DNA of 64,000 bases from Vermamoeba vermiformis. Taxonomy: Eukaryota. The notes under the pieces are model-generated. The model ran no database searches. It saw only the letters and a program-made list of their open reading frames with translations, and had not been told where the DNA came from. Below are positions 1 through 64,000 of this stretch, in pieces; within the stretch, counting starts at the first letter, position 1; each line of letters starts with the position of its first letter. Both the position numbers and the translations under genes were made by a program. Where the stretch lies: assembly GCA_045837725.1 (NCBI GenBank), contig JBEWZL010000239.1, positions 372,001-436,000 on the forward strand, given 5' to 3'.

Positions 1-607
1 ATTTGAAGAATTTCGGAAAGTTCAATCTGGGAGGAATGGGACCTTTAAATAATTCTTTAAATGATCACTTACCATTGGGAAATAATATAGGTGCGATTTT
101 ATGGCCTGAAGTTAATTTTACGCCTTGTTGAACCAAGTCTTTCCATATCTCCTCGACAATTTGCTCATCGAACTTTGCGGCGAGCTTCTTAGCCTCGCCT
201 TCTTGGCTGCGCACCTGTTCGTGTGATAAAGGCACGGGTTCTTTGGGCCATTGGAACGAGAGTTGATATTTGTTGATCTTCTCCTCTTTGCCTTGCTGAT
301 TTACGATCGCCCAGTGTCTGCGACCCATTGGACGTTGAATAATGCCAACATATCGTCTTCCATAAACGATATACTCGATGGGCGTGTCTTTATCTTCATA
401 AGTGAATGACTCCGGATCTATGGCTACCTTGCCAACAAAATCCAGGTCTCTCACCGTGCAGAAAATTCGCAAAAATTTAGAAGCGGCCTTTTTCGGTGTT
501 TTGAGTTGAGTGGGCAATATGCTGATATTATTGTTTATGAATATCAAATTATTTCCATTATTTTTCAAGATCCTTCTCGATGCTGCTCTGCACAACTGTC
601 GTATCAT
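1..607 (-). CDS. 5' part of a probable organellar RNase II/RNB-family exoribonuclease (runs off the window edge)
   Basis: Arg-rich N-terminus lacking acidic residues (MIRQLCRAASRRILK) resembles a targeting peptide. The segment GIIQRPMGRRHWAIVNQQGKEEKINKYQLSF...IVEEIWKDLVQQG resembles, from memory, the N-terminal region of plant RNR1/cyanobacterial RNase II. GT donor at 72. The catalytic domain is not in the window. Confidence 0.55.
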
Positions 608-787
608 TTCATTTCAGTTTAAAAGTAGATAAATAAATATATATATACAAAAACTTCGCTAGTTCGTCCTGCTCTGGTTTACAAAATGAGCTGAACAAAA
701 AATAACGGTCGCTTCGATCCATTTTCATTAGCGCTTGTAAATAGACAACACGTCCGAGGACGTTCTTTATATTATATATTATTATAC

Positions 788-3700
788 ATGGGTAGTACCT
801 TATCTACTCAGTCTGTACAATTAGAATCGTGTTTACACGATCTGCCTGGTATAACTTACGAGGCCAGCTTGGGCAAGAGCAGATTCTTAAAGACACTTCG
901 ATGTATTCACGATGAAGGAACAGTGCTAGTAAAAGTCTATATTAAACCAAGCTCAGGAGGGACATTGGAAAAGTATGCCGAGAAGTTGAAAGGTAGAGAA
1001 TCAATTTATTTTGAAAATAATTAAAATTAATAATTGATTGATCATGAACGTAATTAACCTTAATTTTCTATTGAATATTAGAAATCAGAAATGCTGTTTC
1101 GATTTTTCATCACCCCAATATCCTCCCGTTCCAAATTTTTATGGAGACAGAAAAAGCAGGATTTATGATCCGTCAATACTTTTACAACAATTTGCACGAC
1201 AGAATAAGGTAAAATAATATTCGATAAATTAAATATTCAAATACTAAAATTGACCTTCTAGTACTCGACCATTTCTGACGCCTATTGAGAAAAAATGGAT
1301 CACCTATCAACTTTTATCAGCAGTAGAGCGACTTCATTTTTATGGCCAATGCCACGGTGATATCAAATTAGAAAATTTCTTGCTTACGAGTTGGAATTGG
1401 GTCTATTTATCTGATTTTGCTTGTTGCAAACCAACCTACATTCCAGAGGTAATTTATCGACTATATAATTAGCATAATAATGAGAACGTCTATTAAGTTT
1501 TGATTATTTAGGATAACCCTGTCGATTTTTCGTATTTTTTCGATTCCAGTGGTCGACGTGTTTGCTACATAGCTCCTGAACGGTTCATTGCTTCAGGCAA
1601 GAAACCCAACACCGAGCAACAAGAACTCGATCCTTTAATGGACGTCTTTAGTGTCGGGTACGTATACAATCGATTCTTATATAAGTAATTGAATTCTCAT
1701 TCGTTGAATAGCTGTGCCATTGCTGAGTTTTGGTTGGACGGCGTGCCAGTGTTCAATTATTCAGAGGCCGTTAGTTTCCGTAAAAAAGAGTACGATCCCT
1801 CACAGAAGATCAATCGTATCGAGGACTTGAACGTGCGAAATCTCGTTATGTCGATGATCCAATATGACAGAGACCAACGTGCCATTTGCTCTCAAGTGAT
1901 CAAAGACTGGTACGTGGAACAATTGCCTAGCCACGCATTTGGATTTATTTTTTAATATTTTGGGTTATGTAGGACCGGCAAGCTGTTCCCAGAGTACTTC
2001 GAATATTTGCACGAGTATATATCCATGTTGATGGATTTAGATCCTGATGACATTGTCATGAAGATTTATCACGACTTTGATATATTGTTGGAAAAGTTCA
2101 ATCCAAGCTTAGCTGCACGACAAAAACGAGCGCAAATTCGAAAATCCGATATTTGTAAGCTAGCTTACTATCACTTATCAACTTTCATATGAACTAATGT
2201 GCGTTGTAGTTAAAAGTGCACGCATGGAAGATGAAGCGACTGATGACGAACGATCAAGCAGCGAGAGCAAGAATCCCACGTTGAATTTGCTTGTCGACAC
2301 TCAAAAATTCAAACATGATTTGGAAATTGAGACTAAAGAAGGTGATCTTGATGATGACACGAACCCTGAAGAGGAAATCGAACTTGAACCTCCTCAAATT
2401 AGTAAGTTAATGCAACACCATTATTTGACAATTTAAATTAATTTGTTCGTAGTTGCTGATAACAAAGGAATTCCTTCCTCAACTGAGCTCCAACGTGCCA
2501 TTAAGTTCCACAAGAAGAGATTATTGGCTGCACGAAAGGCTGGAGTCAAAGAAATGCCTGCAATTAGGAACTACGCCAAAGAATACTTGCAAGCTAACAA
2601 CCTTACCACGACGTATTTCGCCGGTGAATTGAGCTGCACGGAGGAAAGCTTGACTGACTTCTTGAACGGCAATGTTGACAGCAATCAAGCTGCTCGCCGC
2701 GTTGTTGATTGGTTGTTAAAACGATCCAACTTGGACTCAGCAGTGCGACAAAGCCTTCAATTGTTGTACAAACAAATCGACGAGGTTGGTGTTCAGATCC
2801 AGTCGTACGAAAGCATGGGCATTGCGTTCCACGGATTAGGCTATTTGGACAAGGCTTACAAGTGCTTCGAGCGCGCGTTCAAACTTGCTAAAGAACACGA
2901 TGACAAGAGCAGCCAAGCTAAATTGCTGTGCTTCGTCGGCGAGGTTCTGATCGAGCAGAAAGACACTGAGCGTGCCATCAGATACTTTCAGAAGAGCGAA
3001 GCACGTGCTCAAGAGCTAGCTGATAAAGAGACTCAAGCCTTGGCCCTGGAGAACCTTGAAAAGTACGCATAGGTTCTAATATACTCACGGTACTAATTTT
3101 GTGTAGTGCTTTCAAGAATCTTGGAGACATTGAACGAGCAATAAAGTATCAAAGAGAGTCAGCTGAGCTGTTGAAGGAGCTCGGCGAGTTCAGCGGAATT
3201 AAGAAGCGTCAAGAGCTTCGACAACAGCAATTATTGCGCCGAACAGAGCAGTTGATTCAAAGCGAGGATGTGCACGCAGATGTAAGTAGGATAGCATATT
3301 TGAGTATGCAATATCTTACCTCGTTCTTCTGCTAGGGTTTTGTTATCATCTTGGATCTTTTGTGCTCAATGTTACGATCAGTGCGCAGCAGACAATCACG
3401 TTTGATTTGCGTGTCAGCCATTGAAAAGCTTGCCAACTATGTCGACGATGAAGTTCGTCTGCAACGGTTGGTGCCGTACTTGGTATCTTTGTTGACCCCT
3501 GGCGACCCATCTGCTCTTGTGAAAGCTCAAACCATCAAGACTTTGACTCGAATCGTAAGTACTCCAATGGTTTGGCGTGACGTACTAACATCAGCTCCCA
3601 GTTGTCTCTTATCAAAACTTTCCCGGCAAGTGACGCTCACATCTTCCCCGAGTACCTCATTCCTGCGTTGTCTCGATACGTCAGCGAGGAACCTGATGAC

Positions 3701-6700
3701 TTGGTGAAACAAGCCTACGCTGAGTCATTACCCAAGCTCGCGTACACGGCACGACGATTTTTGGAAACTTCTCAATTGTTGAAGCAACGGCAATTGAAAG
3801 ATTCAGCTGCGATTGAAAGCAAAGAATTGGCACAGGTATGTTCGTGAATGTCATTGCCGTGACACGTGTTAACACATTGTGTAGAGCAATTTTCAGAAGG
3901 AACTTGACGAGATTATCAATACGTTCAAAGAGTTCGTCGAAGTCATGCTCAGCTCTGACTCACCTAAAGTGGTCAAGAAAGCACTGCTCTCGGACATTTC
4001 AACGCTGTGCATGTTCTTCGGGCAAGAGAAGACGACCGACATTTTGCTGCCGTTAATTACATCGTGCTTGGACGCTCGTGATTGGGAGTTGAAGGGTATC
4101 TTCTTCGAGAATATCGTTGGTGTCAGCACGGTCGCTGGTGCTGGTGCTATCGAGTCCTTTATCTTGCCTTCCTTATTGCTGCCTGAAATTTACGGTAAGA
4201 AGCTCTCGTTAAACTTGACACGAGAGCACAACTAACGTGGGGATTTTTTTAAAGACGGCGAAGAGTTTGTCGTGGAGAAGGCACTCAACTGTTTGGCGTC
4301 GTTGTGTGACTTGGGAATTTTCCGCAAGAGCAAGTTGTTGGAGATTTGCAAGACTACAGCGCCGTTATTGTTACACCCGAACACATGGATCCGATTTGGT
4401 GCTGTAGCTTTGATGAGCAGCATTGGCAACAAGCTTTCACTGGCTGATGTGCATTGCTTCTTGATCCCATCGTTGAGACCTTTCATGGTCCGTGACATTG
4501 TTGATGTCTCCAAGACTGGCTTGCTCGAGTCACTGAAGTCACCGGTATGTTTGTGCTTATCATCGGATATAGCTGCGAGTTAACACATTGCTTTGTAGGT
4601 CGGTCGAAAGAGCTTCGAGAAGGCATTGATGACTTCATACTCGGACATCAACGCGTTTGTGAACGAGTCTGACATGTTCGCCGTTGAACAGCAGGGCAAC
4701 CTATTGACTGTGAAGAAACCAGATACTGGGTACGTTAAAGCTTATTGTAAGTGATTGTCACGGACTAATTGTGAGCCACAGCGAGATCTTCAAGTCAATG
4801 GAGATTACTCGAGTTAACATCGGCAAACAACGGCAAGAGGAAGCTGAGTCAGAGCGCAATAAGATCACCGACATCGCGTTCTCTTTGCGTATTGCTGAGC
4901 TCGACGTGCCTCTTGAAGACGAAGAGAAACTGTTCTTAATGAAAGAATACGTCAAGCTGGCTTCAAAGAACTACAGGTATTGGCTCTCGTTTGTGTGCTG
5001 GCTAGTCTTGCTAACTTGCTTCTTAGACGCCATCGAAGCGAGGATTCGAACATCAACAAAGACATCACTGAGTTTATCAAGGAGAATGTTCTCATCCACT
5101 CAGTTTCTATCAACAAGAAAGAAAGTGGCGAGCACGATACACCTACTGAGGATAGAGCTCAGACGGGTAGACCACGTAGCACGAGCACGCTTGAAAATGA
5201 CAAGCTGCTTGAGCGCAAGAACACGTTGAAGATGATCTCGAAGCGCAAGTTGATTGCCTCTGATTCACCTATGAACAGCCAGTTGCCTCAATCCCCGAGC
5301 ACTCCAGTGATTGCACAGCCAGCTGCTGTCACACCAAGTGTAGCCGCAGTGTTGCTGCCTCCTCCGCCACCAGATCTTGGCACACTGATCACACGTGCCA
5401 TTCCTATGAATGGTTCTACCTTCAAGGGATGGAGACCACAAGGTGTGTTAGTAGCACACTTGCACGAGCACAAGGGACCCGTGAATAGTTTGGCTACAAG
5501 TGCGGACAACATGTTCTTTGTCAGCGGTTCTGATGACGGCAATGTGAAGATTTGGGACTGTCAACGATTGGAAAAGAACGTAGCGAACAAGTCACGATTG
5601 ACTTACACGGCACAAGGTACGTATTGACTGCACGTCTTTTTAAATCAATAGCTAACGTGTGCACATTAAAGGTGGTAAAATCAAGACGGTGTGCGTGTGT
5701 GAAAACTCGCACAGTGTGGCTAGTGGCAGTTCGAACAGCTCCATTCACGTGTTCCGCATCGAATCAGCGTTGAAGAAGGACAAGACTAACAACAGCATCT
5801 ACGAGTACAAGAGCACGTCAACTGTCAAGACGATTGATAAGAGCGAGGGAGGTGTTGTGAAGGTCGATCACTTCGATACCGAATCGCAGTCTGTGCTGGT
5901 CTATGTTACCGACAAAGGCAAAATTCACGGCTGGGACTTGCGATCCAAGACTGAGGCCTGGACTATGGAGAACAAGGTAAGACACTCAAATGACTTATTA
6001 GTGCACGTGCTAATGATTTGTCAAGCCTCACTTGGGTCTTGTCACGGACATGCTAGTCGATCCTCAAAAGATGTGGGTTGTCGTTGGCACGAACAGAGGT
6101 ATCTTGACACAATGGGACATTCGATTCCAAATCCCATTGCAGAGCTGGAAGATTCCAAGCTACGGCGAGTAAGTCACCAACAAGCTAGTTCATCACGTGC
6201 AATTGCTTACCATTTACAGGCCTATGGTTGCTAAGTTAGGCCTCTACAAGGACAACTCGATCATTATCTGCTCGGGCGTTGAGAGTACAAAGCCTTCCCC
6301 GAGCTTGCCAGGCACACCTGTGAAGCGGTTGAGCGTTCAAAGAATGTCAACTCCTGGCAACTCGCCTCGCGGTCTAAAATCACCTCCATCGTCAACCAAG
6401 AAGTTGATTAGCAAGGTCTTGAACCAGTCTATTGACAGCCAAGATGCCGACGATTTGGATTCGTTCAGTGAATTCGAACAGCCTGACGCACCCACGACAC
6501 CTGTCACACCCGACATGATGATCTACAACTTGATGGAGTCCAAATACAGCCACATCTTCCGAGTGGTTGAAGGGTGAGTCCTGTAATATAATCACGTACT
6601 AGTATTGCATACTAACGAGTGCTATGTAGCGATGTTGCACCTCCTTTGCCACCACTCACTAATACGAACATCACCGCGGACTCAATCGTGGCACGTGATT

Positions 6701-7140
6701 GGGGCATTGGTGGCCTATGTCCTCCAGGTCCTGAAGGCCCAGTGACACGTTCTACTCAGTGCCCACGTGTGCGATGTGTCGTGGCGCCTACTAACGGTCA
6801 AGCACTTGTCACTGGTGGCTCGGACTTGCGACTTCGAGCGTGGCCAACACCACTCGAGAACTGGAGTGGTAACCAAGCCAAGCAATCAAACCCTGTTGAC
6901 GGACCATCGAATTGGTTCCCTCAGTACCGCGGCAAGGTCGAACATGGTATCACAATCATAGACGAGTTCGAAGATCGATTGAGCGATAAAATGAACACAA
7001 GGAAAAACGACGGTGATTCGACGTTGGATCCGACACCAGTACACCACAAAGACACAATATTGGATTTGAAAGTGCTAGAGTGGCCTCAGAAGATGTTGGT
7101 TAGCGGGGCACGTGATGGTGTTATAAAAGTGTGGAAATAA
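788..7140 (+). CDS. VPS15: VPS15/PIK3R4, regulatory subunit of class III PI3K (multi-exon), with an extra HTH+TPR insertion
   Basis: MGSTLS myristoylation start. Kinase region has [23 protein letters not shown] and [21 protein letters not shown] region has [20 protein letters not shown] and [10 protein letters not shown]-terminal WD40 region runs from [14 protein letters not shown] to [12 protein letters not shown]. Junctions spot-checked in frame. Confidence 0.95.
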
Positions 7141-7233
7141 CAGAGGAGTTTGTAAATAAAGTCTGCTAATTGCAAATTAAATTATAAGTCCATTTACTGA
7201 TTGTAAGTTCTACCCCTCGCGCAGGGTTTCTTT

Positions 7234-8394
7234 TTAAACAATGCAAAAGGTGATCACATCCTTTGGTGTTAATTGAACCACATCGTACTCGTCTTCAATG
7301 CTCACTTCAGCTGTCTTCAGACTTGCAATACTGTCGACGGAAATATTCCAAGCCGCTGCAATGTGCTTCACTAGCACGTGCCACGGCCCTGTCAGATCAT
7401 TTTTATCGAACACAACTTTGACTACCTTGACAGTTTTGTCATTAAGGCAACAAAATTTATGCACACGTGACTTGAGCGAGAGATCGAGGGTCATATAAAC
7501 AGTGTGGCCGAGGTTCTTCAAGTCGTGTTCGCCGTTGTACCCCACTTTCCAGCCATTTTCACAAAGCGCAATCCTCGCAGGAGAGTTATACACAAGCTTA
7601 ACATAATAAGACCGTGGGGGCATGGCTGCAGTTGATTGCCATTGGACAGTTCGAAATGACTCGACCGATTTATCTGTCGCTGAAGTGATGCTGAAGGTGC
7701 CATCGAAGAGAATTTCGTTATCATTATAAAAAAAAATATTCCTGTCTTCACAAATGATCTAGATTATACAATATTTAATATAAGACTTGACGAAGTAACG
7801 GGTTTTTCATACCTTGACGAATTCTTTGATCGGTTTCAGATCAGCATCCAAATTCTTCTTGTTGCCTTTATTGACCAACGGAATATCAATAACAATATTT
7901 CGACCCGAGTAATGGTACTTGAGTTGAATGAATTGACTTTCGTGTCCCTGTCCTCGAAGTTTCAAAACTAATTGCAGAGTGGATTCTGATTTGGAATTTG
8001 GTCAGTCGATCTGCTGCGCTGAAGCCGTACCTCTTTGTATATTATAATCGTCCAACGTTCTTTGGTCTTCAAGTTGCCTGCCCGCCCAGATAAGGCGTTG
8101 TTGGTCTACCGGTATGCCTTCTTTATCGTAGATCTGCAGTAAATTATTCGTAAATCGTTTCATTTGTACTGTCCTTTATATTATGACAATACCTTCATTT
8201 TAACGCGTATAATGGTGTCATCCGGTTCTACTTCAAGATTAAAAACCTTTGCTGTGAGAGTCTGCCGAAATTGTCGTATTAATTATAAAATTAATTTACT
8301 TATTATAAAAAGTGGTGGTATTACGCGAACGAATATCTGCTGTAGTAAATAAGAGTTAGTAATTGACAAGTTGTGCGAGACCGAAATTTACCAT
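7234..8394 (-). CDS. Ubiquitin-like domain + unnamed conserved domain + beta-grasp-like C-terminal domain (family copy 1, no kinase)
   Basis: Exons: ATG (8392-8394), QIFVR (8325-8339), [76 protein letters not shown]...EFVK (7813-7985), and 7234-7758. All introns are GT-AG and in frame. Confidence 0.88.
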
Positions 8395-8735
8395 GGCAAC
8401 AACTTGAACTTCAAATTGCCTCTGTGGCGATTCTATGGAAAATAAAATGCGTAAGTGAAGTTGGCCCGACAAAAAGCACAAAGGGGCCAGAGCTTGAATT
8501 TCCAGGAAGTAGTCGTAGGTCTAAGCAATTCTTTTTGTTGTGATCTTACCAGCGATCCGAAACGGAACGTGATACGTGATGAAGCGTAGCTTATTTACAT
8601 GTGTTATTAGTTTGTGACCTGTGCAAGTTGGTCCTGGATAGAGTTTCGGTCACGTGATTTTTGAGCTCGGATCCTGAGTGCCAACTATGTAGTGTTGAAA
8701 CCGATCTTAGGGCCGTCCTAACGATAATGCACTTA

Positions 8736-10898
8736 TTAAGAGCCCTGAGTTGAATCTGGCTCATCAGACGAATCATCTTCGAACTTGAACACAATGGTGT
8801 ATTGCTTGCTCAGCTTGTCCAGCATGTGCTTCAACTCGGCAATGCACTCGTCAATGCTCGGTCGTTGTGACGGCTCTGTCTTGCAGCACTTGACGATCAG
8901 TTTCTGAAGTGGTTTGTCCGTCACTGCTGACTTGATCTTCATTGACCGAGCAGTCTGAAAGAATATCATCGGCAGTGGTGTCATTGTGACCATTTGATAT
9001 AATACAGCACCGAACCTAAGATTGATGTGTAAGTCAGATTTCGGATCTGATCTGACACGTGTCAAAGCTTGACTTACGAATACACATCTGACTTCTCATC
9101 GTATGGTAGCCCTTGCACTAGCTCAGGTGCCATGAAGCCAATGGTGTCCAGATCGACCTTTGCTTTGGAACTCCTCGTCAAGAATCTTGGTGTGCTGAAG
9201 TCTGTCAGCTTGGCACGTACCTTGTTGTTGTAGAGCTTTGGTGAAAATGTCAGTTTTTACAGTCCATCGTGCCGAGTGATTATAACAGTATTGCATACGT
9301 ACCAAAACGTTCGAGCACTTGAGATTACGATGGATTATGTGGTGCGAGTGAAGGAACTTCAAACCTTTGACAACATCTAGTGCTATTCTGACAATGCGTG
9401 CTTTGCTTAGCTCTACTTTGTCACGCATCAGGAGGTCCTCTAGCGATCCGTTCTTGATGTATTCCATCACTAACATTGACTCGTCCGAGTTCGGATCCGT
9501 CGTGACACGTGTCAACGATGCAATGTGCTTGTACCGTAAGTGTCTATACTAGCAGTGAGTATGAAGTATGTATAGGGGTAAGCGAGTATTATATCATTTA
9601 CCTCAAGTTCTTGAGCTCTGAAATAATGTCATTGACCTTAACGTCCACGTACTTGAACCTCTTCACAGCGACCTTTTCGTCATTCCATTCAGCCAAGTAA
9701 GTGATGCCCGAGCTTCCTTTGCCAATCTCGTCAATGATCTTGATGTCTTCAAATGGTACAAGATACGAGTCTATTGATATTGTAAGTTGTAGCTCCTAAA
9801 GTGGGTTCAAAACTTACTCTGATCGAACAGTCGAAACGTGACAAGATCGTTTGGTTTGAGTTGCATCACGTCAAACTTATCTTCTATAATGACCTCTCCT
9901 GTCATAATCAATTCGATATCGCTAACGGCGATGCCCCAAGTAGCCGCGATGTTTCTTTGGAGCTCGTGCATCAGGTCCTCTTCGTACAGACTCAGCACAA
10001 CTGACCGTGTCACATTGTCACTCAGACAACAGACGCGTTGAACACGTGACTTCAATGAGAGATCTAGCTCGAATGGCTGTATTGAGAAGTGTCTGAAAGC
10101 GTCGGCTAGTGAGTGCTCGCCGTTGTATCCTATCTTCCAACCACTCCAGAACAAATTGGGATTTTTTTCGATGACAAATCCAAACTTTCCGTGGCGCAAC
10201 GGTACATCGGCATACCATCGGACCCCGCGTATTGGTTCGTTATTAGGACCCTTGGTATTGATCAAAGTGAATGTTCCTGGCACTTGAAACTAATGACAGG
10301 TGTCAATCCAGATCCGAAAAAATAAAAATCATACCTTGACGCAGGCTTTAATCGCATCCAAATCAGCTTCTAGATTCTTTGCGTTGGTAAGATTGGACAG
10401 TGGAATATCAATGAAGGCATTGCGGCCTGGTCCGTGAAAACGTAATTGCATAAATTGAAATTCGTGGCCCTGTCCACGAAGTCTCAGAACCAAATGAATG
10501 ATAGAGCCTAAGATATATGAGTGCGTTGTTCGTTTAATGAGCGTCCTCCTTACCTTCTTTTATTTCATACGAAGCTAAAAGTCGTCCGTCCTCAAGCTGT
10601 CTGCCTTCGAAAATCAATCGCTGCTGGTCCTTAACAATGCCATTTACTTCTTTAATCTATTAATTAATATTAAATAATTGCATGGCTATGAAAGCACTTG
10701 TACCTTTTTTTTGAGCATTTGGACAGTGTTATACGGATGTACTTGGAGCGTTCGTTTAATGCCGGTCATTTCCTTAAGGACATTAGCCTCTATAGTTGGT
10801 TATGATCGTATGCTCCTTACATGAATACAAATCTAAATAATGCAGGTTAAAATTCAAATCAAGCAGGATCTCTCGTAAATAAGATTTCGTACCTCCAT
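8736..10898 (-). CDS. Ubiquitin-like + unnamed domain + beta-grasp-like + TKL-type pseudokinase (family copy 2)
   Basis: Spliced N-terminus [77 protein letters not shown]. Shared core motifs IDIPL, GYNGE and DLSLKSRV. Kinase has [25 protein letters not shown] and SDVYSFG. Confidence 0.88.
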
Positions 10899-11289
10899 AC
10901 TGCTTAAATCTACTTCCGTGTATGTTATCGTTGCGTATTCTGGTATTAAATCGAAGGTTGTGTGATCTGACAACACATTTTCTTTGTACACCAAGGAAGG
11001 CGCTAAATGCAACAGTTAAGCTTATAACATAATTCTCGTAATTTTTAAAATTATTTTATTAAATTATTACCTTCGATTAAAGTGCATCCAGTGCCAAAGA
11101 AATTTTGTTTTGCTTGAAGAACGGTTGTTGTTGGTGTGACCGTTATAGGCGAGAACCAAGAGCCTTTTGCGATGTAAATTGTTTTTTCCATGCCGTCGTG
11201 TTGCTCCTGTTACGTCAAACTGTACAAGAGATCCGGTTTCATTTTTTGCAACTTCCCTCACCCATGTAATAAACGTCCGTTTGCTTTTA

Positions 11290-13829
11290 TTATCCAACCA
11301 ACAAGATACACGAAGCAATAGTTATTGCAACAAACCAAAATGCAGCATGGGAGGCAGTGCTGGTAACAGATCCGTCAGGTGAGCGAGAGGAAGGGTTTGC
11401 AGGTGTTTCGGGATTAGAAATGGCAAGTTGATTGCCGTCCCAAGTGCCTATTGTTTCGCCGATATTGAACGACCACGTGTTATCAAGATGATTAAGCTGC
11501 GGTTCATTTCCCGTGCAGTCAGGATCCAACAACACAACAAATGTGACTGAAGTGAGATTGGTGTTGATTTTGAACTGTCCATGTGCTTGATTAGGCAAGT
11601 TGACTGGAACAGCGAACTGATCTGTTTGAGTGAAGGTGTAGTCAGACGACGTGTACAGCATCTTGATGCACAACGATGCATTGCCATCACTTGACTTGAC
11701 AGTCGATGGTGAGACAACAGTGAAGTTTTTGAATGCATGCAAGTTCCATTCGAAGCCACGAGGAGAGTTGGCATCAAATTGGTCGAAGATCACAAACTGA
11801 TTGCTAGCGCGGAAGTAAACAATGGAGCGAATGGCGCGTGTTAACTGAAGCGCTGGGTTTGTTACACCGTAGTTGTATGCGACCAAAGCATCTCCAGTGA
11901 CGAAATCAAACTCGTTTGAGTGGCCGAATTGCGTGATGTTGCCTGTCGCCGAGATCTGATTGATCGTTTGCCCTACGCCTCCGTCCATTGTCACGCCACC
12001 ACTCTTAGATCGCGTGGTCTTCGTCCAGCCGTAGTGATGCGCAGATCCATAGTAATCGTAGTAACCGCTGTTGATGAGTAACGCTTTGCCTTTGTGTGCA
12101 AATGTGAAGCACAGCTGATCCGCGTAGTTGTGATTGTATGAGCCGAATCTGCCTGAGCGGAAGAACAGCGACGTGCGTTGATTGTCGGCGAGAGAGCTGT
12201 GGAATGACGCCCAGCCAATCGGTGCCAAGTGGATGGCATTGGGGTAGTTGCCTGTCAGCGGTTGAGGCGAGTTGAACTCGCGACTCCAAATAACATCGTT
12301 GTAGCGTGAGTCGACAAAGCCTTTGTAAGTGAGGGCATTACAGTACCAGTTATAAAGATCCTGATACTCCATGGTCGGAGATTCATCAAGAAGTGGACTA
12401 ACAACGTTGAGACAGACCATAGGTTGATATCCTCGCATATCTTGCTGCCCACTGTCACCAAAGCCAAGACCGCCTGATGCTGCGCCTGGAGGGGAGAAGT
12501 AGATGAATTGCAAGGGCCACTCGCGCACCCACTGCTTCTGATACAGACTCACGCCAGTGCTCCACTTCAAGAAGTTGAAGCGAGACGGAGCACTTGTCAC
12601 GTCAAAGTAGTTGTAGCCCATGCCATTGCCGAAGCCTCCTTCGTGCTCACCCCAGGTGCTGTACATGTTTAAGAACATCGGAATACTTGCTGCCCATGCG
12701 TCCGCTTCAGGAATCAGTCCTAGCATTGCCGCGCTAGCACTGGCGATGAAGCCAAGAGTGTTGGCACCATGAGAGTCGAACGGTGCTGTCATTAATTGAG
12801 TGAAGACACCTCCGTTCTCGTACACCTGTTCGGTTCTGTTCTTGATGTTTGCCAAGATTCTATTGCGATCAGTTACGGTGAAGTTGTTGTAGATCAAATC
12901 AAGAGTTTGAGCCAGCGATAGTAAGATGGCTCTGTTAGCTTGATCTTGCGAGGCATTGCTTGTAGCTCCTGCTGGATCCGCGTCCAAAAGTGCAAATGTT
13001 CTTCGCTTGAGCTCGTTGACGTAGATTGCGTTTGAAGAGTTGTACCAAAGAGCGTAGATGCAGTTTGAAATGTAAAGGACTTGCGGACTCGTGAAGTCAT
13101 TCATGACGCTTGATAGGTACGCGGCCCATTCAGGAGAGCCGGGAGGAAAGTCACTGGCAGTCTTGTTCGGTGCAACAGGAAGTGTTTCTCCGAGCCGTCT
13201 GTTCAGGTACGGAATTACTACTGTATTCAATTGCTTGACGAATGATTGACCAGCAGATGAAGCCAAGAAAGCTGTCTTCGCATCGCCCTTCATCAACAGT
13301 CGTGGATGATCGGAGTTTTTTGCCGTTGTGATAACGTCAGTTGGCACGATAAATGTAGTGGCATCGGATGCGACCAAGAACGAGCGCACATCACTGTCAT
13401 TTGACGTGCCCTTGACAGAGTCCATCAAAGTCACTCTCCAAAAGTAGGTCGTGTCCACGGGTAAGGCAAGCGGCACGTTGTAAAAGCAGTTCGTCGTGGT
13501 GTAACTCCAGTCAGGTTGACGATCAGCGGTTGAGTTGGCCCAGATCGACAATTTAAACGATTTGCCGTTGCCAAGAAATCCTTGAGCAGTCCACCAAAAT
13601 GAGGGCGGATTAGATTTAATAATTGCATCATCTGGCGGAACGATCCGAACGTAAAGCAAGTCATGATTCGTTAAAAAATCTAACAATTGACGTTAGAAAG
13701 GGAAAATAATTATTGATGAATAGAGGCGCAAACATTTCATTAATTGTTTGCATTAAGTTAAATACCTCCATGAACAAAATTCGATGCGATGGCCAGCAGG
13801 ATGGCAATAAAACACAACGACAGTTTCAT
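11290..13829 (-). CDS. Secreted, probably GPI-anchored heparinase II/III-like (DUF4962-type) polysaccharide lyase
   Basis: Exon 1 encodes a signal peptide (MKLSLCFIAILLAIASNFVHG). One intron (13680-13765) precedes a ~2.4-kb exon. Motifs HPRLL, FDSHG, WGEHEGGFGNGMGY, GFGDSG, GSYNHNYADQ and LLINSGYYDYYGSAHHYGW. Ser/Pro linker and hydrophobic C-terminal tail. Confidence 0.8.
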
Positions 13830-14148
13830 TGCGTATGATAGTTTGTCGCCTCACTATAAGCGAGAAATTAGTCAGTTTGGATAACCGGTTAATACTTGCA
13901 TTAAGGTAACTTACGGTTGATTGTTTGGTGGCAGATTGAGTGATTCTTTTTAATTAAAAAGGTACTCTGGACTGCACATTTGTCCTCATTTGAGATTTTG
14001 TAATGATGAGGCGAAATTTCTCCAGCAGTAATTTCGAAGTTAATTTAGTCGTTGCGATTTTACTGATCGGATCCAGTTTATCTATAATTACAATAGGGCA
14101 AGTTAAAAAGGATTGAGTAAAGTAAGAGTTATTATTGAATACATACTT

Positions 14149-14414
14149 TGGTATTCGCATCTGTTTGCCAATTAAACCAAGTTTTTTGTGCATCCGTACG
14201 CGTGCTGATAATTTCTTTGCGGGATTGCTTTTTCTGTTTCCTATCTCTGTAATACTAAGTGCTACTACGATTTCTAATGTCTTCGCAGGTCATTGCCAAA
14301 TAAGGAAAGAGGCGTTGTTGCCCACATCACACATCCAGCATTTGTGTTTTGTTCTTTCTATAATAGCTTATGCTGTTTAATATACTTCTGTAAGTTGTCT
14401 AATGGTCTATCGAC
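14149..14414. repeat. Direct repeat copy B (266 bp, diverged), matching 16764-17029
   Basis: Shared blocks include tggtattcgcatctgtt, ctaagtgctactacgat, cattgccaaataaggaaagagg and atatacttctgtaagttgtctaat. Confidence 0.92.
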
Positions 14415-16608
14415 GTAGTTAGAATAGTTATTCTTCATATTCTTTAGTATTGTAACGCATTGATGGCCGGTTGGTCGGTTAGTCGGATCTGTTCTGCAGC
14501 ACGCGACAATGAACTTCTGAAGCGGTAGGTCGTCAATCTTGGATTTAATTTTTGTTACGCGATCTTCTTCAGCGAATATAATAGGCAATGTACTAGCCGT
14601 TATCATCTGGTACACAAGTGCGCCAAACCTACAGCAAGCTTATAATTAGAATCTGGAGTGACACGTGTCAAGCGAGACGTACGAATACACGTCGGCCTTC
14701 TCGCTGTAAGGAATGTTTTGCAGCATCTCGGGTGCCATGAAACCGAGAGTGCCTATGACTTTGGTACCGCGAGATTCGCTTTGGCACTGTGCGTCAAAAA
14801 TCTCGCGGTACCAAAGTCAGATAACTTGGCACGCTTGTTATTGCCATAAAGCTAAAACAACATGTTAGAAAGATCTTCGTATAATCATTACTCGTCCTTA
14901 CTAAGACATTAGCACTCTTCAAATCTCGATGAATGATCTTTCGTTGGTGTAGGTAACGCAGTCCTTTAGCCACGTCCAGTGCAATTCTAATAACTTCAGA
15001 TTTTGACAGTGACGCCCTCCCACGCGGTACTTGTCCTAATAGTTCTTCAAGAGAACCGTTTTGCATGTCTCCATCACTAACATAGTCTCTTTTGAGTTCG
15101 GATCCGTCGTGACACCGACAAATGATACGATGTGCTTGTGTTGCAAACGGCTGTAATGTAACATTAGACTTATTTACGAGTTAAAAACAATAAGGTACTA
15201 ACACTAACGCCTTTGCCTCGGTGAGTACTTGTTCGTTGTTGATGGCCGACTTGAACTTTTTGATGGCGACCTTTTGACCGCACCAGTCGGCCAGATAAAT
15301 GACGCCGAAGTTTCCTTCGCCGATGATTTCTATTAACTTGAGCTCTTCAAATGAAATCTGCAGTACGACTGCAAAAAGAATTAATCTAGCGTCGCATGAG
15401 TGTCACAAAACGGATGGCCTTACCTGGCTCCACAATTCCAAAAGTGGTCAATTCATCCGATCTTAGCCGCATAACATCGTATTTATCCTCTACCTTGCTA
15501 CCACTGGTCATAATTGACACAATGTTATCGATTGGTACGTCCCATGTCGCCGCTATGTTCCTCATAAGCACGTGCCACGGATCACTGTTCTCTTCTCCTT
15601 CAAAGTGTAATGCCACTGGTCTCGTAGTGTTGTCGTTGAGACATCGAACTTGGTGCACACGTGATTTGAGCGAGAGGTCGGCGTCAAGGGCTAGTGAGTT
15701 TCGAAGCAAAAACACGTCCGTAATGGCGTACTCGCCGTTGTAGCCGACGCACCAATTGTTTCTGTGTAATTGAGTCGCTGCAAGACAGTTCAGGAATATT
15801 ACTGTATAGTGCCCAGGGCGCAGTGGACGATTTGATTGCCACCGAACAAATTGACGAGTCTTTGGAGCGTTGCTAACTATGGTGTATGTGCCGATTATAG
15901 GCAAGTGATCGTGAGATCTAACGACCTAAATGATGCTCGTGAATTAGTTTAGTTTGATTTTCACTGAGCGAATTCGGCGAGAAATTTTACCCTTACAAAT
16001 TCGTTGATGAAAATCAGATCCGCTTCCAACATCTCGTGCGAGTCATTTACTAATGGAATATCGATATAAGCATCGCGTCCTGGTCCTTTGTATTGCAGTT
16101 CAATGAATTGGCATTTGTAGCTTCGCTCGAAGACGTAATACGAAGGATTTTTCGCTCTTCGCTTTTCACAAGCATCTTTAAGGTCTTGATAAGTTGCAAC
16201 TAATTGACGCGAATAAGATTCAGAGATTTTGACCAGTTGAGTAGGCAAGATCTATTTTAGTAAGTAATCAGATTGATCAAAAATTCTTTCTCATTTTCTT
16301 ACGTACGTTCTTAATATTCAAGAAGCCCTTGTAGTCTGGTTTCTTGACGTGTATGCACGATACAGTAGCATATGGAGGTACGACTAGTTGCTCGGTATCG
16401 TCTAATTTTTTTTCTTTGTAAATCCACTGACAATCTGAATTTTTGTTAGTTTTACTAACGTCTCTAATATAGTACGTGACACCTTACTCTTTGTATTAAG
16501 ACTGTGGTCGAATAGGACTTGTTTAGCGCGACCGACTGTTTTGATGGACGGATGCACCCTTACAGCTACCACATCTGCACCTAGAGCCAGGTAAAAAGTC
16601 TTTTCCAT
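14358..16608 (-). pseudogene. Divergent UBL + unnamed domain + beta-grasp-like + TKL kinase with two frameshifts (family copy 3)
   Basis: Same core motifs ([29 protein letters not shown]) and kinase introns at positions equivalent to copy 2. Kinase has GEGNFG, VAIK, HRDLKSAN, DFG and MAPE, but there is a 1-nt deletion at 15068/15069 and a ~14-nt insertion near 14763-14776. Confidence 0.75.
14756..14819. repeat. Perfect 21-bp inverted repeat with 22-nt spacer inside the copy 3 kinase activation segment
   Basis: tgactttggtaccgcgagatt (14756-14776) is the exact reverse complement of aatctcgcggtaccaaagtca (14799-14819). Confidence 0.95.
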
Positions 16609-16763
16609 TGCAGCGCACTATTTAATTAGAAATTCGCCTCGAATTGTGGTCTTCCAAGTGATTAAGACGTTTTTATGCATCGAAATCAACAATATTTCCT
16701 TTTTTGTCCAATACGCAGGAGAACCATGTATAATTACCATAGGAGTATATTTGAATTATGCTA

Positions 16764-17029
16764 TGGTATTCGCATCTGTTCTCCAACTAAACCAAGTTGT
16801 TGTGCATCCGGTACGCTGAAATTTCTTTGCGGGGAATGCTTTTTCTGTTTCCAACTATCGCTCTGTAATGCTAAGTGCTACTACGATGTCTAATGCCTTC
16901 GCAGGCCATTGCCAAATAAGGAAAGAGGGGTTGCTGACCACATCAGCGCTGCCAATTTGTGTTGTTGATCTTCTATAATAGCTTGTGCTGTTTCATATAC
17001 TTCTGTAAGTTGTCTAATACTCTATCGAC
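16764..17029. repeat. Direct repeat copy A (last codons and 3' flank of the K+ channel gene)
   Basis: Aligns by eye with 14149-14414 and encodes [18 protein letters not shown] on the minus strand. Confidence 0.92.
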
Positions 17030-18460
17030 ATCTTCTTGCTCTTCTTGCGCAGTTTTGACGAGTTCTACTGCCGCATTTAGTTTTTGCCGGATGTCCTCGC
17101 GCATGGATAGTAACTGCTTGATATTCTCGTATAAATCGATTTTCTTCATCTTCTCGACGTCTGATAACTCTTCTATTTTCTTCTTATCTTGCATTTGCTT
17201 GTATTCTCTCAATGCTATCAAGAACTAAAAAAAACCACATCCGTTACAAAAAATTCGTAGCGAGTTCTGGTTAGTAGGACGTACATTACTCGAGAAAATA
17301 GACAACGGAAATGTCAATACGATAAGACCGATGAACATGCCAACGACTGTAATTGCTTTTCCAGTCGGCGACTCTAAACGCATCCAAAATTAATTAGCGA
17401 ATTGGAAATAAGTAGAATAGCGGTTATAATTATAATAACTTACGAGGTACGACATCTCCATAGCCAGTAGTAGTCATAGTAACAATTGTAAACCAAAAAG
17501 TTGTCGGTACGCTTTGAAACGGTGACGTAGATCTGTTCAAATGCATTTTAAGCAAGGGTAAAGCTAGTGGTAGTATTGTCTAATATATACCCATCAGCAT
17601 CGCGAGTCCATACGTGGGCGTCTTTATCAAATGTTTGAACTGTTTGTTCAGCGAAAAAGACAGCAGATGCAACGACCACTAGGGCAATAGGAAGGCCTAA
17701 AAATAGAAGCAACATTGCTTGAGCACTCTTCTTTAAGGCTAAAACAGCGACTGGTAACCTATAATATTTTTTGTAAGGTACATCTGGAAATCGAAAATTC
17801 AACCTGCTTACATTTTTGCGTATTTGGCCATTTTAACGGTTCTAAACACTCTAAGTACCCTCATTATACGCAAGGGTATGATAACGTTGTTTAAATTGGG
17901 CGTTGAGTAGATCAGTATTATCTCTGACAGTTAAATTAATTCATGAATTTAATGAAACGTTCGTTGTTATTTACGTACCAATATAGAACGGCAAGAATGA
18001 TAAGAGATCACATATATTAAAAAATTTAACCATCCAGCGCCACCAAACGATATTTCGCACCGCGAAGCGAAGGATGTAATCTGCGGTGAAAAATGCTGTC
18101 GATGCACAATCCAACGCCTAGTATATTTAATAAGAATAAATTTAAATATGACGGGAGGATACTTACAAATAGTACCTGGTTGTTTGTCAACCAGAATTGC
18201 GGATCCGTTATTATTAAATATGTGACCGTTGACATAATCATAAAAGCAATATTAATCACTTGGTATGATATCGCAGCTCTAGGAATAATATTAATAATTA
18301 AAATAATTAAAATGTTTACTAACCTCGAATGACCTGGATCTTCTAAAAACAATCGAATCTTCTCTTTTTGCGTCAATCTCGCAGCAGTAGTTTGGGAGAG
18401 GTATCTGCTACTTTTGTTAATGCCTACGGGCTCCCTAATAGGCAGGTCCACCTCTCCCAT
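16973..18460 (-). CDS. Voltage-gated (6TM, Kv/Shaker-like) potassium channel; may be fused to the upstream ankyrin gene
   Basis: Pre-S1 [10 protein letters not shown]4 [19 protein letters not shown], pore [28 protein letters not shown]6 [23 protein letters not shown], and a C-terminal coiled-coil-like tail. No T1 domain seen. Confidence 0.92.
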
Positions 18461-18565
18461 TGTGGTTAGTGGCAATAAGATTGCATAAAACTAAACCAAA
18501 CAAAAATTGTCGTTAAACTAATCCGAGCTTTAATTTTAACCGAAACTCTAATAGTTGGAATATAT

Positions 18566-21500
18566 TTACACATCATTATGACGATTTATAACGACAATAT
18601 CGTCCATGGCGGCTCTAATGTCCTCCGTTGCCTTTGAAATTTCATCGACATCACCTGCGAGACAGTAATTAGTAACGATATGGATAATAATAATTAAACT
18701 ATACTTACTGAGCGATTTTTGTGTTTTCAGTGATATTTTCAAAAGTTCATCTCGCTCGGAGGAACCGCCGCCTGCGTTCCAAATTATTGGCGCCAGATCT
18801 CGCGGTGTATAATTTTTGTTATCTTTGATATCGATATTTCCACCGCCTATATTATATATTAGTTTAGAATATGAAGTTGAAAATGAACTTACGTCGTAAC
18901 AACAGTTTTGCAAGTTTGATGATTTCAGCCTCTTGACCATCGTCATTGCTGAGGTAGTACAACGATACGTAGTGCAATAATGTCTGACCTGAACGATGGT
19001 TTCGAACATTATAGTCGAGCTCTATTATAGGAAAAGTATCTAATACTTCAAAGAACTCTAGTAACATGTCCTAAAGATTGAAAAGTTAGGGTCTTGCACG
19101 GGTCAAAAATGAATGAAATTTTTCTTACCGTAGATCTTTTCGAGGTAAATAACAACATTAATGGCGTTTCTCCGTCTCTATTCATTGTATGTAAGAGTTC
19201 TTTGTTGGCCAAAGCAAATGGAATAAAACTTTTGGGCTTGTAGTAGCTAGAGTCTCGCGCCAGCAAATGCAAGTATGTGTCTCCATGATCATTTTTAATA
19301 GTAGCATCGAATCCTGTAAATATTAATAACGAGTCATACGTAAGTTATTGCACCTTACCTTTGTGAGTGAACAAGATCCGCAAGTTGTCGTACGACATCT
19401 GCTGTTCATTGATGAACATCATGACTGGAGTCTCGCCCTTGTTGTTTCTAATATTGATATCTGCACCAAGCGATAAATATGAAAACAAATACCTAGTGAA
19501 ATATAACGTTAAAATACAACCTTAAAAATTCGAAGAATTAATTTGACTTACGTTTGTGCTGCCTGACTGTCAGGATTCAGCGCGACAGTATGCAATGGAG
19601 TATTTCCATATATGTCCTTATCGTTGATAAGATGTTTAGCGACTAAACCCTGGATCTTATTGTGCAGCGCAGTTCTGGATCCAGTGTTCGGAAGTAAGGC
19701 CATCTGTAGCGAATCGATGAGCTACGATTTCCATATATAGAAACAAGTGTACTTACGAAGTGAAGTATATTCCTATTTTGGGCATCTTGGAAGTTGACAA
19801 TCGATTGTGAGTGTTCCACTAGCATCGTCAACATGTCGTCAATGTCTCGTGCCGTCTTTTGATGCAAAACACTGTAGAACAATTCATCGCTAATAAAACG
19901 ATAATTATTAGTCGTATGATAACATTAATTAGCTATTTGACATACTTTGCATGGCCGTATATGAAACTATACTTCATTCCGTAAGTTGATTGTAAGCTGT
20001 CAATGGCCCACCACGGATAGCTCAGTCGTATATCGCTACAGGAAAATTAATATGTTTTCGAAGAATTTCAACGCTTTCGTATTGGACTTACTTTACGACC
20101 ATTTGAATTGGTATCATTTTCTCGTACGACTTGTCCACGTGATACGTTTGTTTCTGCATCAACGCATATAATATGCCTAAGCAATATTATTAGTATAATT
20201 TAAAGGCATTGGTACGGGTAAACGTACAGTTGCCCGGATCTGCACCAAGGGCGAGAAAAGTTTCTGCGGTTGTCTTCAGATTATAATAAATCGCTAACAT
20301 TAACGGAGTTTGTCCCGAAGAATTTCTGTAATGCAATAGGTTAGTATTATAAGGCACAAAATAATATTTTTACGGCGCGTCGTACTTCAAATTGATATCG
20401 GCGTTATGCTGCACCATTGAGTTAATTAGGCCAAGTAAGGTCGTTGATACTGGCGAGAATTTGGCTAAATGATGTAAGGAGCCGTAGCCTAGGATCTAAA
20501 AATAGCATCTTAGTGAGATTTCTATATTTAGTAATAGCCTTACGTTGTCTTGATGATTGGTGTCAACGTTATATTCGAGCAACAGTTCGATCAGTTTAGA
20601 ATTCAATCCTGTGGCAGCAGCAGACTCATATTGATTGACAATAAAGTCTTGCACTGCTGCAAGTAACGGAGATAAGTTGCGTTCGTCTTTGGCGTTCGGA
20701 TCTGCTCCGGCTTCCAAAAGAATTTTTGCAATGTTTTTGTTGCCTTTCATGCACGCGGCAATAAGTGGGGTTTGGCCCGTCACATCTTTTAAATCAACAT
20801 TTGCCTGCTTTTCGACTAAGGAGTGTATTCTACTGAGGTTGCTAATGTGACTGGATCTGCAAAGTAACATGATCGGAGTTTCTCCGAGCAAATTCTGAGA
20901 ATTGACATCGAGCTCGTTGCATTGCATTAGTGACATGAAGGTGTTAGTGGGGACAGGCTCTGGATCAAATAAAGTGAATTCTTCTTCTTCTCGGCTCGAA
21001 TGCGTTCGTTTTTTGTTCGCTTTTTGCGGGGTATCTTTTTTGCCCAACACAGCGTAATGTAGAGGAGTCCAGCCATATTTGTCAGGCCGGTTCAATAGTA
21101 CTTTCAAGTGATTATTGTCGTCCATGGCAAGGCAATGACTGATGATATGAAAAGTCGCACCAAAATGATCGTGTTTAGTCGCTAGCAATAACGCTGTTTC
21201 TTCGTTCGCGGTGATTTTGCACGGATCCGCTCCTCGTTCCAGAAATCTTCTTATCTATAAATAGGTTAGCTTCATGCAATACTTATCGACTTCAACTAAA
21301 CCTACCAGTTGTGACGGTCCTTTTTTTGCTATTAAGTAATGTATGGGTTGATAAATGTGATCGAGTTCATGTTGAACCTGCACTTCTTCGTACTCGAGCA
21401 ATTCTTCAATGACCGTTAATCGTGCAGCTGCTATTGCCAACTATAAATAGGTGTCAGATACTGCGTGCTAAAATGTATTAATTGTCACTTACGCTGAGTA

Positions 21501-23174
21501 ATGAACGGTTCTGGTTGTCTAAAATGTTCAGATCCGCGCCATTCTGTACGTGCAATGCGATGACTCGCTTCACAATCTCATTGCCCGCGTAGCCAAATAT
21601 ATAAGAGGATCGCATCACAAAGTACGCGAGAGGAATCCAACCTTTTGAGTCAACAATTGAGAACGATGCATTTGCCGACGCCAACAACTGAACCATGGCG
21701 TCACTTTGCGCGTAAAATAGCGGTGTATGTCCGTCCCTGTATAATAAAATATTAGTAAGAAATATTCAAGAGTGACGTCTACGTACTTATTAGGGATGTT
21801 TGGGTCAGCGCCGAGATCCAGTAATTCTTGGGCAATAGCGAGATAGTCCTTCTCAACAGCGGTATGTAGCGCAGTATTGCCCAAGAAAGGTATCGTTCCA
21901 CTCGAAGCCAAAAACGGAAATGTAGGATTGAACGGGTATATTCCTTCGTCGAGAGCTCCGTGTCTGAATGTTTCTCATTAGATCCGATCACACGTCAAAA
22001 AATGTTGATGCACTTACCTCGTATTTGGATTAATCCCGCACTCTTTAAGAAGAAATCTGATTAAATGAACGTCTCCGTGAATTACAGCTGCTTGAAGCAA
22101 CGTAAAATCACGCGAATACAGTTCTCCGTTCGTGATGAATGTTTTGATGCTTTGTAGCGTCGTCAATGAAAGATTGACAACATTCCTATTGTTGCCAAAT
22201 AAGGTTAAAAATCAATCATTGATCAAAAGTTTGTAGTACGTACTTTGACATCAAATTGTCAACTAACAACACGCCTTCAACTGGATTTGTGGCATTGTAC
22301 GCGAACAATATTTGCAGTTTTGGCATCTTATCTTTGATTTCAGTCATATTCACTGAATTAGGGTACATGTCTAAGGTGTGAATGTTCGGTAACGCTGGGA
22401 TGTTTGGAAACTGCAGATCTGACACTAACACTTTCAAACTCGGCAGCAACTTTAGTATCATTGTCGCAGTGCCAGCTGATAAAAGAGTGCAATATTTGAT
22501 ATTTAAGACTTCTAGTGGGACTAACTTCGTGCGCGAATCGAATTCTGTGCGAACTATTAGAATTGATAGAGAAAACTCATTCAGTATATTACCTGGAGGC
22601 TGTCTAACAGGTCCTTTCACGCCAAATAGACTCAATTTTCTTAACTTAGGAAATCTAGTAAATAAAGCTTCTAGCAGATCTCCTGTCTAAAAATACAATT
22701 AGTTTTTTAGATCTGATCCAGTTATCAAACTTACTTCTCGTGTAGTTACAACTGCATACGATAGGTCTAATGATTCGATATATACATGCAGTTTTGAGGT
22801 CAATAAGAATAATATGAACGGTTCTAATGTAATCGCTGTGCGTGAACTGCGTTGAGAAATAATTTTCCTTCGTTCGTGGAGGTAAAAACTCGTTTGACCG
22901 CTCTTAATACATGGTCTTTGTATTGATACATTACGCCATAATAGCGGTGATAAGTAGCATTTGTGATTTCTTTTAGATCCCTGAAAAAATATTTGGATCA
23001 ATTACAGGCTCATGGTACGGAACTGATCTTAGTAAAATAGGATAATATAGTAATTATATTAAATATTAAAATTATTGATAAATTTATTTGCGTGTTTACC
23101 TTCGCAAAAGAGATTCTATCAGGTAGTTCCAAATAAGATAAAACGCTTGTCCAAAGCTCAGCTGGTAAATCCAT
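18566..23174 (-). CDS. F-box + LRR + long ankyrin-repeat protein (multi-exon)
   Basis: Spliced N-terminus MDLPAELWTSVLSYLELPDRISFAK|GSKRNHKCYLSPLLWRNVSI fits an F-box. LRR-like IESLDLS, FPKLRKLSL and LPNIHTLDM. Many ankyrin motifs (GNTALHTAV, GWTPLHYAV, GETPIMLL, GQTPLIAAC, GQTLLHY). Not every internal junction was verified. Confidence 0.8.
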
Positions 23175-23292
23175 GGTACAATTGTGATTGTGTTGTACTA
23201 TCGATGAATATTATTCCTCATTTGTGGTTTGTTTAAGATTTGAAAACGGATTGAAAAGGCGAAGAAAAAGAAAAACGTGACTAAGCGCCAAT

Positions 23293-26200
23293 TTACACAT
23301 GTTTATTCAATTTCGATAAGGTTAATTCTGTAACAGCGGATATGTCCATTTGAGCCAATGCCATAAGCTCCTGAACGTCTGCTTGCGGATCCTCGAACAC
23401 ATCTGTTCCGCGATCATCGTCTTCTCCAATCAGATACGTTCTATCAAGTGGCCGCCTTCTTCTATTATCTTTGGATATCCTATAGGAATATCGTTACAAC
23501 CAGAGCAGCTTACGAATGATTTTTGGATCTTACTTTAACGTGTAAACGCTGTCCCATGTATTAACTCTAGAGCTCAATGGAGGCCACATTACTATTAGCA
23601 TTAAGAAGCTCGTGCCCATAAGAGGTAGTGTCATCAATTGCACGGTCAGCAACTGGAACCGAAGTTGCCACATCCACGGCGTTATGAAGTGGATGCGGAA
23701 TACACTCGGAATGACTAATCCGATTAATATACGTTACGTTATGTTACTTTGTACTTACTAAACGTGTATGTGCCTTGCAACGTGAATAGAACGAGAGATC
23801 CAAGAATTGTAACGAGGACCATGTAATGACGAACCAAGTAGATCATTTTAAAGTTGGTGTAATTCGAATTAAAGCCAAACATTAGCCATCCTAACTTTCT
23901 AAAGAAGCGATAGATAGGTAGGCGACTTGTTCTCTGAAATTGAATTAGAAAATAACCGATCCGGATTTGTAACGTACCGAAGGGACGAATGTCGAGTGAG
24001 CTAAGTGATAAATACGCGTAATTATGTAAATAAATAACGTTGCAGGTACAGTACTGAATAAGAAATACCAATGGAACACCTGTAAAAGAAGATCAGCCTC
24101 GATGGGCCAACTTTTGCCTTGATCAGTTTGTTAGACTTACTTCAACGTGATGAATAACTGTTGAATCCCATGTACTATATCCGTATATCTTATATAGTAG
24201 CAAATAGGAGGATATACTGAAGATGTAATACCCAACAATGGATCCGAAGGCGATCAAGAACGCTTTTTGATTAACAACCTAGAAAATAATCATAAGACCA
24301 TTAGTATATGCAACATATACATGTTAGTATCGAGCATACTCGGTTGACTGTCTTTAATCTTCTGAATAAACTGACCACATCCACAAATGTGTATTCTTGA
24401 ACGAGTTTCCTGAGTTAAGCGATAATTAATTACTATTAAGAATGCATTATGCGCATATGAGCTTACATTAAGAAGCTGTATATTATCACGCCAAGGAAGA
24501 AGTTGATGAGTACATTTCGAGCTGTTTCTGCCGCGACAAACGAGTCTTTTGCGTCGTGCATCAAATTCAGCATGTAATCTACTTGTTGTTTGATTTCCTA
24601 ATAATTAAAGTGTTAATACGCATTATATTATGATATTCAATACGAGACTGCATACTTGGATTGAAAGTTCTGTCGGATCGAGCTCAAAAACGGCGTCATT
24701 AGCAGCACGACTATACTGCGTCAAAAATTGTTGCAAATAATCTCGTTTTTGTCTGAATAAGTCTTGATAGTGGAACAGCGTCCAATTGTCCGGTACGAAC
24801 ATCATGGCGTCTTCAATGAATTTTCCGTTACATTCTCTCGGGACTGGTATACCCAATAATGCACTAATAGTAGCACTAACATCTATAATATAATATTGTT
24901 AGGCATGAGCTCATAATAAAGAAATTTGTACCTGAGTTTGAGACCGGATCTGCTGAAGAGTTGCGACGGCTCAAATAAGAGTTCTGTTTGTAGATATACA
25001 ATGGCACCTCCAATAACACTTTATCAGCGCCACCGTGGCCTCCTCTGTCAACGTGTCCATGATCACTCACGACAATCACAACAGTGTCGTTGTCAACTGT
25101 CGAAAGTGCCTTGCGCACAATATCTGCTTTCTCTGCCACGGAAGTGTTGTACGTGTCATCTTCATTCCAGTCAGTAGTGACACCACAGCAGTGACCTTGA
25201 ATGTCAATGTCACCTGATTGACGGCGTTAGTAAGGTCAGTTCCGCGTTTGAATGCATTCATAGTGACACGTACTGTAGTGAGCTAAAAATAGATCGTACG
25301 GCGGAGTCGAATGAATCGCTTCTTCCATAACATCAGCACGAAGAGAATCAGCTGTGAAGTGTCAAAGTGTCAAAAAAAGTTAACTCTTGCCTGTCATTTT
25401 GTCCGTACCATAAATACTCGTGGTTCGGTTGTATTTTTCACTGCCTTCGCTGACGGAGATCGTGCCGTCTCCTTTCAAATAAGGCAATGTTGAAATGATA
25501 ATCTCCGCGAACCAAGGACTGCCAGTCAAACCACGCGTGATATTGAAGTTCTTTGCTTGTCTAAAGATCGAATCGTATCTTGTCTCCATAATCAATAAAT
25601 TTCCTAGCGCTCCTGTTTCTTCGGGAGGTGCACCCTAACATAGTATTAAAATCGAACTCATGGCCTACAAGAATCTATCCAGTGACTTACGGTTAAGATG
25701 GAAAGCCAATTCGGCACTGACATTGACGGTAATTTCGCCGAAATTTTGTACAATTTTGAGTGCACGCTGTATTCAGGGTCATTAATTAGTGCGTTCATCA
25801 CTGGATTCTTCGACACATCTGTTTAAATTATTAGATCCAAAGCATTTAATTGCAATGACATGCCAATACTTACAATCCCAACGCAAGCCATCAAGCACGA
25901 TAAGCAGCACTTTGTTATTATGGTGCAGGCGCTCATTGCCGAATGACTCTTGGACTCGAGTTTTGTTGTTCAAGTACCCGATGTTGTTGGCACTCAGCAT
26001 AGGTTCCTAGCAATATATTAGCATTTTTATGTTATAATATAACATTCAAAGAGTACCTGTGATGTAACAATCTTCTTGAATTCGAACAAGAAGGTGCCAA
26101 AACACAGTCCAAAAATAATAACGCTAACCACGATAAATATTCTGCTTGCGGATATTAATTGGCTCTTATATTTCTTTCTATGCGCTTTCTACATAGAGAA

Positions 26201-26959
26201 TCGGTTAGTTTTGAAAAATCAGAACCGGGATCCCGCTGCCTACCAGCTTTTGGAATTTGTCCATCAATTGAATAAAGTTTCGTTGTCGCTCTAACGCTAT
26301 TTCTGGATGATCACTGTCTTCAAATGACTTCTCAATAGGAGTAAATGCATCGGATAATTCTGAAAGATGTTAGATCTAAACAAAAAAGCAGATCGTGACA
26401 CGTACTTTCGATTTGATCACTGAACTTAGACAAACTCCAAATTAAGTAGAATATCATGCCTATTTCAATGACTCTCAAGAAGGTGCAAACCTAATCCTAG
26501 TTAGAACGTTGAGTCGATTTGTAATTTGTACGTACTATTTGATATGTGACGGCGGACGATTGTGCCTCGCTGATTATAACCAAGTCCAGTACAAATATAT
26601 TTACAATTTTAAGTACCAACGTAATTAATAGTCTTTCCTAATGTGGACTACATGTTAAACACACTATTAATAAAATGATATATTACCTGTTGTTTGCGAA
26701 TGATCGATCCCAATGGCACGCACAAAATTAACGTGACAAGCGAAATGGCGCATACTGCAAACCCAGTAGCGATTTTGTATAGTGTGTCCTATCAAAATAT
26801 TAATATGCCGCTATTTATAGCTCAAAGCCGTACCTCGGTATTATGTTCGTAATCTTGGATGCCGCTTGGGATAATGAAGCCCGGCAGGCCGAGGAATATT
26901 CCAGATAATATTAAATCAATGACGAGCAGTATCAAAAATATGCCGTGCTTAATAAACAT
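23293..26959 (-). CDS. Multi-TM alkaline-phosphatase-superfamily (phosphodiesterase/EtN-P-transferase-like) membrane protein
   Basis: VLLIVLDGLRWD, PSMSVPNWLSILTGAPPEETG and VVSDHGHVDRGGHGG are AlkP-superfamily metal/nucleophile motifs. Hydrophobic helices precede and follow the catalytic domain. The start codon is uncertain. Confidence 0.75.
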
Positions 26960-27324
26960 GGTGCTCTTGAGCGAAGCAAGCTCATTTCGCTGCGAACAAA
27001 AAATAATTAATTAGTACTGAGTTCTTTTACAACTGGTTTACCTTAACATTATTCGTAATAATTAATTTTATGAACTGCGATTTTTTTGTAATTAATAGAG
27101 TCTTACTATGACTGTAGATGCGGATCTAACGGTGTATTCTGTAGAGGTCACCAAATCTGGTGAAGAATTTAAACTATTCATGACGCGGTCATATCTATCT
27201 TCCTCTTTGCAATATCAAAATAAAATGGATCGCATGACAACCCTAGAAATTAATCCCGCACAATTTTTTGTATTTACAAGTCGTTATTTTATTCTATTTA
27301 CACTATATGTATGTTCTATTCATA

Positions 27325-30300
27325 TTAGTCGCTGTCCTCATCGTCAACAACTCTTTTGGCTCCGCGCCCTCGTTTGGGAGCTGCTTTCTTTGGAGCGGGC
27401 TTTGGTGTTGGCTTGGATCGGGTAGGACGACCTTTACGAGCTGGCTTAGAATCCTCTTCTTCGTCGCTCTTCTTATCTTCAGCATCATTGTCGTCTTCTT
27501 CGATGGTCATAGCCTTCGAGTTGGATTTGGATCCGGTACGCGATCGCTGTTTGGAGTCCTCGACCTCCATTTCGTCGTCTGAGGAAAGCGCCTTCGCCTT
27601 CTTTCCCTTAGCTGTAGCTTTAGCAGGGGCTTTCTTCTTTGTGGGCTTGTTCTCTTCGTCTTCATCAAGATCGAGCAGCTCAACCTCTTCGTCTTTGTTC
27701 TCAGGCTCTGATTTTTCAGCTTCATCTTCATCCTCGCTTTCTACGACGCGCTTAGAAGCTTTGCCTTTAGCAGTGCTCTTCGTATCCGCTTTCTTTTTTG
27801 GTCGATCTTCTTCGTCAGAGGCCTCGTCCTCGCTTTCAGCCTTCTTGCTCTTGGAGGCAGGCTTCTTCTTGGGCTTATCGTCGTCTTCATCCTCATCGTC
27901 TCCAGAACCACTCTTCTCGTCGTCATTGTCACTCTCAACAACAGCCTTGTTAGACTTGCCAGATCCGCGTGTCGGACGTGCTTTGGGCTGCACCTCTTCT
28001 TCACCACTTTCATCATCGCTCGATTTTGCCACGTCTTCTTCACTAGCCTCGTCTTCTGACTCTTGCTTCTTTCCGCGGCCTTTAGGAGGTGCCTTAGCCT
28101 TGGCAGGTGCAGGTTTTGCTCGCTGCGAACCTGCGCGACCGCGTGTCGGTCGAGCGCTTGGCTTTTCATCAATTTCCTTATCGTCCTCGTCTTCTACGAC
28201 ACGCTTCTTGCCGCCACGAGCCTTGGAAACTTGTTTAGGCTCAGCCTCTTCGCCGTCTTTTTCTTTGTTTTCTTCTTTTTCGGCCTTGTCGTCTTCTTCG
28301 ACACTAAACAAATCAACGTCGCTGTCGTGTGATCCGCTGTCTTCGTCATCGCTCTCGACCTTCTTCTTAGCGACCTGTTTCTTGCCTTTAGGAGCTGTCT
28401 TGGCAATTTCTTTAGCAGCCTTGGCCTTGTCAATGACCGTGTTGTTTTCTTTGTGGCTGTCAAAGCACGCGTTGACTTTGTTCTCTAGCTCGTCAACAAC
28501 AGCTTTAAGCTCGGGCTTAGCGAACTTGCGTGCCTTGGCAACAATAGCCATGAACGAGTTGTAGACATCCTCGCTGGCAATCGCCTCTTTGTAGAACTTG
28601 AACGACTCTGAAAGTTTCTTGACAGACTTCTCAGTGTAGTTAAGCAGACTGAGACAATAAGCAATATCTTGCCATTGCTTGATATCGATCGTTGTCGGGA
28701 ATCTATGGCATAGCTTCTCAACCAAACTTTCGACTTGACGATCCTTCTCAATGAACGAGAACAAGTACTTCATGATGTTTCTAAACGAGTCCATAGTCAG
28801 CACGCCAGAAGCTGATAGACCACTGATAGTCTCAGGCAGAATGTTGTACAGTTGGTTGCCCTTGCAAGATAATTCGTGGAAGAACAAACGTGCCAGATCC
28901 GCAATACGTTGTTCAGAGTCTTCGAGACAGATAGCCATCTCGCTGACTTGGCCTTTCACTTTAATCATGTCGTTGAGAATCAAGTGCGTGAGGACCATCA
29001 TTGTGTTCTTGCGGACTCGTGCGTCTTTGTCACGCAAGCGAGTGTACATGTGGTTGGTCCAAGGATCAAGCAAGTTCGGGAAACGAACGGCCAAGTCACC
29101 CAACACAATGACAATGTTGGCCTTCAATCGTGGGTCCATGTCGTGCGTTAAGATAGTGAACAGTAGCTTAAGATTCTTTTCGCAAAAATCGGGACTGACC
29201 AACATGTACTTGCAAAGTGCGAGCAGTGCTGCGGAGCGCAACAGATCGTTGGTGTAGTGACCGTGCTCGTTGGTGGCAACCTTGACGACGATAGTGGCAA
29301 ATTGGCCCAAGAGGTTACTGGGTTCGACAAGTGACTTTTGAATGCTTAGTAACTCAGCTTCGGCTTCAGCATCAGCCATGTTGCCCACGTGACCAAGTTC
29401 CTTTTCAATGTCCTCTTCTTCGCTGTCTTCATCGTCTTCTCCGTCTTTCTTTTTCTTGCCCTTGCCAACACTCTTACGCTTCTGAGAGGCCTTGTGTTTC
29501 TTCTCCGCTTCTCTTCTCGCCTGGCTCTTCTTCGTCTTGTCGTGTTCGAAGCGTTGTCGTTGAATTTCTCGATGAATTTCCTCGATTAAGACAAGCTGTC
29601 TCAAAGCACAATGGCCAACAACGAACAAAAGGCGCGTCAAAGGGTCATACGCTGAGTCTTGATCTGGTTCTTCCTTGACCTCCATTTCGTCGTTCTTCTT
29701 GCCACTCTCAAAATCGACTTCACCAGCCATGTGACAAATGATGGCTTCCATCAAGGTGTCTGGTTTCTCCGAGACCATGTAGATCGTGTTGATCGCCTGT
29801 TCGGCGGCAGGGAACCATTGTTCTAAAGGAATCTGAGGACTGATAACCAAGTCTCGGAGCTTGTCAAACACTTCGTGGTTGGACTTGAATCGCTCGTGGT
29901 GATGTTTGTTCTCTTGCTCTTTGTTTGCTTCCTCCGTGGTCTCTTTCTCGCCCTTCTTCTTTGGGCTAGAGTTATCGCGCACCCTTCGCTTTGACAACTT
30001 TTGCAAAGCGACACAAGCCCATTTGCCCAAGTGAGGATCTACGTGAGCACGTGGTCCGAGACCAATGTTCACAAGCATGTTCAGCTTATTACCGATGATG
30101 TTGGGGTCGGCATTGGCAAGCATACTGAGCACGATCAATGCACCGCGTCCTTCGGCATTATTTTCCTTATCCTTTTGAGCTGTAACGACAATTAGCTTCA
30201 GCTATGCAACTAAATAAAATCTCGTTCTAACGTACCAAAAATATCCCAAAGAACTTCAACAATGCCATAAGACACGTGCTTGTCCTTCATGAGAAGGAAC

Positions 30301-32428
30301 AACAACTCCTCCATCGATGTTAACTCGCCTAGTGTAGCACCGATGGTCAAACTGATGAGATTCTTGGCGACAAAGAGATAGCCCAATCTTCTGTTCTTGC
30401 TTTCCAAGGGAGGAGGCGTCAAGTATAAGTCGACGTAGGCCTTGAGAAGTGCTTCACGAATGTTGTTTTCTTTCGACCACACCAACATGAGCATCTTTCG
30501 GAGACCATCACGAGCCTTCTCAACGTTAAAGCTCGTCGCGGTAACGAAGAATTGAATTGCTTCCAACACGTCACTGGCGTTCTTAGAGCCCAAAAGCTCG
30601 CAAATGATTGGCACTGAACGGTGGATTTCACGAATGAACTGCACGGCGTCGTTGTAGTAAGTGAACAGTTTAAAGAATCTGGCTTCATCTTCAGTAATCT
30701 CGTTGTTTTCTTCCGCCTCTTGAAGAGCTTCGATGTCTTTTCCAGTGCCTTCCTTAATGGTCTTAGCTAGCTTCTGCAAGTTGTCTTCGAATGTTGATAA
30801 TCGCAATTGAGCTGAGAATGGATTGTATTGACAGATCTGAGTCAAGAGCTGAATAGCACTCTTTCGTACTTGTGACGCTTTGTCTTCCAAACGACCAGCC
30901 GTGAGCTGTGTCACGGTCAAGTACATCTTCAAAGGAATGAATTTGTTCCTATTTAAACCAATGAGCTCGAGTTATTGTAAAAAATAACGTGTAATACTTA
31001 CTGGCACAAGTAGGACCAGGTCTGAAGGACTTTGCTACGCGTGTAAGCATTGATGTCACGGAAACGTTCGATCAAAATCTCCAACAACGAGTCTCGTGTC
31101 TTTGTCGTGGCATCGGCACGAGCATCATCGCCTTCGTTCTGCACGGCAATCATAAATCCAATCACTTGAATAACTCCGTTGCGCATCGTGTACGAGTCGT
31201 GTTCCAAGTGCGTCAACAAGAACGAGATGAAAGGCATCATGGCTCGTGGGATCTTTTCAGCCAACTCACTGATGAATGTTGACACGTTCTTGGCACCAGT
31301 CGTGTCACGTGTCAAATCTCTCGGGTTGAGCTTGCCAATCTCGCGTAACAAGTCACCAACAGCTGTATGGAACTCGTGGTCGTTGACAAGCATTTCAAAT
31401 AGCTCGACGAACGGCGTGACTAAATGCTCGTGTTTGTATAATGAGTCCAAGATAGATTGCACTAAGTTGAATGATTGGTAGTATTTGACGGATGCGTTTG
31501 CCACCAAGATGAGAGCAGCACGTTTGATAGTCTTGCTCTTAATATTAGCCGGGTTCTCCATCACTTGAAAGGCGATGCGTGAAAATAAGTTGAGGAATGA
31601 TTCTTCGGGCTGTGGTAAGTTCCACAAGCGAGACAGATCCAGGTCAATGATCGAGAGCAACATGACGATAATTTTCTCTTTCTCGGCGTCTAATTCCCAA
31701 ATAGACGCGTCCCTGCCTTGTAAATCAGCCTCTTCTTCTTGTTTCTTTTTGCCTTTTTTGCCCTTCTCGCGTGCCACAGGAATTTTTTCTGAGTTCTTTT
31801 TTGCGATTGAATGCTCTTCGGTCTCAATAAGCCATTGAAGCAAATAGACGTACATTTTAAGTGCATTTCTATAGTAATATTAATATCATATTATGCAAAT
31901 ATTATTTTGTAGGGAGCTTACCGTCGTACAGCGAGGGCTTGCGTGTACATTTCGCTATCTTCGAATAACGGATTTTTAAAGAAATTTGATATAGAAGATG
32001 CTGTGGCAGTTAATCCATCTTGAAGCAAGTGTAATAAAGCTGTTTTGGGTTCAGCGGCTAATTTGGATGCATTTCTAAATAGATCTGTCAGAAAAAATAA
32101 TTCTGTTGTGCTAAAAAGATTTTTCTTACTTGACTAATGAAAATAAAGGATCGAAATTTTGATGTTCATAAATTCCTGTAATTGCTGGCTCAGCTTCGCG
32201 TTGAGATTCGTCATCTTCTTCCTTTAAACGTGTAGCAATTTCTATATGAGTGCATTAGTATTATGAAAATTATTTTATAATATTTTTGAACTGCTTACCT
32301 TCGATTTTTGCGTTGATCTCGTCGTCCGTTAAACGATCAACGTTAAGGACGCGATCTACTGTGTATTTATCGGTAGCATCGCTGTTTATTAAATCCTCGT
32401 GCTGAAGAGGTATCACAAATTCCTCCAT
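27325..32428 (-). CDS. NCAPD2: Condensin I subunit CAP-D2/Cnd1/Ycs4
   Basis: MEEFVIP start, ERFRDINAYTRSKVLQ, RLEDKASQVRKSAIQLL and YNPF. Cnd1 domain RVRKNTMMVLTHLILNDMIKVKG and LYNILPETIS. Long charged C-terminal tail. Confidence 0.95.
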
Positions 32429-32672
32429 CGCTCTAGTTGTTCATCGTCTAGCCGAAAAATAAAATGAACGAAGAAAAAAGGCGCGAAACTAATGCCAAGA
32501 AAAAAATGAACAGCGAGACCACAGGCGACCCCCATCAACTGCTACTGTAATTACAACAGCAATGTGATTAAGGAAAAGGGGTTAGGAATAAAATGAAAAT
32601 ATTTTTCGAAGCAGATTCTTCGGAACGAAAGACATCCGAAAATTTGGCGTGTTGTTCACTTTACACAGCGCC

Positions 32673-33694
32673 ATGGCTGCCAATACACAACTAAACAACA
32701 ACAACAAAGATGCTAACGAGGACGTACAAGAGGTTTGTTCGATTTGCCTTGATCCTTACAAAGATGTAGCTTTGGTGGACAGATGCTTTCACAAATTCTG
32801 CTTTCTATGCATTATGAATTGGACATCTATGTCGAGAGACTGCCCATTATGCAAAACACGAATCCACACGATCATTCACGACTTAGATCCGGTCGCTCAT
32901 ACTTTCAAAAAGCTCAACCTGGAGGAAAAAATCAAGAAAAAATCCAACTTTGATGTAGAAGTTAGAGGCAGTAACACGATCAATCAAAGAAATAGACAGC
33001 GAATTTACAAACTGAAATTAAAGCCTGTCATTAATTTCGAGAGGAAGATGCTGCCGTACCCGAACGAGCCTGGCCAATCACAGAAGAGCATTCAACAACG
33101 ACAGCAGAATGTAATAAACAAAGCGAGGCTATGGTTGCAAAGAGAGCTTCCGATCTTACTTCTGCACGACATCTCCGATCCGAGTGTGGATTCCGACAAA
33201 CTCGCTTCAGAGATATCCCTAATGACAGTGGTTATCGAGAACCTTATCACAACGCATCATAATAACCTTGCAGAGTCGAAACAGGCCTACGACATGCTTT
33301 ACGACTTCTTCGGCGAGAATACGCAGCAATTTCTGAGCGAGCTCCTATTATTTTTGCAAAGTCCTTACGATTTGATTACTTTCGATCGTATTGTAAAATA
33401 TAATAGGACCGGTGAAGAAGAAGCTCCTATTGATTTGACAAACGATGAAGAAACAAAAGAAGACGAAAATAATAACAGCAAAATGGTGATCGACGTGGAT
33501 AGCGCATCCAGCGATGACGAATCGAGTTATTATACAGAAGACTATGATACCCAAGACAACGATAATATGAAAGGTATTTTATACGAGACAATTGATCTCG
33601 TTTACGTGTAACGTTAGGCGACTGACCTGATCTCGTTCCAGTTCAAACTCAAAATTTGGCTTCTTCGACGCAAGATCCAATTGAAATCGATTGA
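32673..33694 (+). CDS. TOPORS/Psh1-like C3HC4 RING E3 ligase with SIM-like motifs
   Basis: RING CSICLD...CFHKFCFLCIMNW...CPLCK. TOPORS-like WLQREL and QFLSELLLFLQSPYDLITFDRIVKY. A probable last intron (~33573-33641) gives the ending DPIEID*. Confidence 0.8.
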
Positions 33695-34334
33695 TAAGAA
33701 ATGTAAATAAATCTTCAACGCCAGATTCGGCATGGTCTCCTCGATGCATTTTCAAAACCGATCGGCTTCGCTTTAGAAGAATACCTCTGCTAGAAGTCTA
33801 GGACGTGGACCTGCATATTTCCTAGTAGCAACTTGCTTAATCAGCCATAAATTAATTACGTAGCGGAAGCCTCGGAGAAATCTGGAGCAATAGCGGAGCA
33901 GATGTAGGCCTGTCCTAGAAGCGCTGACCTCGTATAAACATATAAGTGATAAAGTCTTGCGTAAGTAGCAATAATTTAAAACATTTGAAATCAATTTCGT
34001 TAACGATCGCGAATCCGAAGGCAGATTCGCCTGCCTCTGAGGAGAAATTCCATTGCGCGTGGAGCCAAGGTCTGAAACTCGTGTGTCACGAAGCGACCAG
34101 AATATCAGAATGCGGTAATTTTAAACCTTCTCAGACTGTTCTTGCCATAAAAAGCAAGTTTCCTCTACCTTCTGAACCCAATCGGGAATGGAAAGTGTGA
34201 GCTGGTCGGTTCTGGAAGAAAACTCGAAAAATATTTAAGTTAGAGCACTGATATCATTTGAAATCAGTAACAACAACAACAAACAACAAAGCAAAGCTCT
34301 AAAGCTCAACTTTTCCACCACATCCGAAAACAAA

Positions 34335-35281
34335 ATGTCTGCTGAATTTAAAACCGTCTTGATTGCTGGCGCCACTGGTTTCCTCGGAGAGAAGATTGCT
34401 AATGCCTTCTTGGACAAGAAACAATTCGACGTTATCGTTCTCGTACGCAAAGCCAACGAAAAAACAGATCAGCTCAAATCTAAAGGCGCCAAAGTTGTCG
34501 AAGTTGATTTCAGTGACCTTGAAGCTCTTAAGAAGGTATGTCATTACTTTTAAAAATTATCAGTTCGAATATATGCTCATAATTGATTGCGTAGGCCACT
34601 ACCGGGGTAGATGCAGTCGTATCAGTCCTATCCAAGGAAGGCTTCGCTCATCAACCTAAACTTATCGAAGCAGCTGCTGCTACTGGCGTCAAGCGCTTCA
34701 TTCCTTCCGAATTTGGAAGCAACGAAAGCTTCGCTCCTCGTGGAACTTCTCCGTTCTTGGATGTCAAGTACGACGCTCGCGAACAGATCCAAAAACTCGG
34801 ATTGAGCTACACTTACATCATTACAAACACTTTCTTGGAATACGTTTTCAGTCCTTTCGTCGGTGTGGACCTCAAAGAACACAAGATCAACACGTACGGC
34901 CCGGATGCAGTTCTGAGCGCTATTCACACTGACGACATTGCCCGATTGGTGCCTGAAGTATTGCTTAATCCTAAGAGCAAGAACGCTACAGTCAACCTCG
35001 CCACCGAGACCTTCAAGTGGGACGATGTCGTTGCTCAACTCGAAATTTTGACCGGCAAGACTTGGACCAAGAATCCAGTTACTGTTGAAGGCCTCAACGA
35101 GTTTATTAATAAGAACTCTCAAGATTTATTTGCCGCCTTCGCTGCTACTCTTCAACGTCAAATTATCATCAAGAAGGGTGGTGCTTTGAACCCGATTGAT
35201 AACTTGACTGATCCTTTCTACGCCAATACCAAGCCCAAAATCTCCTTGCACGATTACCTCGTTCAAATCACTAAGCACTAA
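34335..35281 (+). CDS. NmrA/isoflavone-reductase-like NAD(P)-binding protein
   Basis: VLIAGATGFLG Rossmann motif, GVDAVVS, GVKRFIPSEFG; one intron at ~34536-34593. Confidence 0.9.
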
Positions 35282-35415
35282 ATATGTCATATAGCCTAAT
35301 ACAATAAAAGCTTTAAAAATTAACAACGTTACATGTCTCAAAAATTGGAGCTGGATCTTGCGAATCTCGACTTTATTCTGATAGGAGCATTTACATTATT
35401 AATGAACCGAGCATT

Positions 35416-38400
35416 TTACAAATAAGAAGCCCAGCCAATGTACATTTGATGCAAGTTTTCAAATGAGACTGCTTCATCGATGAGACTTTGCACTTGTCCT
35501 TCAACACTCAGCGGCATCAAGAACTCATGGCGATTGTTCGGTGTTCTCTTCTTGCCCTCTAGTCTATCACCAACACCTTTAAAGTACATTTTAGTACACT
35601 GATACAAAGTTGTAGCGGATCCAAACTTACCTTTCAGAATTCCCACGATCTCGGGATTTTCTTCGATAAAATCTCTATTGCTCGCCGTTTTGTTTTTGCC
35701 TTCAAACGAAGGATCGTAAACAAATGTCTCGAGCACAGATAACAACGTGTCTTTGTTTTCGCGCAACTGTCGCATGGTGACCTCGCACACTTGTCTGAAG
35801 GTGCCTTCATAGCCTAATGGTCCCAGAGCATCGACCATTTGTGGGGTCAATCTGAACGGCACCTTCTCAGGCTTATCAAACGTCAAGCCCTTGTAGAACA
35901 AACAGTTGAAATCTACGTGCACCACATCTCCACTCGATGAATCCAACAAAATATTTTCTCCGTGACGATCACCGAGACTACAAGCACATTAATTAACATA
36001 CAGTTATTACTTAAGGATGTATTTGGACTTACCCAACGACGTATCCGACCATGGACATGACTGCTAATGACCGAGCATAAGCCAATCTAGCTCGGAAGAA
36101 CGTTGAAGGCTCGGGGAATGTTTGCAAGAACCAGCGCCAAAATACTGGCGGGAACAACGGCAAGATCTCGTTCACAAAGACAATAAGACTTGGTCCGTCT
36201 TTTTCTTTGTTCGTGTTGCTGTGTTTGTTGTAGATCGCACGAACTTTCTCGAGCTGTTTCTATAAAAATCAGTATTAACATGCCCATATACTTATAGTTG
36301 AATACTTACAGAATCCTTATATATTCCTTCTTGTGCGAGCATCGCGTATATAATGTTTCTGAAGCCATTTGTGTTTGGCACCCACTCGATGAGACCGCAC
36401 TTGTCATTCAACGGCGTGACAAAATACGTTCGAATGTCTATTAAACATCATTAATATACAGTACTATAGTCTAATACTATCTTCTACTTACGTAGCTGTC
36501 TTCGTCTTGCGTCGGGATTTTTCTTGAGCAATTTGTTAATGACCGTATGAAATTCCATCATGCGGCTATCCTTTCGCAAATCGTCGTCAGGCTTGCACAA
36601 GAAAGTGTATCTGTTGCCGTCACTGCCAATAATCTTGATCTTCTTGGGCTTCTGAAGTGACCGCAAGACCTCGATCTCTTCAGCGAACCCTTTGATTGTC
36701 ACCATCCTGTCAGGGAACGGGTTGTAATCGTCTTCCGGCATGCGTGTGTGCGACGGCACTGTCACGGTCATTTGTGCTTGATTGGGAATGATCTGTTGAG
36801 ATTGAGTGTACTTCGCCAACTTCGGGAATTGTTTGGACATGTAGTAGGTCTGTGCGGTGCGTGAGGGACCAGATGAATAATTGCACAAGTCTAGTAAGTT
36901 CGTTGCCAAGGCTCCGTTCTCGGACAAAATCTCTTCGACGTCGTGCCTCAACTTTTTGTTGCCTTCTTTTTGGAGCTCTTTTTGCCTCTTCAGCGCTTCA
37001 GCCTTGATTTCATTGAACTTGTCCAATCGAGCTTTCAACGGTGACTTGTAAAGATACGCCAAATGCCATGACGCTTGATGAGGGAATTTCAACAACACCT
37101 TAAAAGTACATTAATAACCCCTGCAGCTAACTTCTAAGTCGTGTAAAACTTACTCTGACGATGATTTGACGGAGAGGTATCCAGACTTGTTTTGACGGTG
37201 TGCAAACTCGACTCATGAGTTGCGAGTACATGATGAGCCAGTACGCTGGAATGATCTTTGTGTTCGCCAAACAGTTCACTACCTTCTCAACCTTGCCGAT
37301 CGTGTACTCGACGCGTGATTTGGGCATGCCTGGAGGCTGTAGTTTGGTGGTGTAAGAATCGAACCACAGCGTTGTCAGCCGTGCCAGACTTTGATAAATG
37401 TACGTGTGGCCGCTGCGAATGGCCAAACCGTAGTTCGTGCACGCGTTGGGCACAAGATCCAGTGCGTACTTTTCCAACACTTTTCCTTCGCTTTTGCCAG
37501 ACTCTTTCCTCATCTCCGTGATCAAATGGTCGTAGTACTGAGCCAAGGCAAAGAATCCTTTTTCCCATTTACCAACTACTGACGATGCCGTGTTGAATCG
37601 TTGAAGAATAAGATCGTGCGAATATTGGCCAGTTTTGTGGTAGAACGTCGCTAATAGCTAGTTAGTACTATGTACTGCAACGAGACTTTGGACTTACCTA
37701 ACATCACCAAGTTCTTCGCAAAGCACAGGTCAGCAGGAGAATAAACCTTGTTTTTCTTGTTCTTGCCGCTAGTGTTCGTGCTTACTGTCTCGTCCGTGAC
37801 AAAATCGGACAACGACGGCCCCTCGCTCTTGATGTCCACAAGTGGTTTGTTCTCAATTTCACGCTTGAGTGTGATGATCGCCAGTGATTCTTTGCCTTGT
37901 TGAAGCAATAGCTTGGTATGCTCAACACTGTAGAAGTCAGGTCTTGGACGACATGCAGACGCCTTAAGCAACGCGTGCTCGGCTGCGTCATATTGGTAAG
38001 ATATTCTAGCTGTCTTTGCAAGGCGAAGCCAGTTTTGTCCAACTTCCATCGGCAAATACATTCCTGCAAGAACGATGCGCAAGTGCAGAATCTGCTCGTG
38101 AGGCTTGAACGAGTGCTGTGAAATTTTGAGTCTCGGCTCCCAAATTGACGGTAACTCCTGGGCTTGATTGTTCTTGACCAAGTTCCAACATTGCTCGAGC
38201 TCAGCAAGCATGTGCTCTTTGATAATGAAGGGATAAGCTCGTTCATATGAGTCCAAACTAGCAGCTGACAACGGTCCAACGAGCTCGTTTCGTGCTCTCG
38301 AAACCATGTCTTGGAACTCCTTCTCGTCATTCTTCTTCATGGCCACTAACGCCTTGGCCAGGTACACTTCGAAGTCGGGATCAATGACGCCAGGCAATAG

Positions 38401-41400
38401 GCTGTCCAACGCATTCCAGTTGCTCAAGCGCCATGCTGCTCTAATGCCGTGCAAGCGAATAATGCTAGAGCTTGACTTTGAGAATCTGTTCGTGTCGTAC
38501 AACGCTGCTCGTGCCAACTCCAGAACTTCTTCAACTCGACCCAAGTTCTGCAAGCACTTCAATCGGCCAGTGAACACTGTAATGTCATCTTCTTGCTCGC
38601 TCATTGCTTGGTCGTAGTACAGCAGTGCTTCGTGCCATCGGCCTTGAGCTTCAAGCTCAGTGATTTGTTCAATTGTAGAAGCCGCTGAACGGAGGTTACT
38701 GAGACCTCCTACAGAGTCCAGCTCATCAAGACCTGAGTAGACTTTTTGAAGGAAGCTTAAGTCGGCGGCAATAAAGTCCTTGTAATCTCGCTTATTCCTC
38801 TCTTTCATCACTTTGCGGATATGAGTCTCGTAGTACAGCAGTGCTCGGGCATAGGCTTTGACACGCAGTGCTGCCTTAGCGAGATCCATTTGTGGAATGT
38901 CATCTAGTAACTCCTCGACTCGTCTGAGTGCTGTTGATGGCGATCCTCTCATTCCTTTAGTAGGACTTCGCGTATTCTTTTCTGTCAACGCTCTCTTCTT
39001 CAATTCGACGTGTCTGTTCAACGAGTCCAAAAGTGAAAACACTCGCTGCGTTGCTTCTTGGCTGATCTCCGAGGCAGGTTGCTACAACACATTAGTAAAG
39101 GTAATCATAATGAAAATATCGTACACCTACACCACCCGCATTCTTATGAGGACTCATCTCCATCGGATTTTGTATCACAGCGATAATTTCGTCGCGGATT
39201 TGCTTGTATTCCGGAGCTGAGCCTTGCGTCAAGCTGTGAAGCACCAAATGAGGCAACAAGAAGTGTGCAGTGTCCAAGTCTACTTTGACAACTCCTTTGC
39301 AGGCAAGGAACATGGGATGATTCGTGCGATCGATGAGCATGAGAACCCACTCGGTGACCCATTTGCGGTACGGCAAGAACGACTTGTAAATCACACCATT
39401 GGGAATTGGAGAGTTTTTCTGAAGTTCGTAATAGTGAGAGCTCAAGAACGGTCTGATGATCAATTGAACTTCAGGAGGCAACTTAATCCAGAAATTTCCT
39501 CCTTTGTCGGGTGTAGTTGAACGCCCTTCAATTGTCTCCTCGGAGCATCCGAAATACTTGAGAATTTCTTGAATGGCAAATGCAGCACGGTCCTGTGAGT
39601 TGCCAGGACGATCGGTTCTGTAGCACTTGACCAAGTAATCCTTGATTAGCTCGATGGCCAGAGCAGCATTCTCTTTGTCCAACGAAGTACCATACTCCGA
39701 AGCAACCACGATAGGCACTCGACTAGGGTCAATGGCGCCGAGTTCACCGAGTGCAATTCCGACTTTCAATCGGACGCTAAAAAATTATTGTCAATTTAAC
39801 TAACTCCTTTAATTGAGTGCGCGAACTTACTTCTTGTTCGGATCTCTGCAGCCCTCCAAAAGGACTTCGACAAAAGACTTAACGAACGGATTGGACTTCT
39901 CGTTCAAGATAGCATCCTCCATATCTTTGCGCTTTTCCTGCGACACGAAGTTGTTAGTTGTGTCTTAACATCTCAAGTGTACTTACTCTGATAACCTTGA
40001 TGATTCGATCCAAGGCAAGCTCTCGGACGTTAGCACTATCGTGTCTGAAGACTCTGATCAAACGAGCGATTGTATCTTGAAGGCTTGCTTCACTAGTTCC
40101 CGCCGAGGTCTCGTACATTGCTGCGACTCGTTGCAATGCCGGGATGTTGTCGGGCATGAACGGAATTTCGCTGTAAAACTCTTGCAGTGTCGCAGCGCTG
40201 GGGCCAAAGAAGAAGAATTCCAAGATCTTTAGCACTTTGTCTTGGTGCTCATTGACGAATCCCAACATGTGAACAACCATCTGACTGAGCACTGTTCCGA
40301 GAGTGGTAGTCTTCAAATGCTTGACGAGCACTAACCACGTCTCAAGAGCCTCGGGAACTAATGGCGGGTACTTCTCTGCCAACATGATCGTGTTGCCAAT
40401 CTTCAAATGGAACGTCTCCAAGTGCTCTCCAAGCAAACCAATTAGCTCTCGAACAGCTTGCAAGGTTTGAAGCTTCTTTTCCATGGTTGTCTTTGACGAC
40501 AGCTTCTTCGAGAAAATGTTCATAATTGCCAAGAAGCAGTCCTTTAAGAAGGTTGATAATTGGCACTGGCTGTCACCCGCTTGCTGACAAGTAGCATGGA
40601 GTGCTTTGTGTGCACGTTGTTTGAACGGTTCAGGGTTCGTCATTTTAAGCAGCAGCTTCGTCACGAGTTGGAAACGGCACTTTGAGAACAAGCCGGCTAA
40701 CTTCACGTCCGTCAGTTGGTTCAACATTTCAGTACACATATTGACGGCTTGCTTTGGACGAGGGTGAAGCAAGCAGTGGGCTAAAATGTATGGTGAATAT
40801 TTCAGCAGCATTTCCTAATAATATTAGTTAGTACTGATCGCGATAATCACGTTAAAAAACCAAACTAGCTCGTACTTTTGGAGGTATGTCAAGCCGAGAT
40901 GAAATCTCCATGATAAGTGCTTTCTTTTGCTCGATCTCGTTGATAGACGTTGTTGAACCCAAAGTTTCATCAGCGATAATGTGAGGCAAGTAAATCTTCA
41001 TATTATTTCTCAAGAAGTCACGATACTCGAGATCGAGAAGCGCCGAACTAAATTCCATCACGAGCTCGGGAGCCTCTAACAAGCGGTGGACGATTCTCGG
41101 GTACAGTTTGTGTTTGCAACTGGCGAGCAGTGCTCCCATGGTGATTTTCTTCTTATCCGCAATCAAGCGTATTTGATCGTACGCAGTTGCCTTAATTGTG
41201 GAATCGTTGTGCGTCAGATTGTCAATCAGCTTAATCAAGCAGTACGTCAATGCGTCCTCCTTAACGAATGAACCAGCCAAGCCAATAACGTTCTAATTAG
41301 TGTTAATAAAGGGCGACATGGACCAACCAGTTAACTTACGAGTACAGTCGGCTTTTCTGTTGCGGCCTCAAGTGCATTGAGCTCGATGAACATTTTCTCA

Positions 41401-44245
41401 AGCATAGGCATATTATTGAGGAGGACAAATGGAACAACAGCTGTGTGTTAAAGATTAGAAGAGCTTTCTTTCGGTGCTATTCAGTTCACTTACCCTCAGG
41501 AATAGCCGCTCTGATTGCAGGATCGTTCTCCTTTGAGAAGCTCAGAATGGTGCTCAGCAGTTTGAATAAGTCCTCTTCTGGCACTGGCACATGTCGCATT
41601 ATTCTTTGAAGTGAAGATAAGAACGCCACTCTAACTTCTGAATTCCTCTTCTCGTCCATGTACACGAACAAATCTTTCAGTCGTCTGAAGGTAATCTGCT
41701 CAACAGTGTTCACGATGTCGATGCGATTCGCGAGGGCATACTCCTCAGCATTGATGCGACCTTTGATCGGCTTGTACTCCGAGGGAAATCGCTTGTGAAG
41801 TGCGCACGCTTGACAGTGATTCAAGAACGTTAGTGAGTATTCGGAGCTGTCTGGAGCAATGCGCCAAGTGTTGTCGTCTTTGAGGTATTCGAACTCGCAC
41901 TCTTTTGGATTGCGTCGTTGAGTGTACAAGCACGTCCAGTGGCCCACAAAAAATGCCAAATGACGCTGAAGTTGAACATCCTCGGAGTCAATAAAGGACC
42001 TGAACAGACGTCGCGTTAGCTCTACGTATGCGAGGTAACCGTTAAACTTACATTATGAGTGGTATGAAGTCATTTAGATGATCTGCTCCATTGCGTAGAA
42101 GGAACAGCGATATTGCACGAATAGCGCAACACTTCACGCTGGGTCTCTCGTCACGAAGGCAAGCAGTCAAAATCTTTTTGCGTTGACTCGTGATTAGGCG
42201 CGGAGGCAACCAATTCAACGCGCACAATGCCTTGTCGACAATCGACACGACAATTGGCTCTTTGGAAGAGTGAATGCAGTGCTCCATGGGGGCAATTGCG
42301 TCGTGGATCGTGTACTTCTTGGGCAAAGCTTTTGATGTGATTGAAATTGCGTCTGACCAAGGGAACGTCAGGATGCGAATGATTTGTTCGAAGAGTGTTG
42401 ACAGTTCTTGAGCGTCCAAAGTGAACAACAGCTCTCGAATGGATGACACGGCGATGTTGACAGCTGTCAGTATGGCATGATCGTGCGATCTTTTCTCGCA
42501 TAACTTCATCTCCAAATGTTCCAAGAAATCGCTGTATTTCTTCGAGATGGTATCGAATTGATAAATCTCTTTGAACTCGATAAACACCCGCGAAATTACA
42601 TCAACTGTAACTGCAGTTTTCAGTATTGTTGCAGAAGGTGCTCTGGCGAATTCAAAAGTGCAATTGTCCAAAAGAGACAGCAATCGAGTTAGCACGGCAG
42701 AGCCAGCGATGGACGAATAACTCTGCTCGTACTCGTTGAAGTCCAGTTTCCTTCTCTTTGGTGGCTTTTGTTCAATGTCTGTTTGTGTCGTCCTTGTCTC
42801 GTGCTTGATCGCTGTAATCAAACACTCGGTCATGATCTTGCTGAGTGCCAAGTCGTCGATGAACGGCATTAGAACATCAGATAGTTTCTCCACTAATGAG
42901 GGGTACTTTGGGATCCACACATTGAGGACTGTACAGAGTGACGCCTAGAACTTGCGTTAGACTTGCATTGCGCCTTAATCAGCCAGCCAGTAACGTACCT
43001 TCAGAGGTTGGCATCGAGAATATTGTAACGTGTATTGTAATATCTCCATGAAGCCGAGGGACAAAGGCTGAATTGAGTCGGCACGTAATAACGGCAATAC
43101 TTTCAAGATACATTGACTCAGCTTCACGTCTGTCTCGTCACTTCTGTCCTCCGAGATTGTTAATAACTGGCAAAGCACTTTCGCCAATTCGTCCAAGATC
43201 GGAGCTGGTGCACCACAGTACGTCAGCAATAAATCTATTGTATGAAGTGTTTCCTAATTAAACGCTATTAATATCAATCAAATTACTCGGTGACAAAGTG
43301 AAAGGGTAGATCTTACGGTGAGCATGTCCATTGATTGATGTCGTTGTATGTACAAAAATAGAAGTTCCCATATATTGTTCGATATGTCGGGTAAGAATTG
43401 ATGTGCTTTTTCGATGAATCTGCCGTATAAATTTACAATGCAACACTAACAATGAAGTTAGTTACACGAGATCTGCTAACTTTGAGGGACTTGCCTGAAT
43501 ATTCATGATCTTTTCTAACGATGACACGTCTAAGTCTGCTTCGGGGACGGGTTGGTCTGGATCTTCGGGCATTCTGAAATGCGGTGCAAACGTTAAGAAA
43601 CACTTGAGTTTTATGCCAACTTGTCCGTCAGATGGGGTTTGAAAATATGTATACACCTCCTCCAAATCTAATGAAAAGGAATTATAATCACGTCAATATC
43701 TACTAGAACGTCATGTAGTACCTTTTAATAGCAGCAAGGCATCTTTGAAGAAACTTCTGAAAACAGTCAGATCTCGCGTGAATACGAGGTTGAGTAACAG
43801 TTGCATAACATCTATTTCTGCTCTAAATAATTCACTATTGATAGGTGCGTTGCCTACGATGCCAATAAGTCTTAGTACGTAGTGACCAACGATGGAACTG
43901 TTGTCATCGTGGTAGAGGATGTCAGCCGCTCGCTTCTCGATCCATTTGTGAAGGGTTTGTAAATATCCTTTGGCACTTTCTACATTTATAACGTGATTAG
44001 AAATTAATTGGGCAGATAATTGATTTTAATTTGACAGAGATCCGCAAATTATTTTTTAAGCAGAATAAAATGAGTTATTATTATTGAAATTATTAACATT
44101 TTTTTGTACAAATTTACGTACGAGAACTAATATTCTTTTCCAGAGGAGTAAATACCACAGATGGAAACTTTGCTTTGACTTCGCGGGCCCTTTCATCCTC
44201 TGGCAGGTCATTTAATTTTTGAATCCACTTTCCTACGTCTGTCAT
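35416..44245 (-). CDS. ATR: ATR/Mec1 PIKK checkpoint kinase (multi-exon)
   Basis: LGELGAIDP, AYARALLYYE (FAT), SLQKPKK, DDLRKDSRMMEF, GLGDRHGENIL, VHVDFNCLF, and FATC LHQMYIGWASYL. The start (MTDVGKWIQK) is inferred from splice phase. Confidence 0.95.
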
Positions 44246-44562
44246 TTGTGTTCTCGTGTCCGGTTGCTCGATCTAAAATAAACTTCAGATCCAAATTTCC
44301 TGGAACCCGTTTTTTTGCTTTTTGCTCCACTTTATTTCGCGTCGTGCTCAGCTGCTTAGTACCACTAGTAGGGTATGTGTTTAAACTCCGCACCAAATGC
44401 CTCTATTTTGGTTGCTTATTTTTTGGCGGGATCGGTAGCTTTTGATGCTGTCGTTTGTTATCTGCGGCTATAATTTTCTTTTATCATTCTATATTTTTAA
44501 AATTAAATTTGTGCTACGATCTGCATATTTGATTGAGTGACAATTTATTAATGACTTTCCAG

Positions 44563-46371
44563 ATGAGCGAAAAAAAGGTCTTGCGTTGCACGATGTGCAG
44601 ACGCATTCTAAAGGAATGCAATGCCGATCCTTGTCCAGGCAAGATAATTAAGAAAGAACAAAAGCTAAATAAGAGCACGTCATCAGTGCCAGCACCAGCC
44701 TCACCCAAAAAGAATACCTTAGCACAGTCACATCCGGTTGAAACTGACGAAGAGTTGGCTAAAATGCTCGACAATAAGCTAATTATTAACGAGAATACTG
44801 GAGAAAATCAATTCAAAGTGATCACACAGTTAGAACGAAACTTTGGTATTTTAGGCCAAGGACATTGGTGCACGGTCAAAGAAGTCAAAAAACAAGGCGT
44901 CGTTGTAGATATAATTATAGAAACACCTGTGCAACGGTTCATACTCAACGATATTTTAATGCTCTGGTCTGATTTTCCTAAAGAAGTTCAAAATATACCT
45001 GAAGACGAGAGGATTAAGATCACCCAAGAACGATTACTCAAAGGCACTGAATTTAAAATTGTAGCTAACAAGATTATGCACGGCATGCTCAGAGTGATCC
45101 CTTCAAAATTCGCGAACTTGAAGCTGAAGATGCCTCAAGCCATTGTCCCTGCTCCACGTACGTGCAATCTGGTCTAAAATTATCTCACGTCGTACTAACA
45201 TTCCTTTGATATAGCTAGATGTCCTTATCAATACCTCGTTGTCTTAGATCTCGAAGCGACATGCGATTACAGTACGTGACATTGTGCAGAACTTAAAAAA
45301 AATTATTGACACGTGCCTTTTTAGGTCCGGATCCACTCGTAACAGTGAGGACAGCCGAAGTCATAGAATTTCCCTGGTTAGTCATCGACACGGCTACACG
45401 TCAAATTATCGATAACAAGCAAATATTCGTCAAGCCTGATTATATGGAAGGCATTACTTACTACTGCACAAAATTGACTGGTATTTCTGCTGAGACCGTG
45501 CAAAACGCACCTAAACTGCCCGATGCTATTAAAGCCGTAAGTAATAATGCCCTTGATAGGAAGTACATCCGTCTAATCGTCCTCGTTAGTTCAATACCTA
45601 TCTTACGACACGACTGGGCATTGATCGCGACAAGTTCAAAATTGTCACTGACGGAGTGTGGGACATTCAAGTGCAATTAATGATGGAAGCGCCAAAGAAA
45701 GGCATTGCGTTAGGTAAGCATCTCTCTTGAAGTCATAACGATTTCGCTGGTCGGTTTTGTAATGAATACTTAATTTTAGATGAATGGTGGTGGAAAGAAT
45801 ATTTCGACGTTAAATCAGAGTTTAAGAAATATTATCCATATTTCCCTGCGACCTGGCGACCCTCATTGAAAGAAATGCTGAAAGGTAGTAGTTCACTTTG
45901 ATCCGGCAAGCAAGCAACGAGTATTCTCTAATGGCTTATTATTTTAGCGTTCGATTTAAATATTGTTGGCAAGCACCACAGTGGCATTGACGATTGCAAA
46001 TCGATCGCACAAGTAGTGATCAGGTTGCTGGAATTAGGGCACAAGTTTGATGACCCAAAGAACGTGCCTAAAGACTACGATCCGTGGACTGACCCTCTTT
46101 TCATTGATTTTGGAAGCAAATCTGAGCCCGATGCTTGGTTCTGTGCTACTCCTGGATGCGCTGTTTGGAACCGGTACGCGACAATAATTTAATTCGTCCG
46201 TGGCCACATATTAACTTATTCTACGACCAATATAGCCCCTGGATGCACTATTGTAGATTTTGCGATAACAAGCGCGTCGTAGAACAAAAAGTTGGAGACA
46301 ACGGTGGATTTGCTAGCGATGAAGATCTTGATGACGATCCTGATGACGAAGATGTGCTGAACGATTACTAA
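44563..46371 (+). CDS. ERI1/ERI2-like DEDDh 3'-5' exonuclease with N-terminal extension and C-terminal RanBP2-like zinc finger
   Basis: YLVVLDLEATCD, EVIEFP, CTKLTGI, VTDGVWD and HHSGIDDCKSIA. C-terminal WFCATPGCAVWN|RPWMHYCRFC. Confidence 0.85.
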
Positions 46372-46463
46372 TGACTTTCTTTTTGTAAATAAATGTCCGC
46401 TTCCACTTCAGATTCTAATTTGGATCATTTTTTTAAGCCTAACAGCAACAGAGCAACATAGCA

Positions 46464-47510
46464 ATGAACAACGGAGTAAATATGGCACGACGCATTGCTG
46501 TTGTGACCGGTACAAATAGAGGTCCGCCCTTAGAGCCTAAGTTAAGGATTAATACTGACGAAAAATTTGTAGGAATCGGATTTGAAATTTGTAAGCAATT
46601 AAGCGAGAAAGGAGTGACCACTATAATGACCAGTCGAGATGAAACAAAAGGAAAAAAAGCAATGAACGAGTTATTGAATATTCTGGCCAAATCCGGGGTA
46701 GATGCGAAAGATAAATTATTCTTTCACCCATTAGACGTCGTTTCCAATGACAGCATTGAGAAATTTAAAAAATACCTGGTCGACAATTTTAATCACGTCG
46801 ATATCTTGGTATGTATGCGCTATTGTCTCGATTTTTAATTGCTAAAAATGAAAAATTTTGGCTCAGATCAATAATGCTGGTATCTATGTCAACAAATGGG
46901 ACGCACAATCGTTCAAAGAAACTATGGAAACAAATGTGCATGGCCCTATTAGATTCACAGACGCACTTTTGCCGCTAATGAAGGTACACCTAGATTTGTT
47001 GTTCTCGGCGAAACGGAACCTAATCGTGCGATTCAGGAAAAGAAATTCGGACGCATTGTAACTCTCAGTAGTGGGTTAGGAGACTTATCAAATGTCTCCA
47101 AAGCATATCAGGACATTATTACAAAGCCAGATCTTACCATTCCCGAGCTATTTAGTACGTTAATAGGCTTTTTTTTGCAACACAATTAACGTGCGTTTTA
47201 AAGGTGTTCCTTTTATGGCAAACGATGCGCAAAAGAATAAGTTCTACGGAGCTTATTGCCTTTCAAAGGCGATGGTCAACGCTCACGCTAGAGTACTGCA
47301 AAAAGAGTTAGATAACAGTGGATTTCCTCACATTCGCGTTGCAGCTATAGATCCAGGCTGGTAAGGAGCAATTTTACGTTGATTTTTCTGGAAAGCGATC
47401 CTGACACTTTGTGTTGTAGGGTTCAAACCGATATGGGAGGTCCTAATGCACCAAAGCCTGTACACGAAGGTGCTAAAGGAACTGTTGATTTTGTGACAAA
47501 GGATATTTAG
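46464..47510 (+). CDS. Carbonyl-reductase-like short-chain dehydrogenase (SDR)
   Basis: AVVTGTNRGIG, DILINNAG, YCLSK (YxxxK) and DPGWVQTDMGG across several introns. Confidence 0.92.
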
Positions 47511-47603
47511 ATAAATTCTATTGCCTTTTTAAGCACTCGCCAGGTTCGCTGGGTTAGCTCCCAATAATTTTTGTTTTATTTTTAAAAAATACTACAAATA
47601 TTA

Positions 47604-48002
47604 TTAGCAAATTCCACCACAAGTGGCGTACTGGTAGGCTCCCAACAAAGGAGGATGCGGAAGACCGCGAACCAAGCTTACTGACTGGCAACGTCTGAAG
47701 CAGCCAAATGTATTGTCGTACTTGAAGCTAAATCCTTCTCTAGTGACCAAAGAGGTCATGTGACCATCGTAGTATTCGACGGCATCCTCGTAGACATCCT
47801 GGAAAAGCACGTTTCCATTCTCATCCGTGGAAATAATTTTAACGAGCACGCCAGAGCCAGAAGATTGATCGGTGATAGTAATATTATACCAGCCTCCTCC
47901 AAGTGTAGCTTTGCTGGCCCTTACGCTATTGGACGCATCCGCCGCGACGAGAATGGCAGATGCAAGGAAAGTAAGCAGTAAAACAACGAGCTTTGTGGTC
48001 AT
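47604..48002 (-). CDS. Small secreted hypothetical protein (~132 aa)
   Basis: Intronless ORF with a clear signal peptide (MTTKLVVLLLTFLASAILVAADA) and four C-terminal Cys. Confidence 0.6.
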   Translation of the reverse strand: MTTKLVVLLLTFLASAILVAADASNSVRASKATLGGGWYNITITDQSSGSGVLVKIISTDENGNVLFQDVYEDAVEYYDGHMTSLVTREGFSFKYDNTFGCFRRCQSVSLVRGLPHPPLLGAYQYATCGGIC

Positions 48003-48377
48003 CTTGGTAAATATTGAAATTAATTTCAATAATTGTTTGATCAGACAGCGTGTTCCCTTTTATTGCTGGTCCTCCGAACCATCTCCACGTGCTCCGACGC
48101 GTCTCCGAAGGTTCCAAAAATACTTTTTAGGAACGAATTTCACTTACCTTTTTCCAACCATCTGATGTTCGTGTGTACGAAAAACGTTACGGTCTCAAGT
48201 AGTACTACGACCACTTTAAGCAAAGATATTTATTACAAGCAGGTTACACCGACTATGAACATCATTTACACAAAGAAATAAAGAGAATACTTAATTACAG
48301 TCATATACAAATGGATATCGAATGAATAGCAAAATTGAGGTGATGCTGGTTATACCAGCCAATTGAATCATAGCTCC

Positions 48378-49372
48378 TTAGGCAGTGGAGCTGAACAAGC
48401 CGCGAGCAACACGCTTGAAAGCACTGAAGTATCGCTGGGTGTAGTTCTTGAGCAAGAGCATTGAAAGGCGCTGGAATCCATAGCGCGACAACAACGAGGC
48501 TGTTACGACCATTGTGACGAACTTGAGCACTGCTTCGGACAGTTGTCGAGTCAAGCTTTGAAACAAGTTTTCAGGCGTTCTGCCAGCACCCACTGTCTCT
48601 TCTTCGAGCTGAATAGGACGCTCTTGTCTTCTTCTAGCTTGCTGTGCGGCAGGCAAGTCAGCGGCATCTAGGTGCACGATGCGAATGGGACCGCTTGTCG
48701 ACGGGACGAAATTTCCATTTGACGGAGTGTCAAGCTCGTGTGGTTCCAGGAGATTTTTAAGGCCTTTTCCCGCGCTTACGTCGTAAAGAGAAATAACTTG
48801 ACCGTCACGAGTTGTCTTGTTGAGCTTAACATCTTCGACACTGAAGTACTTCGAGTAAGTCAAGGACGAGTAGAATCCTTTCAGTGCCTTCGGATTATCT
48901 ACGAGAAGACTATCCTTCCCAGCCTCGTTGATAAGAGCCTCCATAATTTCAGTGGCTTTGTCAGGCGAGGTCAAGAGACGCTCCGCATGTTCTTTTTCCA
49001 ATGATTTGAGAACATCCGAGACGTGACCAAGAACTTTACTCTCAATTTGTGCTAGAAGGGCCTCGTCCTCAACAACTTCATCAACCATATCATTCCAAAG
49101 AGCTGCCAATCTCGGATCACTTTTAATACAATTTTAGTTAGAGAAATTTGATTCGAGATCTGGTTTATTTTTAGCCTTATCATTGCTTACCCTTGAATAT
49201 TGTTAAAAATGAAGTCCTTATCATTAGTAGTAAATACTTGTTCCAATTCCTCGATAGCTGCAATTTGTTGTTCCTTTTGATTAAAGAGCGAGCCAGGAGA
49301 CTCATAGTCTGCATCCGGACGAACTCGCAATTTTCGTCCTGCGATTACCGCGATTGCGCCGTAGACAGACAT
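48378..49372 (-). CDS. Hypothetical protein (~305 aa, two exons)
   Basis: ORF 49187-49372 joins 48378-49109 in frame via a GT-AG intron (IQG|DPRLAALW). Helical, acidic N-half and basic/hydrophobic C-terminus. No family recognised. Confidence 0.65.
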
Positions 49373-49540
49373 TTAAAAATACAGATGTTGTCTCTTGATG
49401 CAAGTAGAGTTTGTAATTAAAAGGAAATTTTGAATTTGAATAGAAAGCAAAAATTCTGCGACAAAATCTTTCGCTAGAACTTTGTAGCGAGCCTTTGTCT
49501 GACTTCATTATTACTTTAACGAGTCATATACAATTGCATA

Positions 49541-50011
49541 ATGAGCAACATTAATCTTGGCGGTAAGCGCGATCGAAATCATGCCTGGATTCACTTACCA
49601 ATCCTTTGACAGCTGCTGCGCTCGTAGCCATTGGAGGCACTATGGGCTATATGAAGACTGGTTCGATCACTTCATTAGCTACTGCTATTATTTTCGCCGT
49701 CTTGGTTGCTTTCTCCGCGTTCCGTCTCAAGCAAAAAGATCTAAAAGCCCCTACTATCTTAAAAGGTAATTAATTATTTAAAATTATGTTTATACGATGC
49801 ACGAATACCACGCCAAATCTAAGCTCTATTTCTAATTTTCTAATTATTTTATTGATTTTTTTATTTTTGCTTAGTTTTGTGGCTTCTCCTAGCAGTGGTC
49901 ATGGGCTACAGATTCTCTCAATCATTCAAAATTATGCCCGCTGGTGTTGTATTTTTACTCAGCGTTCTTATGTTCGCTTATAACAGTTTGTATGTCAAAA
50001 AAACAAAATAA
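49541..50011 (+). CDS. TMEM14: TMEM14-family small membrane protein (missed by the ORF track)
   Basis: Three exons give MSNINLGAAALVAIGGTMGYMKTGSITSL...VMGYRFSQSFKIMPAG...YVKKTK*, matching the TMEM14 GGxMGYxKxGSxxSL and MGxRFxxSxKxMPAG signatures. Confidence 0.88.
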
Positions 50012-50123
50012 AGCAAACAAGATCTGATTTGCTAAGAATGTATATTACAAATTTATTCGCAATTGTTTCAAATATTACAAGGTTAAGTGTATCTAACAAC
50101 TAAGCTTTATACACGAATGAAGT

Positions 50124-53100
50124 CTATTTGCCGGCCCTAGATCTCGGCTTAAAGGTACGACGGCCACTGATATCGTTCGAAGTAGAGCTGCCTCCACCAC
50201 CGCCACCAAACAGGCCAGTATCAAAGATACTACCGCCACCGCTGGAGGGTTGTTCAGATCGAGAAGAGCTTGAGGTTGTAGCGAAGGGATTAGCTGCCGC
50301 GGAAGAGGGTTGGCTCGCGCCACCAAATCCACCGAATCCGCTTGTGCTCGGCGTGGTGCTGAAGGAAGGCTGCGAAGAACCACCACCGAATCCCGATGAG
50401 AACGATGGAGCACCGCCTGTTCCAAAGCCAGACGAGGTTGAGGTTGAGCTACCAAACGGTGCAGAAGTCGACGCGGAAGGTTGACCAAATCCACCTCCGA
50501 AACCAGATGCGGACGGTGTGGGTTGAGCAGGAGTCGAGGGGAACCCAGGGAAGGATGGAGTGGAAGTGCTTGAAGTAGTAGTCGATGAACCACCAAAGGG
50601 GAATCCACTGGTAGTTGAGCTCGAAGGTTGATTCGAACCAAAAGCTGGTCCCGAGCTAGATGTGGAAGGAGTCGTTGTGAAACCACCAAAGGCAGGGGTA
50701 GATGAAGGTGCTGTAGTTTGAGGACCGAATCCACCGAAAGCAGGTGTGGAGGAAGTTGAAGTAGAAGGGGTAGGTTGTGAAGGGAAACCGAAAGCCGGAG
50801 TTGAAGTGGATGTGCTCGTGCTCGTGCTAGGTGTAGGGTTGAAACCAGTAAAGCCTGACGTCGCTGAGGTCGAGGGTGCCGATGGTTGAGATGTCGATGA
50901 TGGGTTAAAGCCAAAACCTGAGCTTCCAGTTGTTGCCGAAGTGCTCGACTGACCAAACGGAGCGGATGTGCTTGGTGCGGTTGAAGGTGTTGTGCCAAAG
51001 GCAAATGGAGCTGCGCTTCCTGTACCAGAAGTGGTTGAGGTCGTAGAAGAGCCAGTGGGATTGAATCCACCGAAAGCAGGTGTGGAGCTTGCGGGAGTGG
51101 AGCTGCTGGATGTCGCAGGAGTACCAAATCCAAAGCCACCAGTAGTTGTCGTGGATGTTGAAGGTTGGGTGGTAGAGGGTGCAGTTGGGTTGAAATTAAA
51201 CATGCTACCAGCCGCAGGAGTGCTCGAGCTGGTTGTTGAAGAGCTCGTCCCAGAATTGGCGCCAAAAGCAAATCCGACCGTTGTGGGGGTGGAAGTAGTA
51301 CTTGCTGGCTTATCGGTGGCAACAGTAGTCATAGCACTAGTGAACAACGTGCTTCCAGTGTGCGATAAAGCGGGGCGGGTAGCAGTTGTGGTTGCAGAGG
51401 TAGTAGAAGCTGGTTGGCTGGTGCTCGGGGCTCCAAAAGTAAAAGTGCTGCCACCGGTAGAAGCAGCAGGTGTGCTAGTTGAGGGAGCGCTCGTGGAGGC
51501 TGTCGGGTTGAAGTTGAACATACCCGTGGTTGATGGGGCAGTCGTAGATGAGGTGCTTGGTTGTGACGCAGTCGTGGCAGGTGTGGTGGTAGAGGCTGTT
51601 GCGGTGACAGCAGGGAAGTTCATCGTAAAACCGCCAGTCGTGCTAGCAGCAGGCGTCGTGGTGGAAGTCGTGCTAGAAGCTGTGCTCGTAGTAGAAGGAG
51701 TTGGATTAAAGGCAAAGGATGGAGTTGTGGTGGCGGTGGAAGTTGTGGATGCAGGAGTTGTAGTTGTGGTTGTGGAAGTAGTTGTGCTAGTAGAGGGCGT
51801 GCTATTGAAATTGAAGCTCGTTGTTGATGGAGCTGTGGTAGAAGTCGTGCTAGCCTGTGACGAGGAGCTCGTTGAAGTGCCTGCGGTTGGTGTGAATGAG
51901 AAGGATGGCGTAGTCGTCGAAGCCGTGCTTGAAGTAGCAGCGGGCGTTGTTGTGCTAGTTGTTGATGGCTGAGACGAGCTTGTTGTGGGTACGTTGAAGG
52001 AAACAGAAGGAGTGCTCGAAGAAGTTGTTGAAGAGCCGGTAGTGGTCGCAGTAGCAGCGGCAGTCGTCGCGCTCATGGCAAGATCGAACAACGGCTTTTG
52101 AGACTTCTTGTCGTCCTTCTTCTCAGCATCGGCCTTTTCTTTAGCAGCAGAATTGAGCAAGAATTGAGCACGTTTGTCTTCCTCATCGTCGGCGAGCGAG
52201 TTCCACTTTTGACGGCTGGGAGTTTGGTTAAGAACAGAGGGTTTAGCGGTAGAATTGAACAAGACTCGACGTCGTTTTGGTGTTGACTCGACAGGAGTCA
52301 TTGGGGATTGAGGTTCGATGTTAATTCGAGGCAAAGCAGCAACTCCAATACTTCGAGAAGACGCTGCAATATCGTGAATCGTGAGTGGCTTTGGTGGACT
52401 TGCTTGCTTGGAAGTGGGCACGGAGAGGGTTGGAGGAGGCTTGAAGATATCTTCGGTGTTGTCAAGAGCTGGAAGTGAGTAATCCGATTGGTTATCATCC
52501 ATTCCGTTTGTATCGGGCTCCGAAACAAGATCAGGGACTGAGGACTTTAAGTCCATGGGAGAAATTTGCTCCACTGGTGGTTCCTCAGTCGCATCCTGTT
52601 CGACCATATGCTCGTCATCCGGATAAAAGTTTCGCTTTTTGGGTTGCTCTACTGACGCTTGCAAGCTGCGAGAAGAGCGAGGAGTTTGAGGAGCCCTTTT
52701 GCTTCTTTTTTTGGCAGGAACGTCTCCGTTAACACTGCTATCTTCGGGAATATCCTTCTTCTTCCTCTTCTTTGAAACGGTAAGCTTAGGTCGCTTTTCG
52801 ATGGTGCCGGGTGAGTCCAAAACATTTTCGTCAAAACCAAGCGCGACAGCGGCTTTGCGTTTAGGCACTCGCGGTTGATTCAAAAACTCTGAGTGTGTGG
52901 AAGCGACGCGTTGTTTCTTCGGTGAGGTACCACGAGCAGATTCAGTTTCATCATCACGTGTAGATCTCTTGCGTCCTCGGCGTGTTTCCGAGAACTCCAT
53001 TTCTTGCATAAAATCCTCATGTGAAGCCATCGGTGCGCTGGGATATGAGTCCTCAACATTGCCCAAACTAGCGACAGGTTGCATTTTAACGCTCATTACA

Positions 53101-53939
53101 TCGCCTTGAGGTTGAGTGACAAAAGTGTCAAGCGATCGACCACTGGGGGTTGGTGCAATGCTGATTGGGCCTAAAAAAAATATTAATATCATCTCATATA
53201 ATAACATTATAACATACTCTTTAAGCCCTTTTGGCTAAAAGTTCGCTGACGCAAGCTATTTGATCCATTGGCATCCAAAAATGAGTTAATGCTGACTGAT
53301 GGTGCTGACGGAGTAGTGTCTTCGTACGCATTGTAGTTTGAGTTATAAAAGCTATTGACTTGGCCAGCACGCGGTGATAAAAAGTTCAGTCTTTGGGGTT
53401 GCAACGGTGACGCGAATGGATTCGATGCGTTGTTGGTCGCGGTTGTTGCTTGTGATTGCTCTGGTGGTTGTGCAATTTGATTTAAGCGAATGGGAGGTAA
53501 ATTGGCTGTCACTAAACGCAGATCGTGAATTAGATCGAATCAAAAAAAAAAATTGTGCACTTACCATCGATCGGTAAATTACGCTTTAAATTCTTTGGTC
53601 TATTTCTGTTGACTTTGGCATTATTTATTGTAATATTTTTGTTGATCCTAAAAAACACGAAGCGATCAGATCACGATCCAAGCAGTCCAACAAAAGTATT
53701 GAAAATTAATTGATAGTTAAAACTAAAAATATTTGCACTACATAAATGGAGGGTTTTGGGACGATTTAGCAAAGAAAAGAAGAAGAAAGCATATCCGAAT
53801 CCGATTTCACGACTTTTTCTGACTTCCAAGAAAAATATCGGGAACAGGGTGCTACTTACGTGACCGAAGGGGAAATATACTTTGTATAAATGAACCATAA
53901 TATTGCTGCCACAAGAAATAATGAAATCCAAAACAACAT
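50124..53939 (-). CDS. FG-repeat nucleoporin, POM121/Nup153/Nup1-like, with predicted N-terminal transmembrane helix
   Basis: Ser/Thr-rich FxF/FG repeats (SFNF, AFGGF, GFGF), basic NLS-like clusters, and basic C-terminus GRRTFKPRSRAGK. Upstream exons 53860-53939, 53565-53647 and ~53218-53511 splice in phase. The true start may lie further upstream. Confidence 0.8.
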
Positions 53940-54609
53940 CTTTGCCTCCTCTGGTTCGTCAAAATTGTAGATGTGATGAATGGTTCGAGCTGTTTCTGAC
54001 TAAACGCAAGACGGCGAAATATATAAAACAAAAAAATACAAAGGTGCCTTGCGTGGTCGTCAGTAGTTGGTGTGCAAGAAAAGGCGCAAATTGAACAGAC
54101 AATAACTTTGGCGAGAAATTTGGCGCGTTTTGTGCAGTCCGGCCTAGTGAAGAAGAGCAAAGAGCGACTTCACATACTCTTGAATAATCATACAAGCGAA
54201 CCCAAGTGTTGCTTGTGCACCAATTTTTTGTCTCTCATCGTCATCCGAATTCGGATGCTTACCTCTCACCATGTTTTTAGGCAATGTATTTAATACGATT
54301 ATAATTATCGTAGTTTTCTTTCGACTAAACACTTGTCTTGGAGCGGATTGGTCTTAAAATCTGTTTGACGGCTCTCCGATCTAACAGCGCGATTTGAGAC
54401 AATTTGAAAATAATTTCGTCCGAAGCAATAGTTCGCAAAATCATGAGGGGACAGACAGGTCTCGATAAGAAAAAAATTACCTACAATCGCTGGGACTTGC
54501 CAAAATTGGGGTTGCTCAACGAAACCACGTGCAGCAGATTTTTACGAAGCAACAAAATAAATAGCCAGTTGCGGTCAGTTGTAATAAAAATCAAATCAAA
54601 CAACACATC

Positions 54610-56269
54610 ATGGCTTACTACAACGACGAAGACCTTGCTAAAAAGCTTCAACAAGAGCTTGCCGATGAGGAACTCGCCAAGAAAATGCAAGACGAATGGA
54701 ACTTACAACCTGTTCCTAACGCATCGATTCTTCCGGTAGCACCAGGCATTTTCGTCCCTCCTCGACCAGTAAACACAGTACTGGAGCGAGTTTGTGGAAT
54801 GGTCTACGACAACGAAGCAACCCGCTTGGCTGGTAAATACGGCTTAAACGTACAAAACGTATCTTGGGAAGATAATGCCCGATCGAAGGGTAGCTGTTGG
54901 GGCCCTTGCATTTCAGACAGTAAGTAAAAGACTCAAATAATCGTAAATTTAATTTAAATTTTTTGCGCTGCCTTAAATTCAAAATATTGAGCAATCAACT
55001 GTAATATGATTTGCATATTAATGTTATTTTACAGTGACCCTTCAAGTCGATGGCCATATGTTGCCAGTTATTCGATCACCGAACTTTGAAGATTTGACTT
55101 GGGATATTCCAATGGAAAAGATTCCTCTCGTGGTCGGTAACGAGAAGGGTGGAAATTTGCACACAGTTACCTTGAAGCAGTATTTGGAGAATTTCAGAAA
55201 CTACCTGCACAAACCAAATGGATGGAAAGGCCACCGAACTTCTTTATATGCCGCACGTGATACCCACGTTGTCACATCGGCTCAAGCTTGCTTCTTACCC
55301 ATTGCTGCCTCCGAAGAAACAAAATTCAACGTCGCAATTTACAACTACCAAACTCGTCACAATGATCCCGCTATTTTGGCCATCGTTGCTTCGAGCAAGG
55401 GCACCTCTGCTCAAGTTTTGACTGGCTCTGACAGTAAGTATCAAAATATTATCAATTATCTATCGCCAGGTTTCCTCGTGGTCAAATAGATTGCTAATTT
55501 TAATGTCTCAATAGGCAAGTTGTATTTCAACAATAACGGCGAGAAGTGTCCTTTCGTTGGTCAACGATTGACTGACTTCCGCAAAGAGAAGGGCGAGTCG
55601 ACTCAAGGACCCATGACTCAACAAGAAAAGCAGCAAAATATGTTGCTCATCATTCAAGTCCCGCTGAAGCAAAGACTGCCTCCCCCACCAACCTTTTACC
55701 CGCAAGTGTGTTACGACGAATGTGAGATCAATTTGCAGTCGGTCGCTTTTTCTGCTCCTGCCGCTCCAATGGCCAAACTCCGCTCCAATGTTGAAGACGC
55801 CATCATCAAGGTGGGCAAGAGCGAAGGTAGCTTTGAAGAGATCCAAAACTTCGAGATTGAACGCGATGATCGATACCCCGTTCGTGTCACCATGCAGTTC
55901 TACAAGGCCACCGATAACGGTGTTGTGAACGACGACAACATCAAGCAGATCTCAGAGCAAATTCAAGGCGCTCGTAAGAACGCTGACTTCATCGGATCGC
56001 TCGTCGTCGGTGGCGTCAGCAACAGACCCACGGAACCTACTTTGCCTAATCGCAATCCTTACGTGACTCCTGCTTGGTGGACCGAGTTCTGGTTGGTCTA
56101 CCGCAACGTCTTCCCTCAATACACTGAGGAGCGCGCCAAGGATAAGGTGTTCTCTGGAGGCCGATTTGCTAACAGCACCATGAACGAGGCTAAAGATCAA
56201 CTGATTGACATTTTATCGGCCGAGTCAGATCCAAACAAGAAACCACAACCTGTTTGGAACGTTTTGTAA
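54610..56269 (+). CDS. Uncharacterised protein with tandem MIU-like ubiquitin-binding helices and a conserved-looking domain
   Basis: Three exons in phase. N-terminal DEDLAKKLQQE/DEELAKKMQDE, then VSWEDNARSKGSCWGPCISDMTL, SAQACFLP, YNYQT and ERDDRYPVRVTMQFY. Confidence 0.75.
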
Positions 56270-56511
56270 ATATTCAGCGAATGATTCAATAAATGTGAAT
56301 TCTTAAAATTATTTAATTGTTGTGATGCGTCTCACGTGTCGATCGCGCGAAGGGACATATCACTCTCCCCGGTCTTTTTCGTTCGATAAAATTTCGGTTT
56401 GGAATTTTTTTCATTTTCATAAACTAACTTGAACTTGAACCATACACGGTTCATTTACGAATCATCTTTTAAGATCTTTGATTAAGCCCACCAGAGTCCT
56501 CTCCGAAGGAA

Positions 56512-59500
56512 ATGGGCGTTCCTAAGTTTTTTAGATGGCTTTCTGAGCGATACCCGCTCATTAACCAGACCATCGATTTCCAAAATGTTGGCCCTATCTT
56601 TGGTATGTGCATAAAAATAGGCAAATTATCATAAAGACGATCGTGAAATTGCACTGAATTCATCCGACATCGGCCTTCTAACTAACCCTTACTTTATCCC
56701 AGATTATCTTTACTTGGATATGAATGGTATCATCCATAACTGCACTCACCCTAATGACGGCCAAGTGGTCCATCTCACCGAAACAGAGATGGTGACCAAT
56801 ATTTTTCGTTACATCGAGAATCTGTTCAACATTGTGAAACCCAGAAAAACTTTTTTCATGGCTATCGATGGTAAATATTGTCTCCTATCGAGATTGATAC
56901 GATTTGTTTTTTTTTGAATTTTTCTTTTTCTCATCCGTAATCATTCGTTCCAAAGATTTTCTCTGAACGGTGTTGCATCATCGATCGTCGTAAATACGAC
57001 TCTATTATATGATACTAACCTTATACATCATTAAGGTGTCGCACCAAGAGCCAAAATGAATCAACAAAGACAACGTCGCTTTAAAACTGCGAAAGAAGCT
57101 CGTCTTTTGTTAGAAAAGATGGTTAAGGCCGGCGAAAAAATGCCTGATGAGCCTCCATTCGACTCTAACTGCATCACTCCTGGTACGGAGTTTATGGCTA
57201 GAATTAGCGAGCACATCAAATTTTTTATTCGTAAGAAGATTAAAGAAGACGTTGAATGGCAAAAGATCAACGTTATTTTCTCTGGACACGAGGTAAATAC
57301 ACGTGCATCAACTTACATAAGAGCTTATATTAACTGCTTTAACAGGTTCCCGGAGAAGGAGAGCACAAAGTGATGGAATACATCAGACATCTCAAGGCTC
57401 AAAATGAGTGGGACGCGAATCAAGTTCACTGCTTGTACGGTCTCGATGCTGATTTGATCATGCTCTCGCTAGTCACGCACGAACCTCATTTTGCCTTAAT
57501 TCGTGAAGAAGGTGTGCTCGATCGCAAGAAGAAGAGAGCAGTTGGCTCTCCCGATCAGAAGTTCCACTTGCTTCACATCTCTCTCGTACGAGAATACCTC
57601 GAAATGGAATTCGAGTCACTTAAGCACAAACTCCCATTCCAGTGGAGCTTTGAGAAAGTTTTGGACGACTTCATTTTGCTGAGCTTCTTCGTCGGCAACG
57701 ATTTCTTGCCTGGCTTGCCCAGTCTCGACATTGCCGAAGGAGCTCTCAATATGATGTTCAAATTGTACAAAGACATTCTTCCTACTTTGGACGGCTACTT
57801 AACTACTGCTGGCCAAATGAACTGGAGTCGCATTGAAGTCTTCCTTCGTGCCCTCGCCAAGCACGAGAGGCACATGTTCGACATTATCCCTCCTCACTTG
57901 GAGCAAGTCGAGAAGCGACTGAAGGCTGAGCGACAGAAGGAGAACAAGACCGGCAAACCCATCTTGGCTGACGTTTTGTACGGAGGTGGCCAAGACAAGC
58001 ACGAGGACTTGTTGATCTCCAACGACAGCATTAAGAGCGAAGAAGAGGAGGACGACGAATACTGGAAGACTACTTACTACCGTGAGAAGTTTGAGTTCAA
58101 GGCTGACGACAAGGAGTCCTTGAAGAAGTTGGTCAAGTCGTACCTCGAGGCTATTGCCTGGGTCTTGCACTACTACTTCGACGGTTGTGTCTCGTGGAGT
58201 TGGTACTACCCTTACCACTACCCGCCTCTTGTTTCAGGTAAGTCCTACTCAACTTACAACTGCATAATATTCGTGTTACTAATGTATGGATAGATTTGAT
58301 CAACTTGGCTGATGTCGATATCAAATTCGATATGGGCAAACCTTTCTTGCCGCTTCAACAGCTGCTCGGTGTATTGCCTCCTGGTTCTCGTCGATTCTTG
58401 CCTGCTCCTTATCAACGTTTGATGATTGATTCCGAATCGCCATTGAACCACTACTACCCTCTTGACTTCCCCATCGACTTGAACGGCAAGAAGCACGATT
58501 GGGAAGCCATTGCTTTGATTCCTTTCATCGATGAGAAATTGCTTTTGGACGCTTGCAATGCTATCCCTGAAGGTGAATTGAAGGCCGAAGAAAAGAAGAG
58601 AAATACTTTTGGAAGTTCTTTCAACTTTGTCTTTGATGCTAATGTCAAGGACACCTACAAGTCAACTCTTCCTGGATTGTTCCCTGACGTTATCGAGTGC
58701 AACTCGCGCATGGACGAGTACCACTTGCCCATGATGCCTGACGGTGTCAAGAACAACTTCAGCTTGTTGGCAGCAACCAAGATCGGTGTCCACGTTCCCG
58801 CTGGTCTGCCCACAATGAAGACTCTTCATCACCGTGCTATCCCTCGTTACTTGAAGGTCAACTTGTTTGGTAACCCCAGCAGAAGAGATACTTTGATGAT
58901 CCTTCTTAACCCCACCGAGAAGAAGTATCAAAGACACTTGAAGGCCATTGAAACTGACGAGCGTTCTGGCCGTAATGAACTTGATGACGATGATGTGGGT
59001 CACGCTCAATCTCAAGACCTTGATGAGGATGACTCTCAGAAGCCCGACATTGCCGATTTCGCTCGTAAATACTTGCACAAGAGCTGCTTCGTGTGGCCCT
59101 ACCACCGCGAGGCCTTCGTCACTCAGATCACTTCTGAGGACGGTCGTTGGTCCGAGAACGGTAGCTTTGCTGCTTGGAGAGGCCAAGAGATGAACCAATG
59201 GTACAAGGAGTCTCTTTTCCTTCGCAAGAAGTTCTTGAGCAGCAAGGGTGTGGATGTTGGCACCACTTGGATCCTTGTGCACGTGCGATTCATTGAAGGT
59301 ATGATTCGTGAACGCGGTGTGCTCGTCAAGAGATGGTCTGAGAAGGAAGAAGTCATTCCTTACCAAATCATCCAATCCGCTGCACCCACTGAAGATCCTC
59401 GTTTCCTCGTCACTGCCAAGCAACCCATCGACGAGTTCCCGATCAACACCTTCGCTATCTTCTTGGGCCACGCTGCTTACGGAAGCATTGCCCGAGTTCT

Positions 59501-61672
59501 CAGCCATCAACCCGGCAACAAGGTCAAGGTCGAGGTTGACGAAGCTGTTCCCGATACCAATGTTGGCTACAGAATCTTCAACGAGTTCAAGGAGAACTAC
59601 TTTGCCTTGAACGTTGTGGCCAAGAAGCTCGGTATCTCGAACAAGACTTTGTCCAAGATCACTGCCAGCGTCAAGTTCAACCCTGGTGGTCTCAACTTGG
59701 GCTTGAATTTGAAGTTCTCTAGCCGCGGTCAACAAGTCATGGGCTACACTCGCCGCATTGAGCGTGTCAGTCCTAACGGCCAAACTGTTAGCCGCTGGGA
59801 GTACTCTCAAAAGGCTATTGACTTATTGAGAGACTACAAAGAGAAGTTCCCCGAAGTCTTCAGTGTTGTCGAGGCTGATCCCGAACAGGAGGTCTACCCC
59901 GTCAGCTCCTTGTTCGCTCCTGAGAACACTAACAACAACTTCAACATGAACAACGTCGCTGCTGCTTTGCCCTCTGATAAGCAAGAAGACGAAGATGAAG
60001 ACGAAATTGTTGTTTACAGCGGTGCTGCTGATGCTGCTAGTAAGTTAACATAGCACTATTGGTCGTGCTTAATTCATAACTTATTCACCGTTTTTGTTTA
60101 GAACAAGCTGCTGTTGTTGCTAACAACAACAATAACAACAAGGGCGACAACAACAACGAGCAGAAGAAAGAAGACGACGCTGAGAAGGAAGAAGACCTCG
60201 AGGAGGCTTTGAAGAAGGTCGAACAAGCCGTTCCTGATCAAAACAAGGAACGCTTAAAGACCATCGTGGCTTGGTTGAAGGCCCTGCCCACTGCTCGCAT
60301 GTCACGCGTCACTTCTGGCAGCAGAACGATTCCCAAAGAAGGTGTTGCTGCACTTGAGAAGGAGATCGACAAGCACTTGAACACCATCGGCACTTTGAGA
60401 CCCAAGTTCGTCACTGTCGTTACTGTTGGCTTGTTGTTCAGACCTTTGAGCGACATTGAAATTCACACCAAGGACTTTGACGCACTCGGCAACAAACTCA
60501 AGCTCGGAGACCGTGTCCTCAACTTCAAGGACTCTGGCCCAGTGCCTTTTGCTCTCCGCGGTACTGTTGTCGGCATCAAGGGCAACTTTGTTGACGTCTT
60601 GTGGGACCAGAAGTTGATTGGTGGTACCACCCTCGAAGGCTTGTGCTCGGACTTGCGCGGCTACACTGTGCCCATGGGCAGTGTCTTGAACTTGAACGCT
60701 GAAGGTGAATCATTCAGCGGTGGTCGTGGAGGTCGCGGCGGTCGTGGTGGTCGAGGCCGTGGCGCTCATCGTGGCGGACATCACGAACAACACGATAGAT
60801 TCCCTGGTCAAGGAAACCGTCTCGGTGGTGAGGACAATAACAACAACCGCGGTGGAAATTTCAGACGCGTGTCTGAACTTGAAGGAGGCAACAAGATGAG
60901 AAAGAGCGGTGAAGTCAAGTCCGCCGGCTCTGTCAACTCTTCTGCTGAGTTCCCAGTCCCCGAACAAACTCCTGAAGAGAAGCAAAAGAACCAAGACTGG
61001 TTGGCCAAGATTCAAGAGCAGATCCAACAACAAGCTCAACAACAATCAGCTCTCCCTGCCAACCCGTTCATGTTGGGCTTGACTCCTGAGCAACAACAGC
61101 TCTTGACTTACACTGCTCAGACCAACCCTCAAATGTACCCGCTCGTCTTGCAAAACCTCATGGCACAACAACAGTTGCAAATGCAATTAAGCCAGCAATT
61201 GAACTTGAGCGGCTCTGGCTCTGTCTTGCCAGTCCCTGCTCCTAACTTGACTTGGCAACAACAGCAAATGTTCTCTGGTCCTTCTTCAACCACTTCAAGT
61301 GCCTCTGGTTCTTTGCACTCATCTCACGATGACAGCCTTGAGCCTCAAGGACACCGTGGTGGTCACAGAGGAGGTCGCGGAGGTCGTGGTGGTCGTGGCG
61401 GTCACCGTGGAGGCCATGGCCAAAAGCCCATCAAGCTCTTGCACCACGATGACGATGACAACCAACAACATCAACAAGGTGGTGATGATGGTGCTCACGG
61501 CGGTCACCGTGGAGGCCGACGTGGCGGTCGTGGTGGTCGTGGCGGTCGTGGCGGCCGTGGAGGTAACTACAGACCTCGCGATGAGCAAGGCGGCAACAAC
61601 AATAACAACACTAATGCCGACAACGACAACCCTAACTTGACTTGGCAACAAAAGCAAATGCTTGGCAAATAA
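56512..61672 (+). CDS. XRN1: 5'-3' exoribonuclease XRN1
   Basis: MGVPKFFRWLSERYP, LYLDMNGIIH, AIDGVAPRAKMNQQR, FDSNCITPGT, GEGEHK, YGLDADL, GNDFLP and WYYPYHY. XRN1-type C-terminal domains (LGLNLKF, LGDRV...GPVPFALRGTVVGI) and a low-complexity RGG tail. Confidence 0.97.
61241..61660 (+). repeat. Duplicated 30-nt motif (PNLTWQQxQM) flanking RGG repeats in the XRN1 tail
   Basis: cctaacttgacttggcaacaacagcaaatg (61241-61270) versus cctaacttgacttggcaacaaaagcaaatg (61631-61660): 29/30 identical. Confidence 0.9.
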
Positions 61673-61767
61673 GCTCCTGATGACAACCAAGCTCACAAAT
61701 AAAGACCCTTTTGACATAAACTTCGAAGTTTCATTCTTATATTTCCGTGCGAAAATTATTTATTCAC

Positions 61768-64000
61768 TTATTGGTACAAAGCATCTGCGTAACCAGCGAG
61801 AATACCCTCAACGACTGCTCCAGGGGCAAGAGCTGCGTCTTTGTAAATCTTGGCCAAGCCGTGAATCTCTTCCGGGTGCGTCTTAGCCAATTGTACAGCT
61901 TTCTTCAAGTCATCCAAGTACTTTTGAGCGTCAAACTTGGATCTGACTCCGACTTGAATCAACAATCCGTGGGGACGACGTAATCTGAAGCTGTTCTTCC
62001 AGCCCATAGTCTCCAAGGCATCAGCGACCTTCATAATGTCAAAGGTCTCGTTGTGATCAGCAACGTAAGCAATGTTGGCGGCTTCAGGAGGACCAATCAC
62101 ACGAAGGCCAGGGATGTTGTTAATACCGTCCTTGAGCTCTTCGAACAATCGGTGCATCTCTTGAGCACCCTTCAAGTAACCATCTTCGCCCATGTGCACA
62201 AGACCAGCCCAAGCAGAGGCAATCAAACCACCTTGTAAGGCAAAAAAGTCATCAGTAAAAGCTTAATACAGCAACAGTAAAAAATGGGTTGAATTTGATG
62301 ATTGAGAAGTTGCGTCAGAGTGGAGTGATTTAAAAATCAGTCATTGTGAATCCTTAGGTTGGTTGGTGTTGGTATTTTTCATCAGAACAACTCTCAATCA
62401 ATAGGCGTGCTCGCTCTAAGCACAAAAGTACACTTACCAGCACGAGAGCCGCTGACACTAGGTGTCACGTAGAAACCACCAGCCCAGTAAGTAGTCGCAA
62501 AGAATTGATATTTGCGGTACTCAGCGTCGCTGTAAGTGATGACTGAAGTGCCTTTAGGTCCAAAGCCGTATTTGTGTGTGTCAGCGGAGATCGAGGTCAC
62601 ACCGGGCACGCGGTAGTCCCACTTGCGGTTCAGATGACCCAATTTCTCGAGCCACGGCAACAAGAAGGCGCCAACGCAAGCTGTATGAACAAGAGATTAG
62701 GACGATTGCTTTTCTAACATGTAAAAAATGTATGTAAAGTGATGGTTGTTAGTGGATCAGATAGGAGCGAAAGAAATGATAATCATGCTTGGTAATTCAG
62801 TTGAACTATGCATTTGAACATCACCTCACTAAGAAATGATACAAAAACAACGATTGATTTTCTGCAAATTGAAACTTACCATCAACGTGAACGGGGATGT
62901 TGTGCTTCAAACCCAACTGACCCAAGGCTTCAATATCGTCGATAACTCCGTGTGGGAATGTAGGGGCAGAGCCTACTAACTATAGACAAAATATGAATTA
63001 GCTGGTTGATAATTGGATTGTGCGAGCAGATCTAAAACTTACCAGGATCGTGTTCTTGTTGATAGCTGCCTTGAGCGCATTAATGTCGACTTGGAGGTTA
63101 GAGGCGAGAGGAACTTCGACAAACTTAACGCCAAAGTAATCGCAAGCCTTTCTGAAGGCTGGATGCACTGCGATCGAAGCCAATCTAACAGAAAGTTAGC
63201 CATGATAAACTCTTGATTTGTCTTTTAAACTTACAACTCGGGTTCGGTAATACCAAAGAGGTCTTTGGCACGTTCTTTGTAAGCTTTAATGGCCAAAAGA
63301 ATGGATTCGGTTCCTCCGTTTGTCATAACTATGAGATGATCGGATTAGAAAAAGTTCAAAAATAATATTTAAATTTGCAAATATTTTTTACTCACCTCCC
63401 ACGCATTTAGAATCACCGTGGAGCAAGTTGATGGTCATTTTGACGACTTCATTCTTTTATAAAAATAGTCAGATCAGATTCGGCCGCGATAAAGTCATAT
63501 CATTGACTCCTAATTACCTCCATTTGTCTCAAAGTAGGGAACACACGAGGATAGAATCCATTGCTATCGAAGAAGATGCCATACGCTTGCTTCAACAGCT
63601 CTTCTTGTTCTTCAAGATCTCCGTAGATGCCGCCAAAAGCAGCACCACCGTTATATTCTTTTTCTACATGTCTTATGTTCTTCAATATTTGAAGGACTGA
63701 TTCAGAAGACAAACCCTGTTCGTATGGCGCTTGTTAGTCCAATTTTTTGGCTCGCAAAATATTTTCCGAAGGAATTTGGCCCAAAATAATCAAGCCAGTA
63801 CGCGAACTCGGATCTAACAGGAAAATTGACTTACCTTCTCAGGAATGTGATCGTAGGGCTTCCAGTTAAGCGCAAGCAAGGCCTCTTCGTCGTGGCTGAG
63901 ATCTGTTTTAAGTTCCTTGATGGCTTTGTCCTAAAATTAACTCGAGTTAATGCATAATTTTTAGATCAATCAATTATTTTAAATATGACCAAACGAAAGG
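61768..64000 (-). CDS. SGPL1: Sphingosine-1-phosphate lyase (PLP-dependent); 5' end beyond the window
   Basis: [55 protein letters not shown] (PLP lysine) and [13 protein letters not shown]. Confidence 0.93.

What the first reader, a model, noticed from the sequence alone, without database searches (positions are those of the whole stretch)
7948..8394. Near-canonical ubiquitin domain carrying K6R, K48R, K63R and G76Q
Seen: spliced sequence [77 protein letters not shown] has 19 differences from ubiquitin. Three are K-to-R at chain-forming lysines 6, 48 and 63, the di-Gly becomes GQ, and the L8/I44/V70 patch is intact. Copy 2 also has K48R and LRGQG (plus K63E, K6H, K11I). Established: G76 is needed for DUB cleavage and conjugation, and uncleavable N-terminal ubiquitin fusions are UFD-pathway substrates via K29/K48. 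Inference: a natural chain-resistant, uncleavable ubiquitin mimic that can still bind ubiquitin receptors or DUBs. K11, K27, K29 and K33 remain.
Basis: partly seen in the sequence, partly recalled or inferred. Interest (0 to 1): 0.8.

Follow-up and report, generated by a model that had tools for sequence, protein, structure and literature searches.

The report
Hard-wired ubiquitin domain protein family
A small eukaryotic gene family encodes proteins carrying an almost perfect copy of ubiquitin that has lost its cutting site and its main chain-building lysine, so the ubiquitin probably stays attached for good as a built-in signal.

Summary
On the minus strand, six exons (8394 to 7234) encode a 295-aa protein. 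Its first 76 residues differ from human ubiquitin at 19 positions, including K6R, K48R, K63R and G76Q, and then run on in frame (LRGQG-HE...). Spliced contigs from a close relative confirm all five coding introns.

It belongs to an undescribed family: [degenerate UBL-a] - near-canonical UBL-b - about 125 aa with no known family - a third beta-grasp domain (AlphaFold2 pLDDT 85) - optional TKL kinase. The window holds three tandem copies: gene 1; gene 2 with a kinase carrying HRN/DFS; and copy 3 with a decayed UBL-b and a frameshifted kinase. A distant relative, P0013, is only about 31% identical outside the UBL but has the same layout.

R48 and Q76-G77 occur in 3 of 3 UBL-b sequences. They are the only substitutions, measured against human ubiquitin, that are identical in all three. 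K6 (R/K/R) and K63 (R/E/K) vary, and lysine loss overall is no more than chance (P 0.30 to 0.50).

Best reading: an integral, non-removable ubiquitin-derived domain that lacks K48. "Chain-resistant" is overstated, and binding was not tested. It is a new variant of a known kind, of moderate interest.

The parts
8550..8649 (-). Gene 1, upstream non-coding exon (5' limit not determined). It is open in frame but holds no ATG before the UBL's M1, and a stop lies at 8650-8652.
   Evidence: X1 joint 8432/8550 skipping 117 nt with GT..AG ends. Frame read.
8392..8432 (-). Gene 1, exon carrying the end of the 5'UTR and the start codon (ATG 8394-8392). Only M1 is coded here.
   Evidence: The loose end of an X1 contig reads UTR-ATG-exon 2.
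8325..8339 (-). Gene 1, 15-nt exon coding residues 2-6 (ends with R6).
   Evidence: The X1 loose end at 8262 holds this exon, with a synonymous CGC>CGG change at R6 in the relative.
8193..8261 (-). Gene 1, exon coding ubiquitin positions 7-29 (L8, K11, K27, K29).
   Evidence: X1 joint 8133/8193 with 70 letters on this side. Weak PF00240 match, E 0.043.
8031..8133 (-). Gene 1, exon coding positions 30-63 and the first base of codon 64 (I44, R48, R63).
   Evidence: PF00240 at E 4.7e-12. X1 joints 7985/8031 and 8133/8193.
7948..7985 (-). Gene 1, end of the ubiquitin-like domain (positions 64-76: Q68, V70, K72, R74, G75, Q76).
7813..7947 (-). Gene 1, G77 and the conserved junction (GHE...) running straight into the middle region, which matches no known family.
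   Evidence: (no Pfam hit). The junction motif is also present in gene 2 and P0013.
7504..7758 (-). Gene 1, rest of the middle region (beta-rich, no family match).
   Evidence: No Pfam hit. No PDB sequence match. The full-length AlphaFold2 model of the relative was too poor to use here.
7234..7503 (-). Gene 1, C-terminal beta-grasp domain (UBL-c) plus the stop codon (7236-7234).
   Evidence: Aligned to P0018. AlphaFold2 model of P0018 with 14 sequences: pLDDT 85. Foldseek hits ISG15, SUMO, NEDD8 and Ub. In the VIA wide search all 50 rows shown are ubiquitin-like/beta-grasp-type domains by their entry titles, Z 7.4-9.1.
8736..11191 (-). Gene 2 (636 aa model): degenerate UBL-a (11191-10893), UBL-b (10787-10470, ending LRGQG), middle region plus UBL-c (10469-9818), and a TKL-type kinase domain (9770-8736) with HRN and DFS in place of HRD and DFG.
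   Evidence: PF07714/PF00069. PF00240 on exon 10656-10555. X1 shows 4 of the 9 introns: 11003-11070, 9771-9817, 9236-9302 and 9014-9075. The other 5 are model only.
14358..16608 (-). Copy 3: degenerate UBL-a, a short decayed segment where UBL-b should be (no LRGQG), middle region plus UBL-c, and a kinase with canonical HRD/DFG but two apparent frameshifts in this assembly.
   Evidence: X1 joints 16251/16307 and 14626/14681.

Best explanation
The feature is the ubiquitin-derived domain (UBL-b) of a small, undescribed eukaryotic protein family. The family layout is:
- a degenerate UBL-a, missing in gene 1;
- a near-canonical UBL-b;
- about 125 residues of beta-rich sequence with no known family;
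- a third beta-grasp domain (UBL-c);
- in some members, a TKL-type kinase or pseudokinase.

Shown here:
- UBL-b is translated as an integral part of the polypeptide.
- The Gly-Gly site has become Gly-Gln-Gly and runs without a linker into a conserved HE... junction.
- Arg replaces Lys48.
- Both changes are shared by every known member that has a UBL-b.
- The I44 hydrophobic patch is kept.

Inferred: because deubiquitinases and the conjugation machinery need G75-G76, the domain is neither cut off nor conjugated. Because K48 is gone, it cannot seed K48-linked chains. The protein therefore carries a permanent, mono-ubiquitin-like surface in cis. That surface would recruit ubiquitin-binding partners to the attached module or dock back on it to regulate it, without being a strong K48 degradation signal.

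Gene 1 is a tandem duplicate of gene 2 that lost UBL-a and the kinase and gained a new first exon ending in ATG. That exon sits at the intron position shared with gene 2.
For: - Anatomy and splicing.
- Homology to ubiquitin: PF00240 at E 4.7e-12 on one exon and 2.7e-26 on P0013 with two matched stretches.
- Identity to a natural ubiquitin (L001): 55/76 for gene 1, 51/76 for P0013 and 38/76 for gene 2.
- Family: a profile of the three window copies, searched against 1.84 billion representatives, gave 10 hits at E <= 0.001, of which 9 are fragments and one is a 1638-aa repeat protein at 7e-08. Cluster look-up of one hit yielded P0013 and P0015, full-length mRNA-sized records with UBL-a, UBL-b, the same junction and the same C-terminal part.
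- R48 and Q76-G77 are present in 3 of 3 UBL-b sequences.
- Eight positions differ from the L001 ubiquitin in all three sequences. Three of those carry the same residue in all three: 19, 48 and 76. Position 19 is L001's own variant, because human ubiquitin also has P19. So against human ubiquitin only 48 and 76 remain.
- UBL-b is more conserved than the rest between gene 1 and P0013: 60% versus 31% identity.
- Between the window and its close relative X1, the five listed differences in exon 5 all fall in the post-UBL part. By my codon reading they are four non-synonymous and one synonymous. The one difference I could read in the UBL is synonymous.
- G76 mutants are DUB-resistant and make stable fusions (passages of PMC9703124). 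UFD targeting uses K29 and K48 (passages of PMC2173284).
- UBL-c has a beta-grasp fold.
Against: - Only three UBL-b sequences exist, and two are paralogues. Shared R48 and Q76 may be a single ancestral event passively retained.
- The number of lysines replaced is not above chance in any sequence (P 0.30, 0.50, 0.42).
- K6 and K63 vary. K27 is kept in 3 of 3, and K11, K29 and K33 in 2 of 3 each.
- In HeLa cells K48R alone did not stabilise Ub(G76V)-GFP, and K29 was the more effective site. Genes 1 and 2 keep K29.
- Gene 2's UBL-b has drifted to 50% identity with L8M, as fast as the rest of the protein (45% versus 45% against gene 1).
- Copy 3 has lost a recognisable UBL-b. A ubiquitin-like surface is therefore not indispensable to every member.
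- Q at position 76 has not itself been tested for DUB resistance.
- There are no data on expression, cleavage or binding for this organism.
Confidence: 0.5

Rival explanations
1. Neutral relic. A polyubiquitin-derived pair of repeats was captured at the 5' end of an ancestral gene. G76Q was needed only to keep the fusion in one piece. R48 is a conservative change fixed once and inherited. The domain has no ubiquitin-specific role beyond perhaps helping folding or solubility, and it is decaying at different speeds in different copies.
For: - Lysine loss is no more than chance.
- K6 and K63 vary.
- Gene 2's UBL-b is only 38/76 identical to ubiquitin and evolves as fast as the rest of the protein.
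- Copy 3 has no recognisable UBL-b, and UBL-a is degenerate everywhere.
Against: - Gene 1 and P0013 keep 72% and 67% identity to ubiquitin, while the rest of the two proteins has fallen to 31%.
- I44 and V70 are kept in 3 of 3.
- In the close relative, the listed changes avoid the UBL.
- K-to-R exchange is easy, yet no member has gone back to K48.
Confidence: 0.25
2. Intramolecular regulator. UBL-b, with UBL-a and UBL-c, packs against the protein's own middle region or kinase to control conformation or activity. This would resemble the ubiquitin-like domains next to kinase domains, or the UBL of parkin (comparison recalled from memory). It would not recruit outside ubiquitin receptors.
For: - There is no linker. 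The LRGQG tail runs directly into a conserved HE... junction in 3 of 3 members.
- Three beta-grasp domains sit in one chain.
- Some members carry a kinase immediately after UBL-c.
Against: - Gene 1 and P0013 have no kinase.
- A purely internal docking role would not obviously require a near-canonical ubiquitin surface.
- The full-length model was too poor to show any packing.
Confidence: 0.18
3. Cleavable precursor. An unusual protease cuts at or near LRG-QG and releases either a free ubiquitin-like modifier or the downstream domains, as happens with natural ubiquitin-ribosomal protein fusions.
For: Natural ubiquitin genes do encode fusions that are processed (passage of PMC9703124). R72/K72, L73, R74 and G75 are kept.
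Against: - G76 is Q in 3 of 3.
- G76 substitutions give DUB-resistant fusions.
- The residues after the junction are conserved as if they belong to the next folded unit.
- In the tandem forms there is no GG between UBL-a and UBL-b either.
Confidence: 0.04
4. Not a working gene: a mis-spliced model or a pseudogene.
For: The first coding exon is only ATG and the second is 15 nt. Copy 3 nearby has frameshifts.
Against: - A relative's spliced contig carries exactly these exons with an open frame.
- All introns are GT..AG, and the 295-codon frame is intact.
Confidence: 0.03

Closest known systems
Ubiquitin itself (Pfam PF00240)
   Same: Same fold family. Gene 1 matches human ubiquitin at 57 of 76 positions. 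L8/I44/V70, R42, R74, G75, S65 and four of the seven lysines are kept.
   Different: There is no free C-terminal Gly-Gly. Position 76 is Gln and the chain continues for 219 more residues. K48 is Arg, and K6 and K63 are also Arg in gene 1.
Integral UBL-domain proteins (ubiquitin-domain proteins such as Rad23, Dsk2, parkin)
   Same: A ubiquitin-fold domain built into a larger protein, lacking the diglycine and not conjugated. This definition comes from a passage of PMC2447854.
   Different: Those UBLs are, from memory, only about 20-35% identical to ubiquitin. This one is 72-75% identical and keeps most recognition surfaces. The partner domains here have no known family.
Engineered non-cleavable ubiquitin fusions (Ub-G76V-X, Ub-K48R fusions) and the disease mutant UBB+1
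   Same: A ubiquitin fused to a C-terminal extension with G76 replaced, so it cannot be removed. Experimenters use K48R to stop chain extension on fused mono-ubiquitin (passages of PMC9703124, and PMC2173284).
   Different: This one is natural and conserved in a family. It has Gln rather than Val or Tyr at position 76. It keeps K29 in the window copies. In the usual family layout it is internal, sitting behind UBL-a, not at the N terminus.
ISG15 / FAT10 (tandem ubiquitin-like modifiers)
   Same: Two ubiquitin-like domains head to tail, as in gene 2 and P0013. The fold search for UBL-c returns ISG15 and FAT10 among the top matches.
   Different: ISG15 and FAT10 end in a free diglycine and are conjugated (recalled). 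Here the tandem is followed by further domains, and gene 1 has only one UBL before the junction.
Plant type II PI4K-gamma proteins (UBL domain(s) plus a kinase domain that acts as a protein kinase)
   Same: An N-terminal ubiquitin-like domain on a kinase-bearing protein. Passages of PMC3741686 describe it. That paper's reference list cites Galvao et al. 2008, which I did not read.
   Different: The kinase family differs (PI3/4K fold versus TKL protein kinase). There is no middle region or third beta-grasp domain. Those proteins are not related to this family by any search run here.

Membership tests
Ubiquitin family domain (PF00240) | Significant match to the family profile | tested here: met
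   The exon at 8133-8032 scores E 4.7e-12, 45.9 bits against a cut-off of 25.4. P0013 scores E 2.7e-26.
Ubiquitin proper (conjugatable modifier) | C-terminal Gly75-Gly76 exposed by processing | tested here: not met
   Position 76 is Gln, and the frame continues in gene 1, gene 2 and P0013.
Ubiquitin proper (conjugatable modifier) | All seven lysines, including K48, conserved | tested here: not met
   Gene 1 has R6, R48 and R63. R48 is present in 3 of 3 family UBL-b sequences.
Integral UBL-domain proteins (UDPs) | Ubiquitin-fold domain embedded in a larger polypeptide without a diglycine | tested here: met
   The 295-aa open frame has the UBL at residues 1-76. A relative's spliced contig spans the UBL and the junction.
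Integral UBL-domain proteins (UDPs) | Not cleaved and not conjugated in the cell; binds proteasome or other ubiquitin receptors | not testable with these tools
   This needs biochemistry. No partner from this organism is available.
Ubiquitin-fusion-degradation (UFD) substrates | N-terminal non-removable ubiquitin with K29 and/or K48 as chain acceptor sites | tested here: inconclusive
   Gene 1 is N-terminal, with K29 present and K48 absent. In gene 2 the UBL is internal, with K29 present and K48 absent. In P0013 it is internal and both lysines are absent. The criteria come from passages of PMC2173284.
Active TKL protein kinase (gene 2 only) | Kinase-domain profile match plus catalytic HRD Asp and DFG motif | tested here: not met
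   PF07714 at E 8.8e-18, but the motifs read HRN and DFS. The G-loop, VAVK and APE are present.
ISG15/FAT10-type tandem UBL modifiers | Two UBLs ending in a free diglycine | tested here: not met
   The tandem is present in gene 2 and P0013, although the UBL-a match is weak (E 0.002 and 0.05 in a five-sequence search). There is no free diglycine.
Beta-grasp (ubiquitin-like) fold, C-terminal domain UBL-c | beta-beta-alpha-beta-beta-(3-10)-beta topology with structural matches to solved ubiquitin-like domains | tested here: met
   The model has pLDDT 85 and pTM 0.76. Foldseek gives 3 hits at E <= 0.001, all ISG15 or SUMO. In VIA all 50 rows shown are ubiquitin-like/beta-grasp-type domains by their entry titles, Z 7.4-9.1 with 68-84 residues aligned. 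This is a fold-level result only.

The most novel reading that the evidence does not exclude
A conserved eukaryotic family uses a genetically hard-wired ubiquitin that is DUB-proof (G76Q) and cannot be extended at K48 (K48R). It would act as a permanent cis 'mono-ubiquitin' signal on a multi-beta-grasp scaffold, with or without a (pseudo)kinase. That would make it the natural counterpart of the Ub(K48R, G76V) fusions that experimenters build, and the family could plug signalling modules constitutively into ubiquitin-receptor networks without any E1-E2-E3 step.
Probability: 0.3. Interest if true: 0.7.

Novelty: new variant of a known kind. Interest (0 to 1): 0.5.

Why it matters
Integral ubiquitin-like domains are common, but they are usually distant from ubiquitin. 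Here a domain 67-75% identical to ubiquitin is kept in proteins whose other parts have diverged to about 31%. Measured against human ubiquitin, the only substitutions identical in all members are at the two positions experimenters mutate to make a stable, non-extendable ubiquitin fusion.

If selection maintains this, it is a natural experiment. It would show which ubiquitin functions survive when the domain can be neither removed nor K48-extended. It would also give a handle on a family, including a third beta-grasp domain and an unknown middle region, that has no Pfam model, no solved structure and almost no database relatives.

If it is only inheritance by descent, it is an ordinary UBL-domain protein with a recent ubiquitin origin.

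Tried and rejected
- **Own genome:** none is held.
- **Word-indexed protein searches:** exon 6 with lengths 'near', exon 6 with 'longer', and P0013 residues 150-364 all returned nothing. For one search the likely reason is that P0013's cluster representative is a 152-aa fragment outside the length window.
- **Metagenome DNA scans:** A1 matched 597 pattern stretches but none was a relative. P0013 brought back only a polyubiquitin gene (L001) and an unrelated single UBL (L002).
- **RNA:** no RNA holder is listed for the window. The three raw-read RNA runs with the same species label laid 4, 1 and 0 reads, so they say nothing about expression. Splicing evidence comes only from contigs of X1. The tool only guesses that X1 is RNA, but its contigs lack the introns.
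- **Full-length AlphaFold2 model of P0013:** 14 sequences, mean pLDDT 45.9. This was too poor for any fold search, so the middle region and domain packing remain unknown.
- **Mixed alignment of short exon fragments (A3):** misaligned and not used.
- **Pfam:** nothing for the middle region or UBL-c, and nothing for the UBL-a exons of gene 2 or copy 3.
- **PDB sequence profile search:** nothing better than E 1.1.
- **ESM Atlas feature search of P0013 151-364:** only scores of 0.77-0.81, mostly ubiquitin or Rad60-SLD clusters. This was a lead only, later borne out for UBL-c by the fold prediction.
- **Literature:** 'LRGQG' plus 'ubiquitin' found 1 unrelated paper. 'kinome', 'TKL', 'ubiquitin-like domain' found 3 unrelated papers. 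'ubiquitin-like', 'TKL', 'kinase', 'amoeba', 'domain fusion' found 6 unrelated papers. I found no description of this family in those searches. Subscription journals are not covered.
- **Complex prediction:** none run. No partner sequence from this organism was available, and the spliced proteins cannot be handed to that tool.
- **Organism:** not identified. It is a eukaryote with 45-117-nt GT..AG introns.
Full report
**1. The observation**

The window is eukaryotic DNA with short introns, and no whole genome is held for it. On the minus strand between 8394 and 7234 I read and joined by coordinate six coding exons: 8394-8392 (ATG only), 8339-8325, 8261-8193, 8133-8031, 7985-7813 and 7758-7234. 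The five introns are 52, 63, 59, 45 and 54 nt long, and all are GT..AG. The product is 295 aa.

Codon 76 ends at 7948. Measured against human ubiquitin as printed, it differs at 19 positions. These include K6R, K48R, K63R and G76Q. L8, I44 and V70 are intact, and K11, K27, K29 and K33 are kept. H68 is Q and R72 is K. One 34-aa exon alone matches PF00240 at E 4.7e-12, so the homology is not chance.

**2. Splicing evidence**

The runs labelled with the same species gave almost no reads: 4, 1 and 0. Contigs of run X1, a relative 95-99% identical, are spliced. One 382-nt contig skips 7986-8030 and 8134-8192. It carries a 39-letter loose end that reads, on the minus strand, 5'UTR, ATG, the 15-nt exon and then exon 3. 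In it R6 is coded CGG instead of CGC.

A further joint places 7813 next to the relative's version of the start of exon 6, which is 31 letters where the window has 34. A 117-nt intron (8433-8549) lies in the 5'UTR. The frame upstream of M1 is open but has no ATG before a stop at 8650-8652. All five coding introns, and the ATG, therefore have outside support. The tool only guesses that X1 is RNA, but the intron-less contigs argue that it is.

**3. Surroundings**

tblastn of the gene's exons against the window found two more copies on the same strand.

Gene 2 spans 11191-8736. My model gives 636 aa in 10 exons. X1 shows 4 of its 9 introns. Its parts, in order:
- a degenerate first ubiquitin-like domain (UBL-a);
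- a second domain (UBL-b) that ends LRGQG;
- the same downstream region as gene 1;
- a TKL-type kinase domain (PF07714 at E 8.8e-18).

The kinase's catalytic motifs read HRN and DFS rather than HRD and DFG. Gene 2's UBL-b has K48R, K63E, K11I, K33V and G76Q. That stretch has no read support.

Copy 3 spans 16608-14358. It has UBL-a and then a short decayed segment without LRGQG where UBL-b should be. The downstream region follows, and then a kinase with HRD/DFG but two apparent frameshifts.

Genes 1 and 2 share two UBL-b intron positions: after codon 29 and within codon 64. They also share the intron just before codon 2. Gene 1 therefore looks like a tandem duplicate that swapped the UBL-a exons for a new first exon ending in ATG, and that lost the kinase.

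**4. The family outside the window**

A profile of the three downstream regions was searched against 1.84 billion representative proteins. It gave 10 hits at E <= 0.001:
- 5 are fragments closely resembling the window's own copies (P0001, P0002, P0003, P0008, P0010);
- 4 are distant fragments (P0004, P0005, P0006, P0009);
- 1 is a 1638-aa repeat protein at E 7e-08, which I take to be unrelated.

Looking up P0005's cluster gave two records of 364 and 351 aa that the source calls 'ubiquitin' (P0013 and P0015). They lie on contigs of 1136 and 1096 nt, which is mRNA size. P0013 has UBL-a, a UBL-b ending LRGQG followed by HE, the middle region and the same C-terminal part. It has no kinase. Pfam sees PF00240 in two stretches and nothing else.

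**5.

I compared the three UBL-b sequences with a natural ubiquitin from locus L001.

| | Gene 1 | Gene 2 | P0013 |
|---|---|---|---|
| Identity to L001 ubiquitin | 55/76 | 38/76 | 51/76 |
| Position 6 | R | K | R |
| Position 11 | K | I | K |
| Position 27 | K | K | K |
| Position 29 | K | K | Q |
| Position 33 | K | V | K |
| Position 48 | R | R | R |
| Position 63 | R | E | K |
| Position 76 | Q | Q | Q |
| Position 8 | L | M | L |

In all three, position 76 is followed by G. I44 and V70 are kept in all three.

Eight positions differ from the L001 ubiquitin in all three sequences: 16, 19, 20, 24, 25, 28, 48 and 76. Positions 16 and 19 are L001's own variants. Positions 20, 24, 25 and 28 changed to different residues in each sequence. 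Only 48 and 76 changed to the same residue in all three.

The count of lysines lost is not unusual in any sequence (hypergeometric P 0.30, 0.50 and 0.42). So R48 and the GQG junction are family-wide, K6 and K63 are not, and there is no general purge of lysines.

**6. Rates of change**

| Pair | UBL-b identity | Rest of the protein |
|---|---|---|
| Gene 1 vs P0013 | 60% | 31% |
| Gene 1 vs gene 2 | 45% | 45% |
| Gene 2 vs P0013 | 44% | 30% |

Against the close relative X1, the five listed differences in exon 5 all fall after G77. By my codon reading they are four non-synonymous and one synonymous. The one change I could read within the UBL is synonymous.

UBL-b is therefore under stronger constraint than its neighbours in gene 1 and in P0013. 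That is not so in gene 2, and UBL-b is lost in copy 3.

**7. The other domains**

A full-length AlphaFold2 model of P0013 was poor (mean pLDDT 45.9), and I did not use it.

The C-terminal 91 residues were modelled from P0018 with 14 aligned sequences. That model reached pLDDT 85 and pTM 0.76, with beta-beta-alpha-beta-beta-3(10)-beta order. Foldseek against the PDB gave 3 hits at E <= 0.001, all ISG15 or SUMO. A Foldseek-independent search listed 50 entries at Z 7.4-9.1, and by their entry titles all are ubiquitin-like/beta-grasp-type domains: UBL, PB1, CIDE-N, DCX and RBD. So the family ends, or precedes its kinase, with a third beta-grasp domain. This is a fold-level statement only.

The roughly 125 residues between UBL-b and UBL-c match no Pfam family and no solved structure by sequence.

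**8. How it most likely works**

Shown:
- UBL-b is an integral domain.
- The diglycine is destroyed.
- The tail runs without a linker into a conserved junction.
- K48 is Arg in every member that has the domain.
- The I44 patch is kept.

Established elsewhere, from passages I read: G76 mutants resist deubiquitinases and give stable fusions, and a fused ubiquitin can then signal as mono-ubiquitin or be extended (PMC9703124). UFD targeting uses K29 and K48 (PMC2173284).

Inferred: the protein carries a permanent ubiquitin surface that cannot be removed or K48-extended. That surface serves either to recruit ubiquitin-binding partners or to dock on the protein's own domains.

Points against a simple 'escape from UFD' story:
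- K48R alone did not stabilise the reporter in that paper, and K29 was the stronger site.
- Genes 1 and 2 keep K29; only P0013 has lost both.
- The domain is N-terminal only in gene 1.

I put 0.5 on the integral, selected, non-removable signal reading. The rivals get 0.25 (passive relic), 0.18 (purely internal regulatory role), 0.04 (cleavable precursor) and 0.03 (not a working gene).

**9. Comparison with what is known**

This is a member of the ubiquitin fold family, but it is not ubiquitin proper, because it has no free GG and no K48. It fits the definition of a ubiquitin-domain protein (passage of PMC2447854). It is far closer to ubiquitin than the classic examples, although that comparison is recalled rather than measured here.

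It works like the engineered Ub(G76V) and Ub(K48R) fusions and like UBB+1. It shares the tandem-UBL idea with ISG15 and FAT10. It shares the UBL-plus-kinase idea with plant type II PI4K-gamma proteins (passages of PMC3741686). No search run here relates it to any of these.

Three literature searches found no description of the family. Those searches do not cover subscription journals.

**10. Verdict**

The finding is a new variant of a known kind: an integral UBL domain that is nearly ubiquitin. R48 and Q76 are fixed across a rare, undescribed multi-beta-grasp family. Interest is moderate (0.5). The conserved R48/Q76 pair is striking. It rests on three sequences, two of them paralogues, and nothing about cleavage, chains, binding or stability has been tested.

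Noticed in passing
window 8736-9770 (minus strand): The kinase domain of gene 2 has HRN instead of HRD and DFS instead of DFG. The G-loop, VAVK and APE are intact. It is probably a pseudokinase or an atypical kinase.
   Followed up: partly
window 14358-15402 (minus strand): Copy 3's kinase has canonical HRD/DFG, but two apparent one-base frameshifts break the frame, near 15080 and near 14770. This is either a pseudogene or assembly errors. A relative's contigs still show splicing at 14626/14681 and 16251/16307.
   Followed up: partly
window 11290-13692 (minus strand): An intron-free 800-aa frame sits between copy 3 and gene 2. It matches DUF4962 (E 7.8e-21) and Heparinase II/III-like C-terminal (E 2.2e-14), with a hydrophobic C-terminal tail. 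This is a bacterial-looking polysaccharide-lyase-type gene inside the tandem array.
   Followed up: partly
window 8433-8549 (minus strand): A 117-nt GT..AG intron lies in the 5'UTR of gene 1, only about 190 nt downstream of gene 2's stop codon. A relative's contig also runs through gene 2's stop to 8632. The two genes are very tightly packed and could share read-through transcripts.
   Followed up: no
P0004 (217 aa): A distant family fragment carries an Asn-rich stretch and a predicted coiled coil after UBL-c, where gene 2 has a kinase (weak CLZ match at E 6e-4). The family seems to swap its C-terminal module.
   Followed up: no
window 50124-53234 and 27325-30201 (minus strand): The neighbouring long frames look like ordinary housekeeping genes. 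Going only by their translations, they include a Ser/Thr/FG-rich nucleoporin-like protein, a condensin-like HEAT protein, an ATR-like kinase and an XRN1-like exonuclease. None was searched.
   Followed up: no

Follow-up and report, generated by a model that had tools for sequence, protein, structure and literature searches.

Whether an amoeba can possess an FG nucleoporin that is held in the membrane by its own N-terminal helix, in the manner of POM121, is the question raised by a gene on the minus strand of the window, the 64,000-nucleotide stretch of Vermamoeba vermiformis DNA analyzed here. The fastening of the nuclear pore to the membrane varies among lineages. By sequence, only Ndc1 and gp210 appear ancient, and POM121 is regarded as a vertebrate invention. 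An earlier note, made from the DNA letters, had proposed that upstream exons at this locus encode a transmembrane helix and splice, with phases 2, 1 and 1, into an FG reading frame, and that the genome is not an animal one. The latter point is borne out by a one-gene Xrn1 tree, in which the window branches with Arcella intermedia as its sister (SH-aLRT 95) and lies outside the clade of animals plus fungi (SH-aLRT 97).

Gene model, transcript and conservation

The four exons join into a minus-strand frame that is open for 1167 amino acids, with intron phases of 2, 1 and 1 (Table 1). Exon 1 translates as MLFWISLFLVAAILWFIYTKYISPSV and contributes a further 2 nt to the following codon. Transcript support comes from a presumed RNA run, X4, whose strain is about 98% identical to the window and is not the window's own. 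One X4 contig (record 6, 1257 nt) aligns to 54033-53859, 53646-53565, 53511-53217, and 53169-52465, with all three introns removed (CT..AC ends on the plus strand), and X4 depth per bin is consistent with zero coverage of the introns. Since this contig omits exactly the three introns and reaches 54033, the hydrophobic exon and the FG frame belong to one mRNA. The contig agrees with the coordinates and phases proposed earlier, including the removal of intron 1, for which the earlier note had looked to transcript data. The 94-nt 5' untranslated region in the contig lacks any ATG and includes a TAG, in frame, at 54002-54000; the first AUG of the X4 transcript is the start of the helix, with the proviso that X4 contigs give only a minimum 5' extent and not the true transcript start.

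Table 1. Features of the locus, in window coordinates
Feature	Position	Strand	Basis or remarks
ATG	53939	-	start of joined frame
5' UTR, minimum extent	53940..54033	-	spliced X4 contig record 6 reaches 54033
Exon 1: start codon and N-terminal hydrophobic helix (residues ~2-19), predicted signal anchor	53860..53939	-	joined to exon 2 in X4 contig
Intron 1	53648..53859	-	212 nt, phase 2, GTAAGT..AG; absent from X4 contig; two blocks conserved in metagenome relative L002
Exon 2: basic flank behind helix, INKNITINNAKVNRNRPKNLKRNLPID	53565..53647	-	gene model and X4 contig
Intron 2	53512..53564	-	53 nt, phase 1, GT..AG; absent from X4 contig
Exon 3: N/S/P/Q-rich linker, highly conserved	53218..53511	-	gene model and X4 contig
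Intron 3	53171..53217	-	47 nt, phase 1, GT..AG; absent from X4 contig
Exon 4, stop codon 50126-50124 included	50124..53170	-	end-to-end X4 contig coverage
Basic NLS-like box cluster, residues 216-335 (RRGRK, KKQR, KRK, KRPK..KKRKKK, KKRSKR, KKR)	52623..52982	-	motif scan and translation
Sole confidently predicted helix of non-FG part, residues 481-501, DEEDKRAQFLLNSAAKEKADA	52125..52187	-	AlphaFold2 single-sequence model
S/T-rich FG domain, residues 531-1167	50127..52037	-	Phe motif statistics
Basic C-terminal tail, GRRTFKPRSRAGK	50127..50165	-	translation

Three raw RNA runs (X21-X23), which bear the species label of the best-matching DNA data set, contributed only 18, 19, and 41 aligned reads, all 95-99% alike, and 17, 16, and 41 reads, respectively, aligned only partly, with a pile and loose ends at 50941-50981. 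Compared by eye, a 30-letter consensus of the loose ends departs from the window at four of its 30 positions. These reads look like those of a diverged ortholog or paralog, without bearing on expression of the window allele.

Conservation could be assessed against one relative. A metagenome scan reduced 587 pattern matches to two confirmed loci, L001 and L002, which are identical where they overlap and are counted as one. L002 retains all four exons and every donor and acceptor site, and its introns have diverged with indels. Overall, 686 of 843 residues are the same (pS 0.667, pN 0.102), and dN/dS is about 0.07. By region, identity is 23/27 in exon 1 (pS 0.55, pN 0.064, omega about 0.07), 24/26 in exon 2, 87/97 in exon 3 (omega 0.018), 111/124 in the basic-box region (omega 0.048), and 93/109 in an acidic stretch, and omega for the FG part is 0.10. 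Judged by sequence divergence, these values show the whole protein, the helix and the "disordered" linker included, to be under strong purifying selection.

The two blocks of intron 1 that are conserved between the window and L002 are able to pair. The stem that they would form is not supported as a structured element, as intron 1 is folded no more stably than its shuffles (z +0.95 for the window and -0.44 for L002), and the stem is absent from the minimum-energy fold of L002. Rfam gave no matches across 49900-54300.

Architecture of the encoded protein

The N-terminal helix is the only hydrophobic segment of its kind. The 19-residue Kyte-Doolittle mean of 2.22 at residue 1 (residues 1-19) is the sole such peak in 1167 amino acids, and a hydropathy scan of the whole protein detects no second membrane segment. 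The helix is uniformly hydrophobic and not amphipathic (Eisenberg <H> 0.92, muH 0.07); its uncharged core comprises 17-18 hydrophobic residues, is preceded by Met only, and is followed in residues 20-49 by eight K/R and no D/E. As assessed by hydropathy and hydrophobic moment, the protein has the single N-terminal membrane helix that is expected of a POM121. Elsewhere, the best amphipathic 18-residue windows reach a muH of only 0.42 and lie in basic, non-hydrophobic stretches; no N-terminal amphipathic membrane-binding helix of the Nup1/Nup60/Nup153 type was detected. By the positive-inside rule, with eight K/R after the helix and none before it, the bulk of the protein would be expected on the cytoplasmic or nucleoplasmic side, and on this charge distribution we infer that it would face the pore or the nucleoplasm.

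The first basic box lies about 196 residues beyond the helix. The clusters RRGRKRS, PKKQR, KRPKLTVSKKRKKK, and AKKRSKR, listed in the earlier note, are all found in the translation, as are KRK, KKR, and a further box, KRRR, at residues 451-454, for a total of seven boxes across residues 216-454. No folded domain was predicted in the 366-residue non-FG part of exon 4 (AlphaFold2 mean pLDDT 50, pTM 0.18), within which the single helix of Table 1 occupies query residues 328-348 (block pLDDT about 73; mean of the rest, 50). The whole protein contains no Cys, and neither Pfam nor AlphaFold2 identified a recognisable scaffold-binding domain.

The C-terminal 637 residues are a genuine FG-repeat domain. 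There, 44 of 53 Phe residues stand in FG, GF, or FxF context, compared with a shuffle mean of 17.9, and none of 5000 shuffles reaches 44. The motifs (22 FG, 12 FxF, 5 FxFG, and 1 GLFG) begin with FxF/FN and continue with FG, GFG, PAFG, SGFG, and the one GLFG. Phe falls into 32 clusters, spaced 5-37 residues apart (median 19). The domain has only 13 charged residues in 637 and is about 50% Ser plus Thr (322/637). Phe is the best conserved among the common residues, being retained at 21 of 24 positions, where the overall figure is 224/356. Phe motifs every 10-30 residues in a low-charge, disordered domain are what is generally found in FG nucleoporins, and the C-terminal position of the repeats is that of POM121. 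Hydropathy, motif scan, and translation accordingly confirm the order of parts first proposed, namely, membrane helix, disordered region, basic clusters, FG repeats, and basic tail.

Comparison with known nucleoporins and membrane proteins

Sequence searches identified no homolog beyond the one close metagenome relative. At E<=10, Pfam returned no family for any of four pieces (exon 3, exon 4, and the FG and non-FG parts of exon 4), with no match to the POM121 model (PF15229) or to Nucleoporin_FG (PF13634). No Nup153 region or RanBP2-type zinc finger was found (no Pfam family, no Cys, no AlphaFold2 fold). The 366-residue non-FG part had no match at E<=0.001 among 1.84 billion representatives searched with phmmer, and a word-indexed search of 5.8 billion proteins with residues 1-430 of exon 4, at near lengths, was likewise empty. 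Against the PDB, exon 4 gave nothing significant (one chance match, E 0.8) and the basic-box region gave no match.

Language-model features (Atlas), whose scores are composition sensitive, place exon 4 near a POM121 (PF15229) cluster at 0.91 (172 shared features out of 256), and 8 of its 30 matches belong to the POM121 set. Rank 1 is an unnamed arthropod cluster, rank 2 is "mucin-5AC" at 0.91, and recognition is low (1469). For the non-FG part, clusters of Nup60p, NUP1, and Nucleoporin_FG score 0.82 and POM121-like 2 scores 0.79, values to be read against the finding that 0.8 to 0.82 is reached by a third of shuffled proteins. Across exon 4 and its non-FG part, a cluster with PF13634 in 87% of its members scores 0.81-0.82. 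The likeness to POM121, Nup1, and Nup60 seen by the language model is weak.

In layout, the protein resembles POM121 through its single membrane helix close to the N terminus, its basic NLS-like boxes on a disordered stretch that precedes the FG domain, the S/T-rich C-terminal FG domain, and a bulk that, by its charge, would lie on the pore side. It differs in lacking any sequence match and in a helix that starts at residue 2, leaving no lumenal N-terminal segment; moreover, its FG domain opens with FxF/FN motifs and closes with a basic tail, and its host is an amoebozoan-like protist. POM121 itself is a pore-localised protein that engages importin alpha through its basic boxes and binds the beta-propellers of Nup155 and Nup160. 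In rat Pom121, five basic boxes are described at 290-484, between the membrane helix and the FG domain, and the length of a disordered linker is reported in the same source to affect import to the inner membrane (PMC4569319). The match of layout to POM121 drawn in the earlier note stands, and its description as "metazoan" was imprecise: as far as the cited accounts go, POM121 can be recognised by sequence in vertebrates or chordates only, with none in flies, nematodes, tunicates, or a choanoflagellate (PMC2951903, PMC6371224), and the same layout occurs in Tetrahymena. TtPom121 of Tetrahymena thermophila is described as a protein of the nuclear face of the pore in which a membrane helix and an NLS lie N-terminally and FG repeats lie at the C terminus (PMC5450191). 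Like the amoeba protein with its NLS-like boxes, it is a protist protein whose NLS lies in the N-terminal region; unlike it, TtPom121 belongs to another supergroup and is macronucleus specific, and the two are compared here by published description.

Heh2 and Src1 of yeast carry no FG repeats and have LEM/HeH and MSC domains and two membrane helices. As outlined in PMC4569319, they are sorted by a signal in which a strong basic NLS is joined through a lengthy disordered stretch to a membrane helix; in this arrangement they resemble the amoeba protein. Plasmodium berghei FG Nup221 is a further non-animal FG nucleoporin with predicted membrane helices; it differs, on the published description, in having two of them and in being Nup98/100-like (PMC6062611). 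Among the papers listed by a literature search aimed at Amoebozoa, none reports an amoebozoan FG nucleoporin that spans the membrane, as judged by title or abstract opening. Such proteins have been described in Tetrahymena and Plasmodium, and the amoeba protein joins them as a candidate.

A second group to consider comprises Nup1 and Nup60 of yeast and Nup153 of metazoa, basket FG proteins whose N termini lie at the inner nuclear membrane, which they are described as binding through N-terminal amphipathic helices (PMC8700311). The helix reported here is instead uniformly hydrophobic, and the zinc fingers and family match of Nup153 are lacking. According to the same source, a transmembrane tether can bypass the need for the Nup153 helix in vitro (PMC8700311). 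The earlier note had offered deep homology or convergent anchoring of a Nup153/Nup1-like protein as explanations. Homology to POM121 found no backing in Pfam, phmmer, the word-indexed search, or the PDB. A Nup153/Nup1-like basket protein that has gained an anchor is plausible, on a likeness of features that is weak.

Proposed role and alternative readings

We consider it probable, at roughly 60%, that the gene encodes a single-pass protein of the amoebozoan nuclear envelope or pore membrane that acts like POM121 or TtPom121 or, equally, as a Nup1/Nup153-type FG nucleoporin with a true transmembrane tether in place of an amphipathic helix. Its N-terminal helix would serve as a reverse signal anchor, inserting into the endoplasmic reticulum (ER) such that the N terminus is lumenal and residues 20-1167 stay in the cytoplasm or nucleoplasm. 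Importin alpha/beta would be recruited by the basic boxes (residues 216-335 and 451-454), which are some 200-430 residues away from the helix on a disordered linker, and the extralumenal part would thereby pass the pore and reach the inner or pore membrane in a manner comparable to Heh2 and rat Pom121. The low-charge, S/T-rich FG domain would bind transport receptors and add to the permeability barrier or to the FG mass on the nuclear side, and it may also assist in pore seeding or anchoring.

An N-terminal anchor with a basic C-flank also directs proteins to the mitochondrial outer membrane, and the resemblance of the amoeba segment to such signal anchors, together with the lack of a recognisable scaffold-binding domain, leads to a different reading, in which an FG protein is anchored elsewhere, be it in the ER at large, in stacks resembling annulate lamellae, or in the outer membrane of mitochondria, or is stored or regulatory instead of a stable pore component. 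We hold this to be unlikely: at a mean of 2.22, the helix is strongly hydrophobic for a mitochondrial anchor; every feature cluster that lies nearest to the non-FG part is one of nucleoporins, though the likeness is weak; and a long linker bearing clustered basic boxes matches the signal for import to the inner nuclear membrane described for Heh2 and Pom121 (PMC4569319).

The abundance of Ser and Thr in the C-terminal domain, the second-ranked mucin-5AC cluster, and a hydrophobic segment at the extreme N terminus would also be expected of a secreted or surface mucin-like glycoprotein, in which that segment would act as a signal peptide and be cleaved off, and in which the S/T-rich domain would carry O-glycans in the lumen or outside the cell. 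Judged by rule, however, a cleavable signal peptide (a positive n-region, a core of 7-15 residues, and small residues at -3/-1) is not what this N terminus presents: there is no positive n-region, the core is longer, Pro occupies the only candidate cleavage site with small residues (SPS|V), and the flanking charges predict the opposite orientation. The absence of Cys, the conservation of seven NLS-like boxes and of the acidic stretch, and the periodic, FG/FxF-embedded, and conserved Phe residues add to the case against it, and such a glycoprotein seems improbable to us.

It could also be speculated that a helix-NLS-FG pore-membrane protein was ancestral to Amorphea at least, and perhaps to all eukaryotes, so that POM121, TtPom121, and the amoeba protein would be orthologs diverged beyond recognition and the Nup1/Nup153-type proteins would be derivatives in which an amphipathic helix replaced the transmembrane one; we give this little credence. 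Slightly less credible still, in our estimate, is a true POM121 ortholog with an eroded sequence and a layout inherited from the ancestor of Amoebozoa and Opisthokonta or earlier, as the same order of parts, the similar spacing (helix at the N terminus, boxes about 200-450 residues in, FG in the C-terminal half), the language-model POM121 cluster, and the speed at which disordered proteins lose sequence signal are opposed by the empty PF15229 and phmmer searches, by the many losses that a vertebrate- or chordate-only range would require on the cited accounts (PMC2951903, PMC6371224), and by a layout simple enough to have arisen repeatedly.

Proteins of this layout are overlooked when gene models omit short 5' exons. 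If an amoebozoan expresses, under strong constraint, a protein laid out like POM121, the number of independent lineages with a membrane-spanning FG nucleoporin would rise to three or four, counting vertebrates, ciliates, and possibly Apicomplexa. It would then be testable whether a membrane-tethered FG/NLS protein is a recurrent solution to the seeding or anchoring of nuclear pores from the inner membrane or an old component masked by rapid sequence drift.

Gene model and transcript

The FG gene comprises four minus-strand exons (see table) whose joined frame is open for 3504 nt (1167 aa and a stop codon), with introns of 212, 53, and 47 nt that are all bounded by GT..AG and have GC contents of 35%, 32%, and 15%. 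Exon 1 encodes MLFWISLFLVAAILWFIYTKYISPSV(T). The earlier note had described a hydrophobic exon spliced in phases 2, 1, and 1 to a frame with basic clusters, FG repeats, and a basic tail; those phases hold in the joined frame, all of these elements are found in its translation, and the observation as a whole is confirmed in the window sequence. An AATAAA lies 66 nt past the stop codon (50057-50052).

For the transcript check, 4 of 24 listed sequencing runs were aligned over 49900-54300. One of them, X4, consists of Logan contigs that are RNA only by guess and are labelled as another organism. Its record 6 (1257 nt) matches 54033-53859, 53646-53565 (82 letters, a piece deduced from record numbering), 53511-53217, and 53169-52465, and all three joints read CT..AC on the plus strand, which is GT..AG on the gene strand. 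Per-bin depth fits exon-only coverage (for example, 3.92 calculated and 3.92 observed for bin 53134-53280). As three introns are skipped and depth is exon-only, record 6 is a processed transcript uniting the hydrophobic exon with the FG frame. That this exon belongs to the FG gene, as had been proposed, is thus borne out by the removal of intron 53648-53859 in a contig of a close strain, its RNA origin being guessed.

Record 6 differs from the window at ~1.7% of positions, and X4 contigs of the FG domain (50609-52024) carry 7 listed in-frame indels of 3, 6, and 9 nt. FG spacer length therefore differs between strains with the frame kept, and the two observations together mark the transcript evidence as that of a close strain, not the window's own. 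The 94-nt 5' UTR of the contig contains no ATG and has an in-frame TAG at 54002-54000, and translation on the known transcript therefore begins with the helix; the contig end is a minimum extent, as the true transcript start cannot be read from contigs. Three raw RNA runs, labelled with the same species as the best-matching DNA source, gave 18, 19, and 41 reads, mostly partial matches (17, 16, and 41) piled at ~50941-50981 and continuing into unlike sequence. Their match to the gene spans ~41 nt before diverging, with a loose-end consensus that differs by ~4/30 by eye. These runs seem to stem from a paralog or from a lineage whose divergence from the window exceeds 5%, and speak neither for nor against the gene model.

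Host organism and gene neighborhood

Positions of the FG gene exons and of other genes and frames in the window
Feature	Position	Strand	Remarks
FG gene exon 1	53939-53860	-	joined frame open
FG gene exon 2	53647-53565	-	joined frame open
FG gene exon 3	53511-53218	-	joined frame open
FG gene exon 4	53170-50124	-	joined frame open
Cnd1	27325-31879	-	multi-exon; flanks FG gene
ATR-type kinase	35416-42944	-	multi-exon; flanks FG gene
Xrn1	57343-61672	+	multi-exon; flanks FG gene
TMEM14-family frame	49567-49773	+	PF03647, E 2.1e-12
Intronless 800-aa frame	11290-13692	-	DUF4962, E 7.8e-21; Heparinase II/III C-terminal domain, E 2.2e-14

Around the FG gene, the gene content is ordinary for a eukaryote (condensin Cnd1, ATR, Xrn1, TMEM14, kinases, and WD40 proteins). 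Three of these genes, encoding Cnd1, Xrn1, and the ATR-type kinase (with UME, M-HEAT, FAT, PI3/PI4-kinase, and FATC domains), appear to be ordinary housekeeping genes. The TMEM14 frame and the FG gene are arranged tail to tail, with ~350 nt between the end of the former and the stop codon of the latter at 50124. The intronless frame belongs to a polysaccharide-lyase type that is mostly bacterial, and the protist genome may have gained it from bacteria.

The Xrn1 frame (603 aa) matches an unnamed protein at 88% identity, and its best full-length match is 38% identical; identities are 33-34% for chytrids, Glomeromycota, and Mucoromycota and 28-31% for animals. The two best unnamed full-length matches are EukProt entries from Arcella intermedia and Thecamoeba quadrilineata. 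A quick LG+G4 tree of 30 rows, rooted on Acrasis, combined the window with 29 of 82 returned proteins; the 53 omitted consisted mainly of fish isoforms, fragments, and additional Mortierellaceae. The window groups with Arcella (SH-aLRT 95) and falls outside the animals-plus-fungi clade (SH-aLRT 97), in agreement with the earlier claim of a non-animal genome. Resting on a single gene, one outgroup, and a brief search, the placement of the host in Amoebozoa, probably Tubulinea, is provisional.

Constraint on the protein

A metagenome scan gave two confirmed loci among 587 pattern matches, L001 and L002, which are counted as one relative since they are identical over their overlap. The 5' part of the gene is complete in L002, with the same four exons and unchanged donor and acceptor positions, and the L002 introns (210, 47, and 60 nt) have diverged from the window, with indels. 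Over 843 codons, synonymous sites are near saturation (pS 0.667), 686 residues are identical, and pN is 0.102 (omega ~0.07). Exon 1 retains 23/27 residues (omega 0.07), all four changes being hydrophobic or S>P, which shows the helix to be coding and under constraint. Identity is 87/97 for exon 3 (omega 0.018), 111/124 for the basic-box region (omega 0.048), and 230/327 for the FG part (omega 0.10), with 21/24 Phe positions kept against 224/356 for the FG domain overall. Judged by these codon comparisons, constraint on the "disordered" linker is no weaker than on the helix, suggesting dense linear motifs.

Within intron 1, which otherwise diverges, two blocks at window 53793-53840 and ~53660-53680 are near-unchanged in L002 (~255-303 and ~408-428) and partly complementary to one another. 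Rfam returned nothing for them, and folding of the intron is not better than that of shuffled sequence; the blocks are candidates for a splicing aid, a regulatory element, or an internal promoter for a helix-less isoform.

A membrane-anchored FG nucleoporin as the favored reading

One mRNA thus encodes helix, linker, basic boxes, and a genuine FG domain, with selection on all parts. The reading that best explains this, with a probability of roughly 0.6, is a membrane-anchored analogue of FG nucleoporins. Hydropathy peaks only once in the protein, at residue 1 (Kyte-Doolittle 19-residue mean 2.22). Residues 1-18 combine a high Eisenberg <H> (0.92) with a low muH (0.07), the values of a uniformly hydrophobic helix, not an amphipathic one. 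The positive-inside rule relates flanking charge to membrane orientation. With a lone Met ahead of the helix, and 8 K/R but no D/E in residues 20-49, the helix is predicted to be a reverse signal anchor, with a lumenal N terminus and the remainder cytoplasmic or nucleoplasmic. Microsomal P450 anchors belong to the same type. A protein of another membrane, or an FG protein outside the pore, is the leading alternative, if an unlikely one.

A secreted mucin-like protein is considerably less probable. The FG domain (residues 531-1167) is 25% Thr and 25% Ser, and in language-model features the exon-4 product comes closest to a cluster of unnamed arthropod proteins (0.93), followed by "mucin-5AC" and POM121/PF15229 clusters (both 0.91). 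Of the 53 Phe in the FG domain, however, 44 lie in FG, GF, or FxF context (shuffle mean 17.9; reached by 0/5000 shuffles), with 22 FG (mean 6.0; 0/5000) and 12 FxF (mean 4.4; 4/5000). The Phe fall into 32 clusters, with a median of 19 residues between clusters, charged residues number only 13/637, and the whole protein is without Cys; in composition and spacing, the domain bears the hallmarks of an FG nucleoporin, not a mucin.

True POM121 orthology is slightly less probable still. The earlier note had offered deep homology or convergent anchoring of a Nup153/Nup1-like protein, and its interpretation as a whole is supported in part, through the hydrophobic exon in an FG mRNA and the non-animal host; a POM121 sequence match was not obtained, the sole sequence test for family membership having failed. 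The POM121/PF15229 cluster has 172/256 features in common with exon 4, with 8/30 matches in the POM121 set and low recognition. No piece of the protein matched a Pfam family at E<=10, a word-indexed search of near-length proteins and an exhaustive phmmer search with the non-FG part of exon 4 returned no relatives, and a PDB sequence search gave no significant match. AlphaFold2 gave the 366-aa non-FG part no fold (mean pLDDT 50, pTM 0.18), with one helix predicted at residues 481-501. Its features are nearest, as leads only, to Nup60p, NUP1, and Nucleoporin_FG clusters (0.82) and POM121-like 2 (0.79), suggesting, short of proof, that even the FG-free region points to basket and pore-membrane nucleoporins. 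POM121 is confined by sequence to vertebrates (PMC2951903) or chordates (PMC6371224). The layout may be either ancient or convergent, deep orthology having the same low probability as above.

As a membrane-anchored FG nucleoporin, the protein would enter the ER co-translationally as a reverse signal anchor. Its seven basic boxes (residues 216-454, the first ~196 residues from the helix) could then be bound by importin alpha/beta, and the long disordered linker would allow the helix to slide along in the membrane as the extralumenal part traverses the pore. The protein would finally be retained at the pore membrane or on the nuclear side of it, and its FG domain could bind transport receptors there. 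Such an import route is demonstrated for Heh2 and the rat Pom121 NLS region 290-484, for which linkers of 37-53 residues fail and ~180 works (PMC4569319). In this proposed role the protein would match POM121 or TtPom121. An equally good view is that of a protein of Nup1/Nup60/Nup153 type in which a transmembrane helix takes the place of the amphipathic one; one review describes the Nup153 helix as bypassable in vitro by a transmembrane tether (PMC8700311).

In a search of open-access papers and preprints aimed at Amoebozoa, no listed title or abstract opening concerned such a protein. In Tetrahymena, the membrane-spanning FG nucleoporins TtPom121 and TtPom82 have been localised (PMC5450191), and FG Nup221 of Plasmodium berghei has two predicted membrane helices (PMC6062611, PMC9601220). 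As membrane-spanning FG nucleoporins outside animals are already published, the FG gene joins a known kind, to which it is assigned through layout, not homology.
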